This document shows positions 1 through 33,354 of a stretch of 33,354 nt of DNA, in pieces. Location: the IMG/VR virus record IMGVR_UViG_3300011437_000021, positions 1 through 33,354 of that record; one strand, 5' to 3'. Both the position numbers and the translations under genes were made by a program. Position 1 is the first letter of the stretch. Every line of letters starts with the position of its first letter. The DNA is from a virus (lineage: Duplodnaviria > Caudoviricetes). The notes beneath the pieces were generated by a model that made no database searches, was not told where the DNA came from, and was given only the letters and a program-made list of their open reading frames with translations.

Positions 1-111
1 CTTCGACTACTACGCCGATTCCGCCGAGCCCATGCCGGACTACTGGCATCGTTGGCAACGCGCACAGTTCGATGCGACGTTTGCACTTCAACGCGAAAGG
101 ACATGGTAACC

Positions 112-252
112 ATGAGACTACGTCGTTTTGTCGCGTGCAAGGTCTGTGGAGGCACCTTGATGCTACTTGGCCAGCTGGGCCGACTCGCATGGTATCGGTG
201 CCGACATTGCGGTATCGATATCTCGAAAGAATTCAGAAAGGGGAGCAAATGA
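112..252 (+). CDS. small zinc-ribbon protein
   Basis: ATG at 112 after AAAGGA; two CxxC motifs (CKVC, CRHC); stop overlaps next start (ATGA). Confidence 0.6.
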   Translation: MRLRRFVACKVCGGTLMLLGQLGRLAWYRCRHCGIDISKEFRKGSK

Positions 253-488
253 CACGACGACATTTTCAGGCTATGGCGGAAATTGTCAAGGCTATCAACG
301 AAGGCGAATGGACTGATGAACTACCGGCATGGGCCGAGGAAACCCAACGTGCTGAGGGCAACCTAGCGATAGCTGTTGCCGAAGCTTTCATCATCTTGGC
401 TCGGCGCTTCAATCCGCTGTTCAATCAGGACGTGTTCCTGCAGGCATGCGGCCTGAAAGTACAGCCTGCCAAGCGGTGCAAGGCATGA
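249..488 (+). CDS. hypothetical phage protein (MTRRHF...NPLFNQDVFLQAC type)
   Basis: ATG at 249 with GGGGAG RBS, coupled to upstream stop; resembles small phage proteins with MTRKHF...NPRFD..RF..AC pattern (from recall). Confidence 0.65.
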   Translation: MTRRHFQAMAEIVKAINEGEWTDELPAWAEETQRAEGNLAIAVAEAFIILARRFNPLFNQDVFLQACGLKVQPAKRCKA

Positions 489-556
489 GGACATTCGCTC
501 TACTATCGGCTATCGTTGTCGGCTATTGGCTCAGACTGCGAGGGTATCTGCGATGA
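485..556 (+). CDS. small hydrophobic peptide (23 aa)
   Basis: MRTFALLSAIVVGYWLRLRGYLR; ATGA overlaps at both ends with neighbouring ORFs. Confidence 0.4.
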   Translation: MRTFALLSAIVVGYWLRLRGYLR

Positions 557-756
557 TTCGCCACGGTTCGATACTCTCAATCGCTGGCATGGATGCACCC
601 GGAGACTTACGTCTGAAGGTCGTTCGATTCGACCGAGAGGCTAGCGTGTATCACTTGGAATCGACGCGCGGCCTTGTCGCATCGGCTGTTGAATCCTGGA
701 TTCTCCATGGTTGGATACGGCACAAGCGTATCATCGTCAGTCCGCCTAAATCTTAG
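553..756 (+). CDS. hypothetical protein
   Basis: ATG at 553 after GAGGGT, within ORF 526-756; coupled to previous stop. Confidence 0.5.
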   Translation: MIRHGSILSIAGMDAPGDLRLKVVRFDREASVYHLESTRGLVASAVESWILHGWIRHKRIIVSPPKS

Positions 757-769
757 GAGAGGGGCAATA

Positions 770-976
770 ATGAAACGAAGTGAGCAAGACTATCGACGGG
801 CCTGCACGTGTGACGGCTGTAGCGTTATCCGTAAGGCCCTTGCATTGTTAGACGACATTGCGACTAGTCCTGCTAGCATGGGAATCGAAGATGTCGAGGA
901 CCTATGCGAGGCAAGGGCTCTACTTGCGGCCGAAGTCGGTAGCGTCTACAGCGAGGAGACTAACCGCTACGAATAA
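770..976 (+). CDS. hypothetical protein (CxCxxC motif)
   Basis: ATG at 770 after AGGAGAGGGG RBS. Confidence 0.6.
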   Translation: MKRSEQDYRRACTCDGCSVIRKALALLDDIATSPASMGIEDVEDLCEARALLAAEVGSVYSEETNRYE

Positions 977-1039
977 CCTCTCCTCTAAGCCGTAGTCCTC
1001 GAACCTTGGCCTACCCTGCAGGCCATCGAAGCACATAGC

Positions 1040-1082
1040 ACGGCCGGCCCTACTCTCAGTATAGGCCGGCCGTTATCCTTCC
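1040..1082 (+). terminator. GC-rich hairpin, probable terminator of the left gene cluster
   Basis: ACGGCCGGCC (1040-1049) / GGCCGGCCGT (1064-1073) inverted repeat followed by a pyrimidine-rich tail. Confidence 0.4.
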
Positions 1083-1109
1083 TGCCTACATCATAAGTAG
1101 CCGTTATAT

Positions 1110-1272
1110 TGGATACTTAGTATCCATGTCGGGTTTGGCTCGATTTCCCTCTCACCCTCTCACCCTTTCACGCGTAAACCATTGACGTATCTAGGCTTCG
1201 GGCTGGTAGTAATACATGCTGCATGTGTGTTGAACGAGCACATACCCCGGTAGATGGATACTAAGTATCCAT
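1110..1272. repeat. pair of 17-19 bp palindromic operator-like sites
   Basis: TGGATACT-T-AGTATCCA at 1110-1126 and ATGGATACT-A-AGTATCCAT at 1254-1272. Confidence 0.75.
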
Positions 1273-1390
1273 GTGCTGTGTCTCTTGCGCCACCTATTGT
1301 GTCTTTTATGATACATGTACGTGCCTCTCCACAGTTGGCAGGTGCAAGATGTGGGCCAACAGCTAGCGAATCTGGGCGCAAAAACGCATC

Positions 1391-1420
1391 GTAGGCCACC
1401 CCGGGGAGGGTGCGGCCTAC
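1391..1420. terminator. hairpin between convergent gene blocks
   Basis: GTAGGCC-ACCC / GGGT-GC-GGCCTAC stem; A-run at 1379-1384 gives a displaced U-tract on the - strand. Confidence 0.3.
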
Positions 1421-1545
1421 CACGGTGCCTGACGGTTTCAACTTTTGACGATCTGAACTGGGCGCAGATCGACAGGATGCCTGTTCAACAACAAGCAGCG
1501 TTCGTTATTTTTAGAACAGGGTAGAAACCTGAACAGGTTCAGATA

Positions 1546-1941
1546 TTATCGGGTCCCTGGAATCGTGATGACGTACAGGCCGCCCGACACAGGGGAAAAG
1601 GTCAGGGTGCCCGAGCGCGTGCCCGCTGTGGCGCGGCACACCATCGGATCGCCCTCGCTCAGATAGTCGAGCGATGGGTTGAAGATACAGACGCCCCGGC
1701 TGTCGGTTTGGAAGGGGAGATTCGAGGCACAATACTGCACCTCGTCGAACTTGCACCAGAGCCCATCGCAGGCAATCTGCCCGCGCGCAGGAGTGCCATC
1801 CCCGTACTGAGCCTGTACGGAAACGAGCAGGCTTGCCGGCCCTCCATACAAGCGGCCCCGCGCCTGTTCCAGCTCCTCCTCGGGAGTGGGCATAGGCGCC
1901 TGACTGCTCAGCAACAATAGGGGCAGAAGGTATCGAAGCAT
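1546..1941 (-). CDS. putative secreted Cys-containing protein
   Basis: Start at 1941 (TGATG coupling) gives the signal-peptide-like MLRYLLPLLLLSSQA; several Cys. Confidence 0.6.
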   Translation of the reverse strand: MLRYLLPLLLLSSQAPMPTPEEELEQARGRLYGGPASLLVSVQAQYGDGTPARGQIACDGLWCKFDEVQYCASNLPFQTDSRGVCIFNPSLDYLSEGDPMVCRATAGTRSGTLTFSPVSGGLYVITIPGTR

Positions 1942-2045
1942 CAGCGGCCCAGAAAGACCCAGAACAGGTACATGACCACGCAGTATGCGGCAACATAAGC
2001 GAAAATGACGCCTAGAATCGCCGCACACAGCGTAGTCTTGATCAT
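1941..2045 (-). CDS. small membrane peptide (34 aa)
   Basis: MIKTTLCAAILGVIFAYVAAYCVVMYLFWVFLGR, read manually; TAATG and TGATG overlaps with both neighbours. Confidence 0.55.
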   Translation of the reverse strand: MIKTTLCAAILGVIFAYVAAYCVVMYLFWVFLGR

Positions 2046-2338
2046 TACGCCTGCGGTTTGTTCACGAGACCCGCACGCAGGGCCGCGCGTGCCTTGAGCA
2101 CAGCGGCTTCGGCATCGACCAGCGCCGATACCAGCTCGATGACGTTCGCGTCGTTCAGGAAGTCACGGTCGACGGCGAATTCGCCCAGCTCGATCAGCTC
2201 GGGAATCTGTCGAACGACTTCCTCTTTCTTGGCCCGGCCGTTGCCGGCGCCACGGATCTGCTCGACGATGTGGACGAGGGAGGGAATGATCACCATCAGC
2301 TTGCCCGCGAGTTTGCCGAAATCGATCTTGATGCCCAT
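2045..2338 (-). CDS. hypothetical, possibly holin-like membrane-associated protein
   Basis: ATG at 2338 after AAGGAGA; N-terminal hydrophobic helix then G.G..KKE motif. Confidence 0.6.
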   Translation of the reverse strand: MGIKIDFGKLAGKLMVIIPSLVHIVEQIRGAGNGRAKKEEVVRQIPELIELGEFAVDRDFLNDANVIELVSALVDAEAAVLKARAALRAGLVNKPQA

Positions 2339-2430
2339 GGGTGTCTCCTTTACAAGGTTGAAAGGTTGTCTTTGGCAGTATACCCGGTTACTGCCGTTCG
2401 CGGTAGGGGCTGTTGCACACATTTGCATAG

Positions 2431-3639
2431 TTAGTGATCGCCTTGGAAGTCTAATGCCGCGAGCGGTCGAACGAACCCGGCCTTGAGCCCGCGAATGAAC
2501 TCTCGCGCACACTGGTCAGAGATGGAGCCGGCCGGGAGCACCTTACATTCGAGGCCCCATGAGCAGCCGAAGGCTCCGCCGGCACACGCGGCCATCATCA
2601 CACCCATTTCCAAGGCCACGCGTGGGTCGGTCGAGCGCGCATCCCCGACATGGTCAGGGTTGGTATCGGCAAAGTACATCGGCTCGATGTTGACCGTGGG
2701 GCAATTGGTGGCGGGACCGTAGAAGTCCCCGTCCATCATCTGGCGTAACGGCAGATCGAGGAACATCTTCGGCGCCCTACGGACAACCTCGTATTCCACC
2801 CAGTTGAGGTACGGGAAGTAGGGATTGTACTTGTTGCTGGTGCCTTCACCACGTGAACCATGTGACAGGAGCAGACCCCCCATGTCAGGGAAGTGGTAGT
2901 AGGCTGGGTGCCAGCCGTTCGAGTAGTCCTCGTTGCCTTTGCGCGGCAGCACGTTCCAACGGCCCTTCATGACCGCACAGGACTCGCGCCAGAACCACTG
3001 CTTGTCGAAGTTGGCGGGCAAGTGCTGCATATCAGCGAGCGGCGCATGTGCGACCCGCAGCTTCGCATCCTCGGCTGCATCGAACATTTGCCCGAGAATC
3101 GTGAAGTAGTCGGGGTGAGTGATCGGATTGAACGCCCAGTTATTCACAACTTTCCACGGTGAGGCGTGCATCCCCACTGAGACGAGGGTGTTGTAGCCGT
3201 ACTCGGCCACTTGCGCCAGTACGTCCCTGATCGGCGAACAGGCATATCCGCTCGCAACACAGTTCGGGAGGTAATGCGTCGAGTAGCCCCGAAACTGCCA
3301 AGGGCGACCATCGTCAGTGATGAAGTTCCGGCCGTTGATGCCGAGGAATCCCTGTTCCTGCCCTTGCGCGGGTACCCTGGACAGCACGAAGGGTACATCT
3401 GTACCCAGATCGGGTACGTGTGCCTGTGTCTGCTCGAACGCTGGGTTCACGTTCGCATGGTTGACATACAGCGTGTACCCGTCGTGGCTGGGTAGGGGAT
3501 TTGGCCACGCTGTGTTGCCGGCGAGATCAGTGAACCGGTCGTCGTATGCTTCGTCGCTGCTCTGATGCCCGAGCGCCAGCCGTACGTTGATGCCGGGAAC
3601 GGCCATCCCTGCAATGTCTCGAATCTGAATCTGTGCCAT
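2431..3639 (-). CDS. clan-A (GH5/DUF4038-like) glycoside hydrolase fold protein with N-terminal beta-sandwich domain
   Basis: GFLGINGRNFITDDGRPWQFRG, YGYNTL, GNE (putative acid/base), PTVNIEPMY (putative nucleophile); AGGAG RBS. Confidence 0.6.
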   Translation of the reverse strand: MAQIQIRDIAGMAVPGINVRLALGHQSSDEAYDDRFTDLAGNTAWPNPLPSHDGYTLYVNHANVNPAFEQTQAHVPDLGTDVPFVLSRVPAQGQEQGFLGINGRNFITDDGRPWQFRGYSTHYLPNCVASGYACSPIRDVLAQVAEYGYNTLVSVGMHASPWKVVNNWAFNPITHPDYFTILGQMFDAAEDAKLRVAHAPLADMQHLPANFDKQWFWRESCAVMKGRWNVLPRKGNEDYSNGWHPAYYHFPDMGGLLLSHGSRGEGTSNKYNPYFPYLNWVEYEVVRRAPKMFLDLPLRQMMDGDFYGPATNCPTVNIEPMYFADTNPDHVGDARSTDPRVALEMGVMMAACAGGAFGCSWGLECKVLPAGSISDQCAREFIRGLKAGFVRPLAALDFQGDH

Positions 3640-3647
3640 GAAAACTC

Positions 3648-3893
3648 CTATCGTTGCGAAGGGTTGAAGGTACCAAGACCTTCGGGCTTTTGCACGGCCC
3701 GATACAACCAGTACCGAGTCTTACTCGCGACGAGGTTGACATCGTAGTCCCAGCCTGACACGCTTGCGGGGATGAACTCGTCGGGCTGGCCCACCGAGAC
3801 CAGCCCGCAAATTTGCATGATACCACTAGCGTGCTCGACGACGATACGTTTCGGCGCCTGTGTTGACGGCATGGCCGGTGTATCGTCGCTCAT
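3648..3893 (-). CDS. hypothetical protein
   Basis: 81-aa ORF coupled to upstream ORF (ATGA overlap). Confidence 0.6.
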   Translation of the reverse strand: MSDDTPAMPSTQAPKRIVVEHASGIMQICGLVSVGQPDEFIPASVSGWDYDVNLVASKTRYWLYRAVQKPEGLGTFNPSQR

Positions 3894-4168
3894 CTGGTGT
3901 TGTCCAAGGCTGCTTTAGCCAGCTCGTACAGACCGCGCTCGGCCTCGGGACTCATTTCCTGGGGCAACCCACGCCGCAGCGCACACAGCCAGCGAAATTG
4001 GTAGTTGTGATAGTCGATCAGCTGTTCGATGGTGTGTCGGGCATCGCTGAGGTCCTGGGCACAGCGTTCGCTGCACTGGTCAACAGAGTGGGCCTGTCGA
4101 AGAGCGTCTTTCAATGAATTCGGATTGAATGTTGCGTTCTTTCTTGTGTCGTATTGTCCTTCACTCAT
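3890..4168 (-). CDS. hypothetical protein
   Basis: 92-aa ORF with AGGAGG RBS. Confidence 0.65.
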   Translation of the reverse strand: MSEGQYDTRKNATFNPNSLKDALRQAHSVDQCSERCAQDLSDARHTIEQLIDYHNYQFRWLCALRRGLPQEMSPEAERGLYELAKAALDNTR

Positions 4169-4297
4169 CGTAATCCTCCTGCTATCATCGAGTTGTGGTT
4201 GATCCCTGTGACCGTCGACGCTCCCCGGGCCGCTGGAAAGCCGTGCCTGATGGGCCGAACATCCGCTTTCATCTGGAAGTGCGCGGCCTCGGTGTCC

Positions 4298-4702
4298 TTA
4301 TCGTGTTAACGGGCTCCGATCCCACAGATCCGCAGGGACGCTTGTCCCCACTCCAGGGAGCGGTACTGACGGTGCCGAAGCAGAAGCCGGACTCCGACCC
4401 GCCGCTCCTTGGGCAGCCGCCTCTTTCTTCTTGATGTCGGCGACGACCTGTTGGACTGCGTTGCTCGGGTCGACCTTCTGTGTGAGTCGAACTCGACGTG
4501 CGAACTGCAACAACTGGGTTTTGAACACGAGGGCATCCTCACCGACGTCGTTCCAGCGGATGTAGTAGTGGTCACCCCGGTCTTCGAAGGTGTCGTGTTC
4601 GCGGATCAGGTGAACCAAAGGTTTGGCCATGCCCAGAAAGTCGAACACGAGATCGGTCACGACTTCGAGCGGGGGTGGGGCGGGTGGTTGCAGTTGTTCC
4701 AA
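4298..4702 (-). CDS. hypothetical protein
   Basis: TTG at 4702 preceded by GGAGG; the longer track ORF would overlap the tRNA. Confidence 0.6.
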   Translation of the reverse strand: MEQLQPPAPPPLEVVTDLVFDFLGMAKPLVHLIREHDTFEDRGDHYYIRWNDVGEDALVFKTQLLQFARRVRLTQKVDPSNAVQQVVADIKKKEAAAQGAAGRSPASASAPSVPLPGVGTSVPADLWDRSPLTR

Positions 4703-4762
4703 AGTATCCTCCACTAGACTCTGTGCATAAATCGTGCCATTCTTGATTCGAGAATCGCGAAT

Positions 4763-4837
4763 GCCGGGGTAGCTCAGTGGTAGAGCTGCTGTTTTGTAAA
4801 CAGCGGGTCGGGGGTTCGATCCCCTCCCCCGGCTCCA
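4763..4837 (+). tRNA. tRNA-Thr(UGU)
   Basis: GCCGGGG/CCCCGGC acceptor stem, GCTC-AGTGGTA-GAGC D arm, GCTGT-TTTGTAA-ACAGC anticodon arm, TTCGATC T loop, encoded CCA. Confidence 0.95.
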
Positions 4838-4888
4838 TACTTGGCACACATCTTGCAACAGACAATTTTGGAGGAGAAAGCAATATCC

Positions 4889-5374
4889 ATGCCTAGTTCG
4901 CGTTCAGTACTTCCGAAACACTATCAGAAGCCAGGAAAGCGACGTGGATCGGTGACGGGGCCCGAAAAGGCCCTGGTGGCACAGTTCGTCCAGGACCTCC
5001 CCGCCCCTCCGACCCCGTCACAGGTCCACGCCCTGGCCCGCACCCTGCGCCGCTCGAAGGAAGCCGTGCTGGCTTTGATCGAGCAGGCTAAGGATAACTT
5101 CCAAGCGAATGCCGACCATTACGTGACTGTTCATAAGCAAGCCGTTGACGCCGCGCTCGCTAATGGAGATGCGAAAAGCCTGGACGTCGCTGTCAGGGGC
5201 TCGCAATGGGCCCTCGAAAACCTGTCCTCCGAAGGAGTCAGCATCGTGGGCAAGAAGTCAGAGATCGGCTCGGGCGCAGGTAGGATTCTCATTGGCATTC
5301 AGATCGGCGGCATGCGACAGGAAGAAGTCGTCAAAGATGCCAAGGTTGTTGTCGAGGGTGAAGACGTCCCATGA
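4889..5374 (+). CDS. putative terminase small subunit
   Basis: ATG at 4889 after GGAG; helical protein directly upstream of and overlapping TerL. Confidence 0.55.
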   Translation: MPSSRSVLPKHYQKPGKRRGSVTGPEKALVAQFVQDLPAPPTPSQVHALARTLRRSKEAVLALIEQAKDNFQANADHYVTVHKQAVDAALANGDAKSLDVAVRGSQWALENLSSEGVSIVGKKSEIGSGAGRILIGIQIGGMRQEEVVKDAKVVVEGEDVP

Positions 5375-6804
5375 CCCGGCCGGCCGAGGAACCCTCCTGG
5401 AAACTTCAAGTCACCCTTGAAAACGGTGAGCTGGATACTATCTACGAGCCCCAGGACTATCAGAAGCCGTTCCACCTGTGCAATACGCCCAACCTCTTGG
5501 CCCTGGGCACACGCGGCACCGGCAAATCGCACATGCTGCGGTTCGACGCAATCCTTCGCTGCCTACTCTTCCCTGGCTTCCGCGCGCTCATCATCCGACG
5601 CAAGCTGACCGACCTGCGGAAGTCCCACCTGATGTTCATCGGCGCCGAGATGAAGCGCCTGGGCATCGGCTACTACCGCGAAACCACGATGGACGTGAAG
5701 TTCGAGAACGGGTCCATCATCCAGTTCTCGCACTGCGAATCCGACAAGGACATGGACAACTACCTGTCTTCGCAGTGGGACTACATCGGCTTCGACGAAC
5801 TGTCGACGTTCACGTTGGAGCAGTTCCTGAAGATCAGCGCAGCCGTCCGCACCGTGGTCGGCGGGGCTTTCGTCGGGCTTGTGCGTGCCTGCTCCAATCC
5901 GCTCGGCCCTGGTGCGGCGTGGATGAAGCAGTGGTTCATCGACCACGACGTCGACTACGCAGAATTCCCCGACTACAACCCCGACGACTTCGAGATGCAG
6001 TTCTCGACGTTGGATCAGAACCGGTTCGTCGACCGCAAGGATTACGAGAAACGGCTCAAGAACCTGCCCGAGCACGTGCGGCGCGCATGGCTCCTTGGCG
6101 AATTTGTCGACGAGGGCTCGTACTTCTCTGACTTCCGCCAGATGATGCAGAAGCCAGATGGCGAGATCGTCCCCTGGCACGTCACCAAGACGCTGCCCAC
6201 GTGGAAGGGCCAATACCTCAGCGAGTTGTCGTGGATTCGGGTCTACCGAGCAGTCGACTGGGGCTACTTCCCCGATCCGGCCGTGTGCCTGTGGATTGCG
6301 GTGCTCTCGAATGGTCGTGCCATCGTGTTCAAGGAGAAAACGTGGCGCCGCACCCTGGCGACTGATGTTGCCGCCGAGATCAAACAGCTGTCCGAGGGGA
6401 TGAATATCTGCGAAACCTTCGTCGACCCGACGATGTTTATCAAGACGGGTAATGCGCCCTACTCAATTGCTGAGCTGTTCGAACAGAACGGCGTGCCGTG
6501 TACGCCCGGGCAGAACGACCGTGAGCTGTACGGATATGCCGTCCACCACTACTTGAACACCATCATCGACGAAGAGCCACAGGTGCAAATCGTCGGGCCC
6601 GCTTGCCCGCAGCTGGTGAAGACCTTCCCATTGCTGCAGATGGACCCGAAGGACCCGAGGAAGATTGCCGATGGGCCTGATCACTGGGTGATCTCGCTCG
6701 CGCATTTCTGCATGGGCCAGGTGCCGCCTAGCCACGACCCGGTCTCGGAGCCGACTCGGCGCTGGATGCAGCCGAAGCAAAAGCCGCGCCACATCATCGG
6801 TTGA
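5371..6804 (+). CDS. terL: terminase large subunit
   Basis: Walker A LALGTRGTGKS, Walker B YIGFDE, motif III RACSNP, nuclease AVDWGY and C-terminal DH. Confidence 0.93.
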   Translation: MTRPAEEPSWKLQVTLENGELDTIYEPQDYQKPFHLCNTPNLLALGTRGTGKSHMLRFDAILRCLLFPGFRALIIRRKLTDLRKSHLMFIGAEMKRLGIGYYRETTMDVKFENGSIIQFSHCESDKDMDNYLSSQWDYIGFDELSTFTLEQFLKISAAVRTVVGGAFVGLVRACSNPLGPGAAWMKQWFIDHDVDYAEFPDYNPDDFEMQFSTLDQNRFVDRKDYEKRLKNLPEHVRRAWLLGEFVDEGSYFSDFRQMMQKPDGEIVPWHVTKTLPTWKGQYLSELSWIRVYRAVDWGYFPDPAVCLWIAVLSNGRAIVFKEKTWRRTLATDVAAEIKQLSEGMNICETFVDPTMFIKTGNAPYSIAELFEQNGVPCTPGQNDRELYGYAVHHYLNTIIDEEPQVQIVGPACPQLVKTFPLLQMDPKDPRKIADGPDHWVISLAHFCMGQVPPSHDPVSEPTRRWMQPKQKPRHIIG

Positions 6805-6833
6805 CGTGTTATCCTTGACGGGTAGGAGATTCC

Positions 6834-9050
6834 ATGCCTGAACCATACGAGCAGACGCCGGAGCAGCCCGAAGCAACGGCTGAAAAGGCTTCGGACAATG
6901 CCGCCGAGCCCGACTCTCCCACGATGTCGAAGAAGCAGATCGAGACGTATTTCAAGACGCGCGCGAAATCCTGCAAAACCGAGAAAGACAGCCTCATCCA
7001 GGAATGGCGCCGGAACGTCGAGCTGCGGATTGGTCATGTTGCCGAGCTGTACACGAACGGCTTCAACGTCCCGTTCGACGAGCTGCAGACCGAGCTGAAT
7101 CCTGATTGGTCGCTGACGAAGACGAAGACTGCGAACCTGTATTCGCAGGTGCCCACGGTACGCCTATCGAGTGAGAACAAAGCCTATCGTCCCGCGCTGC
7201 CGCCCTTCGCGAAGCAACTCAACTACGAGATCTCTCCGAAGCGCTCGAACATCGGCGCGGCCATGGAAGAGTGCCTCAACGACGTGGTCAATGCAGCCGG
7301 CATCTGCCTGATCTTCACCGGGTACATGGCCCGCTACAACGAGAAGCTGATTTCAGCCCTCGACGAGCAGACCATGGCGTTGTTTCCGCCTGAAATGCTC
7401 CAGACGCTGGCCGAAACCGAGGTTGAAGACGATTGGGACCCATCCCCGGAGAACCTGGAGCCGATGCTGGCTCAGTTTCAACTGCCGATGAAGCGCACGC
7501 ACGAGGTCGTGTCGGATCGCATCTTCACGCGGCGGATTTCGCCGGTCGATGGGCTCTGGCCGGCTGACTTTACCGGTTCCGACTTCAACGAAGCCGACTT
7601 TGCCGGCTACACGGGCAAACTGTCGTGGGCGGAAGCGAAACTGGAATTCAAGCTGCAAGACGGGCAGTACGATTCGGTAGTCAGCGACAGTGCCGAGGCC
7701 CAGGACAAGACCCTGCGCTCAAACTGGGAGCGCGCCGGGCTCGCGGACACGAAAAAGGTTAAGTTCGACGACATTTACTACTGGCGATATCGTGTCGATC
7801 CCGACGAAAAGTCGCTCGACTGCATCTGGCGCATCGTCTACGTCGAAGGGTTGGACGAGCCGGCGATTCACGAACCGTGGAAGGGCCAGCAGAAGGTCAG
7901 CTTCGACGACGAGAACCCCGAAGCCGGCCACTATTACATCGGGAACACGCGCTTTCCTGTTCAGTTTTGCACACTGACGTACATCACGGACAATCCGATT
8001 CCGCCCTCGGACAGCAGCGCCGGTCGCCCGCAAGTCAACGATCTGCGCCGCTCGCGCCGCGATATGTTCAACAATCGCGCGCACTCAGTGCCCATCCGCT
8101 GGTTCGACGTGAACCGTATCGACCAGACCATCCAGACGATGCTCATGCGCGGCACTTGGCAGGGCATGATTCCGACGAACGGCGACGGCTCCCGAGCGAT
8201 TGGTGAGATCGCGCGCGCCTCGTACCCGGGCGAGAACTTGTCATTCGATCAGCAGGCGATGCAGGACCTGCATGACTCGTGGCAGCTGAGCCCGCAGCAG
8301 ATTTCAGGCGCCGACCAGTCGGGTACAGCTACTGCGGCAAACATCAGCCAGCAGAACTTCGCCACGCGCATGGGCCAGGAACGCGGACGAGTCGCGAAAT
8401 TCTTCCTCAACGTGTGCGAGCTGGTCGCCGGCTACCTGGTCCTCTACTCGGACTTCCCCATCCTCACGCCCGAGGAAAAGGAAGCGATGGAGGGTGCCTG
8501 GGACAACAAGCGCATCACCCAGAACCTCGCATTCAAGATTTTGCCCGATACGCAGATCGTTCTCGACTCGAATTCGCGTATCCAGATGTTGACGAACTTC
8601 CTCAACATCACCGTCAAGTCGGGTTTCATCAATCCGAAGCCGATCATTGTCGAAATCGCCGAGCTGAGTGGCATCGACCCGACCGAAGTGGTTGTTGATC
8701 CGACCCCGCCGGTTCCCGAGCCTCCGTTCAAGTTTTCGTTCAGCGGCAAGGACGACCTGACCAACGTCCTGGTGCTGGCGACGTTCATCGCGAAGGGTGA
8801 ACCGCCGACCATCGAGCAGATCAAGCAAGCGAAGACGCTTATTGTCGAGACCGGCACCTTGCCGACCCTCGAAGAGATGCCCGAGGCTCAACAGCCCCCG
8901 GCAGGCCCAGAAGGGGGTGAGCCGCCTCCTCCCGGCGAGCCCCCACCGGGCTCTGAACCGATGCCTGTTCCGCAAGGCGGCTCGGACGCGAATGAATCAT
9001 GGCATACCGCTGACAAGATTGCGAAGAGGAGTCGGGACACGGAAGCCTAA
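6834..9050 (+). CDS. portal protein
   Basis: 738 aa directly after TerL; TATAANI motif typical of P22-like portals; Pro/Glu-rich tail; AGGAG RBS. Confidence 0.8.
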   Translation: MPEPYEQTPEQPEATAEKASDNAAEPDSPTMSKKQIETYFKTRAKSCKTEKDSLIQEWRRNVELRIGHVAELYTNGFNVPFDELQTELNPDWSLTKTKTANLYSQVPTVRLSSENKAYRPALPPFAKQLNYEISPKRSNIGAAMEECLNDVVNAAGICLIFTGYMARYNEKLISALDEQTMALFPPEMLQTLAETEVEDDWDPSPENLEPMLAQFQLPMKRTHEVVSDRIFTRRISPVDGLWPADFTGSDFNEADFAGYTGKLSWAEAKLEFKLQDGQYDSVVSDSAEAQDKTLRSNWERAGLADTKKVKFDDIYYWRYRVDPDEKSLDCIWRIVYVEGLDEPAIHEPWKGQQKVSFDDENPEAGHYYIGNTRFPVQFCTLTYITDNPIPPSDSSAGRPQVNDLRRSRRDMFNNRAHSVPIRWFDVNRIDQTIQTMLMRGTWQGMIPTNGDGSRAIGEIARASYPGENLSFDQQAMQDLHDSWQLSPQQISGADQSGTATAANISQQNFATRMGQERGRVAKFFLNVCELVAGYLVLYSDFPILTPEEKEAMEGAWDNKRITQNLAFKILPDTQIVLDSNSRIQMLTNFLNITVKSGFINPKPIIVEIAELSGIDPTEVVVDPTPPVPEPPFKFSFSGKDDLTNVLVLATFIAKGEPPTIEQIKQAKTLIVETGTLPTLEEMPEAQQPPAGPEGGEPPPPGEPPPGSEPMPVPQGGSDANESWHTADKIAKRSRDTEA

Positions 9051-9074
9051 CAGAAGCCAGAGGAGGGTAGCTAT

Positions 9075-9332
9075 ACGCCAATGTTTGAGTACAAATGTGA
9101 TACATGCGAACGCCCCGAGGAGCGCTACTTTGCGACCCTCGCCGAGCGCGACAAGTTCGAGGAGCATGGCGCTAAGCCGTGCAAACCGGGCGCGAACCTC
9201 ATCAACCGGAAGTGTGCCGGCACGATGAAACGCCAGCTCTCGGCGTCGAACTTCAAAGTCAACGGCTACTGTGCGGCCAACGGCTACGAATTCAACGGGA
9301 CGCAGACTATTCACAACAAAGGGTTGAAGTAA
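9075..9332 (+). CDS. FmdB-family zinc-ribbon protein (start ACG 9075 or ATG 9081)
   Basis: (M)PMFEYKCDTC...C...C.GTMKRQLSASNFKVNG matches the FmdB MP.YEY.C pattern; AGGAGG RBS 8 nt before ACG. Confidence 0.75.
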   Translation, partial: TPMFEYKCDTCERPEERYFATLAERDKFEEHGAKPCKPGANLINRKCAGTMKRQLSASNFKVNGYCAANGYEFNGTQTIHNKGLK

Positions 9333-9740
9333 ATGGCGGAACGTCTTGATGGTAAGCCTCGACGAGGGTGGACCAAGCCCGGAAGAGAAGCGGTTAAACA
9401 TCCTACGATCTTAGACATTGCATGGGTCGCAGGGGTATTTGAGGGTGAAGGGTCTGTGAGCGCCCCGCACGGTAGTCGAGGGTCGATGACTGCTACCCTA
9501 GTTCAAAAAGACCTGTGGCTGTTAGACAGAGTGGTAGAATTGTTTGGCGGCCACTACTACCTTTCAGGCGGATATACCACAAAAACTAATTCTTCCGGCA
9601 AGTCTACAGTGTGTGGACGATGGGAGATAACAGGGCCTAGAGCACGAGGCTTTGTATTCACAATTTTTTCCTTTCTATCGCCGCGCAGAAGGGCCCAAAT
9701 TAAGGCGGCACTGGGGGGTAATACCGTTGCCAATGTATGA
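9333..9740 (+). CDS. LAGLIDADG homing endonuclease (single motif, free-standing)
   Basis: DIAWVAGVFEGEGSV motif; A/T-ending codons unlike flanking genes. Confidence 0.8.
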   Translation: MAERLDGKPRRGWTKPGREAVKHPTILDIAWVAGVFEGEGSVSAPHGSRGSMTATLVQKDLWLLDRVVELFGGHYYLSGGYTTKTNSSGKSTVCGRWEITGPRARGFVFTIFSFLSPRRRAQIKAALGGNTVANV

Positions 9741-10062
9741 TCGACGCTGTGACACGTGCGAACAGGTCAAGCTGGATTGTTGGGAGCCTATTGAGCACCC
9801 GAACCCAGCCTGCGATCTGTCGCCCGCGTGTACAGGCACCCTCGAACGTGTCTATCTTCCGACGAATCGTGAACAGATTATCGGCGACGAGATCGATGTC
9901 ACCATCAAGCATGCTTTGTGTCACCCGGATGGGACACCCCGGCGATTTCGAAGCCGGGCAGAGTTGAGGCGAGCTGAACAGGCCGCCGGGTACACAAATT
10001 ACGTGCGCCACCTTGGAACCAAAGGCGGCGACAAGTCGAAGCACACATCGCGTTGGACGTAA
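9727..10062 (+). CDS. FmdB-like zinc-ribbon protein (TTG start)
   Basis: GGGGGGT RBS then TTG CCA ATG TAT: (M)PMYDRRCDTC...C....C.G.LERVY. Confidence 0.7.
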   Translation: MPMYDRRCDTCEQVKLDCWEPIEHPNPACDLSPACTGTLERVYLPTNREQIIGDEIDVTIKHALCHPDGTPRRFRSRAELRRAEQAAGYTNYVRHLGTKGGDKSKHTSRWT

Positions 10063-10112
10063 GACAATCGGAGGAGGCAATTTCGCATTCCTCGCGTCAG
10101 TAGGAGCACATC

Positions 10113-11261
10113 ATGTCAGACGAACTTACGGCAGTTATTGCAGGCGCGTTCGCCGATGCAGGCGGCGGCGACTCGGGAGACAGCGGAGCCGACTCCGGCG
10201 ATGTAGACACCGGAGCAGACAATTCTGAGGACATTTCCTCGGACACTTCCTCAGACGAATCCTCGGAAACCCCTGAAGACATAGAAGATAGCTCCGAAGC
10301 CAGTGCGGATACTTCCGAGGACACTGGTGGGGAGCCAGTTGTTGAAGAGGAGCCCGTCGAGGAGGAGCCGGTCGCTGAGAAGACCCAGCTCGAACAGGAT
10401 CTCGAAGAGCTGGGCCTGCGCGACCCGAAGCCGGGCGAGCGGATCAACAAAATTCCTCAGCCCCGCGTCAAGAAGATGGTCGAGAACTACGGGAAGAAGG
10501 TCGAGGCCCGGTTTCAGGGCGAAATCTCGAATCTCAGGGCCGACAACATGCGCCTCTCGCGCTCGGCCCAGACCATGAAGAACATCGACAAGCTGATCGA
10601 CTCGGGCGAGGCCGGCGTCGACCGCTTCATGACCCTGCTCTCGACGATGCACCCGGGCAAGTTCGACAAGTATGTGGGGAACGCCAAGGGTGCCCCGGCG
10701 GCCGGGAAAGCTGCCAAAGCAGCAGGATCGGCAGCAGATTCAGTCGTCGGACCCCGTCCGCAGCCCGACGTCACTTTCGAGGATAAGTCGAAGGGCTATT
10801 CGCCCGAGCAGCACGACAAGCTGCTCGACTGGGTGGCGGCCAAGGCTCGGGAAGAAGCCATCGTAGACATGGACGCGCGCATGGAGGCCAAATACGGCAA
10901 GATCGCCAAAGACTACGACCAGCGGGAAGCCTTCAACGAAGAGCTGCCGAAGGTCCAGGCGGTCATCCAAGGCGTCCATGAGACCTGGGGCAAGGACCTG
11001 GTCGAGAAGCACGAGGACACCATCGTGGCCCTCATGCAGCAGTACCCGGATATGCCGACAGCTGAAGCCGTAGCGCGTGTCCTGGTGCCCCTGGTCCGTG
11101 CCGACCGCAACAAGATGCGTACTGGCTTGATCAAGGAAACCAAGACCAGAACAGCGGCTGCTGCAAAAGTCGTGCCAGGCGGTGCGGCGAAGGATACGAA
11201 CGAGGCGAAGACCCTCGACGACGTCATTCGCCAGAGCATTCGTCGGGCGGGCATCAAGTAA
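10113..11261 (+). CDS. capsid scaffolding protein
   Basis: Very acidic disordered N-terminus, helical core, position between portal and capsid; AGGAG RBS. Confidence 0.7.
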   Translation: MSDELTAVIAGAFADAGGGDSGDSGADSGDVDTGADNSEDISSDTSSDESSETPEDIEDSSEASADTSEDTGGEPVVEEEPVEEEPVAEKTQLEQDLEELGLRDPKPGERINKIPQPRVKKMVENYGKKVEARFQGEISNLRADNMRLSRSAQTMKNIDKLIDSGEAGVDRFMTLLSTMHPGKFDKYVGNAKGAPAAGKAAKAAGSAADSVVGPRPQPDVTFEDKSKGYSPEQHDKLLDWVAAKAREEAIVDMDARMEAKYGKIAKDYDQREAFNEELPKVQAVIQGVHETWGKDLVEKHEDTIVALMQQYPDMPTAEAVARVLVPLVRADRNKMRTGLIKETKTRTAAAAKVVPGGAAKDTNEAKTLDDVIRQSIRRAGIK

Positions 11262-11284
11262 GGCATACATCTTGCAGGAGGGGC

Positions 11285-11314
11285 TTGACACCATTCAGGC
11301 CCTTCCTGCATAAT
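11285..11314 (+). promoter_or_regulatory. sigma70-type promoter embedded in an inverted repeat
   Basis: TTGACA 11285-11290, 18 nt spacer, CATAAT 11309-11314; IR TGCAGGAGGGGCTTGA / TCAGGCCCTTCCTGCA spans 11273-11310. Confidence 0.6.
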
Positions 11315-11364
11315 CACTGTGTCGACTGACCCTACGTTAATGGGTTTTACGGAGTAACGCTCCT

Positions 11365-11871
11365 ATGGGAAAAATTGTTCTTTTAGGGCATGTGTTTGAT
11401 CGGTTAACTGTTACGGCAGAGGCTGGTCGAGACAATTTCGGTGAGGTTCTCTGGGCGTGTCGCTGTGCGTGTGGTGAAATACGAACCATCCGCTCTAGTG
11501 CCTTGAGAACTGGTAAACACAAAAGTTGTGGTTGCCTGAAAGCCGATAAGATTCGAGAACGATCTGTCACTCATAACGGTAGTCAAACGTCTGAGTATAG
11601 ATCGTATCGAGCAATGTTGCGCAGATGTTATGATCCTCGGCATCGCGCATATCCGTGGTATGGCGGGCGTGGTATTAAAGTCCACCAACTGTGGCGAGAG
11701 GATTTCTTGGTATTTTTCGTCGATTTAGGGCCCCGACCAGAAGGTTGGACTCTTGATCGCATAGATGCCGATCGCGACTACGAGCCGGGAAATTGTCGCT
11801 GGGCTCCGTGGTCCGTACAAGCAACAAATAAGCGACGACCCTCATACGCTCTACCTCTACTAAGCGTATAG
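11365..11871 (+). CDS. HNH homing endonuclease (free-standing)
   Basis: W.C.C.CG...KSCGC N-terminal module, YGGRGIKV, TLDRIDADRDYEPGNCRWA; AT-rich codons. Confidence 0.85.
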   Translation: MGKIVLLGHVFDRLTVTAEAGRDNFGEVLWACRCACGEIRTIRSSALRTGKHKSCGCLKADKIRERSVTHNGSQTSEYRSYRAMLRRCYDPRHRAYPWYGGRGIKVHQLWREDFLVFFVDLGPRPEGWTLDRIDADRDYEPGNCRWAPWSVQATNKRRPSYALPLLSV

Positions 11872-11872
11872 G

Positions 11873-11984
11873 ACCCTCTCAGGCTCTGGGTTAGTGAGCT
11901 GTTCAGTAGAGAACAGTGAACAGTTTCCCACTTATTAGACAGGATACTGTCAGGATAAGTGGTTAATCCAGAAAGAGTTAGGGT
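11873..11984 (+). ncRNA. structured 5' leader of the major capsid gene
   Basis: Nested stems ACCCT/AGGGT, TCTGGGTTAG/TTAATCCAGA, CTGTTC/GAACAG, CCACTTAT/ATAAGTGG, GACAG/CTGTC. Confidence 0.5.
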
Positions 11985-11990
11985 AGCTAT

Positions 11991-12923
11991 ATAGCTTTGA
12001 CAATCGGACAGGGAGTTGCCGTTTCCTATCCAGCCGTGCTGAACTTCAAGCGGAAAGCGGCCAATCAGTGGGTCGAGTCTGCGTTCCTGCGCGAACTGGA
12101 GCGGCAGAACGCGGTCGAACGCGCATCACTCGGCCCCACCATCGAAAAGACGCTGGACTACCAGCGCAACCCCGGCGCGGCGTTCCTGGCGACGGACCTG
12201 CAGCCGACCAGCATGGCGAAGACCGAAGTGCTGACGGCTGCGTCGTACGACGTCGCTGAAATCTCCGTCCCCATCGTTTGGTCGAAGAAAGACGAAGTCC
12301 AGAACCCGACTGAGAATCAGAAGATTGCACTCGTGAAGGCGCTGCTGTCGAACGCTATCGACTCGCACGACGACCTGATCGAGCAGTACATCTTCGCAAC
12401 CTCGACCAACGGCTTCCTCGGACTCGACACCCACATCACCGATGCCGGCACCGGCTCGGACGGTGGGATCGACAGTTCGGTCAACCTCTGGTGGAGGAAT
12501 CAGCAGGCCACCTACGTGGATGACACGGACATCGAAGCCGCGTTCACCACGGTGTGGAATGCCTGCGCGAAGGGCAGCGGCTCCAACCTGCTCCCGACCC
12601 TGATGGTCAGCGACGGCGCGACCCAGGCCCTCTTCGAGGGGACACAGCAGGCGAATCAGCGCTACATCGACACCCAGGAGCTGAAAGCCGGTTTCAAGAT
12701 CCTTGGTTTCAAGACCGCGCGTTACGTGTTCAGCCAGTACGCAGACACGGACGTCAACTTCCTCAACTCGAAGAACTTCCAGCTCGTCGTGTCGAAGGAG
12801 TACTTCCGGGACCGGGGCGAAACGCAGGAGATCCCGAACGCGAACGGCTTCGTGTCGAAGATCTACTCGGCGCTCCAGACCTGCACCAACAACCGCAGCC
12901 GCCTTGGCGTTGCCCACGTGTGA
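11991..12923 (+). CDS. major capsid protein (start ATA 11991 or TTG 11997)
   Basis: About 310 aa after scaffold; strongly G/C-ending codons; motifs such as NGFLGL, GGID, WWRNQ and C-terminal TNNRSRLG resemble HK97-fold podovirus capsids. Confidence 0.85.
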   Translation: MALTIGQGVAVSYPAVLNFKRKAANQWVESAFLRELERQNAVERASLGPTIEKTLDYQRNPGAAFLATDLQPTSMAKTEVLTAASYDVAEISVPIVWSKKDEVQNPTENQKIALVKALLSNAIDSHDDLIEQYIFATSTNGFLGLDTHITDAGTGSDGGIDSSVNLWWRNQQATYVDDTDIEAAFTTVWNACAKGSGSNLLPTLMVSDGATQALFEGTQQANQRYIDTQELKAGFKILGFKTARYVFSQYADTDVNFLNSKNFQLVVSKEYFRDRGETQEIPNANGFVSKIYSALQTCTNNRSRLGVAHV

Positions 12924-12931
12924 GATCGGCG

Positions 12932-13381
12932 ATGGCGATACTTTGTACTCACTGTGGCGAGGAGAAGGATGCTTTGGAATTTTACCCGAGCACTCTTCGA
13001 ACCTCGACAAAATGGTGCAAGCAGTGTATGGGAGCAGCTCAGAAGTCTTGGGCAGTTCGCAATCGGGATAAAACCCGAGCACGAGTACAGAGATATCATC
13101 AGAACCACAAAGCTGCTCGAAGTGAATATGCTAAGTGGCATCGAATTCTTAGTCGATATGGCATTACGAAGGAGCAATATATAGTAATGCTGGCTCGTCA
13201 GGAACATCGCTGTGCGGTGTGTGATGATTCTTTGATAAATAGGCCCCGTGTAAGTGTTGATCATTGCCACGAAACACAGAAAGTACGTGGTATTTTGTGT
13301 AACAACTGTAATCGGGGGGTCGGATTACTCAAAGACAATTCAACTGTGCTGCTTCGTGCTGCACAATACGTTTCATCGTAG
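12932..13381 (+). CDS. endonuclease VII-like homing endonuclease
   Basis: CTHC..CKQC N-terminus, RYGIT...Q.HRCAVC, SVDHCHETQKVRGILCNNCNRGVG; AT-rich. Confidence 0.85.
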   Translation: MAILCTHCGEEKDALEFYPSTLRTSTKWCKQCMGAAQKSWAVRNRDKTRARVQRYHQNHKAARSEYAKWHRILSRYGITKEQYIVMLARQEHRCAVCDDSLINRPRVSVDHCHETQKVRGILCNNCNRGVGLLKDNSTVLLRAAQYVSS

Positions 13382-13402
13382 AAAGGGATAAAGGATCACA
13401 TC

Positions 13403-13915
13403 ATGGCACTTCCTTACTTCACAGGAAACGCACTGGCGGCCGTTGGCGCCCCAGCGGACGTTCACACGGCTCAGCGCAACCCACTGGGTCTGGTTGCGGC
13501 AGGTCTTGGCGCGGACGGTGGCTACGCAGAGTACGTCTACCTGCTCGGCGTGGCATCGACGGCCATCGGCTCATGGGTCAACTACGACGTGGGTGTCGAC
13601 TACAGCACAGCGCTGCTCGACACAGACGTGGCCGCGACGATGCTGGGCAGAATCGCCATCGCGATGGGGGCTACTGTAGCCGCCAGCTACGGCTGGTACC
13701 AGATCACGGGTGCGGCTTCGGGTCTCGCGCTGACGGCCTCGACCGATACCAAGAACGCGTTCGCGACGGCAACGGCGGGCTCAGTTGACGATTCCGGGGC
13801 GGGCGCGGAAGTGCTCATCTTCGGCGCGTGGTCGACTGGGGCAGTCAGTGAGACGACATTCTTGCAGGCGTTTGCACTCAATCGTCCGCACATGATCGGC
13901 ATCTCGCTCGACTAA
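13403..13915 (+). CDS. putative capsid decoration/cement protein
   Basis: Ala/Gly-rich 170 aa after capsid; EYVYL...YGWYQI.G motif typical of such proteins. Confidence 0.65.
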   Translation: MALPYFTGNALAAVGAPADVHTAQRNPLGLVAAGLGADGGYAEYVYLLGVASTAIGSWVNYDVGVDYSTALLDTDVAATMLGRIAIAMGATVAASYGWYQITGAASGLALTASTDTKNAFATATAGSVDDSGAGAEVLIFGAWSTGAVSETTFLQAFALNRPHMIGISLD

Positions 13916-13937
13916 CGCGGTAACTGAAGGGATAGTC

Positions 13938-14279
13938 ATGGCGAATCGCTCAGGAAACGCGCCCCTTCATGTTGAAGTAGTGGTAGCCGCTGGCACGGTG
14001 CAAGCCGATGCCACGGCTATCCCTACGAATTCAGCTCCGGCGCTCGTTGTGTCTACTGGCAATGGCACAGTTGGCATACGGCTGCCCAAGGCAGTCAAGG
14101 GCAAAACGTTCTACGTGAAGAATATCGGCGGGGGTGGGCTGCTCGTATGGCCGGCTGTCGGCGATGCGATCAATGCACTTGCCGTAGACGGTGCAATCAC
14201 GATGGCTACAGTGACATCGGCTGTGTTCATCGCACAGAATTCAACCACGTGGCAGACCGTGCCCACGATCCCGAGCTAA
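13938..14279 (+). CDS. putative minor structural protein
   Basis: 113 aa; G.RLP....G..FYVKN......LVWPA.GDAIN motif; AAGGGA RBS. Confidence 0.6.
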   Translation: MANRSGNAPLHVEVVVAAGTVQADATAIPTNSAPALVVSTGNGTVGIRLPKAVKGKTFYVKNIGGGGLLVWPAVGDAINALAVDGAITMATVTSAVFIAQNSTTWQTVPTIPS

Positions 14280-14341
14280 GCATTCACGCTGGTCCTGTGT
14301 AGAGCCAGCACTTATCAACCCCAGCAAGAAAGAAGTCACAC

Positions 14342-15277
14342 ATGGCCCTTCAAGTCTCCAAAGCAACGCTCGACTGGCAGACACTCAATAACGCCCAGAC
14401 GCAGACGCTCACCAGGCGTGGTACCACGTACTACGTGGACGCAGTCAACGGCGTCAATACGCGCCTCGGCAAATCCTGGCGTAAGGCATTTCTCACGATG
14501 GCCCGTGCGTTCGAAGTGATCGAGTCGGGCGACACCATCGTATTCTCGGGTAGAATCCGAGAACAGCTCACGACCCCCGTCGGGGTGTTCGACGTCGCTG
14601 TCGTGGGGACGGGCAACCGTCCTCGTCACGCAGACACATCGCCGGCAGGCGGATCGGACTCGTCAGCACAGTGGGCAGCTCCGCTGGTGCCAACGGCCGC
14701 GACTCCACTCGTGGCTGTCATTCAGCAGGGCTGGAAGTTCGAAAACATCCTCTTCACCGGCCCTACGGATGTTCACGCACTCAACGCCAGTATCGAGCTT
14801 CGACGCACAGCCGAGGGCGCTGCGGAAACCGATGCGTCCCACATGAGTGTGATCGGGTGTCGCTTTGCCTCGGGGTACAAGCACATCAACGACACAGGCG
14901 GCTGCTACGGCGTGCTGCTTCAGGGCAATCGCTTTGTCTCGGCGGCGAACTTTGCCGTCCTCGGTGTCGGCAACATCGGCGTGGGCCAGAGCGCCTGGGA
15001 AATCACGCACAATCGTTTCGACGAGAACGTCAATGGTGTGATGATTGCCGGCTTTGCCTGCGACATCAACTACAACTCGTTCAGCGATGGCGGCACACCA
15101 AACACGACCGTGGTGTTGAATACCAACAACGGCGGCGGCGCAAACAATCGTGTCTCGTACAACAACTTCCAGACGACGACGGGGAATTTCAACTCGCCCG
15201 ACGTGGTTGGCACTACGACTGACTACTGGAATCCGAACTACAGTTTCGACACGTTGGAGACCGGCGTCCCGGCGTAA
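14342..15277 (+). CDS. right-handed beta-helix (pectin-lyase-like) virion protein
   Basis: YYVDAVNG...GKSWRKAFLT...GDTIV N-terminus; Asn-rich repeats I..N.F. Confidence 0.7.
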   Translation: MALQVSKATLDWQTLNNAQTQTLTRRGTTYYVDAVNGVNTRLGKSWRKAFLTMARAFEVIESGDTIVFSGRIREQLTTPVGVFDVAVVGTGNRPRHADTSPAGGSDSSAQWAAPLVPTAATPLVAVIQQGWKFENILFTGPTDVHALNASIELRRTAEGAAETDASHMSVIGCRFASGYKHINDTGGCYGVLLQGNRFVSAANFAVLGVGNIGVGQSAWEITHNRFDENVNGVMIAGFACDINYNSFSDGGTPNTTVVLNTNNGGGANNRVSYNNFQTTTGNFNSPDVVGTTTDYWNPNYSFDTLETGVPA

Positions 15278-15379
15278 TTCACTCGACCCCGGAGCAATCA
15301 CGCGCCGGGCACACTCGGGGAGCCCGAGTCCAAATAACCGGGCTCCCCCACTCGCTCCTGCGAGAGAAGGACTACGATC

Positions 15380-16045
15380 ATGACATTCGAAAAGAAAGCA
15401 CCCAAGCCCAGCACGCCCGTTGAGGAAACCCCTGTCGAACAGCCTGAAGCGCAGTCGAATCATGCGCCCGGCACATCCCTGGCGCCCGCACAGCCTGCTG
15501 GTCTTGACCAATTTGGTCAAATCATCGGAGACGCTGTCGCGCGTGGGATTGCCCAGAGCGCCCCTCCACGCAGGATGACTATCGGCGAGTACGTACGCCG
15601 GGGTGCCATCAATCAGTACCACCCGGACCCAAAGGTTCGGTTCAGTTTCGACCGGGACTACTACCAGAACGGGCACCAGATTTACTTCGACACCACGCAC
15701 GACCGCGAGGTCGAACTGCTGAATCGGCTCACCCACTCTGGTCGCTACATCAATCGCCTGGTCGAGGTCGTCGTTGTGCAAAATGGCAGCGAGGAAGTCG
15801 TCAACATCAACTTCTCGAACAAGCGAGACAAAGCGTTCGAGCTGAAAGGCCACGCGCGCGACTTCACGGACATACTGCAGCAGATCGTGGCCGCGCAGAA
15901 AGAGGAGCGCGCGGATCAGGAGGACGATGCAGCCGACCGGGCCGAGCGCAAGCTGGCACGTCAGGCGAAGCAGGCTAAGAAGACCCAGCCCAGCTTCGGC
16001 AACAGCAAGGCCTCTCGCGAGGCTCGTGAAAAGGTAGGTGCGTGA
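15380..16045 (+). CDS. hypothetical phage protein
   Basis: 221-aa ORF, AAGGA RBS, phage-like codon use. Confidence 0.7.
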   Translation: MTFEKKAPKPSTPVEETPVEQPEAQSNHAPGTSLAPAQPAGLDQFGQIIGDAVARGIAQSAPPRRMTIGEYVRRGAINQYHPDPKVRFSFDRDYYQNGHQIYFDTTHDREVELLNRLTHSGRYINRLVEVVVVQNGSEEVVNINFSNKRDKAFELKGHARDFTDILQQIVAAQKEERADQEDDAADRAERKLARQAKQAKKTQPSFGNSKASREAREKVGA

Positions 16046-16308
16046 TGGCTGGACTCTTCGAATATCTGATGCGAAAGGCGACGGGGAAGCGGACAGGCGA
16101 CATCGAGCTACCCAACGAATCGGGCGAGGTTGATCCGCGTTTGCCGAAGTCTGGTCAGGTCGGAGAGTCGTTTCGCAAAGCCGGCCGCACTGTGAAGGAC
16201 CTGTCTGAAGTCGGGGGCAGTCCTATCGAACGGCTTCAGGCCGCCGGCAAACGGGGGATGCGGAAACGCTTCGACGAGGAGAACCGTCGGGCCCTCGAAG
16301 GCAAGTGA
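16045..16308 (+). CDS. hypothetical protein
   Basis: TGATG coupling, AGGTAGG RBS. Confidence 0.6.
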   Translation: MAGLFEYLMRKATGKRTGDIELPNESGEVDPRLPKSGQVGESFRKAGRTVKDLSEVGGSPIERLQAAGKRGMRKRFDEENRRALEGK

Positions 16309-16309
16309 G

Positions 16310-16450
16310 ATGCCCCTGATCAAAGGTTCGTCGAAGTCGGTGATCAACCAGAATATCTCCGAGTTGAGGCATTCCGGGTATCCTGAAAAGCAGGCGATCG
16401 CCATCGCGATGGACAAAGCCGGTAAGCGTAAGCCTAAGAAGAAAAAGTAG
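16310..16450 (+). CDS. small basic phage protein (46 aa, below ORF-track cutoff)
   Basis: MPLIKGSSKSVINQNISELRHSGYPEKQAIAIAMDKAGKRKPKKKK resembles the widespread MPLKKGKS...QAVAIA family. Confidence 0.8.
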   Translation: MPLIKGSSKSVINQNISELRHSGYPEKQAIAIAMDKAGKRKPKKKK

Positions 16451-16487
16451 CGCTCGGCGGTAGGGCCCGGCCGCCGAGTGTTAGAAT
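16451..16487 (+). promoter_or_regulatory. hairpin followed by extended -10 element
   Basis: CGCTCGGCGG / CCGCCGAGTG IR then TG-T-TAGAAT (16479-16487). Confidence 0.4.
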
Positions 16488-16496
16488 AGAGGAGTC

Positions 16497-16916
16497 ATGG
16501 CATCAAAGTTTCTGATCCAAGTCGTCGAGAAGAAAACAGGTGAAGTAGTACAGTGGGCGCCCGGCCTCGGTCTTGAACGACAGTTCGAAGATGAAGTGTG
16601 TCGTCGAGTGGGGGCTAAGCTGGGACTGATTGAATCGCGCCCTCGACAGGTTGATGCCGCGCCAGTGCTGACACCCGCGCCTGTCGTCGAAGTCCCAGTC
16701 ATCGAACCTAAGAGTAGGGGCTTCGTCGAGACGATGAAGGAATTCTTCGGCTACGGCGCTGCACCCTCTGTTGACGTACCACTCGTCACACTCGTCGTCG
16801 AGTCCAAGGTCGATCCTGTGGTCGAGACAAAACTGCCCGCAGAAAAGATCATGGTGTGTGTACGTGAGGCCCTAAACGAAACCTTCTACGAAATCAAATC
16901 GAACGTGAGGCCCTAA
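16497..16916 (+). CDS. hypothetical protein
   Basis: AGAGGAG RBS, 139 aa. Confidence 0.7.
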   Translation: MASKFLIQVVEKKTGEVVQWAPGLGLERQFEDEVCRRVGAKLGLIESRPRQVDAAPVLTPAPVVEVPVIEPKSRGFVETMKEFFGYGAAPSVDVPLVTLVVESKVDPVVETKLPAEKIMVCVREALNETFYEIKSNVRP

Positions 16917-17668
16917 TGGGTTTCAGTACCTCGTCCCACCCGGCCGGATACTCCCTGAACTACGTGTGGGATGTCGGCCTATTGGAATGGGTCGTTATGA
17001 CCCAACCCGGTGGCAGTGGCGGGGGAGACGTCAACATTACTGAAGTTGGCGGGGTGGCGATCGCACTTGGTCAAACGACCATGGCAGGGAGTTTCCCTGT
17101 CACAATCGCCTCGAATCAAAGTGCGCTTCCTGTCGCAGGAGATGTCGCAAGCGGCAGTGCCGACGCTGGAAATCCTGTGCTTATCGGCGTGCGTGCTGAG
17201 ACGGCACTGCCGACAGCCGAGGCCGATAACGACCGTGTACGGGTTATCGGCGATACGACGGGTCGTCCATTTGTTCGAACAGGATTGCAGGGCCCATCGG
17301 CGAACTACTGGGATGTGCAGAACGTGGCCTCTGCCAACACCCAGGCGACTGCCACACAGGCTGCGGCAGGCGCGGGCATTCGTAACGTGTGCGTAGGATT
17401 TACGGTCACGCTTGCAGCAACGAGCACGGCTCCTGTAGCAGTCAACTTGACTGTAGCTGTGATTGACGGTGCAACTGGTGGAACCACGTACTTGTGGCGT
17501 ACCACGATCTCTTTGCCGGCGACTGCAGGGGCAATTTCAGCATTCGTACGATCAGGGGTGTGGATGCCCGGCACGGCCAACACAGCTATGACCATCGAGT
17601 TTTCAGCGGCCGGCGGCGCGAACACTATTGAATCAGTCACCATGGAAGGAACGACAGTCGCGGAGTAG
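16916..17668 (+). CDS. putative structural (tail/head appendage) protein
   Basis: Ala/Gly/Thr-rich; GQTTMAGSFPVTIASNQS and GNPVLIG repeats seen in phage fibre proteins. Confidence 0.65.
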   Translation: MGFSTSSHPAGYSLNYVWDVGLLEWVVMTQPGGSGGGDVNITEVGGVAIALGQTTMAGSFPVTIASNQSALPVAGDVASGSADAGNPVLIGVRAETALPTAEADNDRVRVIGDTTGRPFVRTGLQGPSANYWDVQNVASANTQATATQAAAGAGIRNVCVGFTVTLAATSTAPVAVNLTVAVIDGATGGTTYLWRTTISLPATAGAISAFVRSGVWMPGTANTAMTIEFSAAGGANTIESVTMEGTTVAE

Positions 17669-17671
17669 CCT

Positions 17672-17986
17672 ATGCCTAACACAAATCCTCAAGCTATCCT
17701 CATCGCCAACACAAAAATCCGGCCTCTGGCTGATTTGCTGGCGAAGCTCTACAACCGGATCAAATCAGCGCAGATTGAGTTTACGGCAGAGGATTGGGGT
17801 ACGTTGTTCCCCAACGACTCTGAAATCATCGTAGACGGATCAGCCACTGACGGGCGCACGCCTATCACGAATGCGGAAGTGCGTACATTCATGCTGACGG
17901 ATGCGGTTGCTGTGCTGACACCGCTGGAAGCGTCTTCGAATGCAGGGCGCAATCGCGTGTTCAAAATCGCTGTTAACCCGGAGTAG
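17672..17986 (+). CDS. hypothetical protein
   Basis: GGAG RBS; IVDGSATDGRTPIT motif. Confidence 0.65.
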   Translation: MPNTNPQAILIANTKIRPLADLLAKLYNRIKSAQIEFTAEDWGTLFPNDSEIIVDGSATDGRTPITNAEVRTFMLTDAVAVLTPLEASSNAGRNRVFKIAVNPE

Positions 17987-17989
17987 CGC

Positions 17990-19375
17990 ATGGCACTCTC
18001 AGCGGCGACGGTTTGGGAGATCCGCACCGCAGGCGCGGCGACGAATGGCGGAGGGTTTGTCACGGGAGCGGCAGGGACGGACTATTCTCAGCAGGATGCC
18101 AAGAACACGGTAGGGAATAATATCTCTACTACTGATGCGGTCGCAGTAGGCACGGGTGTCATTACCTCTGCCACAGCGACATTCACGTCAGCCATAGTTG
18201 GAAACATCATCTATCTGCAAGGCGGAACGGGCGCACTCGCTGCTGGACGGTATCAAGTCACTGTCTTTACAAGCTCTACATCAATCACGGTAGACCGCAA
18301 CGTCGCAGCAGGCACCGGGATCACGATGAACATCGGAGGCGCGCATAGCGATCCGGCACTCGTGGCTGCGGTCGTTGTCGCGGCGAATAGGGTCTACATC
18401 AAGGCAGGCACGTATAGCATCACCAGCGCCACACCGAATGTGGCGGGTGGATGTGCCAGTATTGCTGTCACGCGAACAATATGGGAGGGGTATCAGACGA
18501 CCCGCGGTGATTTCGGCACGCCACCCACCTTACTCGCAAGCGGGATTAGCACAGCCAAAATAGTCGTCGTTCCGTCATCGAGTGGCAATGATACGTTGCT
18601 TGTGAATATCACCATAGACGGTGATGATCTTACCTCGATCCGTGGATTTGCTGCTGAGGGCGCGCCGAGAGTGTCATTGAGAGGATGCACGGCCATTGAT
18701 TGCACAAACAATGGGTTTGCTATAGCCGGAGCAACGTCAGCAATGGTGCTATGTCGAGCGACTGGATGCACGACGACGAGCGCAGCGATGCAAATCAGCG
18801 GCACCACAATGATCGGGTGTATTTCACACGACAATGAAGTCACGGGAATTGCGGTCACCTCGAACGGCACGCTAGTCCACTGCATCTCATACAACAATAC
18901 AGGTGGCAGTAGTTTTGGGTTCGACCTGTTTAACGCAAACGGGGTCACCATGACGAACTGTGTCGCGTATGGCAATGGCACTGATGGAGTCGGATCAACA
19001 AATGCGCTCACGAGTCCGCGATTTATCAATTGCATTGCCGAAGCCAATGGCGGAGTCGGATTTGACCTCACAGGAATGACCTCTCCATCGGTATTTAACA
19101 ACTGCGCCACATTCAATAATACGAGCGGGTCTATTACGGGGACACCGTCTTACAACATCGGATTTGTCACGGGAACAGCCTCGTTCTTTACGAATCCGGC
19201 GAGTGGTGATTTTAGCCTTAACACCACGGCAGGTGGAGGAGCCGCAGCGAGAGCCGCTGGCCTGCTTGGCGTGTTTCCTGGTGGTCTGACGACAGGCTAT
19301 CTCGACATCGGCGCGGCGCAACATGCCAATCCGGCGAGTTCTGGCGGGCAGAGTGTATCGATTTTTGGTGGGTGA
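17990..19375 (+). CDS. beta-helix tailspike-like protein
   Basis: Repeated ..NC.A..N...GF units; C-terminal F.NP..GDFSL...DIGA.Q motif. Confidence 0.7.
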   Translation: MALSAATVWEIRTAGAATNGGGFVTGAAGTDYSQQDAKNTVGNNISTTDAVAVGTGVITSATATFTSAIVGNIIYLQGGTGALAAGRYQVTVFTSSTSITVDRNVAAGTGITMNIGGAHSDPALVAAVVVAANRVYIKAGTYSITSATPNVAGGCASIAVTRTIWEGYQTTRGDFGTPPTLLASGISTAKIVVVPSSSGNDTLLVNITIDGDDLTSIRGFAAEGAPRVSLRGCTAIDCTNNGFAIAGATSAMVLCRATGCTTTSAAMQISGTTMIGCISHDNEVTGIAVTSNGTLVHCISYNNTGGSSFGFDLFNANGVTMTNCVAYGNGTDGVGSTNALTSPRFINCIAEANGGVGFDLTGMTSPSVFNNCATFNNTSGSITGTPSYNIGFVTGTASFFTNPASGDFSLNTTAGGGAAARAAGLLGVFPGGLTTGYLDIGAAQHANPASSGGQSVSIFGG

Positions 19376-19381
19376 TTCATC

Positions 19382-19933
19382 ATGACCTTCACTGCTATTG
19401 TTGCCAAAGATCCAAACGTTGCTTGGGCTGCAGGTCTGTTTGAGGGAGAAGGGTGCTTCTCTTTTGGCAGTGGAGATACCGGCAACAGAAGCCTGCGGGC
19501 AATGATTACCATGACCGACCTAGATGTTTTGGAGAAGTTTCAATCTGTAGTGGGTATGGGGACTATTCGGAAAAGAAAATTGAACCCCCCACATAAGCAA
19601 CAGTGGTCGTGGTATATCAATTCTTTTCTAGAATTTCAATCGTTGGCTGTTATGTTGTGGCCTTGGTTATGTTCACGACGTCGAGCCAAATTACAAGAAC
19701 TTTTCGACCGATACGATGCGTTAGAGCCTGTCTCTCTAAAGTTGCGTATTGATAGAACAGCAGATATTAAAGCTGCACTCATGGCTTTATCTGCTGTACC
19801 TTTGTGGGGTAGACGTTGGAAACCTGGTAAAACCCAAAACGACATTGCTAAGGAGTTTGGAGTATCTCCCGGCTGTGTTTCTTTGATCAAACGTACTCTA
19901 TTAGGGGGTGCCTTACGACGTTCTCAGCCATAG
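19382..19933 (+). CDS. LAGLIDADG homing endonuclease with C-terminal HTH
   Basis: VAWAAGLFEGEGCF, MTDLDVLEKF...G.GTI, TQNDIAKEFGVSPGCVSLIK; AT-rich. Confidence 0.82.
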   Translation: MTFTAIVAKDPNVAWAAGLFEGEGCFSFGSGDTGNRSLRAMITMTDLDVLEKFQSVVGMGTIRKRKLNPPHKQQWSWYINSFLEFQSLAVMLWPWLCSRRRAKLQELFDRYDALEPVSLKLRIDRTADIKAALMALSAVPLWGRRWKPGKTQNDIAKEFGVSPGCVSLIKRTLLGGALRRSQP

Positions 19934-20790
19934 TCGCCATCGTCGCTGACCGGCTCAACCTTACGTCGGTTGCTGCACTCACCCGCATCGGCACAGAAGT
20001 CAACGACCGCTACCGAGAGGTCATGTCGGGAGTCGGACTGCAAACGTCTATCCGCACGACGATTTCGCAAGCGGTGACAGTCGGCAACAACCAGGTCGTA
20101 TTCAGTTGCCAGAAGATCTTCACGATCTTCGACAACTACGGCCGCTCGGTTACGTCGATCACGCGCTCGGGGACGACGGCCACGGTGACGACGGCTACGG
20201 ATCATGGGTACGCGACGGGTGTCTCGGTAAAAGTCGCAGGGGCTGTTGAAACCGCATACAACGGTGTTTTCGTCATTACCGTGACTGGTGATACTACGTT
20301 TACGTACACCGTGTCAGGGTCTCCGTCCACACCAGCCACTGGCACCATCACCGTCGAGCTGCTGCAAACGCAGTGGATTCTCGGCGAGCGCACGATGGAC
20401 GAGCTGCGGATGATGACGATTCAGTCCGATCCGCCTCAGAACTGGGCGCCTGCGAACATGAACGCGGACACGGTAACAGCCCAACTCGACGTCATTCCGT
20501 CGTCAGCGTACATCCTCAACGCCGATGTCGAGATCAACATTACCAATCTGGCCGGCTCGAACGTGCCCGGCTTCGCACAGGATTTCCACGATATCCTGGT
20601 GCGTGGGGCCTTGGCCGACGAGCTGATGAAGATGGAGAAATACAGCGAAGCAGAGACTCAGGAGGGTAAGTTTGAGAAGCGCTTGTCCGAACTGCGCCTC
20701 TACATCGCGAAGTCAAACGGCCTCGATATCTTCCAGGGTCGTAACGCAGGTATCGGCCTGGCCAACGGCTTTCACGGGCTGGTGAGCTAA
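19915..20790 (+). CDS. head-tail adaptor with inserted E1-FCCH-like domain (probable ACG start; first ATG 20023)
   Basis: Frame open from 19852; (M)TFSAIVAIVADRLNL...EVNDRYREV is an adaptor-like N-terminal helix; P.F..DFHDILV.GA C-terminal motif. Confidence 0.7.
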   Translation, partial: TTFSAIVAIVADRLNLTSVAALTRIGTEVNDRYREVMSGVGLQTSIRTTISQAVTVGNNQVVFSCQKIFTIFDNYGRSVTSITRSGTTATVTTATDHGYATGVSVKVAGAVETAYNGVFVITVTGDTTFTYTVSGSPSTPATGTITVELLQTQWILGERTMDELRMMTIQSDPPQNWAPANMNADTVTAQLDVIPSSAYILNADVEINITNLAGSNVPGFAQDFHDILVRGALADELMKMEKYSEAETQEGKFEKRLSELRLYIAKSNGLDIFQGRNAGIGLANGFHGLVS

Positions 20791-22682
20791 TGCCGCAGGA
20801 TCTGATCATCGCATCGTGGAAGGGTGGCCAGAACGACACGGATTCCCCGACCGAACTGAGAGATGACGAGGTCGCTCTCGCTGAGAATGTCGAGTTTTTC
20901 AGTGCAGCCCTCGGCGAGCGTCGGCTTGGCTGCGGGCCGCTGACTATCACTGGCTCGAACCTGGACGACGAAGATCTGATGGTCTACTTGACGCAGTGGG
21001 CCTTCGACAACGACATCCTCGATCAGCAGATCTTTGCTGTCTCGGCGACTCCGACGGTCTCAGCGACGGTCGCAGTTCGCACGAACGGCGTCTGGGACGA
21101 GATCGATGGTATCAACTTGACTGATGCGTTGAATACATCAGTGCCGGCTATCTACCAGATTGACACCGAAGCGCTCAATTCGAAGCTGTTCGTCGCGTAT
21201 CGCAGTGCCGTTGACCGGCTTCATGTATGGGACGGCACTAACCTGCGGCGTACGGGACTTGCAGAGCCCAATCCGCCGACAGTCGCAGATACGGCTGTTG
21301 CTGGTACTTATGCAGGCACGCGCTACTTCCGAGTCAGCGTAGCACGACTCAGCGGCACGACGATTATCAGTCGGAGTGAGCCCTCGACCACAGTGACGTT
21401 CGTCCCGGCGGGTGTGTTCACAGGTGCTGTCATCACGCAGCCGGTCGTGCTCCCGGGCGAGGGCGAGACGCACTGGATTATTGAAGCCAGTACAGATGGC
21501 TCGATCTTCTACGACATCGAGACCCTGCTGATTGCAACGACCACCTACACAGACACGACCGTCTTCGCCACCGGCTACGAGGACCAGGGCCCCGAGTCTC
21601 CGCAGATCGGCGACTTTGATTTGATCCCGTCGTTCAAGTTCCTCGCAGTTGATGGTGATCGTCTGGTGATGGGCGGCCACTTCACCGATGCCAGTCTGAT
21701 GTCGACGATTGCCTGGACACCGGTCGCAAACGACCCGGGCGGCGCGAACGACGAGCGGCTGCCTCTCGATATCGACAATACGAAGAATTTGGACAACACC
21801 GCGGGTGGCCCGCTGACTGGCCTCGCATCGTCCGACTTCGGCACGTGGTACGCCTTCAAATTCCAGGCCATCTATCGCATGATGCGAACGGGCGACGTCA
21901 CTGACGCGTATGACGTCATCTGCATGTCGAAGATTCGTGGCGCGGTCGAAGGCTCGATCTTCCCCGGCTACACTGAGGACGGGTCGTCCTGCATCTACTT
22001 CCTCGATCCGCTGATGGGGCCATCCCGAGTAGGCTCGTTCGGCATCCAGGCCATTGTCGGCCTACGCGGCACATGGGCACGCGTGAACCTGCAGGCATCG
22101 GCCCGGGTCGCGTGCGGTTGTTTCTACCCGTATAAGCAGCAGGCGCACTGGTGGGTCGCGGTCGACGGTAACGATCGGCCCAACTTCAAGATCGTGAGCC
22201 AGGTCTCGGAGCTGCGCCCGATGGGCGGCGATTCCGTAGGCCGAGGCTGGTCGACCTGGACGGGGACGATTACCGAAGCGGCCACGGTCGCGATCATCAC
22301 CGAAGTGGTCAGCATCGACGGCGTCTCCTCGATCAGCCAGCGACCGTTCGTCGGGCTGACGGAGCCGAACTTCATCCAGCGCTGTGATACTGAGGATGAG
22401 GATGCCGGCGACCCCTATGTCGCGACGATCCTGTCGCGGTCGTACGTGCTCGCAGGCCAGCTGAACCAGTTCGGGGCCATGGTCGCCTCGATCCTGGGCC
22501 AGGCGAACACCCTGTACCCCATCGATATCGCGTTTATCAGGGATTTCGGTAAGGAAACCAACGAAGTCGAGGACGTGACGTTCACACCTGTTGGCTCCGA
22601 AACCGAGGTCTTCCAGCTGCTCGACAGCTTACGCATGTCAGAGGCACGGGCCATTCAGATTCGAATCAGGGACGCGAGCTAG
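20790..22682 (+). CDS. tail nozzle / DNA stabilization protein (P22 gp10-like)
   Basis: GGQNDTDSPTEL......AENVEF N-terminus, beta-propeller-like composition, follows adaptor. Confidence 0.72.
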   Translation: MPQDLIIASWKGGQNDTDSPTELRDDEVALAENVEFFSAALGERRLGCGPLTITGSNLDDEDLMVYLTQWAFDNDILDQQIFAVSATPTVSATVAVRTNGVWDEIDGINLTDALNTSVPAIYQIDTEALNSKLFVAYRSAVDRLHVWDGTNLRRTGLAEPNPPTVADTAVAGTYAGTRYFRVSVARLSGTTIISRSEPSTTVTFVPAGVFTGAVITQPVVLPGEGETHWIIEASTDGSIFYDIETLLIATTTYTDTTVFATGYEDQGPESPQIGDFDLIPSFKFLAVDGDRLVMGGHFTDASLMSTIAWTPVANDPGGANDERLPLDIDNTKNLDNTAGGPLTGLASSDFGTWYAFKFQAIYRMMRTGDVTDAYDVICMSKIRGAVEGSIFPGYTEDGSSCIYFLDPLMGPSRVGSFGIQAIVGLRGTWARVNLQASARVACGCFYPYKQQAHWWVAVDGNDRPNFKIVSQVSELRPMGGDSVGRGWSTWTGTITEAATVAIITEVVSIDGVSSISQRPFVGLTEPNFIQRCDTEDEDAGDPYVATILSRSYVLAGQLNQFGAMVASILGQANTLYPIDIAFIRDFGKETNEVEDVTFTPVGSETEVFQLLDSLRMSEARAIQIRIRDAS

Positions 22683-22706
22683 GGTATACTGTAGAAGGAG
22701 TTTTCT

Positions 22707-23147
22707 ATGTCTCTAAATGGGTCTGTTCACGGCAGCGGCCAGCGCATCGTTTTTCTGGATGCAGTGGCTATTACGACAGCGCTTACTGCTGTGACGACGA
22801 CACCTGTGCAGTTTCTGACAGGGCTGAACTATCTCAGCGTACAGGTGAATTTCGTGTACGGCTCGGGTGGCACCACGGCCAAGATCTGGGTACAGACCTC
22901 GCATGATGGCGGCGCGACCTGGAGCGACATCATGTCCTTTGCTTTCCTTGTCGCTTCACTGCGGAAGGTCTCGTCGGTGTGTACGTTCATTGCGCCGACG
23001 GCGCAGGCGTTCGTACAAACGGACGGCACACTGGCCGACGATACCGTTATTCAAGGTACCCTGGGCAGCATTTTTCGACTGAAATACACAACGACTGGTA
23101 CATACGCGGGTACAACTGTGTCAGTCGATGGCATTGCAAAGGGGTAG
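22707..23147 (+). CDS. putative small virion protein
   Basis: AAGGAG RBS; VQTS.DGGATW.DI and FRLKY motifs. Confidence 0.7.
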   Translation: MSLNGSVHGSGQRIVFLDAVAITTALTAVTTTPVQFLTGLNYLSVQVNFVYGSGGTTAKIWVQTSHDGGATWSDIMSFAFLVASLRKVSSVCTFIAPTAQAFVQTDGTLADDTVIQGTLGSIFRLKYTTTGTYAGTTVSVDGIAKG

Positions 23148-23150
23148 ACT

Positions 23151-23423
23151 GTGATTACATCAAGTACAATTTTGGTCGAGACTACTCCAACACTGCTGGT
23201 AAAAGGTGAAGGCACAGGGCCGAACAAAACAAAAGTGATTGTTCGCTACCGGAGCGGAAGTATTATCACACTGGGGCCTGAAGATGTGGTTGCAGGAGAC
23301 GGCCTAGCTATCACTGCCACAATCGATTTCTACCCATTTGAACTTGGCGAGGGTAACAATTTATATGGGGTTGTTGCTGTCGGTACTGCTAGGATTCAAG
23401 TGCTTGCCATGACAGAAGTCTAG
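23151..23423 (+). CDS. hypothetical protein
   Basis: GTG start after AGGGGT; beta-rich 90 aa. Confidence 0.6.
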   Translation: MITSSTILVETTPTLLVKGEGTGPNKTKVIVRYRSGSIITLGPEDVVAGDGLAITATIDFYPFELGEGNNLYGVVAVGTARIQVLAMTEV

Positions 23424-23426
23424 GCC

Positions 23427-23525
23427 ATGGCTGCTGTCGTCATCAACGTCCCAATAGGCTGGCGGATCTTCCTCTTCGCGTTCAAAGCGACGAAGCAGGG
23501 GCCCGCGCGAGGATCGACATCATGA
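23427..23525 (+). CDS. 32-aa peptide paralogous to the C-terminus of ORF 24029-25432
   Basis: MAAVVINVPIGWRIFLFAFKATKQGPARGSTS; ATGA overlap with the next gene. Confidence 0.45.
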   Translation: MAAVVINVPIGWRIFLFAFKATKQGPARGSTS

Positions 23526-24013
23526 ACATGGGTGTGACTCTCAAGTCGTTCTATGAAGTCGACTGCTATCGCGATGGCATCCTGATATGGTCGGACGCCT
23601 TCTACAATCTCGTCACGACGGCTGGTAAGAATGCCCTGCTCGACATGACGTTCTTCTCGGGGGTGGTGACACCACTCTGGTACGTGGGTGTAGTGGCCAA
23701 TGCCGGCTTCACGCAGTATACAGCGACTGACACCATGTCGTCGCACACTGGCTGGACCGAATCAACCACGTACAGCAACGCGACTCGGCCGGCATATACG
23801 GTTGTTGCGGCATCGGCCGGCTCAATGTCGAACGATGCTTCGCGCGCCCTCTTCAACATCAACGGCACGACGACGATTCGCGGGGCCTTCCTCGTCAACA
23901 ACTCGACGAAGGGCGGCTCTACTGGCACACTGTACGGCGAGGGCGACTTCGCGAATGCTCGCAACGTCGTCTCGGGAGACATCCTCAGCATCAAGATCAC
24001 ACTGACGGATTAA
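23522..24013 (+). CDS. phage tail-associated protein
   Basis: NLVTTAGKN.LLD...DTMSSHTGWTE...GAFL...GTLY...F...R.V.SGD.L motif common in phage tail proteins. Confidence 0.72.
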   Translation: MNMGVTLKSFYEVDCYRDGILIWSDAFYNLVTTAGKNALLDMTFFSGVVTPLWYVGVVANAGFTQYTATDTMSSHTGWTESTTYSNATRPAYTVVAASAGSMSNDASRALFNINGTTTIRGAFLVNNSTKGGSTGTLYGEGDFANARNVVSGDILSIKITLTD

Positions 24014-24028
24014 CATGCTGGGGACACC

Positions 24029-25432
24029 ATGGCGCAGATTCAGCAAACCATTATCCCCTTCGAGCTACGCCATTTCGTCCCCACGACCGGCGTCCATATC
24101 GGCTATCTACACTTCCCCAACGGCTACCACACCACCGATATCACCACTGACTCGAAGCGAAGCGGCACGTACGGCTTCAAGGGCCTGTCATCGGGAAACC
24201 TCAGCGCCAACGTCAGGCTGCTGCTCGCGAACACCGGTCTTCCGGCCGCCCTCTGGGAGATGCGGGCGCGATTCTTTTTCCGCATCGAGACCTATCCGTC
24301 GGCCGACAACGTCGTGGTCGCACGTGTTGGCTCGGGTAGCATTGCCTTCGAATTCCAACTGCAAATGAACACGACGGGGCAGCTGCGCGCCGTCCCTTCG
24401 TTCTGCGGCAATACGACAACGGCCTACGAGGGTTCGTTTTCCCTGAATACCTGGTACCAGGTGAAGATGCGCTTCTACGGCGAGGGCACGGGCGGCCAGG
24501 TGGGCGCCGGCAAGTCATCGTCGCACGACGTCAACGTCTACAGCGAAGACGGCCAGACCCTTCTCGCGTCGTTCGCCGAGTCGACGCCAAACGGCAACAA
24601 CATGCCGACCGTGTGGCCGGCGTTCTTCTATTTCGGCCAGGACAGCGCCGCTGGCGGTCCCGCGACCGCACGAGAGATCTGGTACGACGACGGCTGGTTC
24701 CACATGGCCACCAGCACCGATACCGCGACGATGGAGTGGCCGAAGGGGACGAAAGTCGAAGGCTACCCGCCGACCGCAAACGGGACGACCAATCAATTCT
24801 CGCGTGGCGGGGTGGACACGGGCGCCAACTGGTCCCAGGTCAGTGATATCCCGCTCGCGACAGGTGGCGCGGCACAGAACGTCAACTCGGCGACGGCTAC
24901 GCATGTCGATATGTACCAGCATGCGAACTTGGCCGATGCTGACGACGTGGTCTACCACATCCAGACACTCAGCTGGCTCTTCGATACGACGTCGCCGCAG
25001 GAGCTGATCATCGACGCGACGTCGTACAGCGTGACGACGAACGACGCCACGGCGCGCTACGCCATCGCCCATCAGATCTTCTCGAATGCGACCCCGATGG
25101 AGTCCGCGACGTTCAACGCGCTGCAGTTCGGCATTCGAAAGCTGACGGCTGGCGGTACCACGTTGACCAGTCAGCAACAGTTCCTCGAAGTGCTAACGGG
25201 GCCGCCTCTTATCATCGAGGAGGATCTGCCCGACCCGGGCGACCCCAGTGCGTGGTCGGTGACGGCCGCGTACAGCGCCGTAGGCGATTTCGTTCGCGAG
25301 TCGGACCTGACGATTGCCCTGACGGGCCCGCTTGGCTTCCGTCTCGGCAACCAGGGTGTCGAGATCAACGTCCCCTCGCCGTGGCAGATCGAGCGCATCG
25401 ACGTCGGCTATCGCGATGAGGAGACCTCATGA
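24029..25432 (+). CDS. putative receptor-binding/tail protein (lectin-like beta-sandwich)
   Basis: 467 aa; LNTWYQV and IWYDD patterns; position among tail genes. Confidence 0.6.
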   Translation: MAQIQQTIIPFELRHFVPTTGVHIGYLHFPNGYHTTDITTDSKRSGTYGFKGLSSGNLSANVRLLLANTGLPAALWEMRARFFFRIETYPSADNVVVARVGSGSIAFEFQLQMNTTGQLRAVPSFCGNTTTAYEGSFSLNTWYQVKMRFYGEGTGGQVGAGKSSSHDVNVYSEDGQTLLASFAESTPNGNNMPTVWPAFFYFGQDSAAGGPATAREIWYDDGWFHMATSTDTATMEWPKGTKVEGYPPTANGTTNQFSRGGVDTGANWSQVSDIPLATGGAAQNVNSATATHVDMYQHANLADADDVVYHIQTLSWLFDTTSPQELIIDATSYSVTTNDATARYAIAHQIFSNATPMESATFNALQFGIRKLTAGGTTLTSQQQFLEVLTGPPLIIEEDLPDPGDPSAWSVTAAYSAVGDFVRESDLTIALTGPLGFRLGNQGVEINVPSPWQIERIDVGYRDEETS

Positions 25433-26553
25433 TTACGCTGCTGAAGATTCTTCCGGAGAAGTGGGAACAGGCGAAGGGGTATCTCCGTCTCGACCTGGAA
25501 GCCATCGAAGCGGCGATGAACCAGCGCTGGTCGGCGACGTTCGGCGCGTCGAATCTACTCAACCCGGACACGATCCAGGGCTGGGTGGCTACCCAGACCC
25601 GCTACATCTCGAACGAAGCGACCAGTCCCGCAGCTGGCTGGCCCATGTGGGCGCAGGTCAATCTGGCCAACGGCGTCAAGAATCGACTGCCCTTCTCGAA
25701 CTTCGTGTCGGCGACGGCAGGCTCGAAGCTGGTCGGGCGTGGTGCCGGCGCGGCGGGCGACTTCGAAGAGATCTCGCTCGGTGCCGGGCTCGTGATGGCG
25801 GCTACAACACTGTCGGTCGACGTTGGCAGCTTGGCGGGACGAATTCCGATCCCGGACGAGCCCTACCCTGACGACCCGTGGCCACTGTTTCCTCCATCGT
25901 CGCAGTCGTTGACACTGCCCTTGGTCGTGGCCGAGGGCGGCTCGGGACGTGCGACCGCGACAGCGTATGCGGTGATCTGCGGGGGTACGACAGCCACGGC
26001 GCCGCACCAGTCCATCGCTGACGTCGGCACAAGCGGGCAGGTCCTGACGAGCAATGGGGCAGGGGCGCTCCCGACATTTCAGAATGCGTCGGGCGGCGGC
26101 GGCTGGACACTGATCGAAGCCCGTGCGGCGAGCGGCACGGAAGAAGATTTCGTCGGCCTGACGTACGACGAGATTCTCATCATCGTGCGTGCTGTGACGT
26201 CGGCGTCGAATACGATTCTTCAGGTGCGGGTCAGCACAGATAATGGCTCGACCTTTCTGTCCAGTTCTGGCGACTACATCGCAATCGCGTTCGACGACCC
26301 GGTCGGCGGAAACAAAACCGAGATGCCGATGCACAATGCAGCAACCACGTCAGGGAAGAACGGCATGTTCTCACTGACGATGCTGCAGCAGGCGTCTCCC
26401 AAGATGGCATGGGCGCAGCAGTACGTCGGGGCTGGTGCGGCCGCGCAGGGCGTGTGGATACTGCCCGGCACTACGGTCATCGATGCGATTCGCGTCCTGT
26501 CGTCGACGGGTGCATCCCTAAACGGCGGCACCATTTACGTGTTCGGCCGATGA
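25429..26553 (+). CDS. tail fibre-like protein
   Basis: GRGAGAAGDFEEISLG, V..GGSG, GTSGQVLTSNGAGALPTF fibre repeats; C-terminal IDAIR...G.IYVFG. Confidence 0.72.
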   Translation: MITLLKILPEKWEQAKGYLRLDLEAIEAAMNQRWSATFGASNLLNPDTIQGWVATQTRYISNEATSPAAGWPMWAQVNLANGVKNRLPFSNFVSATAGSKLVGRGAGAAGDFEEISLGAGLVMAATTLSVDVGSLAGRIPIPDEPYPDDPWPLFPPSSQSLTLPLVVAEGGSGRATATAYAVICGGTTATAPHQSIADVGTSGQVLTSNGAGALPTFQNASGGGGWTLIEARAASGTEEDFVGLTYDEILIIVRAVTSASNTILQVRVSTDNGSTFLSSSGDYIAIAFDDPVGGNKTEMPMHNAATTSGKNGMFSLTMLQQASPKMAWAQQYVGAGAAAQGVWILPGTTVIDAIRVLSSTGASLNGGTIYVFGR

Positions 26554-26624
26554 TAAATGCAAAATTCGTACCATCGGTGTACAATGACTGGGAGACCAAT
26601 TCCTCCTTTTCTGGAGTCCTGTAG

Positions 26625-26960
26625 ATGCTTGGCACCCTCAAATCGATTGCCGGTCCTGCCTATCTGTCGAACTCGGCGGCGAATATCTACACGCCCCCGG
26701 CGTCTACGATCTATACGGTCATCCGGCACATTCACATCGCGAACGTGACGGCGGGTGCCGTGACCTTCTCGCTGTACATCGGGGCGACAGGCGCCTCGGC
26801 CGGCGGGACCCAGCTCTTTGGTGGTCGGTCGATTCCGGCAAACAGCGAATTCGACTACTACTGCGTACGAAAAATGCTCTCGACGGATTTCCTTGTCGGT
26901 ATTGCCTCGGCGGCGACCTCTCTGGTCATCGACGTCGAGGGTGAACAGGTGGTCGTATGA
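26625..26960 (+). CDS. small virion protein
   Basis: GGAG RBS; IYT.P.....VIRHIHIAN motif. Confidence 0.7.
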   Translation: MLGTLKSIAGPAYLSNSAANIYTPPASTIYTVIRHIHIANVTAGAVTFSLYIGATGASAGGTQLFGGRSIPANSEFDYYCVRKMLSTDFLVGIASAATSLVIDVEGEQVVV

Positions 26961-27667
26961 TGATTGCGCCTCAGCCCGGGCAGAAAAAGAAACCCGGCAT
27001 CGCTGACGTCCTGATGTCTCGGGTTCCTGGTGTGGTCAGTTCGCATGGTCCCGGATCTGGAGCCCCTCCGACCGCTCGGCCGGCGTCCAAGATGATCACG
27101 CCTCCGGGAGTAAAGAATTTGCCACCTGGGCGTCCGGGCGCAGCATCACAGCCGCGCATGGTAACGCCCCCGGGCCGGGGCAATCTGCCTCCAGGTCGCC
27201 CGACACCGAAGCCGGCGCCTCGAATGGTGACCCCGCCTGGGCGTCCGAATTTGCCTCCAGCGGATCCCAGGAAGCCTCCGATGAAGCCGCCAGTTGCGCG
27301 ACCCGCGCCTCGTACGGTCACGCCTCCAGGTCCTGGTAATCTCCCGCCCGGTGTCGGTATGATCAACCCGGAGGGCCCGGGCAATCTTCCTCCGCAAGGA
27401 CCTGTGATGATCAGCCCCGAGGGCCCAGGAAATATGCCGCCGGGTGCATCGCCTGCGTCTATGTCGGCACCGTACCAGGGCAATGGCGGCACTGGCATTG
27501 CCTCACTCGGGCCAGACGGACAACCACTGGCTGTTGATCCGAACACGGGTGCTCCGATGGACCCAGGCGCGATACCATTCAACCTGAATGCCGGTCAAGG
27601 TGGGGGTATCCAAGACGAGCTACTTCGACGGTTCCAAATGCAGCAGGAGCAGGGCTATGGCTACTGA
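26957..27667 (+). CDS. Pro-rich repeat protein (putative internal virion protein)
   Basis: Six (M/T)xxPxG.xN(L/M)PP repeats; ATGA overlap with upstream gene. Confidence 0.6.
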   Translation: MMIAPQPGQKKKPGIADVLMSRVPGVVSSHGPGSGAPPTARPASKMITPPGVKNLPPGRPGAASQPRMVTPPGRGNLPPGRPTPKPAPRMVTPPGRPNLPPADPRKPPMKPPVARPAPRTVTPPGPGNLPPGVGMINPEGPGNLPPQGPVMISPEGPGNMPPGASPASMSAPYQGNGGTGIASLGPDGQPLAVDPNTGAPMDPGAIPFNLNAGQGGGIQDELLRRFQMQQEQGYGY

Positions 27668-28697
27668 TCCGTACGGTAACGAGATCGACGACGAGCAGGC
27701 GTATCAACAGCAACAGCAGCCACAGCAGTACCAGCCGCAGCAAGTGCAGCAGGCGGCTACGCCGCAGTATGCACAGACGGCTGCGCCTGCACCTGCGGCC
27801 ACACCGTGGGGCACGCAGCAGTACGAGGGCTTCCGCAACGAGTGGCTCGGTCAAGGCTTCGGCTCGAAGGCCAATGCCGGGGCGCTAGAAAACATCGCGG
27901 CCAAGTACGGCGTTCGCATCGACAAGGGTCAGCATGCCTTCTCGCCAACGGGCGAATACCTGGGTGATATGCTCGGCGACGTCGGTGGGCGTAACACCGT
28001 ACAGTTTCTGCGCGGCGAGGCTGGCCACGCGACGACCGACAAATTGTACGGCGGTAAATCGACCGCTAAGCCGAAAGGCAAGACGCCCCCGGGGCCGGGT
28101 AATTTACCGCCTGTGGTCGGTGGTGGCGGAGCTGGTGGTGGCAGTAAGGCGGCAGGCGGCTACAACACGGGCAACATGGGCCCTCAGTCGTCCGATTTGT
28201 TCAATCTGCTCATGGAGCGCGCGCGCAGCTCTGAGAACGTCGACCCGAACGACCCGATTATCAAGGCGCAGACGGACGCGTATCGCTCCGAGGGTGTGAA
28301 CGCACGTCGCGACTTCCTGGCCCAGCAGGCCGAGGCAGCCGGCCCCTACGGCAACCAGCGATCCGAGGAACGGCGCAGTGCCGAGCAGCTCGGTAAGTCA
28401 GTGGGCGGGTTCCAAGGTCAGGCCATGCAGAACGAGCTGTCGGCTCGTCGTGCCAAGATTGAGCACGCACTCGACGCGGGTGCGGCCTTCCTGTCTGATC
28501 AGCAGAAAATGGCCCTGCAAAACGAACTGACGCGGCTGCAGCTCGCTCAGCAGGAATCACAGTTCGGCCGGAATCTGAAGCAGCAGGGATCGCAGTTCGA
28601 CCGCAACCTCGATATGCAGAAAGACCAATTCGGTCGATCTCTCGGTCAGCGTGCCTACGAATACGACACGGGCCGCTGGGACAACATTTTCCTCTAA
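27657..28697 (+). CDS. putative ejection/internal virion protein
   Basis: ATG at 27657; Gln-rich N-terminus, Gly linker, 11-aa QF.R.L repeats at the C-terminus. Confidence 0.62.
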   Translation: MATDPYGNEIDDEQAYQQQQQPQQYQPQQVQQAATPQYAQTAAPAPAATPWGTQQYEGFRNEWLGQGFGSKANAGALENIAAKYGVRIDKGQHAFSPTGEYLGDMLGDVGGRNTVQFLRGEAGHATTDKLYGGKSTAKPKGKTPPGPGNLPPVVGGGGAGGGSKAAGGYNTGNMGPQSSDLFNLLMERARSSENVDPNDPIIKAQTDAYRSEGVNARRDFLAQQAEAAGPYGNQRSEERRSAEQLGKSVGGFQGQAMQNELSARRAKIEHALDAGAAFLSDQQKMALQNELTRLQLAQQESQFGRNLKQQGSQFDRNLDMQKDQFGRSLGQRAYEYDTGRWDNIFL

Positions 28698-28706
28698 GGT
28701 GATGCA

Positions 28707-29687
28707 ATGGGCATGTCAGATACCAGCATCAATCAGTTCAACCTGAAGATCAGGACGTCGCCCTGGTATCAGGAGTGGTTTCAGGCCAAGGGGCTCGACC
28801 CGAACAAGGTCCAGCTGACGAAGGACCAGCGCAATGAGCTGAAGGCCATCGTCGAGCAGAACACGGGGTTCAAGTTCCCCGGCGACATGAAGATCGACCC
28901 CGCCGGCAACCTTAACGAAAAGGGCGGCTGGGCCGGGCTTCCAACAGGTGTGAAAGTCGCGCTTATCGCAGCAGCTGCGGTCGGGACAGCCGGTGCAGCA
29001 GGCGCACTTGGTGGCGGGGCGGCAGGGGTCGGAGCTGGTGGAACCGGTAGTGGCGTTGCTGCGGCAGCGGGCGCCCCCACAGCAGCATCTACGGGCATGG
29101 GCTTGGGTGCGCTTGGGACGACAGCTGGTGTTGGCAGTACACTCGGCACTATCGGCACAGTCGCGAATGCAGTCAAGAGTGGCGGCTCGACCATGGACAA
29201 GATCGGCAACATCTTGCGTGGCGGGGCTGGGGCTGTCGGGGCGGCTACGGAAGCAGCCGCGCAGCGTCAGGCTCAGGAAGATGATAGTCTCTACCGAGCC
29301 CAGCAGTCGAACATGCAAGGCGAGAACGCGTTCCAAAGCCAGCAGCTCGCACAGGCCCGCGAAGAAGCCGCACAACGTGACGAAGCGAGGAAGAATCTCT
29401 ACCGCGCCTCGATCATGAAGAATCCGCAGTTCAGCGTCGAGAATCCTCGTGGGGCGCAGACATTCAGCCCCGAGATGATGGAAGGGCTCACGAATCTGGA
29501 AAAGCAGGCACTGAGCCGTACGGCTGACACTCCGCAGTACACGTCAGCGAAGATGCGCGCGCCCCAGTTCGCGCCACTCGATCCACAGGCGTTGTCGCAA
29601 ACGTCGCGCCCGGGTACCATGGAAACTATCGGGAATTGGCTGGCTCCGGGCCTGTCACTGACCGACCTTCTGACGGATACATTCTGA
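28707..29687 (+). CDS. putative ejection/DNA pilot-like protein
   Basis: AAGGTG RBS; long Gly/Ala-rich hydrophobic segment then coiled coil. Confidence 0.62.
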   Translation: MGMSDTSINQFNLKIRTSPWYQEWFQAKGLDPNKVQLTKDQRNELKAIVEQNTGFKFPGDMKIDPAGNLNEKGGWAGLPTGVKVALIAAAAVGTAGAAGALGGGAAGVGAGGTGSGVAAAAGAPTAASTGMGLGALGTTAGVGSTLGTIGTVANAVKSGGSTMDKIGNILRGGAGAVGAATEAAAQRQAQEDDSLYRAQQSNMQGENAFQSQQLAQAREEAAQRDEARKNLYRASIMKNPQFSVENPRGAQTFSPEMMEGLTNLEKQALSRTADTPQYTSAKMRAPQFAPLDPQALSQTSRPGTMETIGNWLAPGLSLTDLLTDTF

Positions 29688-30961
29688 TGCCTTTCCTGTC
29701 ACCCGGTGCCGCCGCCGCCAGTGCGCTCGAAGACTTCATGGTCAAGCGTGAAGTGGATGCCCGACAGGCTCGTCTCGATGCTCAGGCCGCCGAGACACAC
29801 CGCTCGAATATGGAGCGGGCTAAGCGGCTCCTCGAACGCGAAGATCTGGAGACCAAGCTGAAGTTGGAAGATCGCGAGCGCTCGAAGACTGAGAAGGAAG
29901 TCGAAGGGATGATCATTGGCGATATTCCCACCGAGGACCTGACCGTGCGCGCGAGAAAGCACGGCATTCCAATGCGAACGGCTGTCCAGCCGCCCGCGCC
30001 TGCTGAAGTTGAGGCACCCGGTCTCATCACCGAATTGTCGCCAGATGGTGCCAGCGGCGAGACGCCCGTGGCCGAGCTACCAGCGGGTAACATCCGCTTC
30101 GCTGGCTCCCCAGCCCAGGTCAAGGAAGAGCAGGCCCGGGCCGCTCAGCAGAAGTTCATCCAGGGTCTTAAGACAATGCCTGCGCTGAAACAGGGCGAGA
30201 CCGGTGCCGCGATGTCGGCGGCTGCTCGGGCCGCTGGCCTGAACATGCCTGCTTCAGACTTCGAGCCTGCGGCCCCACCGACCAAGTCGGCGACGATCCA
30301 AGAGTGGGAACAGTACAAAGCCGACGAGACTGCGGCCGGACGGAAACCGCTCGGCTTCGACGCGTACCAGGCTCGTGACGCCAACCGCAAACGCTCGGCC
30401 AGTCGAGACGGCCTGACTGATGCCCAGGTGGCGTCGTCGTTCAATACGCTCGCAGGCAAGTACCAGACGTCGCCGCTGACGAAAGCTGCCGACCGTACGC
30501 TGATCCTCAGCGATGCCGTCAGGGCTATCCGCAAGGACCCGAAGAACGCAGTCGAGCAACAGAACCTTGGGTACGCTTTCGTCCAGATCGAGGACACGTA
30601 CCAGTCGGCCGTTCGTGAGGGCGAGTTGAAGAACCTGGCTGGGTTGGGTTCGGCTGCGGGACGTCTCAAGGCCACTGTTGAGAAGTTCCTCGATGGTACG
30701 GGCAACATGCCGCCAGAGATTGCCCTGCAGATCGCGGCAACCGCCGAACGCATGGCCGAAAGCATCAAGGACGGCCGGAAGCGCAAGCTGAAGGAGTTCA
30801 CGGTGCAGGCGGAGACCGCCGGTATCGGTCCCTCGTGGAACAAGTACGTTAAGGGCCTCGAAGCGCTCGATGAGCCCGAGGCGCCTGCAGCAGGTGGTGG
30901 TGGCGGTATCCCCAAAGTCGGCGATACGTTCATGGGCGGAAAGGTGATCTCGGTAGACTGA
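29687..30961 (+). CDS. putative ejection protein
   Basis: TGATG coupling; coiled coil; SAVREGE motif seen in podovirus ejection proteins. Confidence 0.62.
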   Translation: MPFLSPGAAAASALEDFMVKREVDARQARLDAQAAETHRSNMERAKRLLEREDLETKLKLEDRERSKTEKEVEGMIIGDIPTEDLTVRARKHGIPMRTAVQPPAPAEVEAPGLITELSPDGASGETPVAELPAGNIRFAGSPAQVKEEQARAAQQKFIQGLKTMPALKQGETGAAMSAAARAAGLNMPASDFEPAAPPTKSATIQEWEQYKADETAAGRKPLGFDAYQARDANRKRSASRDGLTDAQVASSFNTLAGKYQTSPLTKAADRTLILSDAVRAIRKDPKNAVEQQNLGYAFVQIEDTYQSAVREGELKNLAGLGSAAGRLKATVEKFLDGTGNMPPEIALQIAATAERMAESIKDGRKRKLKEFTVQAETAGIGPSWNKYVKGLEALDEPEAPAAGGGGGIPKVGDTFMGGKVISVD

Positions 30962-32499
30962 TGCCTATCAAAACGATCGTCATCGAGACTCCTGACGGGG
31001 CGCGCAAAACCATCAGGATTGAGGTTCCCGAGGAGCCGAAGTCTGCCGATCAACAGATCCGCGAGCGTCGGGCTCCCGGCTTCGACGCTCAGACCCCCGC
31101 CCAGGCGGCCCTGGCTGGCCTCCAGGAGGGCGCAGTCGAGGGGGCTAAGGGATTTGCCAAGGAGATCGTCCCAGGCACCGTAAAAGCTGTCCAGGGCATT
31201 CCTGGGGCCATCTACGATACGGTTCGGATGGCGATTTCGGCCGGTGGTGAGGGCGCAGACTTGCTGACCGACCCGGTCGGGACCCTGACTCGCTGGCGGG
31301 ATGCGGCTGGCGAGCTGCCTGGCAAGGCCAAGCAAGCCCTCGACGACACCATCGCAATGGCGGCCAATGACCCACAGAAGTTCGGCGCGGCTGTCGCTGA
31401 CTTGACTGCCGAGACCGGGGTCGGCTTCGCAACGGCCAAGGCCATCCCCACGGCTGGCAAGCCGGTTGCTCGTCGGGTGGGGCCTGCTATGGCCTCGCTC
31501 GGTGAAAAGGCTCGCTTCCCGCTGCGAATCTCCGGTGGTGCGGCTATCGCCTCAGGCAACCTGCCTGTCGGGGCTGCCCTCATGGCCACGCCCGAAGTCC
31601 TGGAGTCTGGCGGCAAGGCCCTGACCCGCTGGGGTAATACCGGACGCGTTCCAACCCGCTTGGTTACGCCCGGCGGCACGGTCGTTGCGTCGAAGACGGC
31701 TCCTGCTCAGATGACCGTAGCAAGTGAAGTAGTCCCAACAAAAGCAGCCCTTCCTCGATTTGTCACGGACGTAGAAAAGGGCCTGGTTGGTAATATCGAC
31801 GATATTACGGACCCAGCACGCGCGGGGCTCGAAGCGGTGGATGAAGCTATTGATGCTGAGAAAAAGCGCTCGGGTGCCATTCGTATCGCATCTGGTAAGC
31901 GTGAGGCAGCAGTACGGAGGGCCGAAGAGGCCGCCGACCTATCTGAGGTTCGGAAACCTGTCGGATTGACCCCACAGGAGCAGGAATTACTCAATCGAGC
32001 AACGTCAGTAACACCGGCAGGCCCCGGCAATGTCCGCATTACCCCGCCAGCTCCGCGCGCTGCATCTACGCTCGAAGAGATCGGCGATGAGGTCGACTTG
32101 ACAGGTGTCAGCGGAGGCGCCCCGAACGTCTCCAGGGAACGGGCCGCAGAACGCTTCGGCCGAAACTTCGTCAACGAGGGCGTGACGACCCCCGAAGGTC
32201 GTAGACTGCCCCAGGAGCTGCTCGACGTAGCTGAGGATGTACCCGAGCTGCCGCCTGCTGGCGCGGACCTGGATATTCCGTCAACACGCTCACGCCGGAG
32301 CCCGCTGTCTGCCGTAGACGACAGGCTCACGGAAAATGACTTCGACGCACTGCGGCAGATCATCGCCGAGAACCCAGGCATCTCCACGTCAGAGGCCTCG
32401 CGGTTCCTCCTCGACGAGCGTGCTGCACGTTCGCAGATGTATCGGAACCGTGCTGGTTTGGACCGAGGCGCCCAGACTGCATTTGATCTGGACGAATAA
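30961..32499 (+). CDS. putative large ejection protein
   Basis: TGATG coupling; Ala/Gly-rich 512 aa at end of virion module. Confidence 0.6.
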   Translation: MPIKTIVIETPDGARKTIRIEVPEEPKSADQQIRERRAPGFDAQTPAQAALAGLQEGAVEGAKGFAKEIVPGTVKAVQGIPGAIYDTVRMAISAGGEGADLLTDPVGTLTRWRDAAGELPGKAKQALDDTIAMAANDPQKFGAAVADLTAETGVGFATAKAIPTAGKPVARRVGPAMASLGEKARFPLRISGGAAIASGNLPVGAALMATPEVLESGGKALTRWGNTGRVPTRLVTPGGTVVASKTAPAQMTVASEVVPTKAALPRFVTDVEKGLVGNIDDITDPARAGLEAVDEAIDAEKKRSGAIRIASGKREAAVRRAEEAADLSEVRKPVGLTPQEQELLNRATSVTPAGPGNVRITPPAPRAASTLEEIGDEVDLTGVSGGAPNVSRERAAERFGRNFVNEGVTTPEGRRLPQELLDVAEDVPELPPAGADLDIPSTRSRRSPLSAVDDRLTENDFDALRQIIAENPGISTSEASRFLLDERAARSQMYRNRAGLDRGAQTAFDLDE

Positions 32500-32508
32500 A
32501 AGGACTCT

Positions 32509-32748
32509 ATGGACGGCATTCTCGAACTCCTCACCGCACTCAACTCGATGTCTCCGCTCGGCGTCACGGCTCTGCTCGGCGTGATCATCTACATTCTTGT
32601 GAAGCGCCAGCCCTCGAAGGCTGAATTGTCCGATGTCAAGACGAACCATTTGCACGAGTTACCGGCAATGGCTGAGACGCTCCGACGGATGGAATCGCTG
32701 ATGATTGAGAACTTTACCGAAATTCGGATTCAGCTGAGCAAGAAATAA
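32509..32748 (+). CDS. holin-like membrane protein
   Basis: AAGGA RBS; one TM helix then NHL.. amphipathic helix. Confidence 0.5.
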   Translation: MDGILELLTALNSMSPLGVTALLGVIIYILVKRQPSKAELSDVKTNHLHELPAMAETLRRMESLMIENFTEIRIQLSKK

Positions 32749-32809
32749 TACCCCCCACGTGTCAAAGTGCTACACTGGTCTCCTGTAACACTATTTGTCT
32801 GGGGGTTTT

Positions 32810-33354
32810 ATGCTGCGAACTGGTATCAAATTCTTATTGGTATTTCTCTTCCTGGCAGGCATTCTTTCACTGTTTGTCGGGTGTGCCGGTACGATCCAGC
32901 CTACAACCGCTGCTAATGGGCCTGCATTCCTTGCCTCTGTTCGCCCCCTTCAGGTGAAAATCGTCGATCTCGAAGAGGACAGCTTTGCGATGAATTTCCT
33001 TCGCAACGCCGGCATGCTTGAGGGCGCGCAGGTCGGCGATACGAAGAATATCTGCACTATCAGTGCAACGGATCACGAACCGCAATACTGGATCACGGCT
33101 GCACACTGTGTCTTTGAGATAGGACAGGAAGGCCGGTATGTCGACAGCCTCACAGTTGAGATCGTGGCAGTCAGCAAGGACATGGACATCGCTATCGTCA
33201 AGGTACCTGGGTTGCGTGCCCCCGGTCTGAGTCTGCAAAAGACCCCTGTCGGCTTCGAGCAAGAGATCAAAGTAGTGGGGCATCCCTTCGGCTACGACCC
33301 TGTGTTCATTACCAGGGGCTACGTGGCCAATCCTCGGGGCATTCTGGACGGGAC
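32810..33354 (+). CDS. trypsin-like serine protease lipoprotein (truncated by window end)
   Basis: Manual translation: MLRTGIKFLLVFLFLAGILSLFVG-C lipobox, WITAAHCV (His), DIAIVKV (Asp), VVGHPFG; no stop before 33354. Confidence 0.8.
   Translation, partial: MLRTGIKFLLVFLFLAGILSLFVGCAGTIQPTTAANGPAFLASVRPLQVKIVDLEEDSFAMNFLRNAGMLEGAQVGDTKNICTISATDHEPQYWITAAHCVFEIGQEGRYVDSLTVEIVAVSKDMDIAIVKVPGLRAPGLSLQKTPVGFEQEIKVVGHPFGYDPVFITRGYVANPRGILDG

Follow-up and report, generated by a model that had tools for sequence, protein, structure and literature searches.

Our analysis of an uncultured podophage and its relatives points to LAGLIDADG and HNH endonuclease genes that lie at the starts of phage genes and carry, in their 3′ ends, an RBS and a near-cognate start codon for the gene that follows, with ATG probably selected against as a codon that would rebuild the target. 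We favor this reading tentatively, at slightly under an even chance. Judged from sequence, the capsid, adaptor and zinc-ribbon genes likely start at the weak codons ATA, ATC, ATT, ACG and TTG.

Four gene starts without ATG

The window, meaning the whole stretch of DNA analyzed, comprises the 33,354 nt of IMGVR_UViG_3300011437_000021 (Caudoviricetes). An earlier note had pointed to four sites at which ATG is missing, and the sequence bore this out: ACG at 9075, TTG at 9727, ATA at 11991 and ACG at 19915. Most other + strand genes do use ATG, as it had also said; among the 36 listed, only these four sites and GTG at 23151 depart from it. The features concerned are as follows.

9060..9074, + strand, RBS module of FmdB-like gene 1 (FmdB-1), with a GGAGG/GGGT core and U at −1
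9075..9332, + strand, FmdB-like zinc-ribbon gene 1, with ACG where Met is expected and an in-frame ATG at 9081
9333..9740, + strand, LAGLIDADG endonuclease 1 (LAG1), free-standing, single-motif, phrog_5046
9727..10062, + strand, FmdB-like gene 2 (FmdB-2), TTG start within the LAG1 3′ end, in-frame ATG at 9733
10113..11261, + strand, probable scaffold gene, ATG start, assigned by position with no profile match
11285..11314, + strand, match to a sigma70-like promoter, preceding the HNH gene
11365..11871, + strand, HNH endonuclease, free-standing, phrog_374 (E 3.5e-56)
11864..11996, + strand, predicted RNA with a three-way junction, closed by a stem between the HNH stop region and the capsid RBS
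11991..12923, + strand, major capsid protein gene, with ATA where Met is expected, TTG as codon 3 and an in-frame stop at 11979
12932..13381, + strand, endonuclease VII-type (EndoVII) gene, PF02945, followed by a gene with ATG
13403..13915, + strand, virion structural gene used as internal control, ATG, phrog_29386
19382..19933, + strand, LAGLIDADG endonuclease 2 (LAG2), free-standing, PF00961 (E 2e-5)
19915..20790, + strand, head-tail adaptor gene, with ACG where Met is expected, within the LAG2 3′ end

Met is expected at all four positions, as had been proposed, since FmdB, capsid and adaptor homologs start there with MP.., MAL.. and MTF..; near-cognate codons stand at the homologous Met position with conserved residues directly after them and an RBS 5–8 nt upstream. 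FmdB-like gene 1 matches TIGR02605 weakly, under the cut-off, and the N-termini of its homologs support the start. The capsid matches NF033394 (E 5e-39) and phrog_9953. Homologs of the adaptor match SU10_adaptor, its structure model matches the podophage portal-tail chains 8zkk_B and 9k09_d, and its residues 2–39 form two predicted helices (pLDDT 85–95). Of the adaptor homologs one belongs to a Vicinamibacterales MAG, and a capsid locus was found in an Altimarinota MAG.

The four sites differ in the alternatives available to them. At the first three, an in-frame ATG or TTG follows two codons on (9081, 9733 and 11997). Within this genome only 19915 is without a nearby canonical fallback: no in-frame ATG, GTG or TTG lies between the stop at 19849 and the next ATG at 20023, in agreement with the note. 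Such codons are also absent nearby in L049/L050, where the first is codon 75, and in L004, L113 and L158. The TTG at 9727 had been counted as a lost ATG; nuclease-free L050 has ATG there, but TTG is itself a canonical table-11 start.

Sequencing error was ruled out as the source of the four codons by matching contigs from other runs, which are assemblies rather than raw reads and possibly derive from one campaign. Site 1 is covered by X2 (8900–9676) and X4 (8900–9227), site 2 by X4 (9381–9790), site 3 by X3 (11839–12304) and site 4 by X2 (19749–19948, depth 2.5), each with 0 differences; contigs of run X6 gave no cover.

Endonuclease genes at the starts of their neighbors

The LAGLIDADG, HNH (phrog_374) and EndoVII products all have a homing family domain with a catalytic motif. 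Empty cognate alleles were found in close relatives: L050 lacks LAG1, L051 lacks the HNH gene, and a contig of run X3 lacks the EndoVII gene, with a loose end at 12919 and sequence resuming at about 13378.

The arrangement at gene starts is more specific than the note had proposed, and at the adaptor it includes capture of a host start. Codons 1–9 of LAG2 (19382–19408) encode the adaptor N-terminus MTFTAIVAK, which indicates that the host RBS and ATG were taken and that a duplicate 5′ end, with ACG, was supplied. The closest adaptor homologs start MTFTAIVAK[IV]ADRLNL, and among 66,656 positions the window matches are these two copies alone. LAG2 and the adaptor are read in different frames, with both 5′ copies kept; in this single case, ATG at 19915 would put TGA into the LAG2 frame. 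Relatives in L002, L037 and L004 likewise capture the host RBS and ATG, whereas the capsid HNH gene replaces the leader instead; in L051, which lacks the nuclease, a -35 element similar to that of the HNH promoter match stands ahead of the capsid leader. The LAG2 search found no further loci.

The family profile of LAG1 matches I-HjeMI (E 5e-11) and I-AniI. In a junction comparison the LAG1 ATG occupies the position of the FmdB-2 ATG of nuclease-free relatives, and the L050 FmdB gene has ATG followed by the same five codons as FmdB-2 of the window. Site 9075 had also been placed beside an endonuclease. It does adjoin one, but LAG1 lies downstream of it and the portal gene upstream, which counts against a strict link to nucleases. 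Taken together, the last 11 nt of the FmdB-1 RBS module and the first start-codon base make up a 12-mer shared without change by the capsid site; in the window it occurs solely at 9064 and 11980, and the same module also precedes ATT in L004, L075 and L113. The FmdB-1 module is possibly what remains of the 3′ end of an endonuclease cassette since lost. In L113 the nuclease gene ahead of the ATT is a remnant broken by an internal stop, and in L075 the second FmdB paralog retains ATG next to an HNH carrier. A pattern scan of viral contigs for the FmdB module gave 9 stretches, of which L004 alone was relevant; LAG1 and HNH scans returned known carriers and distant nucleases, nothing else.

An intron or ribozyme origin was considered and rejected, and the endonuclease genes were judged to lie outside self-splicing introns and inteins. 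Within the window no Rfam intron match was obtained at E<=1, a tRNA being the sole Rfam hit, with the proviso that Rfam can miss ORF-split introns; true group I-like introns in L016 and L043 leave the capsid ATG in place (by eye).

Association across relatives

Among dereplicated relatives, near-cognate starts (ATA, ATC, ATT or ACG) were present at 7/20 endonuclease-adjacent capsid and FmdB starts versus 2/102 others (p 3e-5, a value that ignores kinship among loci that are not phylogenetically independent). Equal frequency where nucleases are lacking, which would have undermined the note's proposal, was not seen. Both families contribute (FmdB, 4/7 versus 1/36; capsid, 3/13 versus 1/66), and five other well-aligned families (g13403, g13938, g16310, g20790 and g22707) contain zero near-cognate starts. 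Nucleases were detected with a motif/GC prefilter that gave 458 candidate ORFs, of which 62 were viewed and 37 scanned. In a wider LAGLIDADG set, near-cognate codons were seen by eye at 4/65 junctions, all from the closest matches.

The prediction that ATG would be present in endonuclease-free relatives and absent in carriers held in part. In its favor are the enrichment and the nuclease-free sister alleles with ATG, namely the capsids of L051 (versus the window) and L004/L084 (versus L069) and the FmdB gene of L050 (versus the window). HNH carriers are spread over three separate capsid lineages in a quick tree, two of which have ATG-bearing nuclease-free sisters, and in the unrelated capsid family of L158 an ATT aligned to the homolog Met1 lies behind a LAGLIDADG gene. 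Against it, the L067 and L102 capsids have ATC and no endonuclease, and EndoVII-type genes mostly leave the neighboring ATG intact. Gene 13403, which follows the EndoVII ORF, retains ATG as the note had said, as do 79 homolog ORFs. The effect is family-specific, being shown by one HNH and one LAGLIDADG family.

Near-cognate starts share a distinctive context: U at −1 precedes 11/12 of them versus 21/123 ATG starts, and GGGT 10/12 versus 7/123. Stronger SD pairing was rejected as a further feature, the difference in pairing energy from ATG starts not being significant (p 0.16).

The predicted capsid RNA stem and possible translational coupling

Retention of the nuclease might instead be enforced by translation. 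If the weak codon barred independent initiation, ribosomes leaving the nuclease would make the essential gene and so guard the nuclease frame. We consider such coupling unlikely. The HNH stop codon sits within the 5′ arm of the stem that closes over the capsid RBS in 3/3 near-cognate carriers; blocking this arm cuts opening energies from 10.9/18.2/13.0 to about 6.7/8.7/4.5 kcal/mol. The predicted three-way junction has z scores of -4.95 in the window and -6.7 in L006, and the 120-nt stem shows 8 compensatory pairs over 3 carriers, one hairpin having 6/13 pairs. A distance of 1–4 nt separates the nuclease stop from the near-cognate codon after it in L004, L034, L075 and L154, and in T4 the nuclease genes persist because promoters for genes downstream are embedded in them (passages of PMC2988022). 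On the other hand, sequestration of the capsid RBS is not unusual, since carrier opening energies lie within or near, and not above, those of ATG relatives (9.2–15.8). The ATT of L113 persists behind an interrupted remnant, and L067 and site 9075 have no upstream nuclease. Re-initiation, too, is inhibited by excess IF3 (passages of PMC2268962), and proofreading of the codon could therefore stay strict under coupling.

Why ATG might be avoided

Frozen accident, to which we give the same low probability as coupling, holds that insertion removed ATG and that a near-cognate codon in the cassette tail, or ATG/TTG at codon 3, sufficed, without selection against ATG. The fallback codons at sites 1–3 agree with this. 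It is conceivable that the common GGGTAGCTAT module was inherited as one allele and moved between cassettes, the adaptor family often uses GTG or TTG anyway (7/25), and a single recent mutation in an ATGA overlap may have produced the ACG at 19915 (one case). Yet the codons are one step from ATG, and ATG is avoided despite diverged flanks by 4/4 capsid HNH carriers (ATA/ATC/ATC/GTG) and 4/4 LAG1-family carriers (TTG/ATT/ATT/ATC); that carriers of one nuclease family differ in their non-ATG codon indicates selection against ATG. L049 manages without any fallback, and a capsid needs high output. Against our favored reading stand the low near-cognate yields reported for E. coli and T7, which are hard to reconcile with a capsid. 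AUA, AUC and AUU give 1–2% of AUG in E. coli and other codons 0.1–1% (part of 10.1101/063800), and ACG severely lowers T7 0.3 synthesis. In favor of that reading, AUA equals AUG in vitro in an optimized context (both in passages of PMC5499595), and S. aureus AUA or AUU with an extended SD reaches about 10–30% of AUG (passages of PMC13009471).

Physiological tuning, in which virion assembly would respond through near-cognate starts to IF3, ppGpp or nutrient state and the endonuclease link is incidental, appears quite improbable. Nutrient limitation and ppGpp preferentially inhibit non-AUG mRNAs (passages of PMC5499595), and ccpN AUA is medium-dependent (passages of PMC13009471), but ATG is kept in 64/66 nuclease-free capsids and 34/36 nuclease-free FmdB genes. 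Very unlikely, and the least probable of these readings, is restoration of AUG by RNA editing, which the note had listed, or a phage tRNA-Thr(UGU) as special initiator: although ACG and ATA are formally editable and the window's only tRNA reads ACA/ACG, relatives have ATC and ATT, not convertible to AUG by C-to-U or A-to-I, at the same positions, this tRNA has a paired G1-C72 and does not have the three G-C anticodon-stem pairs of initiator tRNAs, and L018, L058 and L126 carry a tRNA of this type together with capsids that start with ATG.

Among the reasons weighed, self-immunity appears to explain ATG avoidance best: ATG would possibly rebuild the nuclease cutting site. Insertion occurred within or just before the first codons, LAG2 and the relatives in L002, L037 and L004 capturing the host RBS and ATG, and in the downstream copy a codon other than ATG follows U at −1 and an RBS with a GGGT core. 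This codon may be decoded by fMet-tRNA, aided by context, while at the capsid the 120-nt stem probably unfolds as ribosomes finish the HNH gene. The nuclease would recognize the conserved ATG and first codons of empty alleles; with the coding part restored by the duplicate, immunity would require synonymous recoding together with a different codon at the start. Recoding was seen in the first 30 capsid codons of L006 (HNH) and L067 (none), with 12/27 identical versus 257/275 downstream, and window and L051 share 8/24 versus 177/244, the lowest 5′ value among the close pairs listed. Carrier-specific recoding was nevertheless rejected for the most part: 5′ synonymous divergence is common among all capsid pairs, and an effect tied to the carrier is clear for L006/L067 only. 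The module could outlive its nuclease, as the L113 remnant, L067 and site 9075 suggest. Against this reading, the free-standing nucleases characterized in T4 cleave at sites hundreds to thousands of bases away from the gene that encodes them (passages of PMC2988022). Doubtful, in our estimation, is the wider proposal that several unrelated homing endonucleases read the invariant start codon within their target and force near-cognate starts on essential virion genes, the major capsid gene among them, via a portable GGGT-N-U(−1) module, with a 120-nt RNA switch that lets capsid synthesis depend on finished nuclease translation and so makes the phage dependent on its parasite.

Relation to known systems

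If the self-immunity reading is true, a selfish element alters the start codon of its neighbor. Nature offers pairs of alleles, one with ATG and no nuclease and the other with a nuclease and no ATG, and they make two things testable: how free-standing nucleases located on their own target avoid cleaving it, and which context permits abundant protein from AUA or AUC in the bacterial ribosome. A systematic mis-annotation would also be explained, as gene callers leave only 295 aa of the capsid and 255 aa of the adaptor. Capsid calls also begin downstream in P0120–P0123, P0153, P0167, P0179 and P0226. A search of titles and abstract openings, covering few subscription journals, found no description of endonuclease-replaced start codons.

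Mitochondrial endonuclease genes that interrupt a gene bring a second copy of its end with them. They likewise repair the interrupted gene, but restore a normal end or ATG, whereas the phage duplicate is without ATG. The seg and mob genes of T4-like phages, which home without introns, are likewise intergenic between conserved genes, patchy and co-converting of flanks, and some contain promoters that serve an essential gene further on, as segG does for gene 32; the passages of PMC2988022 describe promoters, hairpins, overlaps and distant cut sites, and not host-ATG capture or near-cognate supply. Bacterial infC (AUU/AUC), S. aureus cvfC1 (AUU) and ccpN (AUA with an extended SD) also place a near-cognate codon at a conserved Met in a distinctive context (passages of PMC5499595 and PMC13009471). 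Those bacterial starts are a fixed chromosomal regulatory trait, whereas the phage case is polymorphic, follows a mobile element and hits the major capsid gene.

Start codons of the window and their homologs

The window is a podovirus-like phage contig of 33,354 bases with genes for terminase, a probable portal and scaffold, major capsid (matching NF033394), adaptor and tail; frames were intact in all 14 long genes checked. Its virion operon holds four free-standing nuclease genes, which are given here with the start codons under study.

9075: ACG, first FmdB gene
9333..9740: LAGLIDADG nuclease LAG1
9727: TTG, second FmdB gene
11365..11871: HNH nuclease preceding the capsid gene
11991: ATA, major capsid gene
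12932..13381: EndoVII-type nuclease
19382..19933: LAGLIDADG nuclease LAG2
19915: ACG, adaptor gene

The earlier note took all four codons to be genuine non-ATG codons where Met is expected, and both points hold. The codons are present in the sequence and identical in contigs of other runs, and homologs have Met at exactly these positions: MAL or MSL begins most of the best 120 capsid proteins, MP the FmdB homologs and MTFTAIVA the closest adaptors. Its view that all are anomalous stands for ACG and ATA, not for TTG at 9727, a canonical start; nor does 9075 lie behind an endonuclease, as it comes after the portal gene. ATG or TTG occurs two codons 3′ of the start at 9075, 9727 and 11991. For the adaptor, 20023 is unlikely to be the natural start in place of 19915, because the preceding 36 residues hold an invariant Arg and two confident helices in a structure model resembling podophage portal-tail chains.

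Other features were observed in passing. Adaptor residues 79–150 (~20149–20364) form a beta-barrel insert, missing from shorter adaptors, with a fold match to the ubiquitin E1 FCCH domain and the endosialidase barrel. The tRNA at 4763–4837, immediately before the gene for the small terminase, is an ordinary elongator tRNA-Thr(UGU); the RBS module and the 5′ part of this tRNA have GGGTAGCT in common, probably by chance. A 236-aa proline-rich ORF (26957–27667) with repeated PPG/GPGNLPP units gave no family match. Sequencing run X3 contains a co-occurring strain that lacks the EndoVII gene (12919–13378) and has variant bases at 9308–9324.

Association with nuclease genes

We collected and then dereplicated 128 capsid loci (L-numbers; L048 is the window). 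A motif/GC filter yielded 458 candidate nuclease ORFs, of which 62 were viewed and 37 scanned with PHROGs, so some nucleases may be missed.

Start codons by gene and position
FmdB, behind an intact or remnant nuclease: 4 ATT, 2 TTG, 1 ATG
FmdB, elsewhere: 34 ATG, 1 TTG, 1 ACG (FmdB n=43, one false regex match removed)
Capsid, behind a nuclease: 1 ATA, 2 ATC, 1 GTG, 9 ATG (three of the 9 scored by eye)
Capsid, elsewhere: 64 ATG, 1 ATC, 1 GTG (capsid counts leave out 20 loci with unseen upstream DNA, all starting ATG)

The proposed link between non-ATG starts and endonucleases was borne out in the aligned relatives: near-cognate starts (ATA, ATC, ATT or ACG) occur at 7/20 FmdB and capsid genes behind a nuclease vs 2/102 others (p 3e-5, kinship ignored). 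None was found in five other well-aligned families, where the few genes flagged as lacking a start reflect alignment offsets, with ATG just downstream. The effect depends on nuclease family. Capsids behind the HNH (68–72% identity between HNH copies) start with ATA, ATC, ATC and GTG, genes downstream of LAG1 family members with TTG, ATT, ATT and ATC, and behind EndoVII-type genes ATG mostly stays. A wider LAGLIDADG scan (80 of 279 matches kept) found near-cognate starts at 4 of 65 distinct junctions, two of them new: an FmdB ATC (L154) and, in a capsid of another family, an ATT aligning with a homolog's Met1 (L158). At the end of L155 (after about 2348), a LAG1 relative is followed by ATC GCA TTA CCA, possibly one more near-cognate start, and only 25 bases later the sequence breaks off at the contig end.

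Capture and replacement of host 5′ ends

The first nine residues of LAG2 are those of the closest adaptors; over its first 24 bases, the adaptor duplicate at 19915 departs from the LAG2 start at 7 positions, with only one residue changed besides the start. Host N-termini are likewise captured in L037 (MTF), L002 (MRRIDL vs MRNIDL) and L004 (MP), and LAG1 and the L075 HNH occupy the ATG position of the FmdB genes they displaced. The capsid HNH differs, in that the leader is replaced, behind a promoter. At the level of sequence, these junctions show capture and replacement of the host 5′ end. The capsid 5′ end is a mobile-element hotspot. Group I-like introns interrupt its first codons in L016 (9722–10000), L043 (7687–9104, containing a LAGLIDADG ORF) and L027 (after 9628); these capsids lie behind free-standing nucleases and retain ATG.

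The replacement starts have a distinctive context: a GGGT core at 10/12 near-cognate vs 7/123 ATG starts, U at −1 at 11/12 vs 21/123, and TTA/TTG as codon 3 in 6/6 non-ATG vs 13/64 ATG capsids. U at −1 may pair with A37 of initiator tRNA. A covarying three-way RNA is predicted between HNH and capsid, its closing stem connecting the HNH stop with the capsid RBS. The computed opening cost of the RBS stem drops by 4–9.5 kcal/mol once the 5′ arm is freed; computation found no unusual resting cost at this RBS. Related phages carry tRNA-like genes upstream of the capsid, in L028 (9815–9890; anticodon TTA, which would read the UAA stop), L033 (7246–7320; TCA, which would read UGA) and L032 (9571–9797; TAT).

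In a quick capsid tree, from which carrier history was read, three lineages contain HNH carriers; the sister of the window capsid (L051) has ATG and no HNH, and the carrier L069 is flanked by L004 and L084, also ATG without HNH. L067 starts with ATC, lacks HNH and encodes the same protein as L006 with its first 30 codons recoded; the capsid 5′ module therefore appears to move by recombination and to be able to exist without the nuclease. In L113, the L075 HNH survives as a decayed C-terminal remnant, with ATT immediately behind it. L067 also contains a 25-codon frame (5219–5296) with an ATC start and a TAG at the foot of a hairpin preceding the capsid RBS; it echoes the HNH-stop/stem layout and could encode a leader peptide or have arisen by chance.

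Initiation and the absence of ATG

We infer that the host gene initiates at the near-cognate codon supplied with its replacement 5′ end, a case that is strongest where a nearby in-frame canonical start is absent (19915, L049/L050, L004, L113, L158). Reported activities of near-cognate starts are 1–2% of AUG in E. coli reporters (10.1101/063800) and 10–30% in S. aureus (PMC13009471), and AUA is described as on par with AUG in vitro (PMC5499595).

Carriers of one nuclease family hold different one-step neighbours of ATG, which argues for selection against ATG in carriers. Why ATG does not return would be explained most simply by self-immunity, since the duplicate would rebuild the conserved coding half of the target, leaving the start codon and silent positions alone free to differ; ACG at 9075 would then protect a paralogous site against LAG1. 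Against self-immunity stand the ATC of HNH-free L067, the ATG kept by a paralog in L075, and the distant cleavage sites described for known T4 enzymes (PMC2988022). Self-immunity still competes with three other explanations: translational coupling between nuclease and downstream gene, a frozen accident, and physiological tuning. RNA editing that restores AUG, raised earlier for the ACG and ATA starts, is very unlikely, given that carriers also use ATC and ATT, as is initiation by a special tRNA.

No description of nucleases supplying non-AUG starts was found in a literature search mostly without subscription journals and excluding supplements. Non-ATG starts beside nucleases are a real and recurrent feature, and the window and its relatives present a new variant of the biology of free-standing homing endonucleases, here extending to the major capsid gene.

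Follow-up and report, generated by a model that had tools for sequence, protein, structure and literature searches.

Bacterial initiation at non-AUG codons is viewed as a rare, gene-specific brake set by the codon and by the strength of the Shine-Dalgarno (SD) sequence, and infC and pcnB of E. coli are among the SD-led non-canonical starts. In S. aureus, the SD-led non-canonical starts described include infC and cvfC1 (AUU) and ccpN and citZ (AUA) (PMC13009471). Quadruplet pairing of an mRNA U at position -1 with A37 of tRNA-fMet has been measured in E. coli libraries (PMC10018350). In T4-like phages, the seg and mob endonucleases are GIY-YIG or HNH genes lying between conserved genes (PMC2988022), like the endonuclease genes considered here.

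In the DNA analysed here, AGGGTAGCTAT stands directly before an ATA, ACG, ATC or ATT codon at the start of two genes of the window (the whole stretch of 33,354 nucleotides of viral DNA) and of about 30 genes elsewhere. The other phages that carry it are mostly unrelated and uncultured, and the motif often lies just after a homing endonuclease gene. Features of the window are listed in Table 1.

Table 1 Features of the window around the near-cognate starts.
Feature	Position	Strand	Description
Portal-like gene	6834-9050	+	C-terminus resembles that of L006; portal label inferred from gene order
Stop codon of portal-like gene	9048..9050	+	24 nt before site 1
Site 1	9061..9077	+	AGGAGG + 8-nt spacer GTAGCTAT + ACG; layout as in 11 ATC cases
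Zinc-ribbon gene 1	9075..9332	+	Probable ACG start (M-P-M-F-E-Y-K-C)
LAG1, LAGLIDADG-like free-standing endonuclease	9333..9740	+	phrog_5046, E 2.5e-13
Replacement start of zinc-ribbon gene 2	9714..9729	+	GGGGGT + 7-nt spacer + TTG (9727), inside LAG1 3' end
Sigma-70-type promoter-like site	11285..11314	+	TTGACA-18-CATAAT, upstream of HNH and capsid genes
Predicted hairpin masking the ribosome site (GGAG) of the HNH gene	11351..11363	+	Conserved in L029, L006
HNH free-standing endonuclease	11365..11871	+	In capsid leader; phrog_374, E 3.5e-56
Structured capsid leader	11872..11984	+	Predicted three-way junction (structure prediction)
Site 2	11980..11993	+	AGGGT + 6-nt spacer AGCTAT + ATA; exact 12-mer copy, Met1 alignment
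Major capsid protein gene	11991..12923	+	phrog_9953 major head protein; M-A-L-T-I-G-Q, 310 aa
LAG2, LAGLIDADG endonuclease	19382..19933	+	PF00961
Site 3	19905..19917	+	GGGGT + 5-nt spacer + ACG; looser module inside LAG2 3' end
SU10-adaptor-like gene	19915..20790	+	N-terminus recoded copy; PF24175 on a homolog

Near-cognate starts in the window

The original prediction had noticed an identical 12-mer before two different non-AUG codons, and this is exact: AGGGTAGCTATA occurs at 9064-9075 and 11980-11991, all other sites having at least three mismatches, and ACG (9075) and ATA (11991) each begin with its final A. Repetition of a 12-mer is by itself at chance level, with 103 different repeated 12-mers in the window compared with 41-86 in eight Markov simulations. 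The register is not chance: each copy stops precisely at the codon aligned with Met1 of the relatives, which carry ATG at the positions matching ACG 9075 and ATA 11991. Nor are the sites assembly errors, since contigs from other runs match with 0 differences (site 1 in runs X2 and X4, site 2 in X2 and X3, site 3 spanned by an X2 contig); contig L081 equals the window at site 2.

For zinc-ribbon gene 1, ACG 9075 is the most likely start. Its relatives in L005 and L007 open ATG-CCG-ATG-TTC-GAG, and the L005 homolog matches PF09723 with an E value of 1e-6, below the Pfam cut-off. The portal-like gene upstream gave no Pfam or PHROG match in a profile search, and the 24 nt between its stop and the start leave no room for an intron or an endonuclease before site 1. 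By its layout, site 1 is the full form of a widespread putative module.

ATA 11991 is most likely where the major capsid protein begins. Among 72 distinct capsid starts, 66 are ATG, two GTG and four ATA or ATC; the near-cognate starts (4/72) are patchy and scattered on a quick tree, which requires four changes for the non-ATG starts, and the near-identical sister capsids L031 and L046 use ATG. Cultured phages reach only 22-29% identity to the capsid, and GTDB contig L138 encodes a 49%-identical capsid in a genome from which the motif is absent. The context ATATC-ATG, from which the ATG could be lost, is seen in the ATG twins L031 and G003, and in G003 the spacing would fall out of range.

A canonical codon exactly 6 nt downstream and the palindrome AGCTATATAGCT had also been pointed out. 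Both are present in the window (ATG 9081 and TTG 11997; 11985-11996), but neither is kept. The +6 codon is absent in L004, L029, L047 and site 3, where the first canonical codon comes at 7, 75, 11 and 37, respectively, and in L093 and G002, where it comes 21 and 103 codons downstream; relatives that use ATC or ATT do not preserve the palindrome. Judged by these comparisons, both features are incidental.

The third site was rightly described as loosely similar, with GGGTGCCTTACG spanning 19906-19917, and the SU10-adaptor-like gene that it precedes most likely starts at ACG. Public calls shorten both structural proteins: the window capsid is called at 295 or 308 aa instead of 310 aa, the length of most homologs, and the adaptor at 255 instead of 291 aa, close homologs having 289-295 aa. 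The motif offers a simple rule for correcting shortened gene calls.

The motif and homing endonucleases in other phages

Start contexts were counted in the family, where no motif was used for picking loci; the rows are related, so that p-values are inflated. An SD lies at normal spacing before the near-cognate starts, with GGT at -9 to -7 in 8/9 of them compared with 6/115 ATG starts. T at -1 is found in 9/9 versus 14/115, and GGTA.C[CT]AT in 7/9 versus 0/115. The spacer deviates in three of the 11 family cases (L124, L232 and site 3), from which alone its full range is known, as both collection scans fixed the spacer.

An unbiased scan for AGGAGGGTAGCTAT in viral contigs yielded 94 distinct sites, followed by ATC in 11 (all opening long ORFs), ATT in four, ATA in one and ATG in two. 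The 31 pooled cases (ATC 25, ATT 5, ATA 1) span unrelated capsid, tape-measure and replication genes in loci of 37-68% GC, with one to three sites found per genome, major capsid genes among them. GG at -13/-12 occurs in 24/31 and 21/31 of these cases, respectively, and is partly set by the search pattern. Sequence comparison places the near-cognate codon at the Met1 position of the homologs: residue 2 fits profile position 2 in L299, L327 and L338, and cultured coat homologs align with G002 from residue 1, 103 codons before its first canonical codon. L309, where an in-frame ATG lies 21 codons further upstream, probably belongs to the 31 by chance, and the second degenerate site of G010 (L482), opening 11 codons only, is a miss. 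The original prediction would have been refuted by a motif not conserved in relatives or frequent away from starts; counted in relatives, the motif is conserved and enriched at start positions. Searches with 31 bases against annotated phages and plasmids returned only matches with E values of 7-10. In the mostly open-access literature (main texts only), no title concerned the motif or endonuclease-supplied non-AUG starts, and in a search for the motif string all of the matches listed were unrelated by title.

SD duplex energies were calculated with the E. coli anti-SD as a stand-in. Values of -12.5 kcal/mol were obtained for site 1 and -13.0 kcal/mol for site 3, and -4.7 to -6.9 kcal/mol for the capsid sites, with -4.7 kcal/mol for the window capsid, compared with 65 ATG capsids whose median is -6.4 kcal/mol. 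With the same stand-in, the capsid site shows no extended 16S pairing of the kind proposed earlier.

A homing endonuclease lies upstream in 12/31 pooled cases versus 0/20 matched ATG controls (p 0.0015), and in 7/26 when six related coat cases are merged (p 0.014). The nucleases are of four types (GIY-YIG, HNH, endonuclease VII and LAGLIDADG-like). All three endonuclease genes of the window carry nuclease domains of homing families (PF00961, phrog_374 and phrog_5046) and are followed by a non-ATG start of the neighbour. These genes are optional inserts between conserved genes, absent from most relatives and without an intron, and an Rfam scan of the window returned a tRNA only. LAG1 occupies the ATG position of zinc-ribbon gene 2, and its homologs in L004 and L124 precede ATT starts. 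HNH homologs are found in the corresponding position in L006, L029/L030 and L049, where the capsid starts are all non-ATG. Some endonucleases have appropriated the neighbour's ribosome site together with its ATG and first codons. Such start capture is seen in the L140/L141 twin pair, L232, L004, L055 and LAG2. The opening nine codons of LAG2, encoding MTFTAIVAK, are the adaptor start that it captured; the close adaptor homologs P0127, P0132 and P0134 begin with the same residues. In L093, a broken HNH tail stands as a relic ahead of the exact 12-mer and ATT. L006 and L047, which encode identical capsid proteins, have synonymous differences at 15/27 in the first 30 codons and 18/281 later; these 5'-concentrated differences, suggestive of co-conversion, come from this one clear pair, other pairs being too diverged. 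The homing-endonuclease link was not part of the original prediction.

Boxes like the promoter site ahead of the HNH gene also occur in L029 and L006, and the hairpin downstream of it had no z-score support on its own. Structure z-scores for the capsid leader are -4.9 in the window, -4.7 in L029 and -5.9 in L006, and its basal stem is predicted to pair the AGGGU ribosome site and to begin at the HNH stop. An alignment of four sequences, two of them near-identical, has double-sided changes at 8/34 consensus pairs; the basal stem was not recovered in this consensus. An SD-hiding structure as a general feature was rejected, predicted SD accessibility being alike in cases (0.32) and controls (0.29); it holds for the capsid leader only.

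A putative start module and competing readings

The explanation we favour, with a probability of about 0.6, is a cis-acting start module that would be read by host ribosomes and installed and spread mainly by start-displacing homing endonucleases. In this module, an SD core would be followed by a fixed spacer with U as its last base, and then by one of the near-cognate codons ATC, ATT, ATA or ACG. Host ribosomes are predicted to read it with the ordinary initiator tRNA, initiation would take place at the near-cognate codon itself, and the -1 U may help by pairing with A37 of tRNA-fMet. Essential phage genes likely had their original start displaced by free-standing homing endonucleases; ATG may be avoided in the replacement start because restoring the original junction would also restore the target of the nuclease, and endonuclease-free sites such as site 1 would be relics or copies of the module. 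Being conserved far beyond chance and tied to near-cognate starts, the spacer behaves as a recognition element for specialised initiation. That part of the original prediction stands; no support was found for a recognising partner in the form of a phage-encoded protein, a guide RNA or an editing enzyme.

Several observations speak against the favoured explanation. No PHROG-recognised endonuclease lies directly upstream in 19/31 pooled cases, and site 1 and L047/L082 likewise have no endonuclease directly upstream. Six family endonucleases are followed by ATG (L016, the second of L055, L107, L138, L141 and L192), and the motif lies near the nuclease stop in 0/80 LAG2-like loci, nearly all from other phage groups. 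The capsid SD is weak and, by prediction, base-paired, an unexpected state for the gene of an abundant protein, and such starts in S. aureus give about 10-30% of AUG output (PMC13009471). L047, without the HNH gene, and its twin L006, with it, both start at ATC, so that ATC is not what separates them, which weakens the ATG-avoidance step.

More tentatively, and at less than even odds, an uncultured bacterial lineage of soil and sediment may have a dedicated AUC/AUU/AUA/ACG start route keyed to GGGUAGCUAU. Four unrelated nuclease types would have converged on this route to target the single codon that a gene cannot alter silently, while the capsid and tail genes of their own phage were kept working.

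Enforced translational coupling, in which the weak codon would block fresh initiation, is a doubtful alternative. An essential gene would then be made only by ribosomes finishing the endonuclease ORF, so that the endonuclease could not easily be lost. In L004, L055, L124 and L232, and in several other phages as well, the endonuclease ORF terminates at the TAG of the motif, 4 nt ahead of the start, and in the window, L029 and L006 the HNH stop is where the predicted stem over the capsid ribosome site begins. A stop at the motif TAG is not, however, clearly enriched (12/31 versus 5/22 controls), the L047 leader is promoter-led with no ORF, gaps of 122-230 nt are found in L299, L315, L341 and L349, the endonuclease tail is broken in L093, and predicted SD accessibility is 0.32 in cases versus 0.29 in controls. 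It is improbable that the start is a selected brake or IF3 sensor tuning late-gene output, as for infC, cvfC1 and ccpN, with the endonuclease link secondary. Many cases are without an endonuclease, non-canonical starts are inhibited by IF3 (PMC2268962) and S. aureus offers examples of conserved weak starts (PMC13009471), but the start here is patchy rather than conserved, near-identical sister capsids L031 and L046 having ATG; the sites number only one to three per genome and include major capsid genes; and the endonuclease enrichment of 12/31 versus 0/20 is left unexplained.

We consider it quite improbable that a trans-acting factor (a host protein, a variant or modified initiator tRNA, a small RNA or a lineage-specific 16S feature) recognises the motif and thereby licenses non-AUG initiation. 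An identical eight-base spacer across unrelated genes in loci of 37-68% GC exceeds what SD pairing and the -1 U need, ATC stands far above ATT and ATA (25, 5, 1), and 9/15 bases agree between the motif and the beginning of helix 45 in E. coli 16S, a candidate lead. Against such a factor, the complete genomes G001 and G002, which carry the identical motif, have no shared ORF at E<1e-5, no common tRNA (one of the two has none) and no exact reverse copy of the motif, which also tells against the complementary small RNA envisaged originally. In the window tRNA-Thr(UGU), the first position of the acceptor stem is paired, as is typical of elongator tRNAs. That the near-cognate codons are dead remains, with translation from an ATG or TTG two codons downstream, is unlikely and carries very little weight: such codons exist at both window sites and in L006, L055 and L124, but not in L004, L029, L047, L093, site 3 or G002, where 6-103 conserved residues would be lost, the downstream codon at site 1 would sit 14 nt from AGGAGG, and the spacer would not keep register with the near-cognate codon.

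Other candidates were rejected. A tRNA scan (60 loci) found none in the fetched parts of L004, L006, L029, L047, L055, L093 and L232, tRNA-Ala only in L124, and tRNAs (Met, Leu) in one of five other records; a phage initiator tRNA as the general cause was discarded. For RNA editing or a guide-directed start, no exact antisense copy was found in the complete G001 and G002 (the window genome, probably partial, may still carry one), and editing does not fit, because ACG, ATA, ATC and ATT could not all become AUG by one chemistry. Group I/II intron splicing was dismissed with no Rfam intron at E<=1, the short stop-to-start distance at site 1 and varying 3' junction letters. A leaderless reading with a -10 box failed on inspection, because the end base of TANNNT is missing in the ATC, ATA and ACG versions.

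Significance and comparison with described systems

If the favoured explanation is true, the spacer sequence itself can decide whether a near-cognate codon works, a question for which the motif is a natural 17-base test piece, and homing endonucleases can insert at gene starts without killing the gene.

The T4-like seg and mob systems share with these loci a hairpin (here predicted) over the endonuclease ribosome site, overlap with the neighbour and, possibly, co-conversion of flanks, but there the coupling limits the endonuclease itself and the starts are AUG or GUG; as described, they include neither an endonuclease-supplied downstream non-AUG start nor a common motif (PMC2988022). Pairing of the -1 U with A37 fits the 9/9 near-cognate versus 14/115 ATG starts with U at -1, but covers one base only and was measured without this motif (PMC10018350). 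Like the S. aureus infC, cvfC1, ccpN and citZ starts, those of the window phages have a near-cognate codon (AUN) at normal SD distance and are missed by gene callers. The S. aureus starts, as described, are conserved in their gene family and have an extended SD, whereas those of the window phages are patchy, with a weak SD at the capsid site, and one spacer recurs across unrelated genes, major capsid genes included (PMC13009471).

Near-cognate codons at the Met1 position

The 12-mer occurs ahead of an ACG in a zinc-ribbon gene (site 1) and an ATA in the major capsid gene (site 2), and a looser form precedes an ACG in the adaptor gene (site 3). All motif and start-codon coordinates of the original prediction were confirmed on re-examination of the window, and the three codons were unchanged in contigs from other runs. 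The repeat had been proposed as the signal, but 12-mers often recur by chance, the window having 103 that do, and it is the register that carries the signal. Homologs begin with MALTIGQ, MP(M/L)(F/Y)(D/E) or MTFTAIVAK, and the near-cognate codons occupy the position of their first methionine. Among the 138 distinct capsid, zinc-ribbon and adaptor starts that could be placed by patterns, other N-termini being uncounted, 115 are ATG, 12 GTG/TTG and 9 ATA, ATC, ATT or ACG, with 2 excluded as ATG shifted by one codon. Two near-cognate starts added later by hand, L093 (ATT) and L232 (ATC), fall outside the 138. In several near-cognate cases the first canonical codon is absent for 6 to 74 codons, and the ATG or TTG at +6, previously singled out as a feature, is therefore only codon 3 of the protein. 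Chance, assembly error, splicing and editing were each considered, and none explains the motif-led near-cognate starts.

Spacer specificity

The full module form is AGGAGG, the 8-base spacer GTAGCTAT and a near-cognate codon, as in AGGAGG-GTAGCTAT-ATC. In the window's family, whose loci were picked by protein without use of the motif, GGTA.C[CT]AT lies ahead of 7 of 9 near-cognate versus 0 of 115 ATG starts, and the -1 base is T in 9/9 versus 14/115, the rows sharing ancestry and representing, by our estimate, about four or five independent lineages. A viral scan with the motif plus ATH and S-C returned 51 loci, of which 27 open an ORF of at least 80 aa with an in-frame stop no more than 30 codons upstream; the remainder look like chance matches. 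Among the qualifying genes are those for P22-type coat proteins, a different capsid family, tape measures, replication initiators and tail proteins. Residue 2 agrees with position 2 of the profile in L299, L327 and L338, an ATG twin of L311 was found in G003, and the other qualifying N-termini are plausible candidates.

Since the pattern of the first scan imposed the codon, viral contigs were scanned again with AGGAGGGTAGCTAT alone, giving 114 loci at 94 distinct sites. Ordinary genes account for 43 of these sites, the terminal AT of the motif plus G forming their ATG. The codon immediately 3' of the motif is ATC at 11 sites, ATT at 4, ATA at 1, ATG at 2 and ACG at 0, and all 11 ATC sites open long ORFs (probability of at least 11 ATC, 3e-7 under 1 in 64). 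Behind a given spacer, ATG is normally commoner than ATC. The spacer is tied to the near-cognate codon, because ATC exceeds ATG behind the motif, the opposite of normal usage. A loose scan, judged by eye, found just 1–3 convincing near-cognate starts per genome, nearly all with the motif. In the window's family, AGGTAAC is often the form of the ribosome site ahead of ATG capsid starts (L032, L040, L045, L053, L055, L061, L085, L090 and others); the L045 start reads AGGTAACTATC-ATG, from which the motif as seen at the capsid gene may have descended.

Extended pairing with the host 16S 3' end had been suggested as something to look for. Predicted Shine-Dalgarno (SD) pairing, modelled on the E. 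coli anti-SD in place of the host's, is strong at site 1 and weak at site 2, and extended pairing therefore does not explain the spacer. A guide RNA had also been envisaged. The complete phage genomes G001 (62 kb, 43% GC) and G002 (42 kb, 64% GC) use the identical motif, and an exact antisense copy is absent from both. They have no ORF in common at E<1e-5, G002 lacks tRNA genes, and their comparison revealed no phage-encoded helper.

Homing endonucleases and the capsid leader

The window spans the entire virus record (33,354 bases), which is probably a partial genome, since its relatives reach about 46–58 kb. It encodes a terminase (PF04466), a major capsid protein matching phrog_9953, two zinc-ribbon proteins and portal-like, scaffold-like and tail proteins, the portal, scaffold and tail labels resting on gene order. 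A tRNA-Thr(UGU) gene lies at 4763-4837, directly ahead of a small-terminase-like gene; its 5' end includes the motif-like GGGTAGCT, probably by coincidence, and L036 and L037, whose capsid starts are ATG, carry the same tRNA type.

Free-standing homing endonuclease genes of the window
Gene	Type	Position
LAG1	LAGLIDADG-like	9333-9740
HNH	HNH	11365-11871
LAG2	LAGLIDADG	19382-19933

Among 31 pooled motif-led near-cognate starts, 12 have an endonuclease as their longest upstream ORF, compared with 0 of 20 controls in which the same SD and spacer lead to ATG (22 in all, 2 without an upstream ORF); p is 0.0015, or 0.014 once six related coat cases are merged. L319 shows an HNH-like tail upstream by eye. 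In the window's family 17 distinct insertions were counted, of which 8 precede a near-cognate start, 3 GTG/TTG and 6 ATG; the total is a lower bound, since one GIY-YIG or more (L093) escaped the local profiles. An endonuclease lies immediately upstream of 7 of the 9 near-cognate starts. Counting against a general endonuclease rule, 19/31 pooled cases have no recognised endonuclease upstream, and none of 80 LAG2-like loci, the majority of which belong to other phage groups, has the motif.

Start capture is seen in several loci. LAG2 carries the first nine codons of the adaptor, which restarts at ACG with a recoded copy, and L232 shows the same capture and recoded restart with ATC. In the L140/L141 pair, the endonuclease is inserted exactly at the ATG and has taken the old ribosome site, the replacement start being ATG. 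Site 1 is plausibly a relic of a former insertion, since L093 retains a broken HNH tail ahead of the exact 12-mer and L004 has LAG1 and the motif ahead of the same gene type. Other optional nuclease genes, followed by ATG, occupy the capsid leaders of L107 (7968-8528, endonuclease VII type) and L138 (8258-8947), and share an N-terminal domain with the window HNH.

The 120 nt from the HNH stop to the ATA are predicted to form a three-way junction, for which z is about -5 in three phages. Its basal stem contains the AGGGU ribosome site, and its inner helices show double-sided changes. A ribosome stopping on HNH could open this stem. L047 has a similar stem and no upstream ORF, and the 31 pooled cases do not show SD masking as a general feature. 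Two capsid genes are interrupted near their 5' ends by putative group I introns (by eye; L016, about 8900-9000; L133, 8085-9001). Other capsid leaders contain tRNA genes (L118, 8815-8890; L122, 8571-8880; L123, 7246-7641), some of them called by ARAGORN with the anticodons TTA and TCA, which would be stop-reading or degenerate. In the endonuclease-free leaders of L031 (300-480) and L047 (5170-5365), a number of hairpins have loops resembling GCGTAAC/GCGTTAC and may represent a leader RNA or protein-binding element that has not been described before.

On a quick tree of 52 capsid rows (5 non-ATG, identity at least 62%, first 25 residues removed), non-ATG starts require 4 changes, with ATG sisters. 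The capsid proteins of L006 (with HNH) and L047 (without) are identical, and their codons differ at 15 of 27 comparable positions in the first 30 versus 18 of 281 later, a pattern consistent with exchange of the 5' tract and with a target lying within the first 30 codons. Both start with ATC, and the start codon is therefore not the immunity mark in this pair. Codon 3 is TTA/TTG in 6/6 non-ATG capsid alleles (the window, at 11997-11999, L006, L029, L047, L049 and L118) versus 11/55 ATG alleles, a hint that these alleles may share a mobile 5' tract.

Proposed mechanism and relation to known systems

In the proposed mechanism, the AGGAGG or AGGGU core would be bound by the 30S subunit and the spacer would align the near-cognate codon with the P site for initiation, with an extra pair between the -1 U and A37 of tRNA-fMet, of a kind described in PMC10018350. 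An endonuclease inserting at or near a start would have to supply its host gene with a new one; a near-cognate start and recoded first codons would avoid recreating the nuclease target, conferring immunity. A good module, once present, could outlast decay of the endonuclease and spread by copying between genes. Of these elements, the analysis establishes codon position, spacer specificity, endonuclease enrichment and start capture; initiation itself, the part played by individual bases, immunity and spread are inferred.

The placement of near-cognate codons behind the motif is real and widespread. Earlier papers already describe non-canonical starts preceded by extended SD motifs (PMC13009471), IF3 discrimination (PMC2268962) and free-standing endonucleases (PMC2988022). 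Among the papers returned, our literature search found no report of a shared spacer for non-AUG starts or of endonucleases supplying such starts. The motif probably represents a variant form of non-AUG initiation whose sequence code is unexplained and which is strongly linked to selfish nucleases.

Follow-up and report, generated by a model that had tools for sequence, protein, structure and literature searches.

A LAGLIDADG endonuclease gene occupies the start of the head–tail adaptor gene in the virus record analysed here (the window: the whole linear stretch of 33,354 bases, about 46% complete, i.e. a fragment), within a late operon of terminase, portal, capsid, adaptor and tail genes. The endonuclease begins with codons that belong to the adaptor, and the adaptor frame resumes behind it with a recoded copy of those codons that carries ACG at the Met1 position. 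We consider it probable (roughly 0.78) that a homing cassette has replaced the 5′ end of the adaptor gene and that the adaptor is initiated at ACG behind a new Shine–Dalgarno (SD) sequence, with translational coupling. The duplicate is the ordinary half of this arrangement; the ACG, together with a family-wide link between such starts and endonucleases, is the part that should surprise specialists.

In the proposed mechanism, the endonuclease would home into adaptor alleles that lack it, close to the start of the gene, and repair would copy in the endonuclease along with the 5′ end that it carries, replacing the recipient’s 5′ end at each event. The recipient’s first adaptor codons would become the N-terminus of the nuclease, the 3′ end of the element would bring the new SD, the ACG and the recoded codons, and the adaptor would then be initiated at ACG with formyl-methionine, aided by coupling to termination of the endonuclease. 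Coordinates are collected in Table 1.

Table 1. Features of the window that bear on the adaptor start and on other near-cognate starts
Feature	Position	Strand	Basis
Strong SD and ACG (9075) at Met1 position of zinc-ribbon gene	9061–9077	+	SD score; orthologues
Second LAGLIDADG-like gene, between two zinc-ribbon paralogues	9333–9740	+	Motif seen in sequence
HNH endonuclease gene 5′ of major capsid gene	11365–11871	+	PHROGs; 69% identical HNH in L181
Structured capsid leader ending in ATA (11991–11993) at capsid Met1	11866–11993	+	Folding z; orthologue starts
Native adaptor ribosome-binding region, now serving endonuclease	19367–19381	+	SD duplex −5.9 kcal/mol
Single-motif LAGLIDADG endonuclease ORF, 183 aa	19382–19933	+	PF00961 above cut-off; model; fold matches
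Captured adaptor codons 1–9 (MTFTAIVAK), endonuclease N-terminus	19382–19408	+	Orthologue N-termini; endonuclease alignment
Motif helix WAAGLFEGEG, residues 15–24	19424–19453	+	Endonuclease sequence
C-terminal helix-turn-helix (HTH), about residues 152–173	within 19382–19933	+	HTH matches in close relatives, below cut-off
7-bp hairpin over SD, predicted, weak	19893–19911	+	z +1.0, not more stable than shuffles
Strong SD from endonuclease codons L-G-G-A	19903–19910	+	−10.6 kcal/mol
ACG at adaptor Met1 position, inferred start codon	19915–19917	+	Orthologue alignment; X1, X5 contigs
Recoded replacement copy of adaptor codons 1–9 (xTFSAIVAI)	19915–19941	+	Sequence, orthologues
Head–tail adaptor ORF, 291 aa, with inserted beta domain	19915–20790	+	Homologues with PF24175; model; fold matches

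The two genes and the duplicated start

The endonuclease ORF scored 25.6 bits against PF00961 (cut-off 23.1), and its structure model (pLDDT 90.5) gave I-CvuI, I-OnuI and I-CreI as best fold matches. One helix with an acidic catalytic residue and an alpha-beta-beta-alpha-beta-beta-alpha core place it in the single-motif LAGLIDADG class, with E21/E23 invariant across 18 aligned endonuclease sequences. It shares core fold and motif helix with I-CvuI and I-CreI but is only about 19% identical to them, adds a C-terminal HTH and is not intron-encoded. By the tests run, the gene classes as a free-standing homing endonuclease, optional at a conserved locus, foreign in composition and without intron or intein, because 14 unique adaptor loci lack it, its GC3 is 0.39 vs 0.74 in the adaptor, it has its own stop codon and nothing in Rfam matched. 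An intein was ruled out, since the ORF ends in a stop of its own and the adaptor is read in a different frame, as was a group I intron, for which neither the catalytic core nor an exon-U/intron-G junction was found.

The downstream gene, the sole adaptor copy in the contig, is assigned by homology and predicted fold, taking as criteria for an SU10-type adaptor the PF24175 profile, an adaptor fold and a position before the tail nozzle genes. The window protein itself had no Pfam match; a 79% identical orthologue (P0003) reaches the PF24175 cut-off, and those of loci L005 and L017 exceed it. Fold matches were to portal–tail proteins of VP1, A4, GP4, KHP30 and SU10, at low TM-scores (0.28–0.33). 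Residues 1–36 are conserved, with N15, R24, N30 and Y33 invariant in 40 adaptor sequences, and residues 3–14 and 19–40 form predicted helices, both lost if translation began at 20023. The inserted beta domain (20146–20365, residues about 78–150) is common to many virion proteins, resembles the E1 FCCH/endosialidase barrel and is missing in shorter orthologues.

The endonuclease ORF opens with MTFTAIVAKDPNVAWAAGLFEGEG and the adaptor frame from 19915 reads TTFSAIVAIVADRLNL. As the initial annotation had noticed, MTFTAIVA at the start of the endonuclease returns as TTFSAIVA where the adaptor resumes, nearly the same peptide in different codons: over codons 2–8 the copies differ at one first, no second and five third positions, a bias that gives the second copy the pattern of translated sequence. 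The matching GCC codons that it had placed at 19403 and 19936 are there, and so is the overlap of the endonuclease stop with the second copy, which shares its letters with the last six endonuclease codons plus the stop (19931–19933, within codons 6–7 of the copy). Its statement that the last codons, LGG, supply the ribosome-binding site stands for the source of the site and fails for the position, the ORF ending LLGGALRRSQP; insertion after codon 8 should read after codon 8 or 9, as K9 is the orthologue residue in 13 of 20.

The exact MTFTAIVA start occurs in 8 of 20 full-length close adaptor orthologues (MTFTAIVAK in 5), and TFSAIVAI, from the downstream copy, in none; at the protein level the displaced native piece is closer to empty alleles than the carried copy is. 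No other endonuclease homologue begins with MTFTAIVA (0/248), and an adaptor-like M(A)[TNS]F start is found in 14 of 249 endonuclease proteins. The annotation had named two findings that would speak against capture, adaptor homologues without such an N-terminus and a MTFTAIVA start native to related LAGLIDADG proteins, and these counts gave neither. Its proposal that the element took over the adaptor start and carries a replacement 5′ end gains support from the orthologues, from GC3 and from recurrence of the arrangement among relatives. That the element bears a diverged version of the end it displaces, reading in frame into the remainder of the gene, agrees with a gene-end-replacing element, here at the 5′ end; the native ribosome-binding region overlaps the stop (19373–19375) of the upstream beta-helix gene. 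A six-frame search of the window for TFTAIVA matched at least 6/7 residues at the two copies only, with one other place at 5/7. In a generic junction test the duplicate pair alone reached p about 0.05, and we accept it as real despite this marginal score because orthologues carry the same peptide.

Probable initiation at ACG and competing explanations

Judged from sequence, the full-length adaptor is likely translated from ACG without splicing; this near-cognate start, its oddest feature, had drawn no comment in the initial annotation. The SD before the ACG is the second strongest among 32 scored starts, and is paired in the predicted folds of L017 and L005 as in the window. The endonuclease stop lies 16 nt 3′ of the ACG, and coupling to endonuclease termination probably helps the adaptor start. 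The next in-frame ATG, GTG or TTG is at 20023 (codon 37), an ATG with a modest SD (−5.2), and the database protein call for this adaptor, P0001, lacks the first 36 residues. Contigs of two of eight runs (X1, possibly the source sample, and X5) span the ACG with at least 31 letters on each side at low depth (2.5–7), and no other letter at that codon is listed in any of the eight runs. E. coli is reported to initiate at ACG and AUC with methionine, ACG giving 0.1–1% of AUG when uncoupled (bioRxiv 10.1101/063800). A strong SD with a stop 16 nt away would raise initiation at ACG by coupling (PMC12548453); re-initiation is itself described as IF3-sensitive (PMC2268962), which, like the low yield of ACG, counts against ample adaptor output by this route. 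C-to-U editing of the ACG was ruled out by reasoning, as ATC, ATA and ATT would be left unexplained, and a phage tRNA decoding odd starts was rejected because the window’s only tRNA gene is a tRNA-Thr(TGT) (4763–4837, immediately 5′ of a small terminase-like gene).

The best experimental parallel to this start, in our comparison, is mycobacteriophage Corndog. The Corndog, Firecracker and YungJamal genomes have an HNH gene that precedes the tape measure gene, in which ACG replaces ATG; for Corndog an N-terminal peptide right after the ACG was reported, with no splicing and no obvious loss of expression, and the mechanism was left open in 2015 between ACG initiation and bypass (PMC4351075). In Corndog DNA (L201, 27158–27765) the HNH gene ends with an SD, a stop, 4 nt and the ACG, a geometry repeated in L017 (with ATC) and L179 (with ATT), and it starts M-A at a TGA–ATG overlap that is the tape measure start place in relatives. 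As in the window, an endonuclease occupies the start of a virion gene, ACG stands at Met1, there is no splicing (reported for Corndog, likely for the window) and a G-rich SD comes from the endonuclease’s last codons. Unlike the LAGLIDADG enzyme of the window, the Corndog nuclease is an HNH protein whose overlap is at most two codons (M-A), with no recognisable recoded duplicate, and its stop precedes the ACG by 4 nt, whereas that of the window endonuclease follows by 16 nt. The cited sections of that report treat the ACG as a single oddity and do not invoke homing (PMC4351075).

The initial annotation had also considered that the upstream ATG exon might be joined to the downstream part by splicing or by a ribosome hop, which found no support: no Rfam match, no U/G junction, no stop after take-off and a 533-nt gap. 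Initiation at ACG predicts the adaptor N-terminus (M)TFSAIVAIVADR, whereas a hop or splice using the upstream copy predicts TFTAIVAIVADR. Bypass in T4 gene 60 combines matched take-off and landing codons with a stop and stem-loop after take-off and a short gap. A ribosome starting at the upstream ATG might here take off at TTC (codon 3) or GCC (codon 8), both identical in the two copies, and land 533 nt downstream, but that gap is ten times the one in gene 60, no stop follows either take-off codon and the nascent peptide would have at most eight residues. The codons before the landing site keep their amino acids with third-position changes, which bypass does not require; L017 has other matched codons and L005 has none. 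Although the Corndog authors kept bypass open, the non-tryptic N-terminal peptide of that phage begins directly after the ACG (PMC4351075), and we regard this route as quite improbable. Very improbable, too, is a programmed frameshift near GGG GGT yielding an endonuclease–adaptor fusion that is assembled or cleaved. The adaptor frame runs open from 19852, the G-run looks like a shift cassette, and Corndog and L017 have GGG immediately before the stop; however, the direction of the shift would have to differ (−1 in the window, +1 in L017, L179 and Corndog), a search of 1780 candidates turned up no longer, fused homologue (a weak argument), and the position of the Corndog peptide tells against fusion as well (PMC4351075). 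A cryptic intron is scarcely credible. Its precedent is a related LAGLIDADG protein (match H12) in a spliced, hard-to-classify intron of the LittleE capsid gene (PMC3706429), but the entire interval is coding, Rfam searched as far as E of 5 gave nothing, neither the window nor L017 offers a junction that keeps the frame with a U ending the exon and a G ending the intron, junction pairing is no better than random, a strong SD ahead of the second copy would serve no purpose and RT-PCR found no splicing in Corndog (PMC4351075). Among the contigs of the eight runs, which show presence only, no join skipped the whole insert.

It is unlikely that adaptor synthesis begins at the ATG at 20023 or scarcely occurs, the ACG being the relic of a start in a phage that is defective or depends on a helper. 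That ATG is canonical and has an SD, and the phage is uncultured and its contig incomplete enough for another adaptor to exist; set against this are the conserved residues 1–36 with their four invariant positions and two predicted helices, an intact ORF, the repeated loss of ATG to different codons in other lineages, and the normal growth reported for Corndog with the same layout (PMC4351075). Assembly error or chance similarity, to which the marginal junction score and the shallow supporting contigs might point, is barely worth entertaining: two assemblies carry the ACG and none another letter, orthologues carry the same peptide and the layout recurs.

Near-cognate starts and endonucleases in related loci

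Two further lineages among the fetched endonuclease loci sit in adaptor genes. In L017, L019 and L111, VTFTE has been captured with a GTG start and the restart is an ATC 4 nt after the stop, at position 1 of the Pfam profile, with no canonical start until codon 48; in L005, MTF has been captured and the restart is GTG. All 14 unique endonuclease-free adaptor loci start canonically, with ATG (8) or GTG (6); two further endonuclease-free loci start ATG/GTG, and the tally leaves out L198 and L199. A GALR tail closes 5 of 249 endonucleases (four clusters), and at the L–R junction each of the five could encode x[TN]F in frame −1 with no canonical start possible, a combination open to 7 of 1059 other xR positions; these protein tails point to ACG in P0125, P0128, P0241 and P0245. 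P0125 and P0241 differ precisely at the captured first codons, and GALR tails are scattered over a quick endonuclease tree in which 5 of 61 branches are well supported.

A single-protein scan of viral_contigs returned no close endonuclease or adaptor relatives, only inserted-domain matches or the same contig; the adaptor scan of genome_contigs found nothing, and the window endonuclease had no match among cultured phages. Of the 15 loci from the metagenome scan, one is the window itself (L115), another (L111) duplicates L019, and the remaining 13 are unrelated proteins or endonucleases without the layout. A search for the MN[FY]-start pattern gave one unrelated locus, recovered twice. In a survey of junctions, 15 of 96 unique loci (109 given) fell at p < 0.05, by eye nine gene-end duplications, one short start-region repeat and five chance-like or unclassified cases; six cultured-phage LAGLIDADG loci had no terminal duplication. 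N-terminal copies occur in L016, L018 and L106, all restarting with ATG. The C-terminal copies, in viral contigs L010, L011, L013, L025 and L030, form a mirror layout in which the endonuclease ends with the upstream gene’s last 5–13 residues. The N-terminal duplicate of L016 (820–862) is a separate stub (MSAMSDYLGGG, stop), after which the endonuclease has its own GTG start (1368 onward).

Near-cognate codons also stand at Met1 of two other genes in the window. The capsid leader folds strongly in both the window (z −5.0) and L181 (z −6.4), with 8 of 32 pairs changed on both sides between these two sequences, and the stem that closes it is formed by the HNH stop region and the stretch with the SD and near-cognate start. 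In L181 the capsid start is ATC, behind the 69% identical HNH gene, and in both phages a TTG two codons past the near-cognate start is a possible fallback. Capsid ATG is kept in 18 loci without an upstream nuclease and in three with a different one (L186, L188 and L191; the L188 gene is nuclease-like by eye, Pfam finding its HTH only). In the HNH cassettes of the window (11262–11996) and L181 (2760–3510), hairpins surround the HNH start, one of them covering the HNH SD. In L191 (3222–3510) a group I-like insert, recognised by eye, interrupts the capsid gene after about codon 5 with an HNH gene directly upstream, which makes collaborative homing possible there.

The zinc-ribbon ACG at 9075 has an ATG two codons later as a possible fallback and no nuclease directly upstream; the L179 orthologue starts with ATT, 4 nt past a LAGLIDADG stop, and nine other zinc-ribbon starts are ATG. 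The second LAGLIDADG-like gene has no Pfam match and a 49% identical homologue in L179, and LGG codons at its end supply the SD and TTG start (9727) of the next zinc-ribbon gene, a start that gene callers would place at 9733 or 9737. An identical 12-base motif at 9064–9075 and 11980–11991 precedes the two different near-cognate-start genes, and a near-identical motif precedes the ATT start of L179 and the ATC start of L181.

Over the three gene families, a near-cognate codon occupies Met1 at 5 of 10 loci that have an endonuclease immediately upstream vs 1 of 44 that do not (Fisher p 4e-4) and, outside the window, at 3 of 7 vs 0 of 43 (p 2e-3). The tallies were compiled by hand, and the loci are related, so that the p-values overstate independence. 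We read the link between near-cognate starts and upstream endonucleases as an association in these sequences.

Proposed homing without splicing and the loss of ATG

Mobile ORFs of fungal mitochondria form gene hybrids in Allomyces atp6 and Glomus atp6, atp9, cox2 and nad3 (PMC3630166), and Tremella has elements with an N-terminal duplication (PMC7315562). Like the window element, they are intron-less, often LAGLIDADG, and bring a diverged copy of the gene end that they displace; unlike it, they live in organelles, mostly affect 3′ ends and carry long duplicates, and the cited accounts describe no new ribosome site or near-cognate start (PMC3630166, PMC7315562). WHO elements of Torulaspora and Lachancea likewise home by replacing an end of their target gene, without splicing and with allele-specific cleavage, but are yeast nuclear elements at the 3′ end of FBA1, encode an intein-like zinc-finger protein and leave the start codon unchanged (PMC7282813). 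By this comparison the window element would work as these fungal end-replacing and WHO elements do, mirrored to the 5′ end. The seg and mob genes of T4-like phages resemble it in intron-less homing, overlap or coupling with neighbours and clustering near essential genes, yet are GIY-YIG or HNH, their coupling concerns the endonuclease’s own expression, and the cited sections describe no captured N-terminus with a recoded copy (PMC2988022, PMC10055350). In the open-licence literature, supplements aside, we found neither a phage 5′-replacement cassette nor a link between near-cognate starts and homing.

Why ATG is lost can be read in several ways. The likeliest, at an even chance, is that its loss confers immunity to the element’s own cut. 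Wobble changes can go unheeded by LAGLIDADG enzymes whose sites lie in protein genes (PMC3159444), and the start codon alone allows a non-wobble change that leaves the protein unchanged; non-wobble changes (start codon, T4S, K9I) are on this analysis better resistance candidates than the recoding, to which the initial annotation had ascribed a cleavage-resistant 5′ end. At 24–27 nt from the point of insertion, the ATG falls beyond a plain 22-bp site; for ACG to give immunity, the footprint would have to be wider (HTH), or the codon inherited from an ancestor in which less had been captured. L191, which keeps its ATG where the intron-like insert breaks the capsid 5′ end, fits immunity as one case, judged by eye. 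We would give distinctly poorer odds to the loss enforcing dependence of the essential gene on endonuclease translation, and equally poor ones to the near-cognate codon being an improvised start tolerated owing to the strong SD. In one contig of run X4 (depth 3, with 30 letters on its shorter side) an in-frame 354-nt deletion (window 19407–19762) takes out the nuclease domain and spares the captured start, the HTH and the adaptor overlap; it would preserve coupling, a weak hint of dependence. Cases that run counter to ATG loss are the ATG restarts in L016, L018 and L106, the capsid ATG in L186, L188 and L191, and the ACG at 9075 with no endonuclease directly upstream.

A broader proposition, which we advance tentatively, and as less likely than not, is that homing endonucleases from unrelated families systematically deprive the essential phage gene downstream of its ATG, putting in its place a near-cognate codon that works fully only through endonuclease termination. 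Stop and start would then be joined by the SD–stop–start geometry or by a long stem, as in the capsid leader; the cassette would be both immune and addictive, loss or breakage of the nuclease frame costing the virion protein; and bacteria would have an efficient, undescribed route to non-AUG initiation.

The adaptor locus would tie the ten-year-old open question of the Corndog tape measure start to endonuclease insertion at gene starts, with matched near-cognate cases (ACG, ATC, ATA and ATT) across three virion-operon gene families, and would show a selfish gene able to occupy an essential phage gene without splicing. It raises the question of how abundant structural proteins are made from codons that in E. 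coli yield no more than about 1% of AUG, and predicts that annotation pipelines truncate such genes, as in P0001.

Relatives of the endonuclease also interrupt genes outright. In L034 and L037 they split a gene, which we take from its motifs to be SbcC-like, into two separately started pieces, and in L153 (mycobacteriophage BaboJay genes 89–91) a relative divides an RNA ligase gene in the same way.
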